Below are positions 1 through 52,684 of a stretch of 52,684 nucleotides of DNA, piece by piece. The stretch comes from Abditibacteriaceae bacterium (GTDB lineage Bacteria > Armatimonadota > Abditibacteriia > Abditibacteriales > Abditibacteriaceae): positions 1 through 52,684 of the forward strand of contig JANPJS010000261.1 in NCBI GenBank assembly GCA_031425655.1, written 5' to 3'. Positions within the stretch are counted from its first letter, which is position 1. Every line of letters starts with the position of its first letter. Made by a program: the position numbers and the translations under genes. The notes beneath the pieces were generated by a model, which saw only the letters and a list, made by a program, of their open reading frames with translations, searched no databases and was not told where the DNA came from.

Positions 1-90
1 AGAATTAACCCCGGAAGAGCAAACGCTCATCCGCCGCCATTATCCAGAACTTTTCGCGGCCAGTGTCGCGGAGAAATAGTGCCAATTCTC

Positions 91-698
91 ATGCCACGAC
101 GCTTCAAACAATACGGTTTGGCGTTACTCGCCGCGCTGGTGTTGGCTCTGCCGGTGTTCGGCCAGAATCAGGCGCGGCCCAACATCGTGCGGATTCTGGC
201 CGATGATCTGGGTTGCGGGGCGCTTGCCTGCTACGGCAACAAGGACATCAAGGCGCCGCACATAGATGCTCTGGCCGCCAGTGGCGTGCGCTTCACCGAC
301 TTTTACAGCAACGGCGCGCTTTGCTTGCCAACGCGCGCGCGTCGCTGCTCATCGGGTGATAGCAGCAGCGCTGCGTTGGAGTCGCCGACGAAGGGCTTTC
401 GGAGGTTTTGCGAGCACAGCGCAAGGCGAACCCGGTGCAACGCTGGGCGTGGGGCCTCTCCACCGAAGAAGTAATTTTGCCCGCGCTGCTGTGGCAGGCC
501 GGATACCGCACTGCGCTGATCGACAAGTGGCATCTCGGCTACGACACCAAGTTTCATCCGATGAACTACGGCTTCGACGAATTCTGTGGCTTCATGGGCG
601 GCAACGTGGATTATCGCGCGCACATCGTGGGCTACGGCATGCAGCAACTGGATTGCTGGCCGAATCACTGGTTTCAAGGGGTTACGTCATTTGGCTGA
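91..698 (+). pseudogene. Arylsulfatase/sulfatase-like hydrolase, frameshifted and truncated
   Basis: ORF 79-474 has a signal peptide, RPNIVRILADDLG and the sulfatase CxPxR motif (CLPTR). ORF 408-698, in another frame, has AGYRTALIDKWHLG...GFDEFCGF. Far shorter than a full sulfatase. Confidence 0.85.
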
Positions 699-838
699 AG
701 TCACCGGCGATAGATTCGAGCGCGGCATTGTGCTGTAAACGGGAAACCGTGTTATTCCCTTTGCCGCCAATCTCCACGCACTTCCCATCAGCAGCCTCTG
801 GAGCCTATAACGAAGGCCGTTCTAATCGGACAAAACGC

Positions 839-869
839 AAAACCCGCCAATCATCTGCTGGCGGGTTTT
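839..869. terminator. Intrinsic terminator downstream of the tRNA-Asp sequence, probably bidirectional
   Basis: AAAACCCGCCA-N9-TGGCGGGTTTT, an 11-bp inverted repeat with A/T tails. Confidence 0.75.
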
Positions 870-889
870 ATGTTCGGTATTTGTTCGGA

Positions 890-963
890 CGGTCCCGACC
901 GGATTCGAACCGGCGATCTCCTGCGTGACAGGCAGGGAGCAGAAACCGACCAGCTACGAGAAC
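890..963 (-). tRNA. tRNA-Asp(GTC)-like sequence with intact 3' half (890-936) and degenerate 5' half; probable att site or tRNA pseudogene
   Basis: Minus strand reads GTTCTCG TA GCTGGTCGGTTTCTGCT C CCTGC CTGTCAC GCAGG AGATC GCCGG TTCGAAT CCGGT CGGGACC G. Anticodon arm and T arm are canonical. The acceptor stem has a mismatch, the D stem is poor, and no CCA is encoded. Confidence 0.8.
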
Positions 964-1365
964 ATTCGTGTGTAAAAACAGTGTTTTTTCGTCCAACTAT
1001 TGCAAGAGCAGGCGAGTAGAGTAGCGACTTTTGCGGACTCGGTTTCATTGCTGTGCGCTATAAAACGGGTCTATAAATTTCGCCTTCATGTGCGCCTTGC
1101 TCTTGTCTTAGTTTGTCACAGTTTTTGACAAGATGCACTCCGCACTTGGAGCCTTGCATCGCCTGAACCTTGCCCCATAGTGCTGCCCGTCCAGGTGCGG
1201 ACAGCCCAGCCGATGGCCGCACATGGAACGGCTTCAGAATGCGTGTATTCCACCCTATTGTGTAAGCGTCGGCCTTGCGCTAAAATTCTTGGCACAACCA
1301 GAAAATCTTAGCTGAGTCCATAACCGGATTATATTGATTCGGGAGCAAAGCTCTTAAAACAGGAC

Positions 1366-1443
1366 AAGCGCCGAGGTGCGAATTTCTTGGCTTCACGAAC
1401 CCATTCGTGGAGTAAGGATCGCACTCGGCGCTTTTTGCTTTTT
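1366..1443 (+). promoter_or_regulatory. Long imperfect hairpin with U-tract in the leader of the primase-helicase
   Basis: AAGCGCCGAGGTGCGA...CTTCACGAA-CCCA-TTCGTGGAG...TCGCACTCGGCGCTT followed by TTTGCTTTTT. Confidence 0.5.
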
Positions 1444-1556
1444 AGCTCCGCGTTATAGCGTCGAACCTCAACTCTCGGAAAACGCAGATTCCAATAGCGC
1501 ACGCCGGTGTGCCATGAAAATGGCACGCCACTCTTTGCGGGAGTAGACGTGCCTGA

Positions 1557-4079
1557 ATGAGGTTTCTGGTGAAAAGTTTAGCCACATCGAAATCTGGCGT
1601 CAATCCGCCACAGTCGAATTCCGCGTCTGCGCGAAATCAAACCACTACTGACGTAACGCAACAAGCAATCAACGTCGCTCATGCTGAGTCTTCCGATCAG
1701 CACATCAACAGCAGTAGCTCTACGAAGCTCGATCAGCCAAAGCGGGCACCTCGTCCTAAAAAGGCTCGGCGTGCTTCACAAATTCCAGGCCCCATTATCT
1801 CAGTTCCCGATATGGCCGCCAGGCTCAATTTAAGGGCCGAAAGGCAAAACTGGATCGGCGCGAATCCCCTGGGGAATGGGGCAACGAGCGACGGGTTCGT
1901 TTTATACGCCGAGGGCAATGCTTGGGATCGCAAACTCGACCATCATTACTCGACAGCCGAAGTCGCCAAAATGGCCGGGATTCCGCCCGCCGAATTTGAG
2001 CCATTTCATGAATGGCTCAAAACCCAACCAGTCGCCACCGATCCAGCCTGCGTTCTCGCCATTCCTGTGGCAACATCGTTCGTGCTTGCTCGAAACGATG
2101 GTAACCAGAAGGCGGTCAAGGCCAAAAAGCAACTATTTGATTGGGATTCGGCGACAAAATACGACTACACCGACGAGAATTGCAACCTGCTTTTTGAGGT
2201 GGGGCGTATTGACTATCCTGACGGCACGAAAGAAATCCGACAACGCCGTCCTGATGGGGATAGCGGTTGGGTCTACGGCCTGGGCGCAGGTTGGTATGAG
2301 CCGACGACGCGCAAAGGTGTAACTCATTGGTATGCCGTCAAAGCGAAGGCTAAGCCTTCGGACAAGGCGCGCGAATTTCCCGAAGTTCGGCGTGTGTTGT
2401 ATTTGCTCGCGGATGTTATTGCCGCCAAAACAGTGATTGTTTGCGAAGGCGAAAAGGCCGCCGATGCGTTCAATGCTGATCTGCGCGCTACTGGACGTTA
2501 CGGCGAAATTGTCGCCACCACGACATCCCAGGGTGCCAGCAACGCGACCAAAACCGACCTTTCCCCTTTGCATGGAAAGGACGACGTGGTTCTGCCGGAC
2601 AATGATGTGCCAGGACAGAAATACCGCGACGACATTCTAAAAGCTCTGGCCGGTCATGCTGCCTGTAAGGTTATCGAATTACCTGACCGAGGTGAGGGCG
2701 GCGATTATGTTGATTATCGTGCGGCGGGCCATACATTTGACGAAGTGCTTGCTTTGATCGAAGCAGCGCCAATGTATATGGCGTCAGGGCCGATGCCTGA
2801 ATCTGAAGCGGCAAAGCTCCCGTTTGAAACCTTTACGTTCAAAGATTTAGAAAAGTTACCACGGCGGGAATGGCTAATCCGGCAGTTGCTCCAAGATGAA
2901 ACTACCTCCGTTCTGAGCGCCGACAGTGGGGGTTACAAATCATTCCTTGCGTTGGATATGGCCCTGTGCGTTGCAACAGGACGTGCTTTTCAGGGCCGTG
3001 AGGTCAAGCAAGGAACCGTGGTCTACGTCGCGGCTGAAGGCTTTTTTACAATGCTGGAACGCGCAACCGCGTGGGCGCAATTCCACAACTGTGAATTGCC
3101 GGAAAACTTTCGCATTGTGAAAGTCCCAGTCAACGTTGCGGATGCGGCCACGCGGCGAGATTTCGCAGATTCCATCGAATCTTACTCTCCGATATTCATC
3201 GTGCTTGACACGCTGAGCCAATGCTCTGATGGAGCTAACGAAAATGACAATGGCACAATGGCTAACTTTATGCGTGGTATGCTGCTGCTGGGGCAGCGAA
3301 TCGGCGCCCACGTCATGGTTCTACACCACAACGCCAAAGGCACTAATAGCCTTCGCGGAGCCGGTTCGATTAAAGCCAATGTAGACACGCAGATTTCGCT
3401 TGACCGCCCCGATGGTGACGAACAAAACACTGTTTTTGTCCGCTGCGAAAAGCAACGTAGTCGTCCCTTTGAACCGTTCGCTCTGCGCGGCCACGAACTG
3501 TTATTGCCCTACACCGATGAATACGGTGATCCCGTAACATCATTGGTTTTTGAGGCGTGCTCCGATGCGGTCGCATCCAAAACCGAAAAACATCCTAACG
3601 CTAAAAAAGCCGATAAAACGCGAGCGCGCCTTTTGGAAATCTTCGACGAGGTCGCAGCGAAACACGACGGGGTGAAGGCCGGAACTTGGAGTGCTGCGGT
3701 AGCAGAATTGACACCACCAATTTGCTCGCCATCAACCTTTTGGGCGCATAAGAAAGCACTTGAAGCTAATGGTGAAATAGAACGGTTCGGCAGCCATAGC
3801 GGGAGCGATCTATATCGTAGGGGTGCCTCTAATCCGACAACTCCGACAACTCCAAAACATAGTTATCAGAGTGAAGGCCAAAAACCAGACGCGCTTCACT
3901 CCGACATCTCCAACAACCCTTTAGGGGTTGGAGATGTCGGAGTAGCGCACGGATGGAGTCCTAAACCGGACACGCTGTTCCCTGAACGAAAGCCAACCTC
4001 ACCCCCGGCCTCCAAACCTCATGGGGTATCACCAAACGCCCTTTCTGAACCAGCAGCGTATCAGGGAGGCGAACAGTGA
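1557..4079 (+). CDS. TOPRIM primase / AAA_25 (RepA-like, RecA-family) helicase fusion
   Basis: TOPRIM motifs VIVCEGEKAADA and LPDNDVPG. Walker A ADSGGYKS, Walker B FIVLDTLSQ, and HVMVLHHNAKG...LRGAGSIKANVD. Confidence 0.9.
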   Translation: MRFLVKSLATSKSGVNPPQSNSASARNQTTTDVTQQAINVAHAESSDQHINSSSSTKLDQPKRAPRPKKARRASQIPGPIISVPDMAARLNLRAERQNWIGANPLGNGATSDGFVLYAEGNAWDRKLDHHYSTAEVAKMAGIPPAEFEPFHEWLKTQPVATDPACVLAIPVATSFVLARNDGNQKAVKAKKQLFDWDSATKYDYTDENCNLLFEVGRIDYPDGTKEIRQRRPDGDSGWVYGLGAGWYEPTTRKGVTHWYAVKAKAKPSDKAREFPEVRRVLYLLADVIAAKTVIVCEGEKAADAFNADLRATGRYGEIVATTTSQGASNATKTDLSPLHGKDDVVLPDNDVPGQKYRDDILKALAGHAACKVIELPDRGEGGDYVDYRAAGHTFDEVLALIEAAPMYMASGPMPESEAAKLPFETFTFKDLEKLPRREWLIRQLLQDETTSVLSADSGGYKSFLALDMALCVATGRAFQGREVKQGTVVYVAAEGFFTMLERATAWAQFHNCELPENFRIVKVPVNVADAATRRDFADSIESYSPIFIVLDTLSQCSDGANENDNGTMANFMRGMLLLGQRIGAHVMVLHHNAKGTNSLRGAGSIKANVDTQISLDRPDGDEQNTVFVRCEKQRSRPFEPFALRGHELLLPYTDEYGDPVTSLVFEACSDAVASKTEKHPNAKKADKTRARLLEIFDEVAAKHDGVKAGTWSAAVAELTPPICSPSTFWAHKKALEANGEIERFGSHSGSDLYRRGASNPTTPTTPKHSYQSEGQKPDALHSDISNNPLGVGDVGVAHGWSPKPDTLFPERKPTSPPASKPHGVSPNALSEPAAYQGGEQ
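3833..3943. repeat. Putative replication origin: iterons plus a perfect 17-bp inverted repeat inside the 3' end of the rep gene
   Basis: TCCGACAAC twice plus TCCAAAAC (3833-3858). ACTCCGACATCTCCAAC (3898-3914) pairs with GTTGGAGATGTCGGAGT (3927-3943) around AACCCTTTAGGG. Confidence 0.7.
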
Positions 4080-4471
4080 AACCACCGTTGGATTCCTTCG
4101 ATCATCAAGAGGCAAACTTTCCCACCCAATGGCTTCCCGCTTTCCTTAAAATCTTTGACGCGCAAATTCAGCAGGCTCAGAATGAAGAACTTCCAGTCGG
4201 GACGTTCATTTTGCCCTCTGGTGAAATAGTTGAAGATGCTGGACGCTTCGTTTTAGCACAAGTTAAGCGGGTGCGGATTTTGGAGTCAGAATGCGAACCT
4301 TATGGGGATGAGTCGGTTCCGCCAGAGGCGATGGCTGCGGAATTCGAGCAGATTCGCACTGACCTGGACGACTTGGCCTTGCTCTTCGAGCAACGAGCGT
4401 TTCAGGTTGTAAAGATCGAAACACTTGGCGGCCAACAACAAATACCAGGAGGTGAAGCACATGAGTCGTGA
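4076..4471 (+). CDS. Hypothetical protein
   Basis: GTGA overlap with the rep gene and GGGAGG RBS; no family recognised. Confidence 0.6.
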   Translation: MKPPLDSFDHQEANFPTQWLPAFLKIFDAQIQQAQNEELPVGTFILPSGEIVEDAGRFVLAQVKRVRILESECEPYGDESVPPEAMAAEFEQIRTDLDDLALLFEQRAFQVVKIETLGGQQQIPGGEAHES

Positions 4472-5347
4472 TCGCTTCCTGCCGCCAGCCTCAACCGTGC
4501 CGCTTAAACGGGATGCTGGCCGCATCTTGTGTAGAATGTGCCGGAAGCGCCCGGCAGCCGCGAGCTTAGGCACCTACTGTTCCAATTTTTGCCTTCAAGA
4601 GTGGCTCTTGCGACGTGACCCGCAGTTGGTGCGCGCGAAGCTGATCGAGCGTGACAATGGTATATGCCAACAGTGCGGCACCGATACGAAGGTCTGGATT
4701 GGCCCTAAAGAGAAAAAGCCGGGATTTCGTGCGCCGGGTGAACTGCGTTATACATTTGAAGCCCACCATCGTCAGGCTGTAATCGAGGGTGGCGGGTGTT
4801 GCGGACTCGATGGTTACGCGACGCTTTGTCGCCCTTGTCATACGCGGGAAACCGTAGCTTTAGCCCAGCGCCTCGCCGTCTCCCGGCACCGCCGCCGAAC
4901 TCTTTCGATTCTCGAATTTTTGGCGGGCCGACCAGGGCAGCGGGCTGCAACGCTCGACGAACTTGTGTTGGCGACGGGCCTGCAGTTTCGGCTGTGCGCG
5001 AGCGGCTTAGGCCGCTGGTGGCGAGCGGTGACATCGCCGTTTCGGTGCGGGGCCATAAGAAGTTGTTCGTGATGGCACCGCAGGCGTTGGTGCTATTGAA
5101 AGAATTAGAAGGGGTGTTTTATTTCCCAGACGACGAGCAGGAGAAGGCCAGCCCAGGTGGTGCGTTGTCGGCTCCGGCGCCCACCGACTCCGAAGCTCTG
5201 CGCGAATCCGCGCTCGATCATTTGAACGCGACGCGACGTGACCGGCGCAATTCCAACGACGTTTCCGAGTTGCACTCTGAGGCTCTGGCGGGTCGGGCGC
5301 GCAACCGACGCCCGCCGGGCAAGGGTCGGCGGCGGTTTCTGGCATAG
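4461..5347 (+). pseudogene. HNH endonuclease with C-terminal winged-HTH-like region, split by a 1-nt frameshift near 4983
   Basis: CRMC..CSNFC, RDNGICQQCG, FEAHHRQAVIEGGG and YATLCRPCH mark the HNH domain. The helix-turn-helix-like text ...LVLATGL continues as VSAVRERLRPLVASGDI in the frame of ORF 4796-5347. Confidence 0.7.
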
Positions 5348-5380
5348 CCTGACATTTGGGCCATGTAAGCGAAAACCAAA

Positions 5381-5408
5381 GTGCCGCCAGGAAATTCCCT
5401 GGCGGCAC
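5381..5408. terminator. Hairpin between convergent genes
   Basis: GTGCCGCCAGG-AAATTC-CCTGGCGGCAC. Confidence 0.55.
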
Positions 5409-5437
5409 CTTTGCATTAGCTCCAATGGCGGCACTGC

Positions 5438-6784
5438 CTACCTAACAAGATTAGAAGCCTGACCGCTGAAAGCCCTTTGCACCTCATCGTCACTGAGAGT
5501 GATATTGCACTTGGCGCCGGTGTCAGCCAACATCTTCTTAGCCAACATCTTTGTCAGCGGCGGAACAATGTTAAAGTGGTCGCCACCCTTGATGATAAAC
5601 GCCTTAAACGGCACGTTGTCCTTCTCGGCCAGTTCGCCCATTGAGCGCGCGTCGGCAACATAAGCCGAGTCGGCTCCCTCGAAGTAGAACGTCGGGCTTC
5701 GTATAAGAGATACGGAGTAGATCGGTGACCGCCAGTAGGATTCGGCTTCTACGCTGTAGTCATAGGGCGTATTTCCGTAGCCCTCGCCGTCTTCAACCAT
5801 TTTCAGCAGGTTAGGTGCGCCTCCAAATGAAAAAGCGGCGCGCAATTTCGGTGTGGACTCCGCCGTCAGCAGGGTGATGGTGCCGCCGGTGCTATGGCCC
5901 ACCATGTAGAGGCGCGAGGGATCAACGTAAGGCACCTGCGCCAGATAATCCACCGCCGCAACGGCATCGTCTACCTCGCCAAAGAAAAGCTCGAACTTGC
6001 CGGGGTTTTCGCTTTCGCCACGCCAGGCCGGGCACAACACAATGAAACCGGCATCTTTAAACGCCTGAGCCTGACGCACACTGCTGTTTCCGACTCCGCC
6101 GAAGCCGCCGTGCGCCCACAAGACCGCCGGGTGTTTTTTGCCGTCGCCGGGGTCGGCAGAGAGGTAGGCGACCAAATCGCCTACTGGCGAAGGATAGCGG
6201 ATGATCTGGAAACTTTTGTCTCGCGGTGCTTCAATAGGCCCGGCTGATTTGAATTTGTTGGGAATCAATTTGGTGCGAAACCCGGCCCTGGCCTGTAATA
6301 GCCCTTTATACGCCGGGGGCTTGGGGGCTGTCGAGCGTGCGGCAGTCTTGATCGCCACCGCCGTTACCGAGCGTGCGGGGATTGCTTTCCCGGTGCCTAA
6401 GTCGGCGCCGGTAACAGTCACTCCTGCGCCGGGCTTTAAATCGGCAAGCACCCCGGCCTGCTTACCGGCGGTTGCACGAATGGCGGTTTGGGCGTTGACT
6501 GCCACGGATTTTGTCTTTGGCGTTGCCAGCACGCCGCTCTTGCCGTTTGGCAGGGCGAAGGACATGGCCTTCAGATCGAATGTGCCTTGCGCGGCGTTCA
6601 CCGAGATCACGGTGCCGGTTAGGCTAATTTCGCCCTCGCGCGGCAGCGACGGTTCCGTTTTTCCGGCTGCCGGATTCTCAACGGGCGCGGCTTTGCTTAC
6701 ACAAGCAGTCATACAAACCGAACCTGTAACAGCCAACAGGCTTGTAATGGCTAAAGTATGAAGTTGATTTCTGAGATTTGTCAT
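5438..6784 (-). CDS. Secreted alpha/beta hydrolase (peptidase S9-like) with N-terminal OB-fold/DUF5666-like domain
   Basis: Signal peptide; LTGTVISVNAAQGTFDL...GAGVTVTG domain; LWAHGGFGG; nucleophile GHSTGG; GGDHF. Confidence 0.8.
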   Translation of the reverse strand: MTNLRNQLHTLAITSLLAVTGSVCMTACVSKAAPVENPAAGKTEPSLPREGEISLTGTVISVNAAQGTFDLKAMSFALPNGKSGVLATPKTKSVAVNAQTAIRATAGKQAGVLADLKPGAGVTVTGADLGTGKAIPARSVTAVAIKTAARSTAPKPPAYKGLLQARAGFRTKLIPNKFKSAGPIEAPRDKSFQIIRYPSPVGDLVAYLSADPGDGKKHPAVLWAHGGFGGVGNSSVRQAQAFKDAGFIVLCPAWRGESENPGKFELFFGEVDDAVAAVDYLAQVPYVDPSRLYMVGHSTGGTITLLTAESTPKLRAAFSFGGAPNLLKMVEDGEGYGNTPYDYSVEAESYWRSPIYSVSLIRSPTFYFEGADSAYVADARSMGELAEKDNVPFKAFIIKGGDHFNIVPPLTKMLAKKMLADTGAKCNITLSDDEVQRAFSGQASNLVR

Positions 6785-7066
6785 AAGATAGATTCGCGTC
6801 AATAAAAATGTCCGTCGCAATCGCACGATTTACTTCTCACAAAGTTCCGCCGGTGCATGGCACGCCAGGCACACCGGCGACGTGGGCCGTGCTGGGGCGA
6901 GAGATCGGCGGCGCCACCAGGTGGGACTGAATAAAGGCGGTAATTCCTTACCGCCATTATTGAGACCTCTGCGTTATCCGTCGCTCGCGCCGTTGCCTGG
7001 GGCAGCATCGGGGTGCCGTAGAGCCGAGCAACCACCTGTGGTTGACTGTTGAAGGGAGCATCGACA

Positions 7067-7534
7067 ATGTTGAAGACTGGAACGGTCAAGTGGTTCAACG
7101 ACGCAAAAGGCTTTGGCTTCATCGAGCAAGAAGATGGTGGCGAAGATGTGTTCGTTCATCATTCCGCGATTCGCGGGGGTGATTACAGAACACTGGTCGA
7201 AGGCCAGCGCGTTCGCTTCGCTGTTACGCAGGAAAAAGCAGGTCTGCGCGCTGTCAATGTTGCCACCATTGATGAGCGGCCTGGTTTTGTTTATCTCTTC
7301 AAATCTGGGCCACATTACAAAATCGGTCTTTCCATAGCTCCGCCCACAAGAATCAAAGCAATTGAGTCTCCTTCGGGGGAGCCTGTTGAACTCATTCACA
7401 CAATAAAAGTCGGCCATATGTGGCAGGCTGAGGCGGAATGGCATAAGCGGTTTCGCGACGAGAACTTTACCCTGGAATGGTTCACGTTGAGCGAAGACGA
7501 TGTCGCGGAATTTAAATCTTTTGAGGCCATGTGA
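7067..7534 (+). CDS. Cold-shock domain fused to a GIY-YIG-like (T5orf172/MUG113) nuclease domain
   Basis: KTGTVKWFNDAKGFGFI...DVFVHHSAI (RNP1/RNP2), then GFVYLFKSGPHYKIGLS...EAEWHKRF...EWFTL. GGGAG RBS. Confidence 0.85.
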   Translation: MLKTGTVKWFNDAKGFGFIEQEDGGEDVFVHHSAIRGGDYRTLVEGQRVRFAVTQEKAGLRAVNVATIDERPGFVYLFKSGPHYKIGLSIAPPTRIKAIESPSGEPVELIHTIKVGHMWQAEAEWHKRFRDENFTLEWFTLSEDDVAEFKSFEAM

Positions 7535-7577
7535 ATCCTAACGACTGCGAGATCAGCAAGCTATAAAAGCATCTACC

Positions 7578-8234
7578 ATGAAACACCTAATTGACGGCGC
7601 GCCCTTGTATGGTCTTCCCATAAGGGATGCTCGGCTCCTACTTGTTGAAGCACACGACTTCATCATTGACTGCTGCGCCGCAGCTATCGCCCAGGCAGCG
7701 TTGCAAAAAAGTGGGCCGAGTTGGGGCATTGAGATGAAACGCCTGCCCGTCCAAATGGATAAGCCAAACCGTCCAGGGATCGTGTGTAAGCCCTCCGAGA
7801 GGTTCAGCGAAATCGTAAACATGGTCGCGACGTTAGAGCGGATGATTGGTGCGTTGAACTGGTTCGAGCAGCAGGAGTTCCCCGACCTATTTATCCAAGA
7901 GTGCCACCCGACTACGAGCAGCTACAAAGGTGGTAATGATCTTGTCTTGGTTGATTGTGACGGACACATTCTGGTTCGTTGTGAGGTTTGTGATATTGCG
8001 TCGGCATCAGCCGGTCAAAATGGCAAGGAGCGCAAGGATATTGCGAGCCTCGGCTGCATGAACGGCATTCCACCTGGCCCGCCCTCAACCAGGTATTTTT
8101 TATGCACCTCTTCGGAGTTTGCCGGTGCAATTCAAGGTAAGAATCGCAAAGTGGCGAATCGCCCGTATAGTTACATGACACACGAAGTGGGGGATCAGGG
8201 GCGGACGGTTCTGGTCGAACTGGTTGGTTTGTAG
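7578..8234 (+). CDS. Hypothetical protein, possible PD-(D/E)XK nuclease fold
   Basis: Intact 218-aa ORF with the pattern E...NDLVLVD...RCEVCD...KERKD. Confidence 0.55.
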   Translation: MKHLIDGAPLYGLPIRDARLLLVEAHDFIIDCCAAAIAQAALQKSGPSWGIEMKRLPVQMDKPNRPGIVCKPSERFSEIVNMVATLERMIGALNWFEQQEFPDLFIQECHPTTSSYKGGNDLVLVDCDGHILVRCEVCDIASASAGQNGKERKDIASLGCMNGIPPGPPSTRYFLCTSSEFAGAIQGKNRKVANRPYSYMTHEVGDQGRTVLVELVGL

Positions 8235-8270
8235 AAATCAAGATTGAAGCCACGAAGCACAAGATAATGT

Positions 8271-9410
8271 ATGGACTTAAATTGGCATCTCGACGCCACG
8301 CCACCACTACCTGCTGGAACTGCCATTGGCCTCCACCACTTTCCTATCGAAGACCCGGCACGCGACGATATTTCAACCGGGATACGCGAGTTCATGGTGT
8401 CGGTATTTTATCCAGCGGAAGTAGATGAGGCTGCGCCTCGCGCACGCATCGCGGATATTTTGAAGCCACGCTGTGAAGAGGCTTTGGAACTACTGTCGCA
8501 GAGCAGCGGACTGTCCGCCGACGAGAAGGCAGCGGCCTTCAACCGCCTCACGTCTTTGACGCTTCGGGCGCAGCGCGATCTTCGTCCACAGACGGGCTAC
8601 TATCCGGTGTTGGTCTGCTATCCCGGCGGGCAGGGGCATCGTCTTGCCAATGCAGCACTTTGCGAGGCCCTCGTCTGCGCCGGTTATATAATCTTCGCCC
8701 TGGATGCCCCACGCGATGCGCCGATTGTGGTCTTCCCCGATGGGCGAATGGTAACGCCACCAGCGCCAGACGACGAGAGCTACATCTGGCCCCGCGTGGC
8801 CGATGTGCGCCGTCTCCTGGATGAACTGGAACATCTAAACACAGAAGGGCCATTCGCAGAGCTTCTTGATTTGGAACGCATCGGAATGTTCGGCCATTCG
8901 CGTGGCGGCTATTTGTCAAATATCTGTGCGACTGAAGATCAGCGCATCGGCGCCGCCGTCAACATGGACGGATTCCTGTGGGGCCTATGGGTTCAAGAAG
9001 GCACCGGCCTGGCTGAGTATGCCGCCGAGTTTCAACAGCGTGCCCGCGCGCTCACAACACCCATCCTGCGCCTGCGGGGCGACCAGGGTAGCACCGAGGC
9101 GGCACGGCATGGTTTTGAAGAAGAGCGCCTCGACTTCGGCGGAGACTTCATCTCTGTGGCCCTGCACGGTTTCTCACACGGCGATTTTGCCACGACGCCC
9201 TGGCTCGGCGGGGCGCCCAAAGACTTCGGCAAGAATGCTGAGCGGCCTGTGGCAGACCCGGCGCGCGTCGAACTGCTGGCCGGGTTGTTGGCAGACTTTT
9301 TCGATACCTACCTGCGAAATCTGCGGCCCCAAATGGCACTGATGGCAGAGGCGTCAGAGCAGCCTGGGATGGATGTGTTTTCTCAATCGCAGATTGCGCG
9401 GCGTGGGTGA
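8271..9410 (+). CDS. Alpha/beta hydrolase (PAF-acetylhydrolase-like)
   Basis: REFMVSVFYPA, YPVLVCYPG, RIGMFGHSRGG, AAVNMDG. Confidence 0.8.
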   Translation: MDLNWHLDATPPLPAGTAIGLHHFPIEDPARDDISTGIREFMVSVFYPAEVDEAAPRARIADILKPRCEEALELLSQSSGLSADEKAAAFNRLTSLTLRAQRDLRPQTGYYPVLVCYPGGQGHRLANAALCEALVCAGYIIFALDAPRDAPIVVFPDGRMVTPPAPDDESYIWPRVADVRRLLDELEHLNTEGPFAELLDLERIGMFGHSRGGYLSNICATEDQRIGAAVNMDGFLWGLWVQEGTGLAEYAAEFQQRARALTTPILRLRGDQGSTEAARHGFEEERLDFGGDFISVALHGFSHGDFATTPWLGGAPKDFGKNAERPVADPARVELLAGLLADFFDTYLRNLRPQMALMAEASEQPGMDVFSQSQIARRG

Positions 9411-9772
9411 TAACTGCCATGAAAGAGCTTGTGCGCGCTGGCTACGACAAAATCTCCTATGCCTATCGAGGGGATAAAGACGAGGCCGGGCAGTATCTAT
9501 CGTGGTTGGCTGAATTGACACCGCTCCTGGTGCCGCGCTCGAAAGTTCTGGACTTAGGCTGCGGTTGCGGCGTGCCGGTCGCCCAGGAATTGTCAAAGGA
9601 CTTTTATGTAACCGGCGTAGATATTTCGCCCGTCCAGATCGAGCGCGCGAAGCAGCTTGTGCCGAAGGCCCAGTTCCTGTGCGAAAACGGGTTCTCGGTT
9701 CTGTGGTCGCGGTTCATTCCTGAAGGTAACAGCGGACACACGCTTGTTTTGGCGAGAAAAGAGTGCCAATAA
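9407..9772 (+). pseudogene. Class I SAM-dependent methyltransferase, apparently internally deleted
   Basis: VLDLGCGCG and VTGVDISPVQI are followed directly by C-terminal-type GFSVLWSRFIPEGNSGHTLVLARK. Only 121 aa. Confidence 0.65.
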
Positions 9773-9850
9773 TGAGTTCGTCAGAAGTGCCGAAAGCAGG
9801 GGTTATTTGTAAGCCGTGAAAAGCCCTGCGACAGAGAAAGAGGTCATATC

Positions 9851-10681
9851 ATCACTGATTTAAATAGGTTTCTGGAAGTCGCCAAACACGCCGTCCGCGC
9901 GGCGGCTGAAGAGGTCATGGCCGTGCAGCGTGCTGCCGGATTCGGGATGCTGCTGAAAACAGACGGCAGCCCCGCGACCGAAGGAGACCGGCGCGCCGAG
10001 AAGAAGATCGTCGAAATTCTCAGCACGGCCTTTCCCAGCCACCGGCTCATGGGTGAAGAATATGGCGTCTTCAATCCCGAAGCCTCCGACGAATTCACCT
10101 GGGCTTTTGACCCGATTGACGGCACATGGTCGTTTCTGAACCAAGAAACCACCGCCTGCGTGAATCTGGTGCTCCTGCATCAAGGCAAGCCCTTAGTCGG
10201 CGTGGTTTTCAATCCCTGGACTCAGGAACTCTACGAGGGCGCCCAGGGCCAGCCGACACGGCTGGACGGACGAGAACTGCCGCTCACGCGCTGGCCGCAT
10301 TTAAAGGACGGAACCCTGAATTACCATCTGGCGAGAAACTGCCGTCCGCAGATCGACGCCATTTTACGCGCTTGGGAAGCGGGCGAAATCGGTAAGCTCA
10401 TCAGTGCGGGCGGCTCCCCAACGTATAGCTTCGCCCAGACCGCCAAAGGCGCCCATACGGCCTTTGTCGTGGGACACAAGAGCGTCCCTCCTGATGCCTG
10501 GGACTTATCGACCGGCGTTCTCTTAGTGCGCGGCGCGGGCGGACGTGTGACTGATCTCAACGGCCATGATATTGATCCGCTCACCCACCAGGATTTTATG
10601 GTGGCAAGCACGCACCCAGACGTGCATAACGAACTTCTTGAAGTGCTGCGTCGTGAAGGGTTTGCCAACTCCAAAGAATAG
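9851..10681 (+). CDS. Inositol monophosphatase family protein
   Basis: LMGEEYG, WAFDPIDGTWSF, WDLSTGVLLVRGAGGRVTD. Homologous-looking sequence extends upstream of ATG 9917 to ATC 9851. Confidence 0.85.
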   Translation: MTDLNRFLEVAKHAVRAAAEEVMAVQRAAGFGMLLKTDGSPATEGDRRAEKKIVEILSTAFPSHRLMGEEYGVFNPEASDEFTWAFDPIDGTWSFLNQETTACVNLVLLHQGKPLVGVVFNPWTQELYEGAQGQPTRLDGRELPLTRWPHLKDGTLNYHLARNCRPQIDAILRAWEAGEIGKLISAGGSPTYSFAQTAKGAHTAFVVGHKSVPPDAWDLSTGVLLVRGAGGRVTDLNGHDIDPLTHQDFMVASTHPDVHNELLEVLRREGFANSKE

Positions 10682-10840
10682 TTGTTTCCAGAAACAATGG
10701 AATATGAGAACCGCAGCGCCAGGAAGGTCAAAAGATAGGCGATGTCGAAGGCAGGGGTTTGAAGTGTTCGATTCCGACTAAAGTGAGTTGTTTTGGTTAC
10801 CTGGCATGGTGCGTCCGGCGTCGAATCTAAAATACGGCCC

Positions 10841-11245
10841 ATGAAAATAGCTCAACTGCTCGACTGGGATGAAAACGACTTCTTGCATTGTCTTGAAGTG
10901 CAGCCAGTCGTCGAAGATGATGGGTTAGAGTTTCATTACCGCGTTCAAAAGAACGGCCTTGCTCTCGCTGTCACGGTCATTCCCCACTGCAATTCAGTTA
11001 TCTTCTCGCTGTCCCAGGAGGGCAACGAACTTCCTACACTGTCCTTTTGCTTGCTGGTTATGGGCGGCGTTAGTTACCACAAGGACAAACGAGGCGAGCA
11101 TTTGCGCTTCAGCAAATGTATGATCGTAAACGAACCCTATTCGTATTACGGGGAAGAATTAGAAGAGGCCAAGAACGAAAAGCACACTTTCAATCTAACG
11201 GCAGAGCTTTTCATCAAGCCGCATATCCGTATAAAGTTCGATTGA
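10841..11245 (+). CDS. Hypothetical protein resembling the Ypar14 integron-cassette family
   Basis: LDWDENDFLHCLEVQPVVEDDGLEFHYRVQKNGLALAVTV...FIKPHIRIKF pattern, recalled from memory. Confidence 0.5.
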   Translation: MKIAQLLDWDENDFLHCLEVQPVVEDDGLEFHYRVQKNGLALAVTVIPHCNSVIFSLSQEGNELPTLSFCLLVMGGVSYHKDKRGEHLRFSKCMIVNEPYSYYGEELEEAKNEKHTFNLTAELFIKPHIRIKFD

Positions 11246-11296
11246 GATGGCCTTTACGGTAGTTCTACGCCGCGCAAAACGGCAAATCAGGGCTGG

Positions 11297-12292
11297 ATGT
11301 TATTAACCATTTTGTTGACGGGCTACCTGTTGGGCGCTTCGATAGCCGTATACGCGGCGCCAGCACCGGGCGGGAAATCGCCCGCGAAGCCTGTTGCCAA
11401 AGCCGCCGCACCGTCTAAGCCCACCACCTCGGCGGTGCCTACTGGGTATAACATTGCACGCTTTGTCTTGCCGCCTGCGACTTACCTGAGTATGCCACGC
11501 AGAATCTCTCAAACCTCTGCGCTACCCTTGAAGGTTCGTGGCCCAGTGTATTTGCCAAAAGGCGCCGCTAACATTGCTTTGCATAAGCCGGTTTCATCCA
11601 GCGACGACAAACCCGCCGTTGGCACACTCGCGATGATTACCGATGGTGACAAACAGGCGACCAGGCGAGTCTGGGCCGATTTCGGTTCTGTCAAGACGGA
11701 GATGCTTGAATACGCTTATTGGGTCGGACTCGCCTCCGGCACACAATGGGTTCAAATCGACCTGCAAGGCACCCATGCCATCAGCGGCATTTTACTTTGG
11801 CACTATTACGGAGAGTCGCGCGTTTATCGGGATGTCGTAATTCAGGTGGCCGATGATGCCGACTTCGTTGAAAATCTGCAAACGGTCTACAACAACGATG
11901 GAGACAATTCGTCCGGCCTCGGCATTGGCACCGACCGTGAGTTCTACGAAAGCCATCAGGGGCAGTGGATACCGCTCCCGTCGGTGAAAGCACGCTTTGT
12001 TCGTCTTTATAGCCAGGGCAATACGAGCGATCCGAAGAACGATTACACAGAGGTCGAGGTGTGGGGCCTGCTCGCTAAGGCTCAGCCAGCGCCGTCCCAA
12101 GTGAAGGCCGCAGACCGCAAATTACCTGTGAAAACACCGGCACCCGTTAGGCGCCCGGTGAAAGTGAAGCCGAAAAAGCCAGCGCCGCCCTCAACGTCTC
12201 AGCCTGCTAAGGCTGGCGCGAAGAAAACTCCGCCGCCAGGGATGATGGAGGCGCCGCTTGTGCTGCCGCCTGTGACACCGGACTATTTATGA
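11297..12292 (+). CDS. Secreted discoidin (F5/8 type C) domain protein with Pro/Lys-rich tails
   Basis: Signal peptide; NIALHKPVSSSD, ITDGDK, WVQIDLQG, ARFVRLYSQGN, YTEVEVWG. Confidence 0.8.
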   Translation: MLLTILLTGYLLGASIAVYAAPAPGGKSPAKPVAKAAAPSKPTTSAVPTGYNIARFVLPPATYLSMPRRISQTSALPLKVRGPVYLPKGAANIALHKPVSSSDDKPAVGTLAMITDGDKQATRRVWADFGSVKTEMLEYAYWVGLASGTQWVQIDLQGTHAISGILLWHYYGESRVYRDVVIQVADDADFVENLQTVYNNDGDNSSGLGIGTDREFYESHQGQWIPLPSVKARFVRLYSQGNTSDPKNDYTEVEVWGLLAKAQPAPSQVKAADRKLPVKTPAPVRRPVKVKPKKPAPPSTSQPAKAGAKKTPPPGMMEAPLVLPPVTPDYL

Positions 12293-12351
12293 TGCTGAGG
12301 CATTCACGAACGTAACGTTTTTTGGCCTTATCAGCAGACGCTCAATCGGCG

Positions 12352-13539
12352 TCAGGAAGATTCCTGCTGACTAAGTCGTAAATTAGACCAAACCTCTATC
12401 TTACCGATCTGCACCTGCATTTTTTCTAAAACTACGAGAGGCAACGGGTTTTTAGCGTGAGGGTTCACGATCAGTTCCATTATCCAACCGATCTGCTCGA
12501 ACGGCATCATAAATATATTTGTAAACACCAATACCCCCGACAAATGCGGCCATAGACTAAAGTAGCCAGGGAGAACTCGTCGGAATTCCCCGAATGCACC
12601 GGGCAGTTGATTTACATCAATTGCTACAACGAAAGGCAATTCTCCTGAACCCTGTAGGCGAGCCGCTTTGTGTTCGACGGGGTTGATGTAACTTGCAACT
12701 GGAACGCCGAAATTGACCCGAATCTGCGGACTCGCAACCGTAGCCTCGCGTGTATCCACCGTTTGTGTGAAAACATAAGATGTCACGGTTCCTTCAGGCC
12801 ACCAATCAGGTGCGGTGTCCCTCTGTCCGCCAGTTATCAAGACATTCGGAAGACGCATTATAGGCTCAGCACTAATGCTCCATTTACCGATAGATTCAAA
12901 GGTAGCAGGTGCAGATAACGTGATCGCTTTGGCCGCCTCAAATAGAGAAGCCTCTTCGTCTGCGTCTAAAACATTCGTAATATGCACGTTTAGATCGAAA
13001 GGGTAATGAAGTGCGTGTAATCTGCCAGCAATGTTATGGGAAAATCTTTGCCTTTCGACAAATGCTTGTTTTTGGGCTGCCCGCGTGACCTCCATTTCTA
13101 TGACTTCATCGTTCCACCCAACCAGAAAATCAGGAGTGCGGCCTTTGTCCCGCTTTACGTTTTCTGCGCCCGTCGCGCCCAGTGCCACGGCAAGTGCTAC
13201 TGCATTCACCTCAGATAGGTCGTCAGGATTCGGCGCACCATTCTTGCTGATTGCTGTTCCGATAGCTGATCGAAGCCGGTCAAAGGTTTTATTCCCCACA
13301 AGAAAGGACAATGGGAAACCAGTGCTGACTATAGTCATAGCACCGAAGAGACTCGAAACATCAGGGTGCCAATCGCCCAATTCCGGTAGTTCTTCGACAG
13401 CGCGCACCGACGCTAAAACTACAGGCGTTGTATCGCCTGGTAAAACGCTTTGAAGAGAGTTAAATATGTCACTCACTTGGGAGTCTCTTTTTGTTAGTAG
13501 CGAATTTACTCCACACGGGCACGCGGAACGTGTATCCAT
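12352..13539 (-). CDS. Hypothetical protein with restriction-endonuclease-like PD-(D/E)XK motif; start uncertain (alternative GTG 13476)
   Basis: SEVNAV...RTPDFLV...IEMEVT; visibly more AT-rich than its neighbours. Confidence 0.6.
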   Translation of the reverse strand: MDTRSACPCGVNSLLTKRDSQVSDIFNSLQSVLPGDTTPVVLASVRAVEELPELGDWHPDVSSLFGAMTIVSTGFPLSFLVGNKTFDRLRSAIGTAISKNGAPNPDDLSEVNAVALAVALGATGAENVKRDKGRTPDFLVGWNDEVIEMEVTRAAQKQAFVERQRFSHNIAGRLHALHYPFDLNVHITNVLDADEEASLFEAAKAITLSAPATFESIGKWSISAEPIMRLPNVLITGGQRDTAPDWWPEGTVTSYVFTQTVDTREATVASPQIRVNFGVPVASYINPVEHKAARLQGSGELPFVVAIDVNQLPGAFGEFRRVLPGYFSLWPHLSGVLVFTNIFMMPFEQIGWIMELIVNPHAKNPLPLVVLEKMQVQIGKIEVWSNLRLSQQESS

Positions 13540-13722
13540 GTCAGTTTCTGGCAAGGGGCGTAAATGATTCTTGTTGTGCCAACGGATCAAAAGCGCCTGC
13601 TCTGGGTATAATTAGAGTGTAACCGGCAGTAATAATACTGCTCCCAAATGTGAATGCGAATCTGATGTCCTGGCCGAAAGCGGTCGGCAATCGGGTTCGC
13701 ATTTTTGGTTTTGAGGTGAAAC

Positions 13723-14532
13723 ATGGAAACAGCACTGGTCGAAATCGAACAAGACACTCAAAAGCGCGAGCCGTGGGATCGGCTCGAAAGTGACGGCGAA
13801 ACACCCGCCGCATACAGCCGCTTTGTGCGCTTTCTCCACCTCGGCCCGCGACGCTCACTGCTGGCCCTCCACCGAGCGGAACTCGCCGAACGGGCTGCCT
13901 TAGCCGGAGCAAGACCGAAAAAGCCCGATTCTACCCCCAGCAGTCTCAGGCAACTGGCGGATCGCTGGGAATGGACGAGTCGTTCCGCTCAGTTCGATCT
14001 CGCCGAATTAGCTGCCGACAAAGTGGCCTATCAGCAATCGCGTCGCGAGCGTATGACCCGGCTTTTAGAGACCGAATTCCAGGACTCCCAACTGATGCTC
14101 GACACAGCGCGTGAGGCGTTAAAAACCGGGCACAAGTTCTTTGATCGTCGGGTTGTCGAGAAGCCGGTGCGCGTCGAAACCGACCCGGTTACGGGCGAAA
14201 AGATTCGTGTAATTGAGCGCGTTGTTTTTGTTGAGATGAAAGTTAGCGACATTAACAAAATGCTAATGGATGGCGGAAAAAAGGCCCGGCTCGCCACAGG
14301 ACTCGTTTCGGACAAGGCGCAAGAGGCATTCGTCAACAATCAAGCCGATGAGTATGAAGACCCGGCGGAAGTCGATAGAGAAATCGGCGAAATGTTTCGC
14401 TTGCTCGGTGTTACCAATCGCGTGCCCCAGGCATTGCCTGAAGGCGCTGACAGCGAAGCGGATGAACTGCCCGGCGACATCCAACCACCCGTTAATCTCA
14501 CCGGCGAACTTCTGCCAGGTTTCGACTACTGA
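13723..14532 (+). CDS. Phage terminase small-subunit-like protein
   Basis: PWDRLESDGETPAAYSRFVRFLHLGPRRSL...LRQLADRWEWTSRSAQFD resembles the WER..GE..AY.AF..Y...G..RSL...W...W.W..RA..YD family. GAGGTG RBS. Confidence 0.6.
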   Translation: METALVEIEQDTQKREPWDRLESDGETPAAYSRFVRFLHLGPRRSLLALHRAELAERAALAGARPKKPDSTPSSLRQLADRWEWTSRSAQFDLAELAADKVAYQQSRRERMTRLLETEFQDSQLMLDTAREALKTGHKFFDRRVVEKPVRVETDPVTGEKIRVIERVVFVEMKVSDINKMLMDGGKKARLATGLVSDKAQEAFVNNQADEYEDPAEVDREIGEMFRLLGVTNRVPQALPEGADSEADELPGDIQPPVNLTGELLPGFDY

Positions 14533-14848
14533 CCCTCTGTGGCACGCGGTGCGCCACGCTACCGCGAGAACCCACTCAGACACTCAAAAGGACTAATCGG
14601 CCCGTCCTGGCGATCCTGGCGCGGTTGCTGGCCGTTGTGGAGTGCCAGCCGTCTGGCGACTAAGAATTCCCACACCGCACAGAAGCACTGAGGCGCGATG
14701 CCAACGGTGACGTGATTGATTCACCTTGTCATGCGGAGCCAGCCGCTTCAAAAGCGTGGCTTGCATATCACAGCATTGGCGGTCTGATCGCTCGCTTCAC
14801 AAGTTATGCTTTAGGTATGAGTCAAGTGATTGTAAGAAAAGGAACCTT

Positions 14849-16612
14849 ATGCGCGTCTCTCATTTTGTTGTTTGCACGTTAGGTCTATTGTCTCTGCGTC
14901 CAAGTCTGGCTCAAAGCCCGGCGCCACCGGCATCGGGCACGCTCTCGAAACTGCCGGTGCGCGAAGTGACGGTTTTCAAGGACGGCCATGCCTTCGTTCT
15001 GCATGAGGGCAGCTTGCCAGTGGACGCTGCTGGTGAACTGGTTCTCGACAACCTACCTACACCCGTCGTCGGCACCTTCTGGCCCTACCAGGTGAACGGC
15101 AAACTGCGCGGTGTGGTAGCCAGCCGTGAGCCGGTGACAACACAACGCATGGCCCTGTCGGTTTACGAACTTCTAAAGGCCAATATCGGCGCCGACGTGA
15201 CAATTATTGACGCAGGAACGCCGAAAAAACGCTTCGACGCCAAGATTCTCGACGTGCCCCAGCCACCGCCCAGTGAGGTGCCAACAGGTGATGCACCCGT
15301 AGATCGCTATGGGCGCTCTATTGTTAGCCCGCAACCGGCTCAACCCGAAGTCATTCTTCTGCAAACCAAGGAAGGTGTGCTGGCACGCTCGCTGGTTTCC
15401 GTCGCACAGGTGATTTTCAAGAATCCGCCACGTCAGACAGCAGCCACCCCTGAGTTCCGCAATCTCATGCGCCTTCAACTCGATGGGCCGAAGCGCCCGG
15501 CAGGATAGGCCGTGCCGGTCGGCATGGTCTATTTGCAAAAAGGCTTGCGCTGGATACCCAGCTATCGTCTGTCCCTTGACGGAAAGGGCAAGGCTGGTGT
15601 GAAGATGCAGGCGACCCTCGTGAACGAGTTGGTCGATTTGCAGGACGCCACCGCTAACTTCGTGATCGGTGTGCCGAGTTTTGCTCTGAAAGACACCGTT
15701 GATCCGCTGTCACTTCAGAACACCTTCGCGCGGCTCTCGCCGCTTTTTGAACCGACCTCGCGTAGCGCAGGAGCGTTCTCTAATGCGATCCAGGCGCAAA
15801 TGGCATCCAACTCCTACCGGCGTATCAACGATGATGCCGCCGAACAACCCGGTAATGCCGCTGGTGTCGCCGAGGGTGGTGCGAATGAAGATTTCTTCGT
15901 GTTTACCGCCAAGAACCTTTCGCTCAAAAAAGGCGAGCGCATGGCGTTTCCGCTTGCAGAATACGCTCTCGACTACAAGGACATTTACACCCTGGAAGCT
16001 CCGGCAAATCCGCCTGTCGAAATCTATCGTAGCCTCAACTACGAACAGCAGACTGCTGTCAGCAAGTCGCTTGTGGCACCCAGGGTGATGCACCAAATCC
16101 GTCTACTAAACACCGGCACCCAGCCACTGACAACAGCCCCGGCCCTGATCGAGAGCAACGGGCGCCTCTTAGCGCAAACGCTCATGACCTATACCGCCAG
16201 CGGTGGCCGCAGTGACCTGGACTTGGCACCGGCGGTGGACGTGACCGTGAAACGTGTCGAAAGCGAAACACAGCGCACCCCCAACGCACTCAAGTGGCGG
16301 GACGAAAATTACACTCGTGTGGAAGTTGGTGGCCGCCTGGTCGTCACCTCGTATCGCAACGAGCCGATCACCCTCGAACTAACCCAACAGTTTATCGGCA
16401 CTGTGGCCGCCGCTCCGGGCGGCGCCATTCGCAAACTGGGCCTGGGCGACGACGATGGTGGCACGGCGAACGGAGCGTTACCCACCTGGTGGAATTACAA
16501 TTCCGGCGACTGGCGAGCGGTCAATGGGCTAAGTTCGGTGAAGTGGACGATTACTGTCGCGGCTAAGAAGAGCATCGAAATTCCGTTCACGTATCACTAT
16601 TTTTGGCGCTAA
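14849..16612 (+). pseudogene. DUF4139/DUF4140-like secreted protein interrupted by an in-frame TAG (15506-15508)
   Basis: LPVREVTVFKDGHAFV N-terminal part and YLQKGLRWIPSYRLSL...FTYHYFWR C-terminal part lie in the same frame, separated only by TAG-GCC. Confidence 0.75.
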
Positions 16613-16613
16613 C

Positions 16614-17597
16614 ATGAAAGCCATTGTTATCACTCGGCCCGGCGGCCCCGACGTGCTGGAAGTCCAAGAGCGCCCTCTGCCCGAACCAGGCACCAGCGAA
16701 GTGCGCGTCCGCGTCTTGGTAGCAGGGTTGAACCGCGCTGACATTTTGCAACGTCAGGGCAAGTATCCAGCGCCGCCCGGCGCTCCTTCAGACATTCCCG
16801 GCCTTGAGATCATGGGCGTTGTCGATGCACTGGGGCCAAATGTGACCGCATTGCAGTCAGGACAGCGTGTCTTTGGCCTCGTGGGCGGCGGTGGCTACGC
16901 AGAATACGTCGTGACGCACGAGCGCCTATTGGCGCCGGTGCCGGAGAGTCTTTCGGATGTCGAAGCTGGCGCCGTGCCGGAAGCCTTCATGACCGCGCAC
17001 GATGCGCTCTTCACGCAGGCTGGCGTGGCTATGGGCGAACGGGTGCTGATCCATGCGATTGGTTCCGGTGTGGCAACGGCAGCCCTGCAATTGGCAAAAG
17101 CCATCGGCTGCATGGTCTGCGGCACCGCCCGTTCCCCAGAGAAGTTAGCGCGGGCGAAAGAGATGGGTCTCGATGTCGCTTTACCCTTGCCTGACTTTGC
17201 GCCTGCGCTCCACGAGGCCACCGGCGGTGCTGGCGTCAACGTCATTATCGACTTCGTCGGCCAGCCTTACTTTCAGCAGAACATCGAAGCTCTGGCGCCG
17301 CTGGGACGCCTGGTGCAGGTCGGCACAATGGCCGGGAGCAAGGCCGAGATCGACCTGGGCGTTGTCATGCGAAAGCGCCTGCGGATCATTGGCACCGTGC
17401 TGCGGAGTCGTCCGCTGGAAGAGAAGATCGGGGTGACAAGGCGATTTGCCGAGCAGGTCGTGCCGCTCTTGGCTCGTGGTGCTGTTAAGCCTGTCGTGGA
17501 TAAAGTGTTCCCGTTTGAAGAGGCGGCGCAAGCGCAGACTTACATGGAAAGCAACAGCAGTTTTGGCAAAGTGTTGCTTCGTGTTGGTGATGCTTGA
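16614..17597 (+). CDS. NAD(P)H-quinone oxidoreductase (PIG3/Qor family)
   Basis: GLNRADILQRQGKYP, IPGLEIMG, GGGYAEY, VLIHAIGSGVATA, GKVLL. Confidence 0.92.
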   Translation: MKAIVITRPGGPDVLEVQERPLPEPGTSEVRVRVLVAGLNRADILQRQGKYPAPPGAPSDIPGLEIMGVVDALGPNVTALQSGQRVFGLVGGGGYAEYVVTHERLLAPVPESLSDVEAGAVPEAFMTAHDALFTQAGVAMGERVLIHAIGSGVATAALQLAKAIGCMVCGTARSPEKLARAKEMGLDVALPLPDFAPALHEATGGAGVNVIIDFVGQPYFQQNIEALAPLGRLVQVGTMAGSKAEIDLGVVMRKRLRIIGTVLRSRPLEEKIGVTRRFAEQVVPLLARGAVKPVVDKVFPFEEAAQAQTYMESNSSFGKVLLRVGDA

Positions 17598-17694
17598 AGC
17601 GCAGCGAGTCTGCTACACCCTGCTTTGCAACTGGACGCGAGCTTCTGCCATAACTTTCCCCGTTCTATCCAGACTCCAGGAATCAAACCTTACA

Positions 17695-18021
17695 ATGAGG
17701 TATCGAACTGTGATTTCACACAAAAGAAATTTGAGCCAACTTCCAAGATTTATCTTCAAGCCTAACAAGAATGAATTGTATGCCTCCATTTTTATCGTTT
17801 CCATAGGTTACTTACGGCCAATTTTCAACCACCCAATAGAGTTTTTTCTCTCCTTAATTTGCTTAGTGTTAGGGGCTTTTTGTCTACTCAACGCCATCAT
17901 GGATTTTGAAAAAATGGGTCTATTCCATCGTGTTCTGTCGATCCTTTGGACTGGGGTGATCTTGAGCCTGGGAGTAAGAGAAGTGGGCGTGTGGACGCTA
18001 ATGTTGAATCAATCCCGTTGA
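17695..18021 (+). CDS. Small AT-rich membrane protein
   Basis: About three hydrophobic segments in the 3' part of ORF 17446-18021. Confidence 0.45.
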   Translation: MRYRTVISHKRNLSQLPRFIFKPNKNELYASIFIVSIGYLRPIFNHPIEFFLSLICLVLGAFCLLNAIMDFEKMGLFHRVLSILWTGVILSLGVREVGVWTLMLNQSR

Positions 18022-18172
18022 ATCACTTTTTCCAGGACATCACACAACGAAAAACAAAGACGCTTCTGCCTGGAAGACACACCAGTTACAGGCGCTCCCG
18101 CGCTGGGTATAATCACATCCGTAAATCTCTCGCGCTAACGCGCACCAAGCCAGTCAAAAACCACAGGAGGCA

Positions 18173-18366
18173 ATGTGTAAATTTTCGTTCTCGTTTATCA
18201 GAACCATCGCTCACGACAGCACGCCGTTTCGCGTGCTGTTGCCTGTGACCGCTGCCCTTAACTGCGAAATCGAAAGCCTCATTGCCTCGACAACCCGATT
18301 TGCTTTGGCCGCTCGTCGGCCCCGTTCATCAACCGTTTCCACTGCGCGTGGGAACGGTTTTGTTTT
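18173..18366 (+). promoter_or_regulatory. Leader ORF and terminator hairpin upstream of the TrmH-family gene; possible attenuator
   Basis: AGGAGG RBS and ATG at 18173. Hairpin AACCGTTTCCAC-TGCGC-GTGGGAACGGTT (18331-18359) followed by TTGTTTT. Confidence 0.5.
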
Positions 18367-18419
18367 GCCCGCCATACCTGGTGGAGCTTCTGTTTTTGGG
18401 CCTTTGTTGCCCCGTTTTT

Positions 18420-19256
18420 ATGAAACATACCACCGAAAAGGAGTTGATCTCCAACCGTAACCACCCAGCCATCAAGCGAATTCACAACCTGCAAAACCGC
18501 ACCGACCGCGACCGCACCGGCTTGTTCTTCGTAGAGGGCCTGCGATTCGTCGCCCAGGCCGTGGAACACAAGGCCCCGATTCGCACCATCGTCTACGCAC
18601 CGGCCCTGCTAAGCAGCCCCTTCGCGCAGCGCCTGGTGCGCCTGCAACGCTACGCAGGCACTCGCTGCCTGGCCGTAGCGCCCGAAGTTCTTCACAGTCT
18701 GGCGCTCAATGACGATCCGCAAGGCATCGGCGCCGTCGTGGAACAGAAGTGGACGCCATTAGCGAGTGTGTCGCCTAAGAAGGGCCTCTGTTGGCTGGCT
18801 CTGGAAACCATAAAATCGCCTGGCAACCTCGGCACAATTGTCCGAACCTGCGACGCAGTTGGTGCTGCTGGTTTGCTCCTGATAGGCGACAACGCAGACC
18901 CTTATCACCCGGCTTGTGTGCGTGCGAGCATGGGCGCCATGTTTACCCTCGATTTCGTCCGCACCGACATGGATGAATTTCTGCGGTGGAAAAAGCAGCA
19001 CGACTGCACCCTGGTTGGCACTTCGCCGTCAGCGCAGGCGGAATACAACGGTGTCGAATATCCTGCTCCGCTTTTGCTTTTTATGGGCGGCGAGCGTAAA
19101 GGATTGTCACAGGAACAGCAGCAGATGTGCGACCTGATGGTGAGAATCCCCATGATTGGCCGCAGCGACTCCCTAAACCTGGCGGTGGCGACGGGCGTGA
19201 TGCTCTATGAGGTTTTGCGGCAACAGAGAGCGGTGATGTCGGTTCCGGCACTTTAG
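18420..19256 (+). CDS. TrmH/SpoU family RNA 2'-O-methyltransferase
   Basis: ISNRNHPAIK, FFVEG, PQGIGAVV, IKSPGNLGTIVRT, RASMGA, MGGERKGLS, IPMIGRSDSLNLAVATGVMLYE. Confidence 0.92.
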   Translation: MKHTTEKELISNRNHPAIKRIHNLQNRTDRDRTGLFFVEGLRFVAQAVEHKAPIRTIVYAPALLSSPFAQRLVRLQRYAGTRCLAVAPEVLHSLALNDDPQGIGAVVEQKWTPLASVSPKKGLCWLALETIKSPGNLGTIVRTCDAVGAAGLLLIGDNADPYHPACVRASMGAMFTLDFVRTDMDEFLRWKKQHDCTLVGTSPSAQAEYNGVEYPAPLLLFMGGERKGLSQEQQQMCDLMVRIPMIGRSDSLNLAVATGVMLYEVLRQQRAVMSVPAL

Positions 19257-19340
19257 CTCTCATGGCAAGGCTGCCAGTCGTTTTATTAGGATTGATGCAA
19301 CGGTTGTGTTTAGCCCTCATTGGAAACGACCGAGACAACG

Positions 19341-20195
19341 ATGCCAACTTTAATGACGCAACTGCGCCAGGCCATTCTGCACTGGGCGCAATCAAATCCC
19401 GACATCCGTTCTGTGATAGAAGTCGGTGCTGGTGTTCGTTCCGACCACCCTGCCGACGCCTGGTCTGACCTCGATTTAGAGCTTTACATCACCGATGTGA
19501 GCCGCTATGCGTCGCATAACGCCTGGTTCGAGGCATTTGCAACTGTGTGGGTTTATTTGCCGCTCCATGTCGAAGGCGGCTTCCCGTCGCGGCTTGTCAT
19601 ATTTGAGGGCGGGAACAAGGTTGATTTTGTTCTTTATTCAGTCGAAGAACTAAAGCGGCGCGCACAGTGGCAGGCTCTGCCGGAGATTTATCGTCGAGGT
19701 TATCGTATCGCCTTAGACAAAGACCACGTCGCCGCCGGTATCCCAGCCTCGCCGTTTGCACCGTCGAAGCCTGAGCCTCCATTGGCGTCAACCTTTCTCT
19801 TCACCGTCCAAGAGTTCTGGTTTGAAGCGTTTCATGTAGCCAAGTATCTGCGGCGCGGCGATTTATGGAGCGTGAAGTTCCGAGACCGGGCCACCAAAGA
19901 CGGCTTGCTTCAAATGATGGAGTGGCACGCTCAGGTGGTGCGCGGAATTGAAGATACCTGGCACAGTGGCAGGTTCATGAAGGAGTGGACGGAAGCGGAA
20001 ACCTGGACTGCTCTTCATGAGGCTTTTGGCGGCTTTGATTCGCAGGACAGTTGGCAGGCGCTGTTGGTGACGATGGATACTTTTCGACGATTGGCAATGG
20101 AAACGGCAGCGGGCTTAGGTTATGCGTATCCGACAGATGTAGATACCAATATGTCGGAGTTCATCGAATCACTCAGAAGACAAGGTGAAAGCTGA
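19341..20195 (+). CDS. Aminoglycoside 6-adenylyltransferase (AadE/AadK-like) family protein
   Basis: WAQSNPDIRSVI..GAGVR...ADAWSDLDLELY, KVDFVL, LDKD, EFWFEAFHVAKYLRRGDLW, WHSGRFMKEW. Confidence 0.85.
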   Translation: MPTLMTQLRQAILHWAQSNPDIRSVIEVGAGVRSDHPADAWSDLDLELYITDVSRYASHNAWFEAFATVWVYLPLHVEGGFPSRLVIFEGGNKVDFVLYSVEELKRRAQWQALPEIYRRGYRIALDKDHVAAGIPASPFAPSKPEPPLASTFLFTVQEFWFEAFHVAKYLRRGDLWSVKFRDRATKDGLLQMMEWHAQVVRGIEDTWHSGRFMKEWTEAETWTALHEAFGGFDSQDSWQALLVTMDTFRRLAMETAAGLGYAYPTDVDTNMSEFIESLRRQGES

Positions 20196-20197
20196 TT

Positions 20198-20371
20198 GAT
20201 CTTTTCCGCAATGTAGCCCGACAGGTGAAGAGCAGATTCTTCACGATGGACGTGGCCCAACGCACGGACGGAACATGGATCATCGTCGAATTAGGTGACG
20301 GTCAAGTGGCAGGACTGCCGGAATGTGCTGAGGCGAGCGGATTTTATCGTTTGCTGTCGAAGGTCGTGTAA
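20198..20371 (+). pseudogene. C-terminal fragment of an ATP-grasp (R2K-like) protein
   Basis: Translates as DLFRNVARQVKSRFFTMDVAQRTDGTWIIVELGDGQVAGLPECAEASGFYRLLSKVV*; the N-terminal part is missing. Confidence 0.65.
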
Positions 20372-20375
20372 AGCA

Positions 20376-20750
20376 ATGGTTCAACCCTCTCTCAATCTCA
20401 CCGTGGTGCGAACAGCCAATATGGATGCTTGCCTGGCCTTTTATTGCGCTCTGGGCCTGACGTTTCAGCAGGAGCAACACGGCTCTGGCCCGATTCACTA
20501 CTCCTGCGAATTAGGCAACACCGTGATCGAAATCTATCCTGGTGAACCGGGCACGGCTCCTGATCGAAAAAGCGGCGGCGCGACGATGCTGGGTTTTACC
20601 GTTGGCTCTCTGGATGCCGTTTTGGAAGCACTGCGTCCTTTAGGGGTGGAGCCTGCGGCGCCTCCTAAAGAGTCGGTTTGGGGCCGTCGCGTTCTGGTGA
20701 TTGATCCTGATGGCCGGGCCATTGATTTGATCGAATCTCCGACCCCATGA
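20376..20750 (+). CDS. VOC / glyoxalase-bleomycin resistance family protein
   Basis: LNLTVVRTANMDACLAFY, EQHGSGPIHYS, LGFTVGSLD, WGRRVLVIDPDGRAIDL. Confidence 0.88.
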   Translation: MVQPSLNLTVVRTANMDACLAFYCALGLTFQQEQHGSGPIHYSCELGNTVIEIYPGEPGTAPDRKSGGATMLGFTVGSLDAVLEALRPLGVEPAAPPKESVWGRRVLVIDPDGRAIDLIESPTP

Positions 20751-20762
20751 TTGTGTTGAGAA

Positions 20763-21563
20763 GTGACCGATCAGCTTGAACCTTTTATGGAGATACCGGC
20801 GATACACAGAGAAACGGCAGCGTTCTGGGACTCGATCAGCCACTGGTATGGCGAGCGCGACGAAGCTGAGTCCATCGCATATCTTCAGGCAGGCGGCAAC
20901 TACCTGTTTGAAAATGAGAAACGGATGCTCGGCGATCTCTCGCCGTGGTGCAGGCGCGCGATCCACCTGCAATGCTCTCATGGCAACGATGCCCTGTCCC
21001 TGCTTCGTCAGGGCGCAGCCGAAGTGATTGGGGTTGACATTACCCAGCGGTTGATCGCTGTGGCACGTCGCAAAACGCTGGCACTGGGCGCATCGGCGAC
21101 TTGGCACTGCTGCGACATTTTGAAAACCCCAGCTATTTTGGATGGAACGGCTGACCTGGTTTATACCGGCAAGGGTGCGCTGTGTTGGATGACGGACTTA
21201 GAAGCCTGGGCCAGAGTCGTGGCTCGGCTACTGGTGCCAGGTGGGCGCTTCTTCATTTACGAATCGCATCCCCTGGACTGGGTCTGGGATGTGGGTGCGA
21301 CGGAATTTGTCCTGGATCGGGAGCATGGGAATTACTTCTCGGACAAGTTCAGAAATAGTCTATTCTCCGTTACGGAGCCAACCCCACACTACCGTCAGTG
21401 GACTATGAGTCAGATCGTGAATACGCTGATAGCAGCAGGACTGGTTATCGAACGGCTTGACGAATATCCCGAACCGTTTTGGGGTCAGTTTCCGCATATT
21501 CCTGATAAAGCTCTTTGCCGTTTGCCGCACACGTTTGCTCTGATGGCACACAAGGCCAAATAA
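20763..21563 (+). CDS. Class I SAM-dependent methyltransferase
   Basis: AIHLQCSHGND, GVDIT, DLVYTGKGALCW, LVPGGRFFIYESHP. Confidence 0.88.
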   Translation: MTDQLEPFMEIPAIHRETAAFWDSISHWYGERDEAESIAYLQAGGNYLFENEKRMLGDLSPWCRRAIHLQCSHGNDALSLLRQGAAEVIGVDITQRLIAVARRKTLALGASATWHCCDILKTPAILDGTADLVYTGKGALCWMTDLEAWARVVARLLVPGGRFFIYESHPLDWVWDVGATEFVLDREHGNYFSDKFRNSLFSVTEPTPHYRQWTMSQIVNTLIAAGLVIERLDEYPEPFWGQFPHIPDKALCRLPHTFALMAHKAK

Positions 21564-21657
21564 GGCTAAGCGACGGACGGCGACAGCGGTGTAAGGACAA
21601 AGCGACCAGCAGCGAGCGGCGCGTGGGAAGAATTTCCTGCGCGCCCTTTTGTTTTTG

Positions 21658-21723
21658 GAGTAGCGGTAAGGATTTACCGCTACTCATAAAATGCAAAAAT
21701 TCCCTCCCAGCTATTAAAAAGTG
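21658..21723 (+). promoter_or_regulatory. Module 1: perfect hairpin plus conserved 37-bp upstream motif
   Basis: GAGTAGCGGTAA-GGAT-TTACCGCTACTC, then TAAAATGCAAAAATTCCCTCCCAGCTATTAAAAAGTG (21687-21723), then AAGGAG RBS. Confidence 0.7.
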
Positions 21724-21749
21724 AAGAACAACAAAAGGAGATTGGCGCG

Positions 21750-22142
21750 ATGAACTCAGCCCCGCTCAACCCCAACCGGATCGAAATGAAAACTGTTACC
21801 AACGGTTATGCTGTGGCCGTCGTGAGCGATCAGGGCATCAATTGCTATGTAGAGTCCGTCGTTATCAAGCCAGGCGAAGGCCCGTTTCCAGTGACCCTTG
21901 CCGAGGCTTATGTCAACACCCTCGTGACGTTCCATCGCTGGATCGCAGCTTATAGTGGCACCGGCCACTACTACAACTTAGTTGACAGGATTGAAATCAT
22001 GCGCGTGGCAACCATTGAAGAAGTCGAAGAACTTCGCAATAAGCTCTACCAAGAAGAGCGGTTTCTGCATACCAGCCCCGTCATGAGCGATGCTGGCGCC
22101 GTCATGTCTTGGGACGTTCATGCTCTGCGATCCAACTACTAA
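21750..22142 (+). CDS. Hypothetical protein
   Basis: AAGGAG RBS; follows motif copy 1. Confidence 0.7.
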   Translation: MNSAPLNPNRIEMKTVTNGYAVAVVSDQGINCYVESVVIKPGEGPFPVTLAEAYVNTLVTFHRWIAAYSGTGHYYNLVDRIEIMRVATIEEVEELRNKLYQEERFLHTSPVMSDAGAVMSWDVHALRSNY

Positions 22143-22150
22143 GGAGACCA

Positions 22151-22453
22151 ATGACGAAGACTGAATTGAAGGAATTGTGCGAGGCCCTGGCAGTGTGCGT
22201 TGACCGTGATGTCAACACGAATAACGGCTGGGGTTTTGGTGGCGCCCACAAGACGGTTTACCACTTGTCGAACGGCCACTCGGTGCATATTGGAACGGCT
22301 TACTTTCGTCACTTGAAGCCGCAGCCGTTCGCAAATATCCGCAATGAGCGTGGCGTGATCGTTGAGCCGGAAGGCGTGAAAAACGTCGCCGATATGCTGA
22401 ATAGCGCGATGGCGAAGGGCGAAATCAAGAAGAATGAGGCCGTGAAGGTTTAG
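22151..22453 (+). CDS. Hypothetical protein
   Basis: AAGGAG RBS overlapping the previous stop; MTKTELKELCEAL start. Confidence 0.7.
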   Translation: MTKTELKELCEALAVCVDRDVNTNNGWGFGGAHKTVYHLSNGHSVHIGTAYFRHLKPQPFANIRNERGVIVEPEGVKNVADMLNSAMAKGEIKKNEAVKV

Positions 22454-22458
22454 CATCT

Positions 22459-22538
22459 GGGCCGGAGCAGAAATCATCTGCTCCGGCCCTCATCGTTTCT
22501 GTAAAATGCAAAAATTCCCGCACAGCTATTAGATAGTG
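22459..22538 (+). promoter_or_regulatory. Module 2: perfect hairpin plus conserved 37-bp upstream motif
   Basis: GGGCCGGAGCAGA-AATCA-TCTGCTCCGGCCC, then TAAAATGCAAAAATTCCCGCACAGCTATTAGATAGTG (22502-22538; 33/37 identical to copy 1). Confidence 0.7.
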
Positions 22539-22552
22539 GAAGGGAGAATTTT

Positions 22553-22687
22553 ATGAAAAGTTACATCGTTTACTTGGACGGCGAAGAAGTCGGAATCATC
22601 AAGGCAGACAGCCACAACGCTGCCGAGAAAAAGGCCCAAAGGAAGTATGCTGGGCGATTCGTAGTAGTGGCCTACACCGAGATGTGA
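22553..22687 (+). CDS. Small hypothetical protein, 44 aa, not in the ORF track
   Basis: GGGAG RBS; MKSYIVYLDGEEVGIIKADSHNAAEKKAQRKYAGRFVVVAYTEM*. Confidence 0.7.
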   Translation: MKSYIVYLDGEEVGIIKADSHNAAEKKAQRKYAGRFVVVAYTEM

Positions 22688-22702
22688 CGAGCCATTCCGA
22701 GA

Positions 22703-22777
22703 CGCTCAGGCGCCTACTGAACCTGAGTGGAGATATGTGCTGTTAAGTAAAAATTCTCGCGAAGCTATTGGGTAGTG
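22703..22777 (+). promoter_or_regulatory. Module 3: weaker hairpin plus diverged copy of the motif
   Basis: CGCTCAGG...CCTGAGTG, then AAAAATTCTC-GCGA-AGCTATT-GGGT-AGTG (22749-22777), then AAGGAG RBS. Confidence 0.6.
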
Positions 22778-22798
22778 GGAAACAAAAAGGAGATGAAT

Positions 22799-22978
22799 AT
22801 GGCAGGTGGATTAACAGGCGTAACGCGGTATCGTGACGATGATCCAGTTTGGAAAGAAGGACAGGGCATCGGCCTGTTGCCTTGTGGGAAATCGACCGCG
22901 CAGGTAATGCTGGACGCACCGAACCAAGAAGTCGGCGGCGAAAGCGACGAACGACGCAGGCCGGAGCCGACAGAATGA
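22799..22978 (+). CDS. Small hypothetical protein
   Basis: AAGGAG RBS 6 nt upstream; ATGA overlap with the next ORF. Confidence 0.55.
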   Translation: MAGGLTGVTRYRDDDPVWKEGQGIGLLPCGKSTAQVMLDAPNQEVGGESDERRRPEPTE

Positions 22979-23265
22979 GTGACGAGCATTCGCAGCATCC
23001 AGACCCGTCGCAGGTAATGGCGTCGCTGCGTGAAATCGCACGCGCGTGGCAAGGAGCCACTTGGCTGGGGCAAGCCGCATCGGTCTCGATTGGACGCGAG
23101 GCATCGGACGCGCTTCTTGAAATAGTGCGGATTCCACTCCGCCGCGCAGCGATGCAGCAAATAAACCAAATGCGGATTTCACTCTTAGAGTGTGAACCCC
23201 GTAACCCGACCGGGAAAGGAGAAACAGATAGGCTGGTGAAGCCAGCCGACAGAGATTGTTCTTGA
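22975..23265 (+). CDS. Hypothetical protein
   Basis: ATGA coupling to the upstream ORF and GGAG RBS. Confidence 0.45.
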   Translation: MSDEHSQHPDPSQVMASLREIARAWQGATWLGQAASVSIGREASDALLEIVRIPLRRAAMQQINQMRISLLECEPRNPTGKGETDRLVKPADRDCS

Positions 23266-23381
23266 CAGATTGGAGTTCAACATCTCAGAGATGCCGCGCG
23301 TGAAGCGGCACCCCAACCGAATCCTACGGTGGGAACGGCGAATCATCGCCGGATGCGCGGGAGTGATCCCGAAAGGAAAAA

Positions 23382-25133
23382 ATGGAAACACCCTCTACAA
23401 TCCAGCGGCCCCATCTGAGCGCCGCTATTCAGGCCGCCGCGCGCTTCTGCGCCACCGACGGCTACCTGCCGATTCTCAACAGCGTGCTGGTTCAGTGCGA
23501 CGGCCAGCGGTTGTTCGCAACCGGAACTGACCTCAATGTTTTTGGCACCTGCGCCGTGCCGTGCCAGAGCGAGCCATTCGCGGTAGTCGTAGACCCTGGC
23601 GGTATCATTGACCTGCTCGCCCACACCCAAACGGACGATCTGGCGCTTCGAGTGACTGCAACTGGCTACTTAGAAATCACACACCAAACTGCGCGCTGCA
23701 TCAGCAGGTTTAGTTTCCCGGTTATTTCCGCCTCGGATTTTCCTGTCATGCCGGGGCACACCGGCGACAGCCTGACGCTGGATGCCGCTCGCCTTGCCGG
23801 TGCCCTGAAGGCGGTGTTGCCCTTTGCACCCAAGCCGTCTTCGCGACGCTGGCATCAGACGCCACCGGCGATCTTTTTCCAGGCCAGCGGCGACAGTCTC
23901 ACAGTGGTCGCCTGCGATGGCTCACGCTTCAACCAGGCCACATTACCGTTGGAGCATACCGATCTGCCTGAAGGTCGCACCGTAGCTCTTGTTCCTGCTG
24001 CTCTGGATAACCTGTTGCGTTTGCTAAAAGGCACTCCCGAAGGTGCCACCGTGCAATTGCACCTGTCGGAAAAGCACGCTTCATTTTCTCTTGACGCCGC
24101 GAAAAACGTCGCGAGCATCACCGTTGGCTCCCGGCTGCTGGACGCCCAGATCGACATCGAGAAAAACGTATCCTTGTTCGAGTCGCCAGCAGGCAGCATC
24201 ACGGTGGAGAGACGCTCGATTGAGCGCGCGTTGCAACGCTTGGCGCGCATCGCCAAAAGCGACAGCAACCGTGTCGAGTTGCAAGTTCGTGACAACACGA
24301 TTCTCATGTCCGCTCACAGCATCGACACCGGAACCGCCAGCGAGCCACTGGACGCCCTTGTTGAAGGCTGTGACATAGCTTTTGCTTTGTCGCTGACCCA
24401 TCTGCAAAGCGCACTGAAGGCCACTCCAACGCCGCAAGTCGTGATCGAATACCAAGACGATGCCATGCGGGTGGTTCGCGTCGGCGGTGTCTTGATTAAG
24501 CCAGTGGCGACCCTGGCCGTTGAAGAGGCTGAGCGCGCCGCCAAACGCGCGGCACAGGAAGCCGTGGCCGCCGGTGCGGATATTCAGGGCCTGACCGATG
24601 GGATCGTGCAGCAATGGCTGGAAACCCATCGCGAGACCTTCTGGGGCAACGTCGGGGCTTTGAAGTTTAAAACGCTGGCTGAAGCTGGCTCGAAGGCCGA
24701 CTTGCCCGATGAACTGCGCGCCCTCGACACAGATATTGTGCGCGGCGTCCGCGAGCGCATCGGAGCGACGTTGGCGCAGCGGGGCATCTTGGAAGATGCC
24801 AATGACGACGCTGCCTATCAGGTGAACCAAGCCTGGGCCGACTCCCTGCTTACTGATGGCGAAGTCGAGCGGCGTGCCCGCGCCCATGAGGTGTTGGCGG
24901 AACTGGCTGCGGCTTACGTCGGCAAGCTCCGCAACCCTGACAAGATCGACTACGCCGAGCAACTGCTCGCCTACTATCAGGGCTTCACACAGGGCCAGTA
25001 TCCCAGCGCCGGACGCAGCCTATCCGGCACCGAGCAACGCGATGTGCGGACGCGCATCGGCGCGTTGATGTCACAGGTCAGGAGCGCCGTAGAGGCCACA
25101 GTGGACGTTCAATCGGTTGGTGATGCTGTATGA
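23382..25133 (+). CDS. DNA polymerase III beta-clamp (DnaN)-like protein with about 200-aa C-terminal extension
   Basis: LPILNSVLVQCDGQRLFATGTDL, ISASDFP, VVACDGSRF, SRLLDAQ, IAFALSLTHLQSALKA match the three beta-clamp domains, followed by an extra helical region. Confidence 0.8.
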   Translation: METPSTIQRPHLSAAIQAAARFCATDGYLPILNSVLVQCDGQRLFATGTDLNVFGTCAVPCQSEPFAVVVDPGGIIDLLAHTQTDDLALRVTATGYLEITHQTARCISRFSFPVISASDFPVMPGHTGDSLTLDAARLAGALKAVLPFAPKPSSRRWHQTPPAIFFQASGDSLTVVACDGSRFNQATLPLEHTDLPEGRTVALVPAALDNLLRLLKGTPEGATVQLHLSEKHASFSLDAAKNVASITVGSRLLDAQIDIEKNVSLFESPAGSITVERRSIERALQRLARIAKSDSNRVELQVRDNTILMSAHSIDTGTASEPLDALVEGCDIAFALSLTHLQSALKATPTPQVVIEYQDDAMRVVRVGGVLIKPVATLAVEEAERAAKRAAQEAVAAGADIQGLTDGIVQQWLETHRETFWGNVGALKFKTLAEAGSKADLPDELRALDTDIVRGVRERIGATLAQRGILEDANDDAAYQVNQAWADSLLTDGEVERRARAHEVLAELAAAYVGKLRNPDKIDYAEQLLAYYQGFTQGQYPSAGRSLSGTEQRDVRTRIGALMSQVRSAVEATVDVQSVGDAV

Positions 25134-25537
25134 GCCTAATTGCTGAGAATACGCACGTTACGGCTCTGTTGTTCGCCCTAACCGGCTTTGGCAGCCTTGA
25201 CATTAACCGGGCGGCCCAGTGGCTCGACGAGGCTGATGCAGATTACGGCGACTTCGCTACCTTCATAGAATCGTTCTGCCAGGACACCGGCACTTCATTT
25301 GTCGGTCTTGACATCGTGGCAGTGGTTTTGGAATTCATCGCTCAGGAGGCTAAAGCCGACGAACTGCGCGAGCATATTTACGGGAACTACCTCGACAGCC
25401 GATTCGACATCGGGGAAGAAGAGGCGGGCCGCATCCTGTATGCGGTTATGGAAGACGAGCGCGGCGCGGCCTGGCGGTTTCTGGTGGGGTTGACCGACGC
25501 GGAAGAACCCGACCAAGCCTCTTTGGACGAAGAATAA
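25130..25537 (+). CDS. Highly acidic hypothetical protein
   Basis: ATGA overlap with the DnaN-like gene; about 30 D/E versus 7 K/R in 135 aa (hand count). Confidence 0.7.
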   Translation: MSLIAENTHVTALLFALTGFGSLDINRAAQWLDEADADYGDFATFIESFCQDTGTSFVGLDIVAVVLEFIAQEAKADELREHIYGNYLDSRFDIGEEEAGRILYAVMEDERGAAWRFLVGLTDAEEPDQASLDEE

Positions 25538-25584
25538 TTTCGAGTCGTTGGCACCTTAACGCCCAAAGACTCAACGTGTTGAAA

Positions 25585-25620
25585 GCCCCGCAGGCATCCG
25601 CCTGCGGGGCATTTTTGTTG
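25585..25620 (+). terminator. Intrinsic terminator
   Basis: GCCCCGCAGGC-ATCC-GCCTGCGGGGC followed by ATTTTTGTT. Confidence 0.8.
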
Positions 25621-25711
25621 GCTGGCAGAGTCGCCCGGTGATCCGCCAGCGCAACGACAAGACACCGGCATTGCAGGGCACATTCATGCGCCCTGCCGAT
25701 AAAGGAAATTC

Positions 25712-26602
25712 ATGGCAGAGATTGAGAATTGGAGCCGTCTCGAACCGGCGGCTCTCTGGCAGGCATGGAGAGAACCATTTGTCAGCGACACCTCAGCAAT
25801 CGCTCACGCGATCTGGGCGACCAATAAGTTGATAAAGGAGTTGCCTCGAAAGCATCACTGGCAAATCCACAATGAGTTCTATTCGATCAAAGACTACTTT
25901 ATCGAATCCCAGCAACATCATCTGGTCGAAGGGCGTATTGCTCGTATAGAAACCGGGCGTTGCGGAATTTGCAACGGTGATGGAGCGGAATGGGAAGGCG
26001 GCCCAAGTTGTGGCGTTTGCAACGGCAGCGGTGAGGCAGCATCGTCAACACTCTACCAGCACGATTTTGTGATTGACGGCCAGCGATACTCCTTCCACTC
26101 TTATTACCCACCTCAACAACTCTCCGATGAACCAGGAGAAAACCTTCAGCGGTATGGGAAACCATTGACCTCAGAAGAGCGCCAGGCTCTGCGCCTCCCG
26201 CGCAAAGGTCTCCTGAAACTGCTGCGACACGTCGCGATGGATCAGTGGAGCTTCGTATCCGATAACGGAGTTCTCTATTCGCCCAAAGGATATGTGACAC
26301 ATCAGCAGGAACTCAAGGAAATCAGCTTCCAACAGGCGATTGAAACGGAATACGAACGACAGGAAAGCGGCCATGTGGCCTGCCAGAAAAGCCGGACGCG
26401 CTTGGCTTTTCTCGAAGCGAAAAGAGTTCGCTTGCAGCAGGCACTGAAGCGTCAGCAACCAGGAAGCGCACGCAGAAAGAAGACCGAAGACGACCTTCGC
26501 AAAGCGGAATCGCGCATCGCTGAGATTCAGCATCAACTGCGAAGTATTGAAGCTAATCAAGCGCGCAGAGCCGCGAAGAAGAACGGCAACGAAGGGCATT
26601 GA
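25712..26602 (+). CDS. Hypothetical protein with CxxCxGxG zinc finger and C-terminal coiled coil
   Basis: CGICNGDG...CGVCNGSG; basic coiled-coil tail; AAAGGA RBS. Confidence 0.65.
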   Translation: MAEIENWSRLEPAALWQAWREPFVSDTSAIAHAIWATNKLIKELPRKHHWQIHNEFYSIKDYFIESQQHHLVEGRIARIETGRCGICNGDGAEWEGGPSCGVCNGSGEAASSTLYQHDFVIDGQRYSFHSYYPPQQLSDEPGENLQRYGKPLTSEERQALRLPRKGLLKLLRHVAMDQWSFVSDNGVLYSPKGYVTHQQELKEISFQQAIETEYERQESGHVACQKSRTRLAFLEAKRVRLQQALKRQQPGSARRKKTEDDLRKAESRIAEIQHQLRSIEANQARRAAKKNGNEGH

Positions 26603-26718
26603 TTCAGGAGAAAATCGCCTGGCATCTACACCGATGCCAGGCATGACGACAGCCACCGTAAATCGCCGAATTCAGGGGCGGAGCGGTTGCTGTCGTGGTT
26701 TACAAAAGGAGATCGAAG

Positions 26719-27792
26719 ATGAAAGAAGGAATTTCGTTTGACGAATTGACCGGGCGAGTAGCGCGTTTAGCGTCGCAGCGCCACGATTTTTATGCGGCGA
26801 CGAATGAAATGAGGCTCAATACTGAGACCGGCGAGAGTCGTCTGGTAACGTCGAGCGGCGAGTTTGGCCTACGAGACAGCGGGCACCTTCACCTAAGTGA
26901 GTTGACCGGAATTGATCGGAGGTATTATCAGCGGATGCTGACTCAGGCACCTGCGCTGCTCGCCAACAACGTCAATCACTGGCTGGCGCGGAGCGGCCCT
27001 AAACCACGTCTTGTGCGCGCATTGGATACGACCGTTCGCGCCATCGCATCCGTGCGTTACGCCACGCTTGATAACGACGATTTGTTATCCGCTGTTGAAC
27101 CGATCATTTGCGACCTCGGCGCGAAAATTGAGTCATGCGCGCTTACAAATGAGAGCCTAACGATTAAGCTGGTGACTCCGAAGTTACAGGGCGAAGTCAA
27201 AAAAGGAGACCCAGTTCAGGCAGGGCTTGTAATCAAGAACTCAGAAGTGCGCGCCGGTGCGTTGTCCGTTCAGCCGCTGATCTTTCGTCTCGTTTGCACG
27301 AACGGCCTAATTTCCGGCGGTGCCAATGGCAAGGCCGCCAGCCGCCGCCACATCGGTCGCGACTGGCGCAGCGACAACGATTACTTTGGAGTCGTGTCGG
27401 AGAATGTCGAGCGGGCCGCTTGGGAGCGCGGTGTATGGCAAAACCTCGCGGCCAATATCCGCCAGGCCATCAGCACCGATTCGTTTCAGACGATTCTCGA
27501 ACGCCTGACTGCTACGACGCGCTTGCAAAGCACGCTCGAACCGGAGCAAATCGTGGAACGGCTCGAATCGCTGGGGCCGGAGTATCGGTTGGGGCCAGAG
27601 ATTCAAGCGCAGGTCGTCGGGCATCTTCATGCCGATGGTTATGATGGGACTCTCTGGCACGTCATAAACGGCATCACGCGGGCCGCTCAGGACGTTTCCA
27701 GCTTCGAGGTGGCAACGAGCCTTGAAGAGCTTGGCGGCAGACTGTCGGCGCTGACGCAGCGCCAATGGGATCGGCTGGTCTCAGCCAATTGA
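26719..27792 (+). CDS. DUF932 family protein (phage/plasmid mobile-element associated)
   Basis: VRAIASVRYATLDN, IKNSEVRAGAL, FRLVCTNGLI, TLWHVINGITRAAQ; AAGGAG RBS. Confidence 0.8.
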   Translation: MKEGISFDELTGRVARLASQRHDFYAATNEMRLNTETGESRLVTSSGEFGLRDSGHLHLSELTGIDRRYYQRMLTQAPALLANNVNHWLARSGPKPRLVRALDTTVRAIASVRYATLDNDDLLSAVEPIICDLGAKIESCALTNESLTIKLVTPKLQGEVKKGDPVQAGLVIKNSEVRAGALSVQPLIFRLVCTNGLISGGANGKAASRRHIGRDWRSDNDYFGVVSENVERAAWERGVWQNLAANIRQAISTDSFQTILERLTATTRLQSTLEPEQIVERLESLGPEYRLGPEIQAQVVGHLHADGYDGTLWHVINGITRAAQDVSSFEVATSLEELGGRLSALTQRQWDRLVSAN

Positions 27793-27874
27793 TCCCATTC
27801 AGCCACTCTGATTCCGGTTCTCGCAAATGCCGGATCAGTTGATTTTCCCAACGCCTTAAAACCAAATACAACAC

Positions 27875-27903
27875 AAGCCAGGGCATTCCGCCCTGGCTTT
27901 TTT
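27875..27903 (+). terminator. Intrinsic terminator
   Basis: AAGCCAGGGC-ATTCC-GCCCTGGCTT plus T-run. Confidence 0.75.
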
Positions 27904-28117
27904 GTTAGTGAAAGGAGACCTCATGACGAGAAGCATTGAGAAAAGAATTCTGCACTTATTAAAACCTCCACGCGGGCCGCCCTGTGCGGACAGCACCCTC
28001 ACAGTCACTCTGGGTGCTGCCACCGAACCCAGCCCCAGTCTCGTTGGGGTTCACGACCAACTCATCACCATGCAGGTGATACCGAACAGGAATCCGTAAG
28101 GGTTCACAAAGGAAACG

Positions 28118-28654
28118 ATGAAGAATTACATCATTGAAGCGCGCCTGGCAGCACTTGACGCGGCTCTGGGTGGACGTAACGAGATAGCTGCGACTCTTCT
28201 CGGAAAGTTGAAGAATCCAGACTCTCATGAGGGAGTGCCATATAGCGGAATGATTGACTTCAACCGCGACTTCGAGAATCAAGAGTTTGCGGTCATAGTG
28301 AAGCAGCTAAAGCGATGGTTTGAGCCTGATCTACGGACACCACTCGAACCCATTTCCGAAGAAGCTGCCTGGCTATTTGAAAGCGCCGCCATGCGATATT
28401 TCGATTACCTAATCGAAAAAGTTAAAGCTGAGGTCAAGGTGGAGACGCTGAACGCTGAGTTTCGGGAAAAGCTCTGGGCTGAAATTGCGGCCCGTCAAGG
28501 TGCCCCTAACAGGGATGTCTGGGCTGAATTCTCTCAACTCATGGATGAGCGCGATGGGGAACTCATAGAGATCGTCGCCGATGCTGTCAACCACTGCGTA
28601 GCAGAACACGCAGGTGACGAAGGAATTGTGTTGACTGCCCCCCACTTTCCGTAG
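28118..28654 (+). CDS. Hypothetical protein
   Basis: AAGGA RBS; intact 178-aa ORF. Confidence 0.65.
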   Translation: MKNYIIEARLAALDAALGGRNEIAATLLGKLKNPDSHEGVPYSGMIDFNRDFENQEFAVIVKQLKRWFEPDLRTPLEPISEEAAWLFESAAMRYFDYLIEKVKAEVKVETLNAEFREKLWAEIAARQGAPNRDVWAEFSQLMDERDGELIEIVADAVNHCVAEHAGDEGIVLTAPHFP

Positions 28655-28670
28655 TAAACGCGGTTAGAGC

Positions 28671-28713
28671 AACGGGCGCGGCCATCATGGCGATGGTCGC
28701 GCCCGTTTTATTT
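28671..28713 (+). terminator. Hairpin / terminator
   Basis: AACGGGCGCGGCCATC-ATGGC-GATGGTCGCGCCCGTT followed by TTATTT. Confidence 0.65.
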
Positions 28714-28724
28714 GGAGAAATACG

Positions 28725-29327
28725 ATGAATGAAAACAATGACTTTGATTTGTTTGAGCTTCCAGGCGATCATCCGATTTATCGCTCAGGTGTGGCATTTA
28801 TTTCCATTCCACGCAATGCTGCCAGGGAAGCACAAACGCAGTCCAGTGCAGTCATGCGTGCGCTGGCAGGCGAGCACCTTACCGGCGAAGAATTCGATGT
28901 GCTGGCTAATTCGCCGGATTGGCAACCTGTTGCTGGGCGAATGGATGTCCCTGGGGTGCGCCTGTTCGGCACCATGCTCGAACAGAAGTGTTTCCCGCCC
29001 TCACGAACCTCACAGAATGGGTTATTGCAGGTCGCTCGTCTCCACTGGCCCGACGCCCAAACAGCGTGGCTGGTCTTGTTGATTCCCATGTCTGATCGCC
29101 CGTTGGTGGCGGAGTGTGCCGACCTGAGCGGAACACTTGTGAAGATGAGGTTGCCGATTGAGAAAGTCGATGGCGCTGAGGTGACTTTCCCATTGGAGCG
29201 GCCTGACTTGCTGGTGATCGAGACCGACTGGGATGGAGAGCCTTTTGGGGAGTTTGAGGGACGAGCGAGCGAGGCTTTGTGTCACGAAGACACTGTGTTG
29301 CGCGAATTCATGGGAACTGGATTGTGA
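28725..29327 (+). CDS. Hypothetical protein
   Basis: GGAG RBS; intact 200-aa ORF. Confidence 0.6.
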   Translation: MNENNDFDLFELPGDHPIYRSGVAFISIPRNAAREAQTQSSAVMRALAGEHLTGEEFDVLANSPDWQPVAGRMDVPGVRLFGTMLEQKCFPPSRTSQNGLLQVARLHWPDAQTAWLVLLIPMSDRPLVAECADLSGTLVKMRLPIEKVDGAEVTFPLERPDLLVIETDWDGEPFGEFEGRASEALCHEDTVLREFMGTGL

Positions 29328-29832
29328 CCTGGCAGTTTCAAAGCTCCTGCCTATGCGCGGCTTTTCTGGTTCCGTAAAGCGGCGTCCAATTCTGCAATCC
29401 ACTTCACAAAATCTATGTCCGCAGCCACGCAAATGCGTCGCACCTCAACGAGCGTAACGCTTTGTTTTTTTTGCAAAACTTTCGACACATAGCCCTGCGT
29501 CATCGAAAGTCGCGCCGCGATCTGCACTTGCGTGTAACCACTCGCTTTTACAGCGGCTCGCAGATGTTCTATGACGACCTGATGGTCGTCCCAGTAATAA
29601 GGTCGTGGCGCCCGCCCCGATGCTTTTCCGATGTGTAGTCACCCAGAAGGGCATCATAGTGTCTTATTTGGCATATTCTAAATAAGCGAGACGTGTCACA
29701 CTGCGAGCATCTTTAACGCAGAGTCCAGGCGGATCAGGTGATCCGGCAACCACTTTTCCAATAGTTCTTGCGTGACTCGCTGAAGCAGAGCCGCAGGGAA
29801 ACAGTTCGATCACAGCTTCTAAAAGGATTCCG

Positions 29833-31062
29833 ATGGCTCAAATTGATTCGCTCATCGCACGACTGGTGCAGAGCAATGCGGAGCGCGCGGTGCTGCGCGC
29901 CGATGCACCATTGCAGGTTTTTGCTGGTGGCCGTCAGACGCAAGGTTCGCTTATAACCGAAGCGCAACTGCAAAGCTCCTTACGGGAAGTTATGCCGGTG
30001 GCTCAGCGCCCCGAACTGGATCGGCGCGGCACCTTCCTGTTTCCATACAACTCGCCTCACGGCCAATTCACGATCAACGTAAACACAGCCGGGGATAAAC
30101 TTGAAGTCACCGTAACACCGGCGATCACCCCGGCGGCCCCGGTGCAGGCTCCGGCCCCAGCGCAACCACGGCAGGCTGCTCCTTCGGCTTTAACAGGCCA
30201 GGTATTTTGTCAGCGGTGTGGGGTTGCAAACAACAATGGCGCCCGCTTCTGCTCCGGCTGCGGCGAACCAATGGCAGCCCAAACAACACCGAATCCTGCG
30301 CCAGCAAGCACTAACACTCACCCACAGATGCCAGCACAGGTAGTTTCGGGCACTGAGACAAAGAAGCCGAAAACGGGACAGTGGCTCGCTCTGGCAGCCC
30401 TTCTCGCGCCGCCGATGGGCTGTATCACCATACCCGTTGCCCTGATCCTGCTTGCCGTGTTGGCAGGCGCCGGTCTCGCGTTCGCGCCATTGTTGTTGGC
30501 TGCTGGGGCCTCGTTCTATGTGTGGAAAACGGTGGAGATGGAGAAGAACAAAAAGCTGCTCTCCATCGCCGGGATTCTGTTCGTGGGCCTGGTTCTCAAC
30601 GGCCTCCTGGCTGTGGCACTCAGCAAGAACAACCCTAACTCTGAAGTGAGCCGCGTTGCCACGAATAGCGATAGCGAGAAGCCAACTTCACCGCCGCGTT
30701 CAACCGCAGAAAAAGTGACCGAAGCCCCTACGTCTGCGCCGGTGGCACCCGCTGCGACACAGCCGCCTTCCGCGTCTCCGGCGAGAAGTAGTGGCGTGAA
30801 CGATCTCAAGGTTGAAGACTGGGATTTCAAGCGCGGCACTTTTGGAATGGGAGTCGTGACAGGCACGATTCGCAACACTGGCACTCGCACGTTCAATTAC
30901 GTCCAGATCGAGGTCACTGGTTATGATGCAACTGGCGCGCAGGTAGGAAGCTCATTGGCAAACATCAACAATCTTGCACCTGATGGCCGGTGGAATTTCG
31001 AGACCTTACCCATGACTGATAAGGCCGTGAGGGCCAAGATTACCGACATCAAAGCGTGGTAG
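29833..31062 (+). CDS. Membrane protein: PilT-N-terminal-like domain, zinc ribbon, TM helices and FxLYD-like domain
   Basis: MAQIDSLIARLVQSNAERAVLRAD...FTINV; CQRCG...CSGCG; hydrophobic helices; VTGTIRNTG...YVQIEVTGYDATGAQVG...NLAPDGRWNFE. Confidence 0.65.
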   Translation: MAQIDSLIARLVQSNAERAVLRADAPLQVFAGGRQTQGSLITEAQLQSSLREVMPVAQRPELDRRGTFLFPYNSPHGQFTINVNTAGDKLEVTVTPAITPAAPVQAPAPAQPRQAAPSALTGQVFCQRCGVANNNGARFCSGCGEPMAAQTTPNPAPASTNTHPQMPAQVVSGTETKKPKTGQWLALAALLAPPMGCITIPVALILLAVLAGAGLAFAPLLLAAGASFYVWKTVEMEKNKKLLSIAGILFVGLVLNGLLAVALSKNNPNSEVSRVATNSDSEKPTSPPRSTAEKVTEAPTSAPVAPAATQPPSASPARSSGVNDLKVEDWDFKRGTFGMGVVTGTIRNTGTRTFNYVQIEVTGYDATGAQVGSSLANINNLAPDGRWNFETLPMTDKAVRAKITDIKAW

Positions 31063-31313
31063 CCCATTTCATCTGATAAAATGCCTCGTGTGCTACTGAA
31101 GGCGTTAAGGCCATCCGGTCAGGGCGCGCCCAGTGCGGCGGCGCCAGAACCACCAAAACCTACTGCGGCACCTGTGCCTGACTTGGCGCCCACACCTGCG
31201 CCAAAAATTTCTATTGGCGCAGGCTCAGCGCCGCGCGATGTCCGACTCGAAGACTAACGAAAACAGACAGCTTCCTGGCAGGCGAAGAGTAGAATTGGAA
31301 CACAGGAAAACAG

Positions 31314-31769
31314 TTATCTGCCTTCCGGCTGAATGACTTGGGATAGGAGAATCGTGTTGATACCCAGCACCGTCGCAAACTGCGCGTCGTTCGTCACGAC
31401 GGCCTTGCAGCCTGAGATACGGGCTGTCGCGGCATGAATGGCATCGGGCAGCGTCAATTGCGCGGTGGCTCGTAAGCGCGCCGCTTCGATCAATATGTCG
31501 GCGCGCATGGGGCACACAACCAGGTGCGGTGAGTTCTGAATTGCCTGTTTGTAGGCTTTCTGCGCGGCCCGGTTCTTATTCTGGATCGGCCTCACCAGAA
31601 CCTCGGCCAGCGTTAATTCGCTCGTCACAGCTTGGATGTCGCCGCGCTCAGTTGCCTCGAAGAGCGCGGTGACTTCTTGGATGAAGCGCGGGTGCGATTC
31701 ATAAGCGTAAATAAAAATGTTAGCGTCGAGGTAGACCCGCTGCCCGAAAAGAGCTTTCACGAACTCCAT
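31314..31769 (-). CDS. PIN-domain (VapC family) toxin
   Basis: VYLDANIFIY, TSELTLAEVL, LPDAIHAATA, VTND. Confidence 0.9.
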   Translation of the reverse strand: MEFVKALFGQRVYLDANIFIYAYESHPRFIQEVTALFEATERGDIQAVTSELTLAEVLVRPIQNKNRAAQKAYKQAIQNSPHLVVCPMRADILIEAARLRATAQLTLPDAIHAATARISGCKAVVTNDAQFATVLGINTILLSQVIQPEGR

Positions 31770-31966
31770 GTCGCACGCTCCGCTCGGATGAAGACATCAA
31801 CCTCTTCGATGCTTTCAAAGTCTGGCTTGCCTGCACCGATCAACGCGAGAAGTGGCCCCTGATTCTGCAAGCGTTTCGGTTCTCGTCCTGCGGGCTGTGC
31901 GGAATCTTGAGTTTCCGTATTCGGGATTCGCGCGGAATCGTCATTCTGTTCGCCGCTATCACTCAT
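31757..31966 (-). CDS. Putative antitoxin
   Basis: Small ORF overlapping the toxin start; LLALIGAGKPDFESIEEVDVFIRAERATW tail typical of PIN partners. Confidence 0.7.
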   Translation of the reverse strand: MSDSGEQNDDSARIPNTETQDSAQPAGREPKRLQNQGPLLALIGAGKPDFESIEEVDVFIRAERATWSS

Positions 31967-32636
31967 GGGTGTCGCCTGCATCTACTAACTCGTTTTTCAC
32001 AACTGGCTTCAGCATCCAATGCTGGTCGCTTTGGACGTGATTCGGACGGACATATTTGGCGATGCAAGAGTGAAAGTTTGCTTCCGCAAACGCTTCGCTG
32101 CGCCGCACCACATAGCCCTCCTGTGGCCCGCCAAACGCCGATTGTCCGCTGAAACAAGCCTTGACCCGCTTTTCGTCCCAGAGGCCCCTGTAAAGCACTG
32201 GGGGCGTCAATAACGGCTGCCCGTTGGCTGGATCAACAATCGTCGGACAAAAGGCCACCGTATCATCCCACGACAGGAATTTATCCCCATCATGGACGCC
32301 GAAGGCGACGTAGTAAGTTGGCAGCGCCCGATAGTGAATCGAATGCAGCGCATAAAGGCTCTCGCCGCAGATGCGCCAACCTGTCGGGATAAGATGCTTG
32401 ATTCTCGCATGAAACGACTTCACCCAGCCGCGCGAAACATGATGCCTGCTGTCAAGAGAACGGGCGTGCAGGTGCGTGCGGTAGAGGGTGGTATTCTCAC
32501 CGTCGAGCTTTTCCGTGACGACAATCTCCCGGCCCCTGAAGACCGAGAGGTCACGCAGCACATGATCGCCATCGGGGCCGATGGTGTCCGACCAGGGTAG
32601 GTGGTGGGTGCGTGCATACTTAACGCTTTGTTGCAT
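31959..32636 (-). CDS. ATP-dependent RNA ligase family protein
   Basis: KYARTHHLPWS, motif I TEKLDGEN, ICGESLYA, EGYVVR, IAKYVR. Confidence 0.88.
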   Translation of the reverse strand: MQQSVKYARTHHLPWSDTIGPDGDHVLRDLSVFRGREIVVTEKLDGENTTLYRTHLHARSLDSRHHVSRGWVKSFHARIKHLIPTGWRICGESLYALHSIHYRALPTYYVAFGVHDGDKFLSWDDTVAFCPTIVDPANGQPLLTPPVLYRGLWDEKRVKACFSGQSAFGGPQEGYVVRRSEAFAEANFHSCIAKYVRPNHVQSDQHWMLKPVVKNELVDAGDTHE

Positions 32637-32764
32637 AACTGAACCTGCTGGCACTAATGTCTCCGCATGCTGCCACAGAACAGCCAGTTTAGTTCATGTG
32701 ATTTTGTCAGCACGCAAAAACAATAGACTCTGAAACCATTCGCGTGTGATAAAGAATCCTAAAT

Positions 32765-33418
32765 ATGAACGAAACTAATAAAACCCCGACAATCATGGCT
32801 ATAATCGGTGCTGTGCTGATCTTCGCTTTTCTCTTCGCACCGATCCCCGGTAAAGTTGAGGGGTCAGACTCCACCATCTTTTTGGTTGCAGGCCGGGGCG
32901 AGCAATGGGGCTTGTTCCTGCTCGCTCCGCTCGCGACTTTCTTCATCTGTCGAAACACCGGGGCTTGGGGTGCAGGCTCGGCTGGTATTCTCCTGCTGCT
33001 GGCTCTTTCCAGCGCATTCTATTCAAGCCAGGGCGGTAATACCGAAGCACATCGGGGAACCAGCAGGTATTACCCTTTTAGCGAGCCGACAATCTTACAT
33101 TGGACGGCGCTTTTCTGCGGGGTCATGCTGCTTTTAGGAGCCGCCATCTGGACGATAAGACAACCAGAAGCTAAGCCTGCGTTCAGTGCCAGCCAAACAT
33201 CTGGCACCTCGCTCCTGGACGATGTGGACTGGGGCTGGTGGGGAATTGCCGCAATCTCGTTGGCCGTCTGGCCTCTTGGGCTACTGCTCTATTTTGCCTA
33301 TTCCCGAACCGGCGACGAGAAGGGCGGCGCGGCCATTATTGGTGCGGGGATAGGTTTGATACTCATGGCGTTGCGCTTTGTGTTTATCATGTCGAAGGTC
33401 GGCGCCGGAGCCACATAA
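32765..33418 (+). CDS. Hypothetical integral membrane protein
   Basis: About six hydrophobic segments. Confidence 0.65.
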   Translation: MNETNKTPTIMAIIGAVLIFAFLFAPIPGKVEGSDSTIFLVAGRGEQWGLFLLAPLATFFICRNTGAWGAGSAGILLLLALSSAFYSSQGGNTEAHRGTSRYYPFSEPTILHWTALFCGVMLLLGAAIWTIRQPEAKPAFSASQTSGTSLLDDVDWGWWGIAAISLAVWPLGLLLYFAYSRTGDEKGGAAIIGAGIGLILMALRFVFIMSKVGAGAT

Positions 33419-33431
33419 TCGGAGATAAAAG

Positions 33432-33581
33432 ATGGCAAACGAATTCACCGAACAACAGCAGGCCGCCCACCAGGCCATTGCCGAAATCGCTGCCGATTTG
33501 GGTGCTGCGTTCACCCTGGACGCCGTGGCGGATGCGCTGGGCCAGGCGGCGCGCACGAAAGCTGGCCCAGCGTGGAGTTAA
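33432..33581 (+). CDS. Small hypothetical protein, 49 aa, not in the ORF track
   Basis: GGAG RBS; MANEFTEQQQAAHQAIAEIAADLGAAFTLDAVADALGQAARTKAGPAWS*. Confidence 0.45.
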   Translation: MANEFTEQQQAAHQAIAEIAADLGAAFTLDAVADALGQAARTKAGPAWS

Positions 33582-33612
33582 AGTCTGAATCCGTGGGAAG
33601 GTCAATCAGACT

Positions 33613-35577
33613 TCAACCGGATTCGCCTTCATGGAGTTGCAGCGCGGCTTCGTAAGCCTCTTGAAAGTCCAATTGCGTATCCATCTCCGGCGCGATTTTC
33701 TTGAAGCCAACATACATCAAGGCCAGCAATTGCAGGCCGCTGAACTCTTCACCGGGCGCAGAGCGCAAGTGGTAACGCCGGTCAGGATCGGAGTAATCAA
33801 TGCCGTTTTGGCCGACCGTAGCGACTTCCATTGTGAGTGTCCGAATGTCGTTGTCGTCCATCTGCTCGAAACGTCGCAGTGCGCTCAGGCAATACATCAC
33901 CGTTGCCGGGTGTTTTTGCTTTAGCAGTTCGGGGTTGGTGCTGCCTTCAGGCGTTTGCGGCGGTGCCTCGAAGCCCGCCGGTTTCGCTGGTTGTGGCCCG
34001 TTCTCGCGCCACTCATACCATTCGTTCAGCGCCAGCACTTTGGCGGCTTCGTCAACGAATTTGTATTCGTCTCCATGTTGATAGTCCGGCATCATGCGCT
34101 GCCATAAACCAAATAGCTCCTGACCCACCTTCATGAATTCCGTGTCTTGATAGGCGCGGGCATACTCGGTTTTGCCGCCATAGATATGATCGGTAAACAG
34201 GGCGTAGGCACAGTTCAAGGCGTTGCTGGCGCGGAAGATCGAAGGTGGCGTGATCTTACGGATGTCGCGGTTAGTGAGAATCGAGGCATTCTCGGTTTGC
34301 CGGGCGTGCAGCGACACGAATTGGCTGGGGCGCAGTTCGGGGTAACGCTCAAAGACCCGATACTCGATCACCATGTCAAGCGGCGTGTTGAAAAGCTGGT
34401 TCGCCAAGCCACCGACCAGTTGGAGAATTACGCTGGTGATCTCGCCTTCGGGATAGCCGCTGCGTTGCAAGCGAAAAATGTCCTTACTGATCGAGCGCAA
34501 CGCGATCTCTCTGGTGCCGATTGTGGTGGCAAAAGCCCGGTTTCTTCCTGCCTGACGCGCTTCGTGTTCCAGATGAATGTGTTCGAGTTCGTGTGCCAAG
34601 TGATGCGGCGTGATCGCTGGAATCTTGTTCTTATATTTGATCCGATGGGTGTCAGTATTGTGATTCCACGCCATCTGCGATACGGCGTCCGTAGAAAGCG
34701 AATTATCTTCTTTGACTTCGATCCGGTTGCCGGTCTGGCTTTCCAACTCCTGTTTGCGCCCCTCAATCACCTGCATGAACGAATCATACGCCCGCTCGGC
34801 GATCTGCTTGTTGATTTGCAAATACAAGGCGCGGGCGGCAGCGTAAACCGATTCGCTGCGCGGATCGCTGGACTTAGGCCGCCCAAACAAGGAATCAATC
34901 GTTTGCAGGGATTCGGTCAACTGTCCGGCCTGGGCGTCAACCAGGGCGATGCCGTAATACGAGTTGGGATAGTCAGGATCGACTTCCCTGGCGCGCTCCA
35001 AAAGTTCGCGGCCTCGTGCCACCTTGCCGGTCTTGATGAGCGTGCCGCCGTAGCCGCACAGCAGATACGGGTCGTCAGGACTCAGCGTGTAGGCTCTCTG
35101 GTAAAAGCGCGCGGCTTTCTCAGAATTGTCTTCGTTCTTGGAAAACAGGTTTCCCAGCAGCAAAAACGTCCAGGCATCATCCGGCGCTAAGCGCGCGGCT
35201 TCGACCAGGCGCTGTTTAGCTAATTCAATTCGATCTGATTCGAGATAAGCCATCCCCAGATTGCGCCGTGATTCAACGTGATCCGGCTGTCGTTCAAGCA
35301 CCTTCTTGTAAATATCGATGGCGCGAACGTAACCACCGCGCCCGGCCTGCTTTTCGGCGCGCTCTATCAGGTCGGCGAGTTCTTGCGGGTTCTTAGGCGC
35401 CTTTACGGGCCATTCAATGGTCGCTACGCCCTCATTAATGGCAACGGTCGCTGTCGGCAAAAATGCGTAGCACTTCCGCACAACTTCTTCGGCTTCTTCT
35501 ACCGGCAAGACTTCGAGATCAACTTCACGATCCAGATCAACGATCACGTCGGATAAGGCAACTGTCACACGGTTCAT
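33613..35577 (-). CDS. TPR-repeat protein with HEXXH zincin-like metallopeptidase domain
   Basis: About five TPRs (AIDIYKKVLERQPDH, RRNLGMAY, AARLAPDDAWTFLLLGNLF and others); HHLAHELEH and downstream NTPLDMVIE. Confidence 0.8.
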   Translation of the reverse strand: MNRVTVALSDVIVDLDREVDLEVLPVEEAEEVVRKCYAFLPTATVAINEGVATIEWPVKAPKNPQELADLIERAEKQAGRGGYVRAIDIYKKVLERQPDHVESRRNLGMAYLESDRIELAKQRLVEAARLAPDDAWTFLLLGNLFSKNEDNSEKAARFYQRAYTLSPDDPYLLCGYGGTLIKTGKVARGRELLERAREVDPDYPNSYYGIALVDAQAGQLTESLQTIDSLFGRPKSSDPRSESVYAAARALYLQINKQIAERAYDSFMQVIEGRKQELESQTGNRIEVKEDNSLSTDAVSQMAWNHNTDTHRIKYKNKIPAITPHHLAHELEHIHLEHEARQAGRNRAFATTIGTREIALRSISKDIFRLQRSGYPEGEITSVILQLVGGLANQLFNTPLDMVIEYRVFERYPELRPSQFVSLHARQTENASILTNRDIRKITPPSIFRASNALNCAYALFTDHIYGGKTEYARAYQDTEFMKVGQELFGLWQRMMPDYQHGDEYKFVDEAAKVLALNEWYEWRENGPQPAKPAGFEAPPQTPEGSTNPELLKQKHPATVMYCLSALRRFEQMDDNDIRTLTMEVATVGQNGIDYSDPDRRYHLRSAPGEEFSGLQLLALMYVGFKKIAPEMDTQLDFQEAYEAALQLHEGESG

Positions 35578-35704
35578 ATCTTTTAATTCCGACAATTGGA
35601 GAAACGAAAACAACGGATTAGTATAGGTTCGGGTCTCTACGCACCGCTTCGCCGACTCAGTCACGGCTAAACTAAGACAAAGTAACGACAGCAACTTAGA
35701 AGTG

Positions 35705-37750
35705 CTACTCCGCCAAAGCCTTCAGCAAAGCATCGCGCGAGTCGGTGTAGTAAACGATGGTTACTTTAGCAGCCATCTCATCGGAAAGATCGTTAAGCTG
35801 ACGCCGGGCCGACACCGGAAACATCACGATCTGTGCGCCTTTCTCGACAGCCAATTCCGCCACGTTCACAGCGTTATGGATCGGCTCAAAGGAGCCGCCG
35901 ACACTCAGGCCACCAACAACGACCAGCCCACCTCGCAGGCTCTTCGCCAGCAGCGCGCTGCCGAATGCCAGCAGTATCGGCATCCCCAGGAGCGCGCCGT
36001 TCTTCGAGGTATCCATCGCGCGCACCTGGATGTTGAGTTCATGCTGCCGGGCGTCGCGATCACCTACCAGTTCCTTGTTACGCGCTAAGAGGTTTTGATA
36101 TGCGGTTTGAACGCTTTCTCGTAGCGGGCCAGGCGCGCCAACATTGGTGATGCGGAAGTTGGAGCCGGGTGCTTCGTTGACTTCGATGCGATAAAGACCA
36201 GCGGCTTCGTCTTGTCCGCCTGGACTGATTCCCCAAGCATGGCCGGGCGGCAGAGGGTCGGTTCCGATACCTTCAGCATTTTGCAGTTCAGGTGTGGAGA
36301 CAAAAGTTTCAATGCCGTCCGTGCCGATACGGTAGGAGAACTGCGTGTTGCGAAACTCGGCGGTGCCGATACGTTTTTGCTGCTCCTTGACGCGGCGCCG
36401 ACATTCAAGGGCCAGGCGCACCGCCCATTCCAGGTCGGCATCGGGAATGTCCGTTGTGCTGCTGGGATACAAGAGCTTCAACAGGCCGCTGACGGTGCGG
36501 TTCACAGCGGTGGTATCGCGACCACTGAGCGCGCCACCGTAATCAACTCGCTCCATGAAGGAAGCAATGCGGGTTTCGCCGCGCAGGCGCGTCCAGCACT
36601 CTGCCAGGAAGTCGCTCACGAAGCCGAAGTGATCGGTGAAGAGATCGGCCTGCATTTTCGGCACGTCCCAGCCAGGAATATAAGCGTGGATGCGATCCAT
36701 GAGCGCGGTGTCGTCGCGCATCTCCGGCGGCATGGGGCCGAAGAGATGGCCGATGCGCTGCTGGTGCTCGACATCCACGTCGAAGTTACCAACCATCATC
36801 ACGCCGCCGTCAGCACGGATACTTTCGCGCCCCCGGCTAAATTCGCCGGACTCCATGTAGCCCTTCATGATGTTGACCCCGTCCTTCTGATCGAAGGACA
36901 CGCCGGAGACTTCATCGAAGCAGACCACGTCGTATTGGCACACCAGGCCACGTTGGCCGTTGGAATTGTTGACGAACATCCGCGCAACTGTGGCTTTGCC
37001 ACCACTCACCAGGTGCGAATACGGACTGACCTGCTGGTAGAGATGGCTCTTGCCGGTGCCTCGTGGGCCAAGTTCTACCGCGTTGTAGTTGCGCTCTACA
37101 AAGGGCACCATACGCAGCAGCAGAATGTCCTGGGCGCGTGGTGTGAGATTCTGCGGCTCGAAGCCAACGCTCCGCAGCAGAAAGGCTTTCCATTCATCGG
37201 TCGAAAACGCTGTGCGTCCTGCGGCCAAGTCGTCCAGAACGCCGCGCTTAGAAAGCTGAATGGGGCGCAGCGTCCGTAAGCCGAAAGGGCGTCCTGAGCG
37301 TTCCTGGGCGATGGCCGCATCATATTCCAGTTCCACCTCAGCGTAGAAGCCGCCGGTCAGCATTCGTTCATTTGCCAGCACCATCTCCGGTTCGATCCGC
37401 ACGTCTCTGAGGCGGAGGCTCGGAAGGGTGGCGACGTAAGAATCAGTCTCTGCATCAAGCCGGGCTGTCACCAGGTCGATGATCTTGACGCTACCGCGCT
37501 CGCGTGCCTGCGCTTTGAAAAGCTCTTCTTCACCGGCGCGCACGGTGCGCTCGCGCATCTGCTTTTCAACAATCTGCAAACCTTCAGCGATTTCTTCTTC
37601 ATCGGTCGTGGCGCAATAGCGGCCCAGGAGAAATTCGGCTACATAGGTCGGCACCGGATATTGGCCCTTGAAACGGCGCACCAAGTCCTTACGGACGATG
37701 TAGCCATCGAAGGCCCCGGCGGCGAGTTGATCGAGTGCGTCAAGTTCCAT
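35705..37750 (-). CDS. brxL: BREX system Lon-related AAA+ protein
   Basis: VRKDLV...VPTYVAEFLLGRYCA, ELGPRGTGKSH, DVVCFDEV, MDRIHAYIPGW, C-terminal Lon-like domain. Confidence 0.93.
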   Translation of the reverse strand: MELDALDQLAAGAFDGYIVRKDLVRRFKGQYPVPTYVAEFLLGRYCATTDEEEIAEGLQIVEKQMRERTVRAGEEELFKAQARERGSVKIIDLVTARLDAETDSYVATLPSLRLRDVRIEPEMVLANERMLTGGFYAEVELEYDAAIAQERSGRPFGLRTLRPIQLSKRGVLDDLAAGRTAFSTDEWKAFLLRSVGFEPQNLTPRAQDILLLRMVPFVERNYNAVELGPRGTGKSHLYQQVSPYSHLVSGGKATVARMFVNNSNGQRGLVCQYDVVCFDEVSGVSFDQKDGVNIMKGYMESGEFSRGRESIRADGGVMMVGNFDVDVEHQQRIGHLFGPMPPEMRDDTALMDRIHAYIPGWDVPKMQADLFTDHFGFVSDFLAECWTRLRGETRIASFMERVDYGGALSGRDTTAVNRTVSGLLKLLYPSSTTDIPDADLEWAVRLALECRRRVKEQQKRIGTAEFRNTQFSYRIGTDGIETFVSTPELQNAEGIGTDPLPPGHAWGISPGGQDEAAGLYRIEVNEAPGSNFRITNVGAPGPLRESVQTAYQNLLARNKELVGDRDARQHELNIQVRAMDTSKNGALLGMPILLAFGSALLAKSLRGGLVVVGGLSVGGSFEPIHNAVNVAELAVEKGAQIVMFPVSARRQLNDLSDEMAAKVTIVYYTDSRDALLKALAE

Positions 37751-37772
37751 AGGTGTTCTTTTCGATTTTCGT

Positions 37773-40106
37773 CTACTGACCGATTTCGGTCGGCGTCTTG
37801 GAAATGACCTCGCCATCCTGACTTAACACCACGATCAAGGCCGGATCGCCCAGGAGATTATCGTCCGCGACCAGTAAAGCAACTTGGCCGTCCGCACCAA
37901 TTGGTTTGGTTTCTGTGACAACGGAAGTGGTCGCGTCCGCTGCCTTTGTGCGAATATCGGCCACAAGGCCCGGCGTAGCGCCGCTGACTTGAATGCGGCA
38001 ACGCAGACCCTTCCATGTGATATTGCCAATCGTTACGGTTGGCCCAGCCACATTGCCGCTGGTTACGGTCAGGACGGGCACAACGCATTCCTGCGGGCTG
38101 AGGCCGCCGTGTTCGTATTCTTTGCCTTCTTCAAAGCAGCAGATGCCCGGTGCGACAGCCATCCGAACTTCTTTATCCCAGTGCCAGGGCACGGTCTGAA
38201 TCGTTGTGTCGGATAAATCTTTCAGGCGAGCACAGCGGCCTTTGCGTTTTTCGGTAAGGTGTTCTTTCAGTTCCGCTTTAGGTAAGCCACCTGGCAAGAG
38301 CAGCCAGCCGTGATCGGTGACGATACGAACTTCTTTCCATCCGGCGTCCAATAACGCCTGCACGCGCTCGGTCAACGCACGCACTTCCTCGCCGACGCGG
38401 CGCGCCATCTTCCAGCCTTGTTCGTGGCCGTAACGGTCAAGGCTGCCACTTTCCGTCCAAGCACCACCTAACGACCGCTGGGTGTCGCTGCCGACTTCAT
38501 CGCCCATCAGCACCGGATAACCGTGCGCGCCTAATTCCTTCCGCAGCACTGTGATGTTGACCTTCGTGCCATCCGCAGCCACAACCGTGTCGAAATCGTT
38601 GCCAGGGCCAAGCAAGGACGCCACAGGCGATACCGCAGGCTTGGCGGTCGGAGTGACGCCGGGCAAGGCCGAGAATTTCCATTTGAGATCGGCCTTCAGG
38701 CCCTTAGTCTTCAGTTCCGAAGTGAGGCGCTGGGCGATGTCGAAGCGCAGGCCATCGGCAAATAAGAGGCATCGACCGGCGTGGGAAATACCGCCGGTGG
38801 ACTTTGGCGGCGTAGGCAATGGATGTTGGCGCACCGCGCTTTGAAAGGCTTCTGCTGTGACCCGAAGCCAATCGCGGTAAAGCGCATCAACGGCTCCCTT
38901 GACGACAGTAACATCATCGCCGCTTTCGACACCTGCCAGAGCCTCCAACACCGCCGCGTCGGCTTGCCATCCTTGAGCCGCATACGTTTCAGCGATCTCC
39001 GTAGGCGTGCTGCCGCCGCACGGCGTTTCCGTAGCAGTAGCTAATGCCAAGAGTGATGGCAGCACCTTCGCCAATGGCGCCTTTCCCAACTCCGCCCATA
39101 CCCAGGTGCGCCGCACACCATGCTCTTCTTCCAGAGCGCGCACCCTGCTACGAGCTTCCCCTGCGGTGAGACCCTGCAATGCCGCTAATTGCTCGCGCAA
39201 GGTGGCTTCAGCCTGCACGTTATCTTGAGGCCAGGATGAAGGCTCGTCAAAGAGACCGCTGCCTTTGGCGGGTTTGGCTCGTTCGAGCAGCGCAGGTAAG
39301 TTCGGATAGCGCCGGGGTGCGTGCGCGAAGCGTTGCCAGACACTCGACCAAGCGCCGTCCCGCTGTCCCATTTTTTCAGCGCCGGTCAGTTCGCCTTCGG
39401 TGTCAGGGTCGAACTTCCAACGCTCCTTGCAGATCGCCTTGAAAGCACTCCACTCGGCGGCATCATAAAGCACACGCTGGCCTTTGGGGTCGCAGAGCCA
39501 TTGCAAGAGCTTCTCGATCGGCTCTGGGTGAACGATGTTGTTGATTTTGGCAGCGGTTAGTGGTGCTTCATCGCGCAGGGCCTCGACGGGAGTATCGGCG
39601 AGTTTCGGCAAGGCGTGCAGCAGAGCTTCTTTGGTGGCGTTGTCGGTTTCAACGCGGATGCCGAGGCCGTGATCGGCGTTTTGCAGGAAAGCCGCAATCG
39701 TCCAGTCACGATGGTTAATATGCGTCCATAGCTTGCCACGATATTGCAACTCGGCCAGCGGCTGCAAAGCCGCCGGACACTCTTCAACGGCGCGCAATTC
39801 CTGGCGGCTGACACCCGGCAGGTAGATGATGGGAATCGTGCCTTCAGGCCAGTCGGCTTCTGGCAAGGTGCGCGCGATCATGCAGCGCAGCCAGATGGCT
39901 GGGCCGGTGCACGTGGTCGGTCCGTAATCGCCCAGCGTCAGCAATGAAGGCAGGACTTCTCGCAGACGCGGCACCAGGGCTTGCCACTGGCTTTCCTTGT
40001 CCGTCCACAGGATTGCCGCTGGCGCGACTTCCACCTGCTGGTTATAGGCTCCGGCACGTTCGAGGGCGTGTAAGAAGGATTGAAAAAAGGTGTCGGAGTT
40101 ACTCAT
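37773..40106 (-). CDS. pglZ: BREX-1 system phosphatase PglZ type B
   Basis: PAAILWTDKESQW, TGPAIWLRC, LFADGLRFD, LPGVTPTAKPAVSP, IVTDHGWLL, YEHGGLSPQECVVP. Confidence 0.93.
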   Translation of the reverse strand: MSNSDTFFQSFLHALERAGAYNQQVEVAPAAILWTDKESQWQALVPRLREVLPSLLTLGDYGPTTCTGPAIWLRCMIARTLPEADWPEGTIPIIYLPGVSRQELRAVEECPAALQPLAELQYRGKLWTHINHRDWTIAAFLQNADHGLGIRVETDNATKEALLHALPKLADTPVEALRDEAPLTAAKINNIVHPEPIEKLLQWLCDPKGQRVLYDAAEWSAFKAICKERWKFDPDTEGELTGAEKMGQRDGAWSSVWQRFAHAPRRYPNLPALLERAKPAKGSGLFDEPSSWPQDNVQAEATLREQLAALQGLTAGEARSRVRALEEEHGVRRTWVWAELGKAPLAKVLPSLLALATATETPCGGSTPTEIAETYAAQGWQADAAVLEALAGVESGDDVTVVKGAVDALYRDWLRVTAEAFQSAVRQHPLPTPPKSTGGISHAGRCLLFADGLRFDIAQRLTSELKTKGLKADLKWKFSALPGVTPTAKPAVSPVASLLGPGNDFDTVVAADGTKVNITVLRKELGAHGYPVLMGDEVGSDTQRSLGGAWTESGSLDRYGHEQGWKMARRVGEEVRALTERVQALLDAGWKEVRIVTDHGWLLLPGGLPKAELKEHLTEKRKGRCARLKDLSDTTIQTVPWHWDKEVRMAVAPGICCFEEGKEYEHGGLSPQECVVPVLTVTSGNVAGPTVTIGNITWKGLRCRIQVSGATPGLVADIRTKAADATTSVVTETKPIGADGQVALLVADDNLLGDPALIVVLSQDGEVISKTPTEIGQ

Positions 40107-40141
40107 TAGCACTAAGAGCTTGCACGTCTTATTTAACTGGT

Positions 40142-40178
40142 GTGAAATAAGGCCACTCAGAAGGCCGCCTTATTTCAC
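40142..40178. repeat. 12-bp inverted repeat in the pglX-pglZ intergenic region
   Basis: GTGAAATAAGGC-N13-GCCTTATTTCAC. Confidence 0.6.
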
Positions 40179-40215
40179 GAAATGGCCCTAAATTAAAATA
40201 AGGAGCAGACAAAGC

Positions 40216-43200
40216 TCACTTTGCCTGCGCCGCCTTCGCAATTTCCTTTTCGGCCCTTGTGAGATGTAAATCGTTCAAGCGTTCGCTGCCATCGGGGTTG
40301 GTGCCGCGATCTTTGTTCCAGTTGACGGTAAATTTGGAGCGTAGCACGCCAGCAGTAACGAAGGGGCGAATGTTGAGGCGCACACCGTCGTTTAAGTCCG
40401 GCTCCCAGCCGACCGGCTGCTCGTGACGCGCTTTCCAACGCACATAAATATCGTAAGGTGGCTCGCCTTCGAGAATGAGGCGCAGCGTGTTTTGAAGGTT
40501 TTGCGCGGCCACTAAACGCGCGTTGGCTCCGGCTTCTCCGGCATTGTCGGCATCACGTTGGGTGTTGATCCAATCGCCGAGGTAACGGAAGATCAGCTTT
40601 TCGAGCTTGGCGCGGTCAAGCGTATGATAATTGACGATGGCGGCAAAGCCGTCTTTGCGCCCGTCCCAGATGTGCCAGAGAAACGGGCGATTGTGGAAGA
40701 GACGGCAGTGCTGCGCGAAGAAGCCATCGCGCAGCCATTCGTCCAGACTTTTTCCAGCAAAGCCTGCTTCGCTTAGCAAATGCTCTTGGACGCCTGGCGA
40801 CCACTCAGCGCTAAAAGCAGCCGCCAGCAAAGCGCGCAAACGCTCAGCGCCGGGTTGTTCGCCTGCAACAGGTGGCAAGCAGACGATGCCATCGGAATCA
40901 GCGTAGGGCGCTAAGTTATCGTCCGAGTTTTGCGGCCAGCGATAGCCGAGCAAGCGCGCCATCGCAGTTTGCAGCGGGTCGGTGGAACGCGCTGGATGCC
41001 CGTCGAAAAGCCACTGCGTCGGGTCGTCCGAGTGCGGCTCCGGCAAGCCGTTGGGATATTGCTCGTCCGCCACTTTCTGCCAGCGGTCGAGATCGAACGG
41101 GACTTTTAATAAGGTTTGGTTGGTGACTTTCAACGATTGGTCTATGCGCCGCACCGCGATGTTGAACTCAGGCGACGAGCAGAAGGCCCAAATCGCGGGA
41201 AGATGCGCGGGGTTCAGCGGCCATATGACAGCACAGTTGTTGTCAAACAAAGTGCCTTCGTAGATGGAAACTGGCAATCCGCGCATTAAGCCAACAACGA
41301 TACCAGCTTTTCCCCAAACTTCTCCGCCTTGAATGCTTGCAACACCAATTTTTGCAAGGTCTTTGATTACACCTTCACCCTTCTGCCATAGAACGATATG
41401 TTCTTTTCCACCGAACAGAATGGTTGAAGTGATAGTGCTTTGGTGCAGGCTCCAATCGTCATAAACACTCGGTAGTTCCCAGAAGCAGAATATAAACCGA
41501 CTGCCATCAGCAGTTCTTAAGCCCCATCTGCTATCAGCAAATGTCTTTAAAAGGACGCCGCCTTCATGTTCTTCCAGCGAAACACGCGCATCAGGATTTT
41601 CCAACTGAGCCATTTGACTCACCAACTGCAACCCGCCTTCGCGCAGTAAAGCGGCTTTTTGCGACGGGACGCGCGGCGCGCTGGCGTCAATTCCCGCTAT
41701 CACGGTTTCGGCGGACGATTGACGACGGGTGAGAACGAACATTGCCGTAAATGCGCCTGCCGCTTGCGAACTTTGAAAGCCGTTTTCGCCCAGTTTCGCC
41801 ACGAGATTCCACGTTTCGTTTTGCAGCAGATTTTCGCGCAGCTTTTTGTAGGAGCCGAGAAAGAGCCAATTCTGTGGTGTGACGAGCGCAACACTACCGC
41901 CGGGCACGCAAAAGTGCAAGCAGCGTTCGACAAAGGCAGTGGCAAGATCGGCTTTGGCCGCAGGATGATGGCGCTCGCAGAAATCCGCTAAAGCGACTCC
42001 TTGCTTGCCGCGCGCCAGATACGGCACGTTGGTGACAACGAGATGATATTTACCAGCCAAGATTTGCCCGGCGCGCACCGCTCCTTTGGCGGTTTCGCCG
42101 AAGATGGCCGCCGCCGGATCGTCCGTGCTGCCAAACCTCTGCATCGCTTCTTCGAGTTTTTGCAGCACTTTGGCAGGCTCGGCCAGCGGCTTGAAACCGG
42201 CATTGGTCGCCGCGTGCGGGTCAATCAGGCTGCCGACATCAGGTGCGTCTTTGAACTGCATCCACAGTTCCCATAGGCTGGCGCTAAGTTGTCCGTCGCC
42301 GTGCGCCAAGCGCGTCCAATCGCTTTGCTTACCGCCGACCGCCAAACCCGAACACGCGATATTCGGGACAGGCAAAGGTCGGTAGCCACCAGCTTTCCAG
42401 GCCGCCAGCGCCAGGTTGAAAGCCGCGATTTGCGTGCAACGTGGGTCGAGTTCCAGACCGAACAGATTCTCTGCCAACACCTTGTCGCCTGCGTCGGCTT
42501 CGCTTAGGTTTTCTTCGATCATGCGGAAGCGCCGCAAGAGTGCAAAGGCCGCCACCAGAAAGTGACCTGATCCACCGGACGGATCAAGCACGCGAAGTTC
42601 TGCCGCTGTTTGCGGCCAGCCCGCAAAATCACCAGCCGCCGGAGTCCCATCGTCCTTGCGCCGTAGATATTCGAGATCAGTTGGCAAAGGAATATCAGGG
42701 TGCCGCGACACCCACCAGGCGCCGAGCGAGTTATGCAGCAGGAACTGCACCATGTAATGCTCGGTAAAAAGCTGTGTGACCGGCGAGATGTCGGCGCCGC
42801 CGATCTTCCTGCCACTTTCGTTCACTTCTTTCTTTCGTTGCGTCTGCCAGAATTGATAAACCCAGCCGAGGCTATCGTCGGCATGAAACACTTCAGCAGG
42901 CAAATCTACTAACAACTTCTCAAGCGCCAGCCGCCCTTCAGCAGCCAGTCGCACCTGCAAAACCGGATCGTCGTTGCGAAAGATGCCGGGCAGCATGGCT
43001 GAGGCATATCTTGCCGCTGCCATCCAGGCGTCGGCATCGCCTTCTTCCTTTGCCAGCTCCGCGCAGTCAGCCAATGTGATCGGCGAACTTTCGTCATACA
43101 TCAGCAGGTTGTTTTCAGCCAAGAAGCGTGCGAACAGCATTCGATGCCACTGGGCGTAGGCGCACTCGGCGACCAGATCGTCGAAACCACTCTGAACGCC

Positions 43201-43398
43201 ATTGCCGCTAAAGCGCCGTGCTTCAGCGCGCAGCAACTTCCACAACTGCCGGTCACTTTCGCTCATGCTGTCAAAGGCGCTCTCTTGATCGACGGCAAGC
43301 GTTTGCAGCGCCGCCTTCGCGGCTTTTTCGGCGGCATCACGAGCGGCCACAATGGTTTTTTCTAACTGGCTGCGTAGGGAGCTATGAAGTGCTGTCAT
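40216..43398 (-). CDS. pglX: BREX-1 adenine DNA methyltransferase PglX
   Basis: WHRMLFARFLAEN, LGWVYQFW, VTQLFTEHYMV, LDPSGGSGHF, VVTNVPY, WEPDLNDGVRLNIRPF. Confidence 0.92.
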   Translation of the reverse strand: MTALHSSLRSQLEKTIVAARDAAEKAAKAALQTLAVDQESAFDSMSESDRQLWKLLRAEARRFSGNGVQSGFDDLVAECAYAQWHRMLFARFLAENNLLMYDESSPITLADCAELAKEEGDADAWMAAARYASAMLPGIFRNDDPVLQVRLAAEGRLALEKLLVDLPAEVFHADDSLGWVYQFWQTQRKKEVNESGRKIGGADISPVTQLFTEHYMVQFLLHNSLGAWWVSRHPDIPLPTDLEYLRRKDDGTPAAGDFAGWPQTAAELRVLDPSGGSGHFLVAAFALLRRFRMIEENLSEADAGDKVLAENLFGLELDPRCTQIAAFNLALAAWKAGGYRPLPVPNIACSGLAVGGKQSDWTRLAHGDGQLSASLWELWMQFKDAPDVGSLIDPHAATNAGFKPLAEPAKVLQKLEEAMQRFGSTDDPAAAIFGETAKGAVRAGQILAGKYHLVVTNVPYLARGKQGVALADFCERHHPAAKADLATAFVERCLHFCVPGGSVALVTPQNWLFLGSYKKLRENLLQNETWNLVAKLGENGFQSSQAAGAFTAMFVLTRRQSSAETVIAGIDASAPRVPSQKAALLREGGLQLVSQMAQLENPDARVSLEEHEGGVLLKTFADSRWGLRTADGSRFIFCFWELPSVYDDWSLHQSTITSTILFGGKEHIVLWQKGEGVIKDLAKIGVASIQGGEVWGKAGIVVGLMRGLPVSIYEGTLFDNNCAVIWPLNPAHLPAIWAFCSSPEFNIAVRRIDQSLKVTNQTLLKVPFDLDRWQKVADEQYPNGLPEPHSDDPTQWLFDGHPARSTDPLQTAMARLLGYRWPQNSDDNLAPYADSDGIVCLPPVAGEQPGAERLRALLAAAFSAEWSPGVQEHLLSEAGFAGKSLDEWLRDGFFAQHCRLFHNRPFLWHIWDGRKDGFAAIVNYHTLDRAKLEKLIFRYLGDWINTQRDADNAGEAGANARLVAAQNLQNTLRLILEGEPPYDIYVRWKARHEQPVGWEPDLNDGVRLNIRPFVTAGVLRSKFTVNWNKDRGTNPDGSERLNDLHLTRAEKEIAKAAQAK

Positions 43399-44438
43399 GG
43401 GATTGCGTTTTCAGTTGTTTCTGCGCCATCGGCCTGATTTAATTGCAGAGCGCGTTCGCGGAGTGAAAGGGTATCGCCTTCGATAGTCCAGCAGTCTACA
43501 GATTTTATGTGTGGCTCTTTATAGTTACCTCCAAATTTGTCGCAGAGGGTTCTTGTCAAGCCGCGCACAGCATACACTTCGCCGTCGAACTCCCACTCAA
43601 ATGGATACAAACTAAATCCTTTGTATGTCGCCCACTTAGCTTTCTCGTCCGTGACATTTACCTGCTCTTGTGGATTATGTATCAGTTGGATGCGCGTTCC
43701 TACTTTGAGTAGGCCATGCCTGAAAAGAGTCTTTACACTTGGTTCGCGGCGATCACCAGATGGTTTCCGATCTTCTTGCCGTTTCTTTTCAGCAATTTGT
43801 TCGATGTATGCAGCCGCTGAAGGTAATGGAATGATCTGCTCTACATCGAGATAGAGATCGCTGCTTAACCGATAAGGTCTGGCTTGAAGACAGCGAATAT
43901 CTAAGCCGCGTGCGTTAAGCCACAGGACAGTCGTTGTAATCTCTTTAGAAAACGTCGGTGCAACCAGAACAATGCGCGGCGTATCGCCAATTATCACTTC
44001 ACTCGATTCGGATTCACCTAAATGTTCGAGCAGGTCTTGGCGGGCTTGATCGGGGTCTTTTTTCTGACGTGATAAAAATCGCTCACGCGCTTGAACTGCC
44101 ATCTCAAAGTCCATTGCGGAAACCATCGCAGCGTAGCGAATGGCCTGAAGCTCCATGTGCCCGCCTTCTTCTTCGATCTTCAACTCGATCACGACAAGGT
44201 TGGCTTTTTTATCCAGCGCCAGTAAATCAATGCGGCGTTTGCTGTCTTGCCAGCTATCGAACTCTTCACGCAGAATTAGCAAGTCTTTATCAATGGCATC
44301 AGGACGGTTTAGCAGCAATGCCTGCAAGTCTTGGCGTTCTTTCAATTGCTCGGCGGAATAAGTGCTTGGTGTTTGGGGCTGCAAATCGTAAGTGCGCTCG
44401 CTGCCTTCGCCTTCGATGCTGATTTTGTAAAGTGGCAT
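43395..44438 (-). CDS. NucS/EndoMS-like PD-(D/E)XK endonuclease with C-terminal RAMA-like domain
   Basis: ERQDLQ, RIDLLALDKKANLVVIELK, LQAIRYAA. C-terminal LFRHGLLKVGTRI...FDGEVY...DCWTIEGDTLSLRE. ATGA overlap with pglX. Confidence 0.75.
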   Translation of the reverse strand: MPLYKISIEGEGSERTYDLQPQTPSTYSAEQLKERQDLQALLLNRPDAIDKDLLILREEFDSWQDSKRRIDLLALDKKANLVVIELKIEEEGGHMELQAIRYAAMVSAMDFEMAVQARERFLSRQKKDPDQARQDLLEHLGESESSEVIIGDTPRIVLVAPTFSKEITTTVLWLNARGLDIRCLQARPYRLSSDLYLDVEQIIPLPSAAAYIEQIAEKKRQEDRKPSGDRREPSVKTLFRHGLLKVGTRIQLIHNPQEQVNVTDEKAKWATYKGFSLYPFEWEFDGEVYAVRGLTRTLCDKFGGNYKEPHIKSVDCWTIEGDTLSLRERALQLNQADGAETTENAIP

Positions 44439-44525
44439 GATTTCGTTTTAGGCTTCCGTTACTCAACGACAACAGGATTCCCGGCTGCAAAGTGTTTGAG
44501 AATCTACCTATGTGCCTGGGCTAAG

Positions 44526-44858
44526 TTATATGGTGGTTTTGGACGGCTTAACGGTTTTTAAACCGCTGGTGTGATGAGCGCGCTTCAGAGAATCCAAAGT
44601 GACGTAGCAAAATCTCATCGTGAAAGCTGTGCCTCTGCCCTTCCTATCGACCTTATCGTTGACAATCCGTGCAGGTAACTGAACGGTTTCTCTGTCTCTC
44701 TGAGTGGAAAGAAAAAGCACTTGATGCCAGTTATCAAGCCGATTTCCTTTAGCAGGCGGCTGCGGGTCGGCTTCGATCCTGTTTACAAGCCGTCTGAGCC
44801 GCTCTTTGATGTCCGCCACATCTTCTTCGTCCACAAACTCATCCGTCACTAATTCAAT
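44526..44858 (-). pseudogene. 3' remnant of a gene truncated by the IS
   Basis: The reading frame (...HQVLFLS...IVNDKVDRKGRGTAFT...YVTLDSLKRAHHTSGL) begins immediately at the IS end. Confidence 0.55.
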
Positions 44859-46054
44859 ACCTACCTACCGGACAGTTTAGGTAAGGCATGAAGTGGGACA
44901 AGGGCTTTTGGGAGATTTTGTTGGGCCACAAGCCGTTCGAGCCAGTTCCAGCCGATGCGAAACAGGCTCAGGTCGCGCCGGTCGTTGCGGTCAACGAGAC
45001 GGCGCTGCCCACGTTTGATGGCCTGAGCACCCATGGCCACCATCCACACAAAAAGCAGCACGACGGCCAAGGTCAGGCGTGATAAGCGCGCGAAGTGATG
45101 CAAATGCGTGGCTTCGAGGTCGCAGCCGTGCTTTTTAAAGTCCCCAAACATCTCTTCAATCCACATCCGTTTGCGGTAAGCAGCTAAGGCGGTGCGCGCG
45201 TCGGGGAGATTGGTCGCCAACAGCCACGCTTCTTTTTCCCCTTTTTCCCAGTGCAAAAGCAGATTCGTGGGGTGGGCGTGCTGCTGCGTGAGCAGGACGC
45301 TGGCAAACCACAGACTCTTTCCCCGACACGCAAGACCGGCCAAAGTGCGCCACTGCACACAGACGCCCGCACAGACGCCCGCACAGACGCCCGCCCGATG
45401 CGAGCCTTTTTGCCGCAAGCTGTAATGCCAGCCCCACGCTTCCAACTGGCGCAGGACTTCGACCGCGCCAAACTCGCTGTCACCCAACACGGTGACGGCG
45501 GCCTCTGGAGGCAGGCGCTTTTGCACCCACGAAAGAAGAACCCGCTGCTTGAGAGCCGTCGAGTGCCCGCGTGCGCTACTCACCCACGTCCACACGAGGG
45601 GCAAGGCGCGGCGCCGATACGCCAAAGCCACCATCAACAACTGATGCGACGAGCCAACTTTGGAGCCATCCACAATCAGGTGAACTCCGTGTGGGCTTCT
45701 GGCCGCTTGCTCCAAGAAACTCTTGGCCAACGGCTCATACCAACTCCGCACCTCCAACGCACGGTTTTGCAACAGGCGGGACAAGCGCCGTGTGAGACTG
45801 CACAGGGTTGCCGCGCTGCGGATTTTGACCGCGATGCGGCTCAGATGAACACTGCGGCCCAAAAACAAACCGGTCAAAAACCACGCAAAAAGGTGGATGC
45901 GGTTGCGTCGTTCGCCGGGGCGCAGTTGGCGAAGTTGCGCCACAAAGGTAGCATAAAGTTGGTTGCTCGACATTGGTTTCTCCTTGAAGATGCCCTATCT
46001 CTCAAGGATTCCAACTGTCGGGCAACCGTTCCCCAAACTGTCCGGTAGGTAGGT
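44859..46054. mobile_element. IS4-family insertion sequence, about 1.2 kb, with perfect 20-bp terminal inverted repeats
   Basis: ACCTACCTACCGGACAGTTT (44859-44878) and AAACTGTCCGGTAGGTAGGT (46035-46054); no flanking direct repeat visible. Confidence 0.9.
44861..45973 (-). CDS. IS4-family DDE transposase
   Basis: LIVDGS, VLGDSEF, WLLATNL, and the YREK signature YRKRMWIEEMFGDFKKHG; stop codon lies inside the IR. Confidence 0.92.
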   Translation of the reverse strand: MSSNQLYATFVAQLRQLRPGERRNRIHLFAWFLTGLFLGRSVHLSRIAVKIRSAATLCSLTRRLSRLLQNRALEVRSWYEPLAKSFLEQAARSPHGVHLIVDGSKVGSSHQLLMVALAYRRRALPLVWTWVSSARGHSTALKQRVLLSWVQKRLPPEAAVTVLGDSEFGAVEVLRQLEAWGWHYSLRQKGSHRAGVCAGVCAGVCVQWRTLAGLACRGKSLWFASVLLTQQHAHPTNLLLHWEKGEKEAWLLATNLPDARTALAAYRKRMWIEEMFGDFKKHGCDLEATHLHHFARLSRLTLAVVLLFVWMVAMGAQAIKRGQRRLVDRNDRRDLSLFRIGWNWLERLVAQQNLPKALVPLHALPKLSGR

Positions 46055-46057
46055 TTT

Positions 46058-47620
46058 TCATTTTATGTTTGCAATGCAGGCTTCGGCGACGCGCACGCCG
46101 TCCATCGCGGCGGAAACGATGCCTCCGGCGTAACCGGCGCCTTCGCCGGTTGGATACAGGCCGCGAATCTCGGTGTGTTGCAGCGTGTCGGCGTCGCGCG
46201 GCAAACGAACCGGCGAACTGGTGCGCGTTTCCACGCCAATAATCACAGCTTCTTCGGTCATATAGCCGCGCATCGTTTGCCCGAAGGTTTGCAAGGCTTT
46301 TTGCAGGCGCTCGGCCAACGGTTTCGGCAGCAATTCGTGCAGCGGTGCCGAAGTTAAACCCGGCTGGTAGGAACACTTCGGCAGGCTGTTCGAAACGCGA
46401 TTCGCAACGAAATCCGTCACGCGCTGGCCGGGCGCCCGCTGCGCGCCTCCGCCGGCTTCACAGGCCATGATTTCCAGCGATTTTTGATAGCGCACGCCGG
46501 CCAGAACATCGTTTCCAAACGCTTCGAGGTCTGGCGGCTCAACAGCGACGACCATGCCCGAATTGGCGAACGGCGAATCGCGGCGCGACAAACTCATGCC
46601 GTTGACCACGACTTCGTCGGGCGCCGTCGCCGAAGGCACAATCCAGCCGCCGGGACACATACAAAACGAAAAAACGCCGCGCTCCTCAACCGTCGAAGCC
46701 AAGCGATAAGACGCTGCCGGCAAACGCAGATCGCGCGCCTTTTGCCGATATTGAATTCGGTCAATCAACGGCTGCGGATGCTCGATGCGCACGCCCATCG
46801 CAAAAGATTTGGCTTCCAAATGGATGCTCCGCGCGTGGCAAATCTCGAAAACGTCGCGCGCCGAGTGTCCCGTCGCTAAAATCACGGCTTCGCCATGCAC
46901 TTCGTCGCCGTCAGCGGTCACCACGCCGCAAATGCGCCGTTCCCCAGCGCTTTCTTGCAGCAAAAAATCTGTGACGCGCGTGTTGAAGCGAATCTCGCCG
47001 CCCGCTTCGAGAATGCTTTGGCGCATCGCTTGAACGACTTTGGGCAGCTTATTCGAGCCGATGTGCGGATGAGCGTCAATAAGAATAGCGGGCGGCGCGC
47101 CGTGTGCGACCAGAGTTCTTAAAATGTCTTCGACGTTGCCGCGTTTGGTGGCGCGCGTATACAATTTGCCGTCGGAATACGTCCCTGCCCCGCCTTCGCC
47201 AAAACAATAATTGCTTTCCGCGTTGACAATTCCCTGCCGATTTATCGCTGCTATATCGCGCCGCCGCGCCTGCACATCTTTGCCGCGTTCAAGAATAATC
47301 GGCTTGATGCCAAGCTTGATTAAACGAAGCGCCGCGAACATTCCCGCCGGCCCGCAACCGACAATTACGACCGTGCGATTGCCGCTAACCGCGCGATAAA
47401 TCGGATGCGGCACGTCTTCATCGGGCGCCGGCTCATTAACGTAAACCTCGACTTGCAGCCGAACTTTCACGGTTTTGCTGCGCGCGTCCAAAGATCGCTT
47501 GCGAACGCGAATCGCGGCAATCTCTTCGATGGCCACGCCTAATAACCGCGAAACCGCGAGGTGTTGTGATGCCTCATTTGTCGCATCGTCGAGTTCCAAA
47601 ACCAATTCAAGAGAAGTCAT
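46058..47620 (-). CDS. Uncharacterised FAD-dependent dehydrogenase (COG2509-like)
   Basis: VIVGCGPAGMFAA, FGEGGAGTYSDGKL, LATGHSARD, SFCMCPGG, GVETRTSSP, GEGAGYAGGIVSAAMDG. Confidence 0.92.
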   Translation of the reverse strand: MTSLELVLELDDATNEASQHLAVSRLLGVAIEEIAAIRVRKRSLDARSKTVKVRLQVEVYVNEPAPDEDVPHPIYRAVSGNRTVVIVGCGPAGMFAALRLIKLGIKPIILERGKDVQARRRDIAAINRQGIVNAESNYCFGEGGAGTYSDGKLYTRATKRGNVEDILRTLVAHGAPPAILIDAHPHIGSNKLPKVVQAMRQSILEAGGEIRFNTRVTDFLLQESAGERRICGVVTADGDEVHGEAVILATGHSARDVFEICHARSIHLEAKSFAMGVRIEHPQPLIDRIQYRQKARDLRLPAASYRLASTVEERGVFSFCMCPGGWIVPSATAPDEVVVNGMSLSRRDSPFANSGMVVAVEPPDLEAFGNDVLAGVRYQKSLEIMACEAGGGAQRAPGQRVTDFVANRVSNSLPKCSYQPGLTSAPLHELLPKPLAERLQKALQTFGQTMRGYMTEEAVIIGVETRTSSPVRLPRDADTLQHTEIRGLYPTGEGAGYAGGIVSAAMDGVRVAEACIANIK

Positions 47621-47635
47621 TACTCAAAGATATTT

Positions 47636-47944
47636 TTACTCAAAGATATTTGCAGATTTACGGCGCCGGCTTAGTGGGCGCGATGCCCGCGAGTTCGTGT
47701 TCTGTCGCCCGAAAACCGGCTTGTAGCCGCGCGCTTCCAACAACTTCGGAAAAGCGTTGTAATTCAGCGTGTCGGTCACGCTGTTGCCGACGGTGTAAAA
47801 GCGAAACGTCTTGTCGCCGGACGTTTTTGCGCTGACCGCCTCCGAATTTTGCGCGTTGGACGAACGGCAGCCAAAGCTCGCCAGCGCCAATCCTGCCGCA
47901 GCGCACAAAGCCGCGCGGCGTGTCGTGTGAAGCATCGTTTTCAT
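47636..47944 (-). pseudogene. Truncated secreted or lipoprotein gene, SGNH-like start
   Basis: Twin-Arg-like signal (TRRAALC) and FYTVGNSVTD, after which the frame degenerates. Confidence 0.45.
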
Positions 47945-47969
47945 AGGTTTCTCTCTTGCAAGCATTCAA

Positions 47970-48094
47970 AAAACGGGAGGTCGGGAAGAGCGGTAAGACG
48001 GGAAGGATTTTATTGGTTTCTGTGCAGATTTTCGCTTTCAAAACCAAACTTCAACTTTCTTCCCGTCTTACCGCTCTTCCCGACTTCCCGTTTT
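47970..48094. repeat. REP/REPIN-like long inverted repeat, copy A
   Basis: AAAACGGGAGGTCGGGAAGAGCGGTAAGACGGGAAG ... CTTCCCGTCTTACCGCTCTTCCCGACTTCCCGTTTT; 36-bp arms around an AT-rich spacer. Confidence 0.85.
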
Positions 48095-48098
48095 GTTT

Positions 48099-49148
48099 TC
48101 AATATGGGGCATTCGCCAGCCCTTTGAGACTCTCCGAAAACGGCGCCCGCGCGATGCCTTTTTCGGTAATAATCGCGCTAATTAAAGCCGCCGGTGTCAC
48201 GTCGAAGGCCGGATTCCAAATCGGCACGCCGTCGGGCGCGTGATGCGTGTTGCCGGAGTGCGTCATTTCCTCCGCATCGCGCTCTTCAATGGGAATCTGT
48301 GAGCCGTCGGGCAGCGCGAAATCCACGGTCGAAAGCGGCGCGGCGACGTAAAACGGCACGCCATGAAACTGTGCCTGCACCGCCAGCCCATAAGTGCCGA
48401 TTTTGTTGGCCGTATCACCGTTGGCCGCGATGCGGTCGGCTCCGACGATGACGCAATCTATTTTGGTGTCGCGCAACAGCACGGCGGCCATGTTGTCGGC
48501 CATAATCGTCACCGGAATGCCGGCGCGCTGCAATTCCCACGCGGTTAGTTTCATGCCCTGCAAACGAGGCCGCGTTTCATCGGCGAAAACTTCGATGCGT
48601 TTTCCGGCTTCGACCGCGCTGCGAATCACGCCCAAAGCCGTGCCGTGTCCGACCGTCGCCAAAGCTCCGGCATTGCAATGCGTAATCACGCGCGCCGCGT
48701 CGGGCAAAAGCGCCGCGCCGAACGCGCCCATCGCGCGGTTGGCCGCGATGTCTTCGTCTAAAATCAGCTTGGCATCGCAAAGCAGCGCGGCGCGAATCGC
48801 GCTCACGTCGCCGGGCGTGTTGCGCACGATAGTTTTCATGCGCTCGATGGCCCAGAACAAATTGACGGCAGTCGGGCGCGAGGCGGCGAAAGCTTGCGCC
48901 ATGTCGTCGAATTGGCTTAGAAACTCATCGCGATTCGGGGTTTGAATCTGCGCGGCGCCCAATGCCAAGCCCAGCGCGGCGGTGGCGCCGATGGCCGGAG
49001 CGCCGCGCACCGTCATAATGCGAATCGCGTTCACGACATCACGCCAGTCATCGAATTCGATCCAACGCAGCTCGCGCGGCAAGGCGTTTTGGTCGAGCAT
49101 TCGCACGCAGCCATTTTCCCATGCGACGGTTTGCAGTTCGTTTGTCAT
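48099..49148 (-). CDS. mtnA: S-methyl-5-thioribose-1-phosphate isomerase
   Basis: MTVRGAPAIG, SRPTAVNL, THCNAGALAT, ETRPRLQG, GADRIAANGDTANKIGTY, NPAFDVTP. Confidence 0.95.
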   Translation of the reverse strand: MTNELQTVAWENGCVRMLDQNALPRELRWIEFDDWRDVVNAIRIMTVRGAPAIGATAALGLALGAAQIQTPNRDEFLSQFDDMAQAFAASRPTAVNLFWAIERMKTIVRNTPGDVSAIRAALLCDAKLILDEDIAANRAMGAFGAALLPDAARVITHCNAGALATVGHGTALGVIRSAVEAGKRIEVFADETRPRLQGMKLTAWELQRAGIPVTIMADNMAAVLLRDTKIDCVIVGADRIAANGDTANKIGTYGLAVQAQFHGVPFYVAAPLSTVDFALPDGSQIPIEERDAEEMTHSGNTHHAPDGVPIWNPAFDVTPAALISAIITEKGIARAPFSESLKGLANAPY

Positions 49149-49170
49149 AAAATCGAAAAGAGTTTACGCT

Positions 49171-49863
49171 ATGAAAAATTACGCGCCGCTTTTGCTTTTG
49201 TTGCTATGCTTTGGCGGCTGCCGTCGCCAGCCGCCCGCGCCTGCCGGGCCGGTCTTCGATGTGCCGACGCTGCTCGGCAAAACCGCAACGCAAGTAGAAA
49301 AGCAGCTTGGCCCGGCGTTGCAAATCGCGCCGGGCCAAAAAATTTGGAAGCGCGACGACATTTCGCTGACGATGAAATTTTCGCCGGCCAGCGACCTCGT
49401 GACGGAGCTTTCCGCAGCAACGCAAAACGAGCCGCTTGCCGATGAAAAGCGCGATGAGTTCTTGAAAAACCTGCATCTCACCGCCGAAGGCGACGACCGC
49501 TATCAAATCGCGTTTATCGAAGCGCCGGACAAAGTGTTTCACTTCACCGGCGCGAGCGTAAACGTGCCGCAAACTCATAAAGTCGAGTTTCGCGTGGATG
49601 GGCCGGAAGTTCTGGTTTCCGTCACTTACGCGATGATGGCTGATGGCGCGAGCGGTAGCGGCGATAGCATTCTCACTTTGCCGCCGTGGAATCTGCAAAC
49701 CAATGCCAATATCGGCCAACGCCTCGTTTTCGCCGTCGCTGCGCTGACCAAACCGGGGCAAGCGCCGCCCAAACAGCCTTTTCGCTTGCAAATTCTGGTC
49801 AATGGCCGCGTTTTGAAAAAATCCGAAGCCGTCGGCTCGGTCAAATGCGAAGCGCAGTTGTAA
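49171..49863 (+). CDS. Hypothetical lipoprotein
   Basis: MKNYAPLLLLLLCFGGC lipobox-like signal. Confidence 0.7.
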   Translation: MKNYAPLLLLLLCFGGCRRQPPAPAGPVFDVPTLLGKTATQVEKQLGPALQIAPGQKIWKRDDISLTMKFSPASDLVTELSAATQNEPLADEKRDEFLKNLHLTAEGDDRYQIAFIEAPDKVFHFTGASVNVPQTHKVEFRVDGPEVLVSVTYAMMADGASGSGDSILTLPPWNLQTNANIGQRLVFAVAALTKPGQAPPKQPFRLQILVNGRVLKKSEAVGSVKCEAQL

Positions 49864-49867
49864 CCAG

Positions 49868-49991
49868 ATACTTTTAATGGAACACGGAGCTTCGCTACAC
49901 GGAAACGACACAGATTTTCACGGCCTGATTTAAAAAACCGTGTCAATCCGTGTCGTTTCCGCGTGCGAAGCCCGTGTTCCATTGAAAGTAT
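49868..49991. repeat. Second family of long intergenic inverted repeat (ACACGGA-rich)
   Basis: ATACTTTTAATGGAACACGGAGCTTCGCTACACGGAAACGACACAGATT pairs with AATCCGTGTCGTTTCCGCGTGCGAAGCCCGTGTTCCATTGAAAGTAT. Confidence 0.8.
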
Positions 49992-50136
49992 GAATCTTCA
50001 AGAAAGTCAGCCGTTATTGGTGTTTTTTCGTTTTTCGGGTTGGAATTTCCGGCCCGTCAAATGCACTGCAAATCGGCCCGTATCCTGACGAAACGCGGCA
50101 TCGGCAAATAATCGCGGAAAATGGAAAACTACGCTT

Positions 50137-51132
50137 GTGCGCTGTCCTAATTGCGGAACCAACAATCCTGCTGAAGAACAACTGACTTATTGTGGCAGTT
50201 GCGGCGCCGAATTGCGCGTGGTGTGCCCACGTTGCAGCGCCGACAATCCGGCTTTTGAAGAATTTTGCCGCGAATGTAATCTGGAATTGCATCCGGATCG
50301 CGGCCACGAGCGCGCGGCGGGCATTCGGGGCCGAGATCTCGTAAATGACGAAGAGCCGTGGCTGTCGCGCCACGGACAGCTCCTCGTTGGGGGTCTCGTC
50401 GTGGCCGCCATTTTATGGCTTCCGGTCGCCTACACTTTGCGGCAAAGATCGCAGTTCAACACTTGCCAGCAGCATCTGGGCAAAATCGCCATCGCCCTAC
50501 AGCTTTACCAACGCGATAACGACGATACGATGCCGGCTGCCGAAAATTGGACGCCTGTATTGCTGCCTTATCTCAAAGACAGCAGTTATTTGAAGTGCCC
50601 GGCACGCTCGGAGCGCATTGGCTACGCTTTCAATTCGTATTTGAGTATGCAGAAGTTCACGCTGCAACCCGGCTCGGATGCCATCGCGTTTTTTGAAGCC
50701 AAAGGCGGCACTGCGAATTTGTCGGGCGACGATACCAGTTGGATAAATTCGCCCATTCATTCACGCGGCAATAATGTGGCGTTGCTCAGCGGCGCTGTGA
50801 AAGTGCTGCGCCAATCGCCGGGGCTGAATTATTGGGTTCTCACGGGAACAACCCCGCCGCCCGCCGCAGCACAGCCACCCAAAAGCGATGACAAAACAGA
50901 CGAGCCGGCCACTGGCGCCCTGCCGCAACAACCGTCAGGCGCTCCAACCGTCCCGGCTCCCGTTGCTCCAACAAGTGCGCCTCCCGTTGCTCCGACAAGT
51001 GCGCCTCCAAGTGTGCCTCCGGCTTCTCCCGATGTGGCTCCGGGGGCTTTGCCCGCAAATCCGCCGATGCCGCCCCAACCGCAAATGCCGGCGGCAATCG
51101 GACAAACACCGTCGCCGACTTCTTCGCCCTGA
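50137..51132 (+). CDS. Double zinc-ribbon membrane protein with DUF1559/pilin-like domain and Pro-rich tail
   Basis: CPNC..CGSC..CPRC..CREC; TM helix; CQQHLGKIAIALQLYQRD; GYAFN; IHSRGNNVALLSGAVK. Confidence 0.7.
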   Translation: MRCPNCGTNNPAEEQLTYCGSCGAELRVVCPRCSADNPAFEEFCRECNLELHPDRGHERAAGIRGRDLVNDEEPWLSRHGQLLVGGLVVAAILWLPVAYTLRQRSQFNTCQQHLGKIAIALQLYQRDNDDTMPAAENWTPVLLPYLKDSSYLKCPARSERIGYAFNSYLSMQKFTLQPGSDAIAFFEAKGGTANLSGDDTSWINSPIHSRGNNVALLSGAVKVLRQSPGLNYWVLTGTTPPPAAAQPPKSDDKTDEPATGALPQQPSGAPTVPAPVAPTSAPPVAPTSAPPSVPPASPDVAPGALPANPPMPPQPQMPAAIGQTPSPTSSP

Positions 51133-51203
51133 GCAACGCACCACGGATTTCGCCCGACCCCATTTTTGTCCGAACTCATTAAGGCCTTGCATTGAGAATT
51201 GAT

Positions 51204-52043
51204 ATGCGTTTTCAGATCGGTTGTCGTTTGAGTTATGAACTGTCCATGCCGGGCACGCTGGTTTTCAACATCCAAGCCATTAATTGCGCCGATCAGCGCG
51301 TTTTGGAAGAGCGTTTTGAAACCACGCCCGGTGCGACTTGCGATGAATGGGATGATCCGGCCACGCGCAACCGATTTGTGCGCGTCAACGCGCCGGCGGG
51401 CTTGCTGGAAATCAGCTACGCTGCCAACGTGGAAACCTCGCCGATATTGCTGGCGCCGGAGCGAATCGGCGAAATTCCGTCGTCACGGCTGCCGTTGGAT
51501 GTGTTCCCCTTTTTATATCCCAGCCGCTATTGCCAGTCCGACCGCTTGGAGCGATTGGCAATAGCTGAATTTGGCTGGATGACGCCGGGGTTTTCGCGCA
51601 TCGGGGCGATTTGCAATTATATTCATGAAAAAATCGCTTACGAACGCGGCAGCAGCGGCGCCCAAACTTCGGCCTTCGACACCGTGACGGAGCGGGCCGG
51701 TGTATGCCGCGATTTCGCGCATTTGGGCATCGCTTTTTGCCGCGCTTTGGGCATTCCGGCGCGCTTCGTGTCGGGTTACGCCTACGGTTTGAATCCGCCC
51801 GATTTTCACGCGTGCTTTGAAGCTTTTTTAGGCAACGATGCCGATTCCGGCTGCTGGTATTTTTTCGACGCCACGCGCCTTGCGCCGCAAACCGGCTCGG
51901 TGCGCATCGGCAGTGGCCGCGACGCCGCCGACGTGTCGTTCGCCACGCTTTTCGGGCCGGTGCAATTCAACAGCATGGAAATCACCATGCAGGCGTGCGA
52001 AGCTATTCCGCAATACACCACGCAAGCCGTGGCTCTGGCTTAA
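51204..52043 (+). CDS. Transglutaminase-like family protein
   Basis: FLYPSRYCQSD, GVCRDFAHLGIAFCRALGIPARFVSGY, DFHACFEAF, FDAT, GRDAADV. Confidence 0.92.
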   Translation: MRFQIGCRLSYELSMPGTLVFNIQAINCADQRVLEERFETTPGATCDEWDDPATRNRFVRVNAPAGLLEISYAANVETSPILLAPERIGEIPSSRLPLDVFPFLYPSRYCQSDRLERLAIAEFGWMTPGFSRIGAICNYIHEKIAYERGSSGAQTSAFDTVTERAGVCRDFAHLGIAFCRALGIPARFVSGYAYGLNPPDFHACFEAFLGNDADSGCWYFFDATRLAPQTGSVRIGSGRDAADVSFATLFGPVQFNSMEITMQACEAIPQYTTQAVALA

Positions 52044-52062
52044 TTCGCATCAATTGAAAAAT

Positions 52063-52191
52063 CAAAACGGGAAGTCGGGAAGGGCGGTGAGACGGGGAGA
52101 AGATTAATTCATAGTTTTTGAAGGCGCATTGATGCACAAAAACCGACAAATTTCTTTCCCGTCTTACCGCCCTTCCCGACTTCCCGTTTTG
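52063..52191. repeat. REP/REPIN-like long inverted repeat, copy B
   Basis: CAAAACGGGAAGTCGGGAAGGGCGGTGAGACGGGGA ... TTCCCGTCTTACCGCCCTTCCCGACTTCCCGTTTTG; same arms as copy A, unrelated spacer. Confidence 0.85.
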
Positions 52192-52684
52192 TTGTTCCCG
52201 ATGACTCCGATGCGTCTTTTACCGTCGCGCCGCTAAATAGCCCCAGACTTGAACATTAAGCGCCCAGTTATCCACTGTAAATTCTTTGAGCATCGGCCAA
52301 GCGCCCAAATCCCAGTAGGCTTCGTGCGTCGGCCCTGAATAAAAACGGCTTGTCCAACTTGCTGATGCTGCCCGCAATTTGCGGCTGCGCGGCGGCAAAT
52401 TGGCTCAAGCACAGCAAAATTAGCAGCAAAAAAACGCGGTAATTGAAACGCATAATTCATTTCCTGAATGATTCAGCAAGGGATTTTGGCGGGGCTATCG
52501 CCTTCTTCCAAACAAAATAGCCTTATTGGTTTGGAAGAGGGCGATAGCCCAATGGCATTAAGTTAAGCAATTGCGAAACGTAGCTTCCCTCCCTCCGGGA
52601 GGGATTGAGGGAGGGCAAGACGGCGGCTTTGCCGCCGGGAAACCCCCCCGCACCACCCCCCCAGGGGGTGGTAATATTGTTGGG

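Follow-up and report, generated by a model that had tools for sequence, protein, structure and literature searches.

The window analysed here, a stretch of 52,684 nucleotides, encodes a three-domain beta clamp that carries an extension of 206 amino acids and that, judged by alignment, has lost conserved residues of its partner-binding cleft, as has its homologue P0012. The findings suggest that a clamp fold has taken on a different function. Tentatively, we read the protein, P0001, as a repurposed pseudo-clamp that would bind DNA in an accessory role for an island acquired horizontally, because the cleft is lost, the dimer interface is changed, the inner face is more basic, no loader was seen nearby and a conserved helix lies at the cleft rim. 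The gene and its parts are arranged as follows.

23382..25133, + strand: clamp-fusion gene P0001, 583 aa in one open frame, with a full-length homologue (P0012)
23382..24512, + strand: beta-clamp fold over residues 1-377, its cleft remodelled, with Arg at I272 and more basic inner helices (Pfam, alignment, structure)
24513..24632, + strand: conserved long helix, residues 378-417, exiting the clamp at the cleft rim (17/25 identical over 378-402; both models, pLDDT <50)
24651..24851, + strand: probable winged-helix subdomain, about residues 424-490 (extension-only model; sub-threshold fold matches)
24855..25094, + strand: three-helix bundle, residues 492-571 (low-confidence model)

P0001 begins closely 3' of an AAGGA ribosome site, and no stops or frameshifts interrupt its frame. 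Three beta-clamp domains (PF00712, PF02767 and PF02768) were found above the Pfam cut-offs at residues 6-124, 165-244 and 272-360, in the order and with the fold of DnaN, the whole three-domain fold occupying residues 6-377. Structural alignments with solved clamps stop at residues 376-381, leaving about 206 residues beyond the normal end, and an Ala/Glu-rich stretch starts at residue 381. The divergent DnaN with a C-terminal part of about 200 amino acids described in an earlier note on this DNA was thus borne out. TIGR00663 scored 88 bits, under its equivalog cut-off of 137.65, and phrog_947 matched residues 6-362 (E 1.6e-39). The same note had placed the gene outside a dnaA-recF context, and indeed neither gene adjoins P0001 among the window ORFs; a canonical locus, whose genes we take from their translations to be dnaA, dnaN and recF, lies on contig C91 of the same genome, and its DnaN is 29% identical to P0001. 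Positions 19000-32000 are covered, with 0 differing letters and 0 gaps, by a Logan contig from what is probably the source run; although it is not independent of the assembly, this agreement speaks against misassembly of the segment.

When the extension alone was searched against 1.84 billion representatives, two proteins were recovered, the query and P0012 (601 aa, JGI/IMG; E 6.6e-23), each the sole member of its own 90% cluster. Further sequence and pattern searches yielded no third member of the family; since the pattern scans missed P0012 itself, its contig was probably absent from the collections scanned. P0012 is a clamp with the same extension and aligns with P0001 end to end (215/590 identical), the identity being 37% both in the clamp (141/377) and in the extension (77/206). 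The best-conserved part is the supposed linker, in which 17 of 25 residues (378-402) are identical, a count that may be inflated by the Ala/Glu/Arg-rich composition. The Ala/Glu-rich linker of the earlier note is this well-conserved stretch, which is modelled as a helix. On this comparison the clamp-extension fusion is judged to be old and kept. The extension is conserved as strongly as the clamp, and a read-through or a chance fusion absent from homologues, which the note had named as its own refutation, is therefore refuted; its suggestion of a clamp with its own cargo domain fits the equal conservation, and the distribution of the fusion, once looked at, gave one independent homologue of the same architecture. 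The extreme rarity of the fusion, with two members, might still speak for an accident, including a decaying gene or misassembly. However, a homologue that is 63% different has the same junction and equally conserved parts, the frame is intact and the read-level Logan contig agrees, so that an accident was rejected as extremely improbable.

P0001 and P0012 were aligned with E. coli DnaN and a set of 34 canonical clamps, of which the host phylum contributed 30. As cleft positions we took T172, H175, L177, F241-P242, V247 and M362-P363-M364, chosen after the E. coli DnaN structure. In both proteins T172 and L177, each present in 33/34 canonical clamps, are replaced by C and F, respectively; H175 has become S/V and M362, found in 34/34, has become K/V in the P0001/P0012 pair. 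The F-P-x-Y motif at 241-244, with its P in 34/34 canonical clamps, is missing from both, N320 and Y323 are altered, and R176 and P363 are retained. Forty-nine columns were at least 85% conserved each, 13 in the cleft and 36 elsewhere; in the alignment, P0001 keeps 3/13 of the cleft and 21/36 of the other positions, P0012 2/13 and 17/36. Fisher tests of cleft loss against loss elsewhere gave p values of 0.051 (P0001) and 0.053 (P0012), for two proteins whose relatedness makes them non-independent. Eight of 45 phage or plasmid clamp matches served as the control. These keep 6-13 of the 13 cleft positions, their divergence in the other columns being similar (21-27/36 kept). Residues not in the canonical set occupy 9/15 and 11/15 cleft positions in P0001 and P0012, compared with 0-4 of 15 in all eight phage or plasmid clamps and, by leave-one-out, 0-1 of 15 in the 35 canonical ones. 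The new residues C172, F177, N178, L360 and V364 (E. coli numbering) are common to both members, which argues for remodelling followed by conservation, not decay. E. coli beta from which the cleft has been removed is reported to be severely impaired in binding its loader and Pol III (PMC2685083).

The retained clamp fold and an island of likely early genes would suit a plain decoy that titrates host clamp-binding proteins (polymerases, repair, defence) through the cleft, as the earlier note had proposed, but the motif-binding residues are replaced in both members and we hold this role to be very improbable. Of the interference with the host that the note, in which the cleft loss went unnoticed, had envisaged, a cleft decoy is therefore unlikely, and poisoning by mixed dimers stays a candidate, as discussed below. 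The replacement residues common to both members, together with the retained R176 and P363, may instead point to a private clamp, that is a closed sliding homodimer whose cleft is respecified for an island partner (the acidic ORF or another orphan) that loads, anchors or neutralises it. Two features downstream of the fusion bear on this reading.

25130..25537, + strand: acidic ORF P0002, 135 aa, overlapping the P0001 stop codon (ATGA)
25585..25610, + strand: terminator-like hairpin closing the two-gene unit (position only)

The two-gene unit, with its overlap and terminator, is in keeping with such a partnership; position is the sole argument for the hairpin, terminator-like sites numbering 11 in the region vs 9.6 in shuffles. 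P0002 contains 30 D/E vs 7 K/R (pI 4.05) and gave no family match under E 0.01 in profile searches. The acidic protein is conserved in one homologue, P0013, which is 73% identical over 89% and is encoded on a 1.5-kb contig. Against a private clamp, no ATPase or loader family was found among the island ORFs scanned, the acidic ORF shows no conserved motif of the clamp-binding type, and the pairing of the two genes was seen at one locus only. We regard a private clamp as rather unlikely.

At the dimer interface, position 272 is I/L/V in 34/34 canonical clamps and R in P0001 and P0012, and L82 is changed to T/I in the pair; R269, E304, S104, A302 and G300 are retained in both. The I272A-L273A change is reported to turn E. 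coli beta monomeric (PMC3022782), and R269 is required for a stable clamp dimer, for which L82 also matters (PMC12269063). These residues bear in both directions on a possible, if unlikely, hitch-hiker or poison, which would form mixed rings with host DnaN, be loaded via the host cleft and be hard to unload, carrying the extension along new DNA or draining the clamp pool. An E. coli protomer lacking the cleft is reported to pair with the wild type, to load normally and to support Pol III, with impaired unloading (PMC2685083, PMC3022782). The retained R269-E304, S104, A302 and G300 would favour such pairing, and among ordinary clamps the host family's come nearest to P0001 (27-29% identical). 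However, I272 and L82 are changed, identity to the host clamp is below 30%, and P0012 has no preference for the host family. The tree, in which P0001 and P0012 stand together on a long branch, does not place the pair with the host-family clamps, a placement that the AU test did not reject (p 0.17). As a separate observation, T occupies position 272 in four of the eight phage or plasmid clamps (L067, L068, L069 and L072), in which the cleft is kept; the position therefore does vary in elements, and Thr at 272 may restrict how far these four mix with the host clamp.

On the inner face, the DNA contacts R24 and K198 are lost in P0001 and P0012. The net charge of the inner helices and loops is +10 in P0001 and +13 in P0012, compared with -1 to +8 in 35 canonical clamps and 0 to +9 in the eight element clamps. 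Positive charge is shifted to the 148-152 loop, a basic loop conserved between the two proteins, and to domain III. R24 is named as a clamp DNA contact in the literature (10.64898/2026.08.18.745641), and raised inner charge without a loader is described as a sign of direct DNA binding (PMC3201878). The pI of the whole clamp domain is 5.7 in P0001 and 7.6 in P0012, so that the high-pI sign of non-ring clamps, as given in PMC3201878, fits P0012 and hardly P0001. A fold used off DNA, as a scaffold or protein-binding module with the extension as the working part, would agree with the changes at R24, K198, the cleft and part of the interface and with the acidic extension. Yet the inner helices are more basic, not less, the basic loop 148-152 is conserved and the extension gives a hint of a winged helix; an off-DNA role is improbable in our view.

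The long helix at residues 378-417 is present in both the full-length and the extension-only model, with pLDDT <50. A winged helix had been spotted by eye ahead of any model, and a helix and two-strand hairpin at about 424-490 then appeared in the extension-only model and not in the full-length one. Foldseek searches with the extension returned sub-threshold matches only; among the 41 weak matches listed, 30 are winged-helix-containing proteins. The 424-490 region is acidic overall, as is the extension, with R457, R459 and R467 conserved along the putative recognition helix. As modelled, a winged helix at about 424-490 is probable, though weakly so. The three-helix bundle at 492-571 gave no specific relative in the searches. 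The helical domain of the earlier note comprises, in these low-confidence models, the long helix, the probable winged helix and the bundle.

The fusion lies within a cluster of largely orphan genes, delimited as follows.

21750..29327, + strand: island of co-oriented orphan ORFs with the fusion (approximate limits; no DNA match in 5/5 relatives)
26722..27792, + strand: DUF932 gene, the only island neighbour with a family
21687..22777, + strand: 37-nt motif in three copies (21687, 22502, 22741), each 5' of a ribosome site and a small ORF

The segment at 14.9-19.2 kb of the window has a DNA match in relatives, and none of 21750-29327 has one in the five relatives searched. Codon use of P0001 is mildly unusual (15th-25th percentile of the genome). 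The best pair of 37-nt copies is identical at 33/37 positions vs 24-27 in 20 shuffles, and the core of the motif has four matches genome-wide, three of them in 21687-22777; it is putatively promoter-like. Such repetition upstream of small ORFs is expected where mobile elements cluster their early genes. The 26 proteins scanned, roughly half of the ORFs called in the window, gave no match to an integrase, relaxase, polymerase or loader family, and the window showed no att repeat. A foreign origin of the island is likely, and the orphan ORFs, the DUF932 gene and the repeated motif suggest that P0001 may be element-encoded. The motif also enters a reading that we consider unlikely, namely a self-loading, site-anchored clamp, wholly independent of the loader and polymerase system, in which the fused winged helix would find a DNA site, perhaps the 37-nt motif, and the clamp fold would wrap the duplex. 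Such a protein would regulate or protect incoming DNA, with the acidic neighbour as a DNA-mimic-like off switch.

Several other features were observed in the window and elsewhere. A 44-codon ORF with a good ribosome site lies behind the second 37-nt copy (22553-22687, by eye). Directly after the two-gene unit is a 296-aa orphan (25712-26602) with a C-terminal coiled coil, two CxxCxGxG repeats and a weak DnaJ zinc-finger match (E 0.017), and a 200-aa orphan (28725-29327) has DFDLF, a weak clamp-binding-type motif, near its N-terminus. A second DUF932 gene, 31-33% identical, is found in another orphan-ORF cluster (L014:7274-11502, G000:C66), where two ORFs are ASCH-like by eye, one beginning with the clamp-binding-type motif QLELL. 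On the - strand, 33613-45973 holds a BREX-like block (TPR protein, BrxL, PglZ, Eco57I-type methyltransferase and a weak NucS-like match), followed by a DDE transposase with ends that are found again on other contigs. At 887-5072, tRNA-Asp precedes an AAA_25 protein of 840 aa and a Cys-rich ORF, with the look of a satellite remnant. Palindromic repeats of about 130 bases (47970-48103, 49868-49991 and 52053-52191) recur on many contigs of the genome.

For the pseudo-clamp that we favour, every step of the mechanism beyond sequence comparison is deduced. Without the cleft, the host loader would not open the clamp in the usual way, and Pol III or repair enzymes would not be held. The weakened interface would leave a monomer, an open arc or a labile self-closing dimer on DNA, like herpesviral UL42/UL44. 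The conserved helix would cross the remodelled cleft from the last clamp strand, so that the protein's own extension replaces an exchangeable partner; the winged-helix-like part would touch DNA, and the three-helix bundle would bind a protein. P0001 would most likely serve to hold or mark island DNA early after entry, for regulation or protection, and not to confer polymerase processivity.

Clamp function centres on the cleft, which is near-invariant, also in the element-borne copies checked. In the P0001/P0012 lineage it was dropped, the three-domain fold was kept across a great distance and a module of its own was welded on, showing what the fold is capable of without loader and polymerase. 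The lineage may serve to test the cleft-less heterodimer model in nature, or else as a blueprint for DNA tethers that need no loader; its weight is limited by the small number of sequences (two), an uncultured host and a mechanism that is a proposal. Searches of open-access text gave no natural clamp that lacks the cleft and bears a fused folded domain. Element-borne beta clamps are already known (PMC3201878, PMC4889955), transcription by phages that employ the host's clamp has been published (PMC12867686), and the role of stand-alone clamp homologues was called an open question (PMC4889955), for which P0001 offers a concrete case. Two further copies were noted. In the same phylum, an extra divergent DnaN begins at about residue 304 of a 709-aa frame (L016:1127-3256, G039:C409), with a partly changed cleft (6/13 kept) and no C-terminal extension. 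A second DnaN near its own host's clamp (L015:4840-5715, G025:C160) is cut by the contig end and lies among element-like orphans.

Compared with known systems, P0001 resembles the DnaN beta clamp in having all three domains in the same order and fold. It differs in its replaced cleft, the I272 to R change, the loss of R24 and K198, and a chain that runs 206 aa past domain III, as well as in its location outside dnaA-dnaN-recF and its TIGR00663 score under the cut-off. Like phage and plasmid PolIII-beta homologues, it is an extra clamp off the host operon that matches phrog_947, with no polymerase or loader seen nearby. Unlike P0001, the eight such clamps checked are 351-381 aa long, end at domain III and keep 6-13/13 cleft positions, and the extension is covered by 0/45 phage or plasmid matches. 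UL42, UL44 and BMRF1 are non-ring processivity factors, clamp folds with raised positive charge that have been proposed to contact DNA themselves and to need no loader (PMC3201878). P0001 would work like them, sharing the raised charge and the proposed direct DNA binding, and is not a member of their group: they are two-domain, PCNA-like proteins with a cognate polymerase, whereas P0001 has three domains, no polymerase and an overall pI that is not high. Finally, engineered E. coli beta-C is likewise a clamp without a working cleft and is the model for the mixed rings discussed above (PMC2685083, PMC3022782). It is a laboratory deletion of five residues, otherwise wild-type and with no fused domain, whereas P0001 carries its extension.

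Follow-up and report, generated by a model that had tools for sequence, protein, structure and literature searches.

Sensor-protease defence and the regulation of defence operons are known kinds of immune function, and several described systems come close to the gene analysed here. CapP, which combines an HExxH peptidase with HTH and GAF domains, cleaves CapH on ssDNA (10.1101/2022.04.27.489752). DdvA, a TPR-CHAT protein, is described as the anti-sigma factor of a Myxococcus CBASS-CRISPR island (PMC11506125). Lit cuts EF-Tu and the TPRs of Avs proteins bind phage proteins, and the same source treats as established both the sensing of phage proteins by TPRs and the triggering of the Lit protease by phage (PMC13581612). 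DUF2075 proteins have been linked with Nhi-like defence as well as with modification-dependent nucleases (10.1101/2022.05.11.491447; PMC6765204).

The window, i.e., the whole analysed stretch of 52,684 nucleotides from an Abditibacteriaceae bacterium, carries a gene for a protein with a TPR array and an HExxH motif, which would resemble a sensor-protease guard or a CapP-like leader in its working and is, on the features tested, a member of none of these families. With CapP, IrrE and RmrA (M78) it shares the HExxH core, a three-stranded sheet before the motif helix and the position of the family ahead of defence operons. In contrast to these proteins, it lacks an HTH linker, a GAF domain and a CapH-like partner and instead has a TPR array, its own C-terminal domain and an additional helical lobe. 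Neither the PADLOC model of RmrA nor the Pfam M78 model matches the window protein, and the best family member reaches an E value of 0.12. Like DdvA, it joins a TPR array to a protease fold and is linked to defence islands (PMC11506125), whereas DdvA is a membrane anti-sigma factor that has a sigma partner and a caspase-type domain; the window protein is predicted to be soluble and of zincin type, and no sigma partner was seen.

Lit is likewise a single-gene HExxH protease, and the phage-protein trigger and host-target cut proposed below would be analogous to its action, but no PADLOC model of Lit matches the window protein. Lit is not known to have a TPR array. In Avs and other STAND proteins a TPR sensor domain is linked to an effector (PMC13581612), whereas the window protein has no NTPase domain (no P-loop family in Pfam) and a short array of about six repeats on its N-terminal side. 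BrxR, CapW and RptR are also first genes before BREX, R-M and other exchangeable systems; these are DNA-binding transcription factors, while the window protein shows no HTH or WYL match. The DUF2075 domain, i.e., the SLFN-g3 nuclease-helicase domain, of Nhi, Nhi-like, AbiO and PDC-S41 is found in the commonest cargo of the family. However, those systems are described as single genes, and SLFN-g3 cargo is absent from the window genome. Overall, the gene is probably an unnamed, mobile, switchable TPR-zincin defence gene and not a BREX component.

Domain organisation and predicted active site

The TPR-HExxH gene lies on the minus strand (35577 to 33613), starts with ATG at 35577 and encodes an intact protein of 654 aa. 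A longer ORF with a TTG start at 35694 is not supported by the start position of the homologues, because 21 full-length homologues start at the ATG-equivalent. The gene follows the stop of brxL (35705) on the same strand after a gap of 127 nt. One contig of a public run (35257-36874) joins the gene start to the brxL end; as the window may itself derive from this run, the contig is not independent support. An AlphaFold2 model built with a 22-sequence alignment (pLDDT 88.4, pTM 0.72), together with library searches, gave the following features:

33613..35577, minus strand: TPR-HExxH gene, 654 aa (ORF, homologue starts, AlphaFold2)
35404..35577, minus strand: N-terminal beta-alpha-beta-beta domain, aa 1-58 (AlphaFold2; no family match in Pfam or PHROGs)
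34792..35388, minus strand: TPR array, aa 64-262, 12 TPR-type helices in about six hairpins, putative sensor (Pfam, AlphaFold2, fold searches)
34006..34788, minus strand: zincin-like domain, aa 264-524, predicted zinc protease (AlphaFold2, conservation, profiles)
34579..34593, minus strand: HELEH motif, aa 329-333 (intact in 57/63 homologues)
34363..34389, minus strand: NTPLDMVIE, aa 397-405, with N397, D401 and E405 (D401/E405 are candidates for third ligand and helper)
34243..34251, minus strand: T-P-P codons 443-445, ACG CCA CCT, no C run in the window copy
33937..33996, minus strand: Pro-rich low-confidence linker, aa 528-547 (AlphaFold2)
33616..33936, minus strand: C-terminal domain, aa 548-654, modelled 549-653 (AlphaFold2; also on shorter TPR proteins)

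In the model the zincin-like domain begins with a helix, three strands and the HExxH helix (264-342; strands predicted at 285-315, HExxH helix at 323-342), followed by a helical lobe with D401 and E405. Pfam matched TPR models only (residues ~79-240), NCBIfam gave only TPR matches, all sub-threshold, and PADLOC a single weak match of the TPR region to PDC-M16B (E 3.5e-4). The C-terminal domain, which may have a separate job, matches P0038 (48%) and L044 (40%) over aa 559-648. Both belong to a second architecture of ~360 aa (L044:11203-12282 and P0038), in which TPRs are joined to the same C-terminal domain without an HExxH domain.

The HExxH motif is intact in 57 of 63 diverse homologues (23-65% identity) and missing in six; H325 and D401 are each found in 62 and E405 in 61 of them. 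Since these positions are kept across 63 diverse sequences, the motif does not arise by chance. A predicted zincin-type active site is thereby well supported from conservation and modelled topology, and the window protein presumably binds zinc and acts as a protease. Relations to known families are faint. A profile of the middle domain runs in register with the IrrE/RmrA pair over the strands and HExxH, but this match is weak (E 0.0024, probability 12%), and Pfam at a loose threshold gave, for 25 members, eCIS_core (0.0045), DUF2201_N (0.017) and M78 (0.12). No credible match was obtained with a profile of aa 273-654 against PDB sequences, and none with three domain pieces of the window protein against PHROGs. 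Whole-model fold searches against the PDB with Foldseek and VIA-align returned TPR rows only and barely probed the HExxH and C-terminal domains; the search against viral models also returned only TPR rows. The HExxH domain folded alone, without an alignment, gave a poor model (pLDDT 43), and a co-fold of the intact homologue L019 with Zn and two MazG-like chains scored 0.00, which speaks neither way on binding.

Neither the protease nor the C-terminal domain is identified by any model in Pfam, NCBIfam 20.0, PADLOC-DB 2.0.0 (2023) or PHROGs. No description of the TPR-HExxH family was found in the literature covered, which leaves out most subscription papers and bioRxiv supplements (tables of the Millman 2022 type could list the family). 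DefensePredictor has MazG among its predicted, unvalidated defence domains, and among its leading supplement matches no entry for a TPR-HExxH protein was met (PMC13092281).

These results agree in large part with a preliminary description of the window made from its letters. The ORF coordinates reproduce the co-orientation and the distance of 127 nt after brxL. The small N-terminal domain and the TPR array described there are seen in the AlphaFold2 model, the latter also by Pfam; HELEH and the NxxxDxxIE motif are located at 329-333 and 397-405, and the separate C-terminal domain lies past a Pro-rich linker that the model places at 528-547. HExxH is conserved (intact in 57/63), and the view of the protein as possibly undescribed holds for PADLOC-DB 2.0.0, NCBIfam 20.0, Pfam and PHROGs.

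Distribution, neighbourhoods and the slippery C run

Residues 273-654 match 1,422 clusters at 50% identity (E<=0.001). The family is patchy, being found in 1 of 31 genomes of the class and 2 of 301 of the phylum, as well as in 16 of 401 genomes in the phylum of a Bacteroidetes MAG; among 401 genomes of the proteobacterial phylum of an Enterobacteriaceae-labelled MAG the seed stood alone. The gene, full or split, is also carried by two plasmids and one phage record. In the window genome, which is 97% complete, it is present as a single copy; its nearest relative is P0002 (65% identity) and the nearest named one an Abditibacteriaceae MAG (64% over part of the length). The phage record (L045, PP438423.1), filed as Microcystis phage Mwe-JY31, contains the gene with MazG-like and SLFN-g3 partners as a full trio next to Rep3, HerA-like and SMC-like genes; in appearance it is closer to a plasmid than to a phage. 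In Syntrophales-like genomes (L016, L025, L028, L029, L030) the gene repeatedly follows what we take, from the sequence, to be a recA-recX-alaS-like cluster, possibly an insertion hotspot beside recA.

Loci were collected from GTDB genomes, plasmids, phage records, viral and metagenome contigs and other genomes, and 140 of them were kept besides the window. L039 and L040 (TPR-only matches) and L041, L046-L048, L009 and L148 (self, brxC, duplicates) were dropped, and the tally also omits L044 with its other architecture and the truncated copies L016, L038, L085 and L087. Neighbours were labelled with PADLOC, Pfam and NCBIfam (116 of 363 selected neighbours in one round, chosen subsets in others) and with profiles seeded from these; PIN, Fic, RmrA, AbiEii, NB-ARC, AlbA_2, HepT and AAA_12 genes did not enter the defence count. 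Dereplication at 90% left 78 clusters with at least 1 kb downstream and 78 with 1 kb upstream, in which one Desulfobacterota-rich lineage is over-represented.

A co-oriented defence-type gene was found among the next two downstream genes in 55 of the 78 dereplicated loci and upstream in 7 of 78, in a labelling that leans downstream because the profiles were seeded mostly from downstream neighbours. When dereplicated at 70%, the values were 33/45 and 2/41. The contrast drops to 17/78 downstream versus 7/78 upstream without MazG and SLFN-g3, a pair that is not a validated system. Most upstream genes have housekeeping functions; 5 of 89 upstream proteins match PADLOC at E<=1e-25. Over 67 loci, a median of 13 bp separates the gene from the first cargo gene. 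Overall, the cargo comprises a MazG-like protein with the SLFN-g3 helicase, McrBC, type I/II/III R-M, DUF499/DUF1156 modules and brxABC. In the 78 loci it is a MazG-like protein and/or the SLFN-g3 (DUF2075) helicase in 38, R-M, McrBC, DUF499/SNF2 or similar in 14 and BREX (brxABC) in 3, and in 23 none was recognised.

Copies linked at 90% identity or more carry different cargo. L019 is followed by MazG-SLFN and L100 by HsdM/HsdR-like genes; L053 leads MazG-SLFN, L076 MazG-McrBC and L077 Hhe/ProA-like genes with a type III MTase; L021 and L082 differ as well. As such closely linked copies lead unrelated cargo, the TPR-HExxH protein is independent of any one partner. The gene thus keeps the first place while the cargo behind it is exchanged.

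In many homologues the gene is split near aa 445 by a frameshift that falls on the T-P-P codons. Among 130 loci that cover this site, 43 of one lineage have a run of C7-10, and 21 of these 43 are out of frame (6 at +1 and 15 at -1), compared to 2 of the 87 copies without such a run, both with C5. Mixed frame states occur inside four of the 90% clusters. In lineage representatives, which are kin and include four frameshifted loci put into the lineage by hand, CCC is the codon of P444 in 19/21 and of P445 in 23/24 cases, versus 149/547 (27%) at the other 21 proline sites. These patterns in the sequences suggest slipped-strand phase variation at the C run, although homopolymer assembly errors can produce such frameshifts too. 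The window copy has no run and is intact, and thus would be fixed in the on state. Selenocysteine at C456 was considered as the cause of the recurring split and rejected, as the breaks are frameshifts and no in-frame TGA recurs there. A second slippery site, a T9 run at aa ~460, shifts the frame in the near-identical L004 and L060.

The BREX locus and its assembly

The region ahead of the TPR-HExxH gene contains the following features:

35705..37816, minus strand: brxL (NCBIfam TIGR02653 above cut-off, Pfam, PADLOC)
37773..40112, minus strand: pglZ of BREX-1 type B (NF033450, 885 bits, cut-off 400)
40216..43398, minus strand: pglX (PADLOC PglX, 1429 bits)
43395..44438, minus strand: NucS-like endonuclease gene inside the BREX operon (PADLOC candidate PDC-S11, 303 bits)
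44861-46052, minus strand: IS4-family element, with the left target-site copy ATTCAATAC at 44852-44860

All six BREX-1 core genes are present in the genome, which has a complete type-B BREX-1. The genes brxA-brxB-brxC lie on another contig, C133, which ends in the IS4 element of window 44861-46052. Six IS copies of the genome gave six pairs of 9-bp target duplications, in which the left flank of the window element (ATTCAATAC) pairs with C133 and the right flank (GTTTTTCAT) with C265. The stretch 46053-52684 therefore likely belongs elsewhere, and the window is probably mis-joined at the multi-copy IS4, although real recombination between IS copies would look alike. In one DNA run no listed contig crosses the IS4 element and 44073-44860 is thinly covered, which proves nothing alone. 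The simplest reading of the true order is brxA-brxB-brxC-(ORF broken by IS4)-nucS-like-pglX-pglZ-brxL-TPR-HExxH gene. The interrupted frame between brxC and the nucS-like gene is an unlabelled ORF (44526-44860 plus L041:1-420), which the IS4 element appears to split and of which neither side matches Pfam or PADLOC. The nucS-like gene overlaps the pglX start and has a GC content of 0.48, compared to 0.57-0.59 for the BREX genes; from GC and overlap we read it as a separately acquired passenger within BREX.

A promoter scan of 33000-36200 gave no sigma70-like site (1.6 expected) and three terminator-like sites (4.1 expected). Downstream of the TPR-HExxH gene lie small genes in convergent orientation, together with an RNA-ligase gene and a PIN toxin-antitoxin pair. 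Within 31314-32654 the RNA-ligase gene (PF09414) is co-oriented with a small antitoxin-like ORF and the PIN/VapC gene, possibly a repair-plus-toxin pairing. Further away, a block resembling a mobile element (23382-28654) carries a sliding-clamp fusion of 583 aa and a DUF932 gene, and a gene of the Streptomycin adenylyltransferase family (PF04439) is located at 19320-20195.

Relation to BREX and proposed function

The window protein has no match to BrxA, BrxB, BrxC, PglX, PglZ or BrxL in Pfam, NCBIfam or PADLOC, and the six core genes sit elsewhere, in line with the preliminary description, which had placed the gene outside the canonical BREX-1 set. It had further proposed the gene as a possible BREX accessory, which would guard or tune BREX. 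The co-orientation 127 nt behind brxL would speak for this, as would the absence of a called terminator-like site between the two genes. Relatives lie directly ahead of brxA in L033, L099 and L133 and of a brxA fragment in L032, and the brxA of L099 and L032 is of the same type as that of the window genome (51% and 56% identity), so that a small chance of a real BREX preference remains. However, BREX genes are near only 6 of 140 other loci (five clusters at 90%) and 3 of the 42 loci that extend 5 kb to either side; the other two positions are 2.6 kb ahead (L005) and divergent (L010), and the order of brxL followed by the gene occurs in none of the 140 other loci. In a FastTree phylogeny of aa 250-529 (95 rows, midpoint root, rows <170 residues omitted) the six BREX-adjacent sequences, with that of the window among them, fall in six places, each near copies with other cargo and none close to the window copy. 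With MazG-like and SLFN-g3 proteins as the commonest partners, the accessory claim did not stand up, and we regard this reading as very improbable. BREX is one cargo among many, and the TPR-HExxH gene is not built for BREX. The neighbourhood analysis gave a strong association with defence islands (55/78 downstream). The idea of a guard or backup survives as a general role, whereas its trigger by BREX inhibition found no support in the analysis.

A general, switchable guard rather than a BREX part is likely because the relatives mostly head other, interchangeable operons of DNA-targeting defence genes and, in one lineage, slip frame at the C run. We tentatively favour, at somewhat less than an even chance, that the TPR-HExxH protein acts on its own as a guard, a zinc protease gated by its TPRs that serves as a backup to restriction-type systems. 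Binding of an infection-specific protein to the TPR array would release the predicted zinc protease, which may then cleave a host target and thereby arrest or kill the cell once restriction-type systems have failed. The gene travels as the leading gene of exchangeable cargo, and here it has come to lie last behind a complete type-B BREX-1 operon, without cargo that belongs to it. The anatomy, conservation, distribution, neighbourhoods and slippery run are read from sequences and models, whereas zinc binding, protease activity, TPR sensing, toxicity, an anti-phage effect and phase variation in living cells are what we infer for this protein. The guard is preferred since unrelated cargo makes one shared substrate among the cargo proteins unlikely, no repressor partner recurs, intact copies without partner exist, as in the window, and the retained off-switch suggests a cost. 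The window genome has no MazG-like or SLFN-g3 match to our profiles and its TPR-HExxH copy is still intact; a kept on/off switch fits a costly gene.

The preference for the head of operons would suit a regulator and a guard equally. The main alternative, although somewhat unlikely, is a general CapP/IrrE- or DdvA-like factor that regulates or licenses whichever defence operon lies downstream: on a stress or infection signal the protease would cut a repressor, an inhibitor or itself and raise the activity of the following system, and the C run would toggle whole operons. The first-gene position in 55/78 loci with near-zero gaps is explained better in this way than by a guard, and a sigma70-like element (TTGACA-17-CATTGT/TATTGT) travels with the gene in one sub-lineage. 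The variation in cargo resembles that behind BrxR/CapW and CapH/CapP (10.1101/2022.04.27.489752), and the TPR-protease DdvA regulates a CBASS-CRISPR island (PMC11506125). However, a recurring HTH repressor or sigma factor was not found among the clustered neighbours, where very small HTH partners could be missed because unlabelled ORFs <90 aa were not kept. Only three loci (L005, L016, L100) have an HTH-M78 gene at a distance of a few kb, a family-wide palindromic operator was not found (the top dyad, in 9/58, comes from one sub-lineage), Pfam matches to HTH, GAF and WYL are absent from the window protein, and the window copy is last in its operon, not first. Less probable again is a joint reading as a phase-variable 'master switch', in which the TPR-gated zinc protease would sense infection and license or back up whichever DNA-targeting system is plugged in (BREX, R-M types I-IV or Schlafen-type nuclease-helicases), with the poly-C run hedging between armed and disarmed cells.

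That the protein is the dedicated third subunit of a TPR-HExxH/MazG-like/SLFN-g3 nuclease-helicase system, with other neighbours as later replacements and the window copy as an orphan, appears quite unlikely. The combination accounts for 38/78 loci, the trio occurs in distant tree branches, on a plasmid and on the phage record, and stop-start overlaps or 13-bp gaps connect the gene to mazG. But both partners are missing from the next two genes in 40/78 loci, near-identical copies swap cargo, and the window copy is intact and partnerless in a 97%-complete genome. Still more doubtful is a TPR scaffold or housekeeping peptidase with no immune role, whose promoter marks an insertion hotspot for defence cassettes: the 23/78 loci without recognised cargo, many in one gut-type Bacteroidota branch, and the mostly housekeeping upstream genes (5/89 PADLOC matches) would suit it, whereas the patchy spread, the plasmids and phage record, the frequent inactivation and the conserved slippery run are unusual for housekeeping genes.

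The combination of TPR and zincin domains is unnamed in the libraries searched. As a guard the protein would be a new single-gene sensor-effector; as a regulator it would be a non-DNA-binding leader common to BREX, R-M and Schlafen-type systems. With the poly-C run, bet-hedging in immunity could be tested directly, and the window adds a partnerless copy beside BREX and the finding of exchangeable cargo. Either way the gene has value as a marker, as the genes behind it are good candidates for defence systems, and several unlabelled cargo genes recur. An unlabelled 381-aa cargo gene beside mazG (L051:2047-3192, L054/L055), with 58% identity between loci and no Pfam or PADLOC match at the thresholds used, is a candidate for a new defence gene. 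The SLFN-g3 cargo of ~800 aa at L034:12260-14662 ends in a LexA-type S24 peptidase domain.
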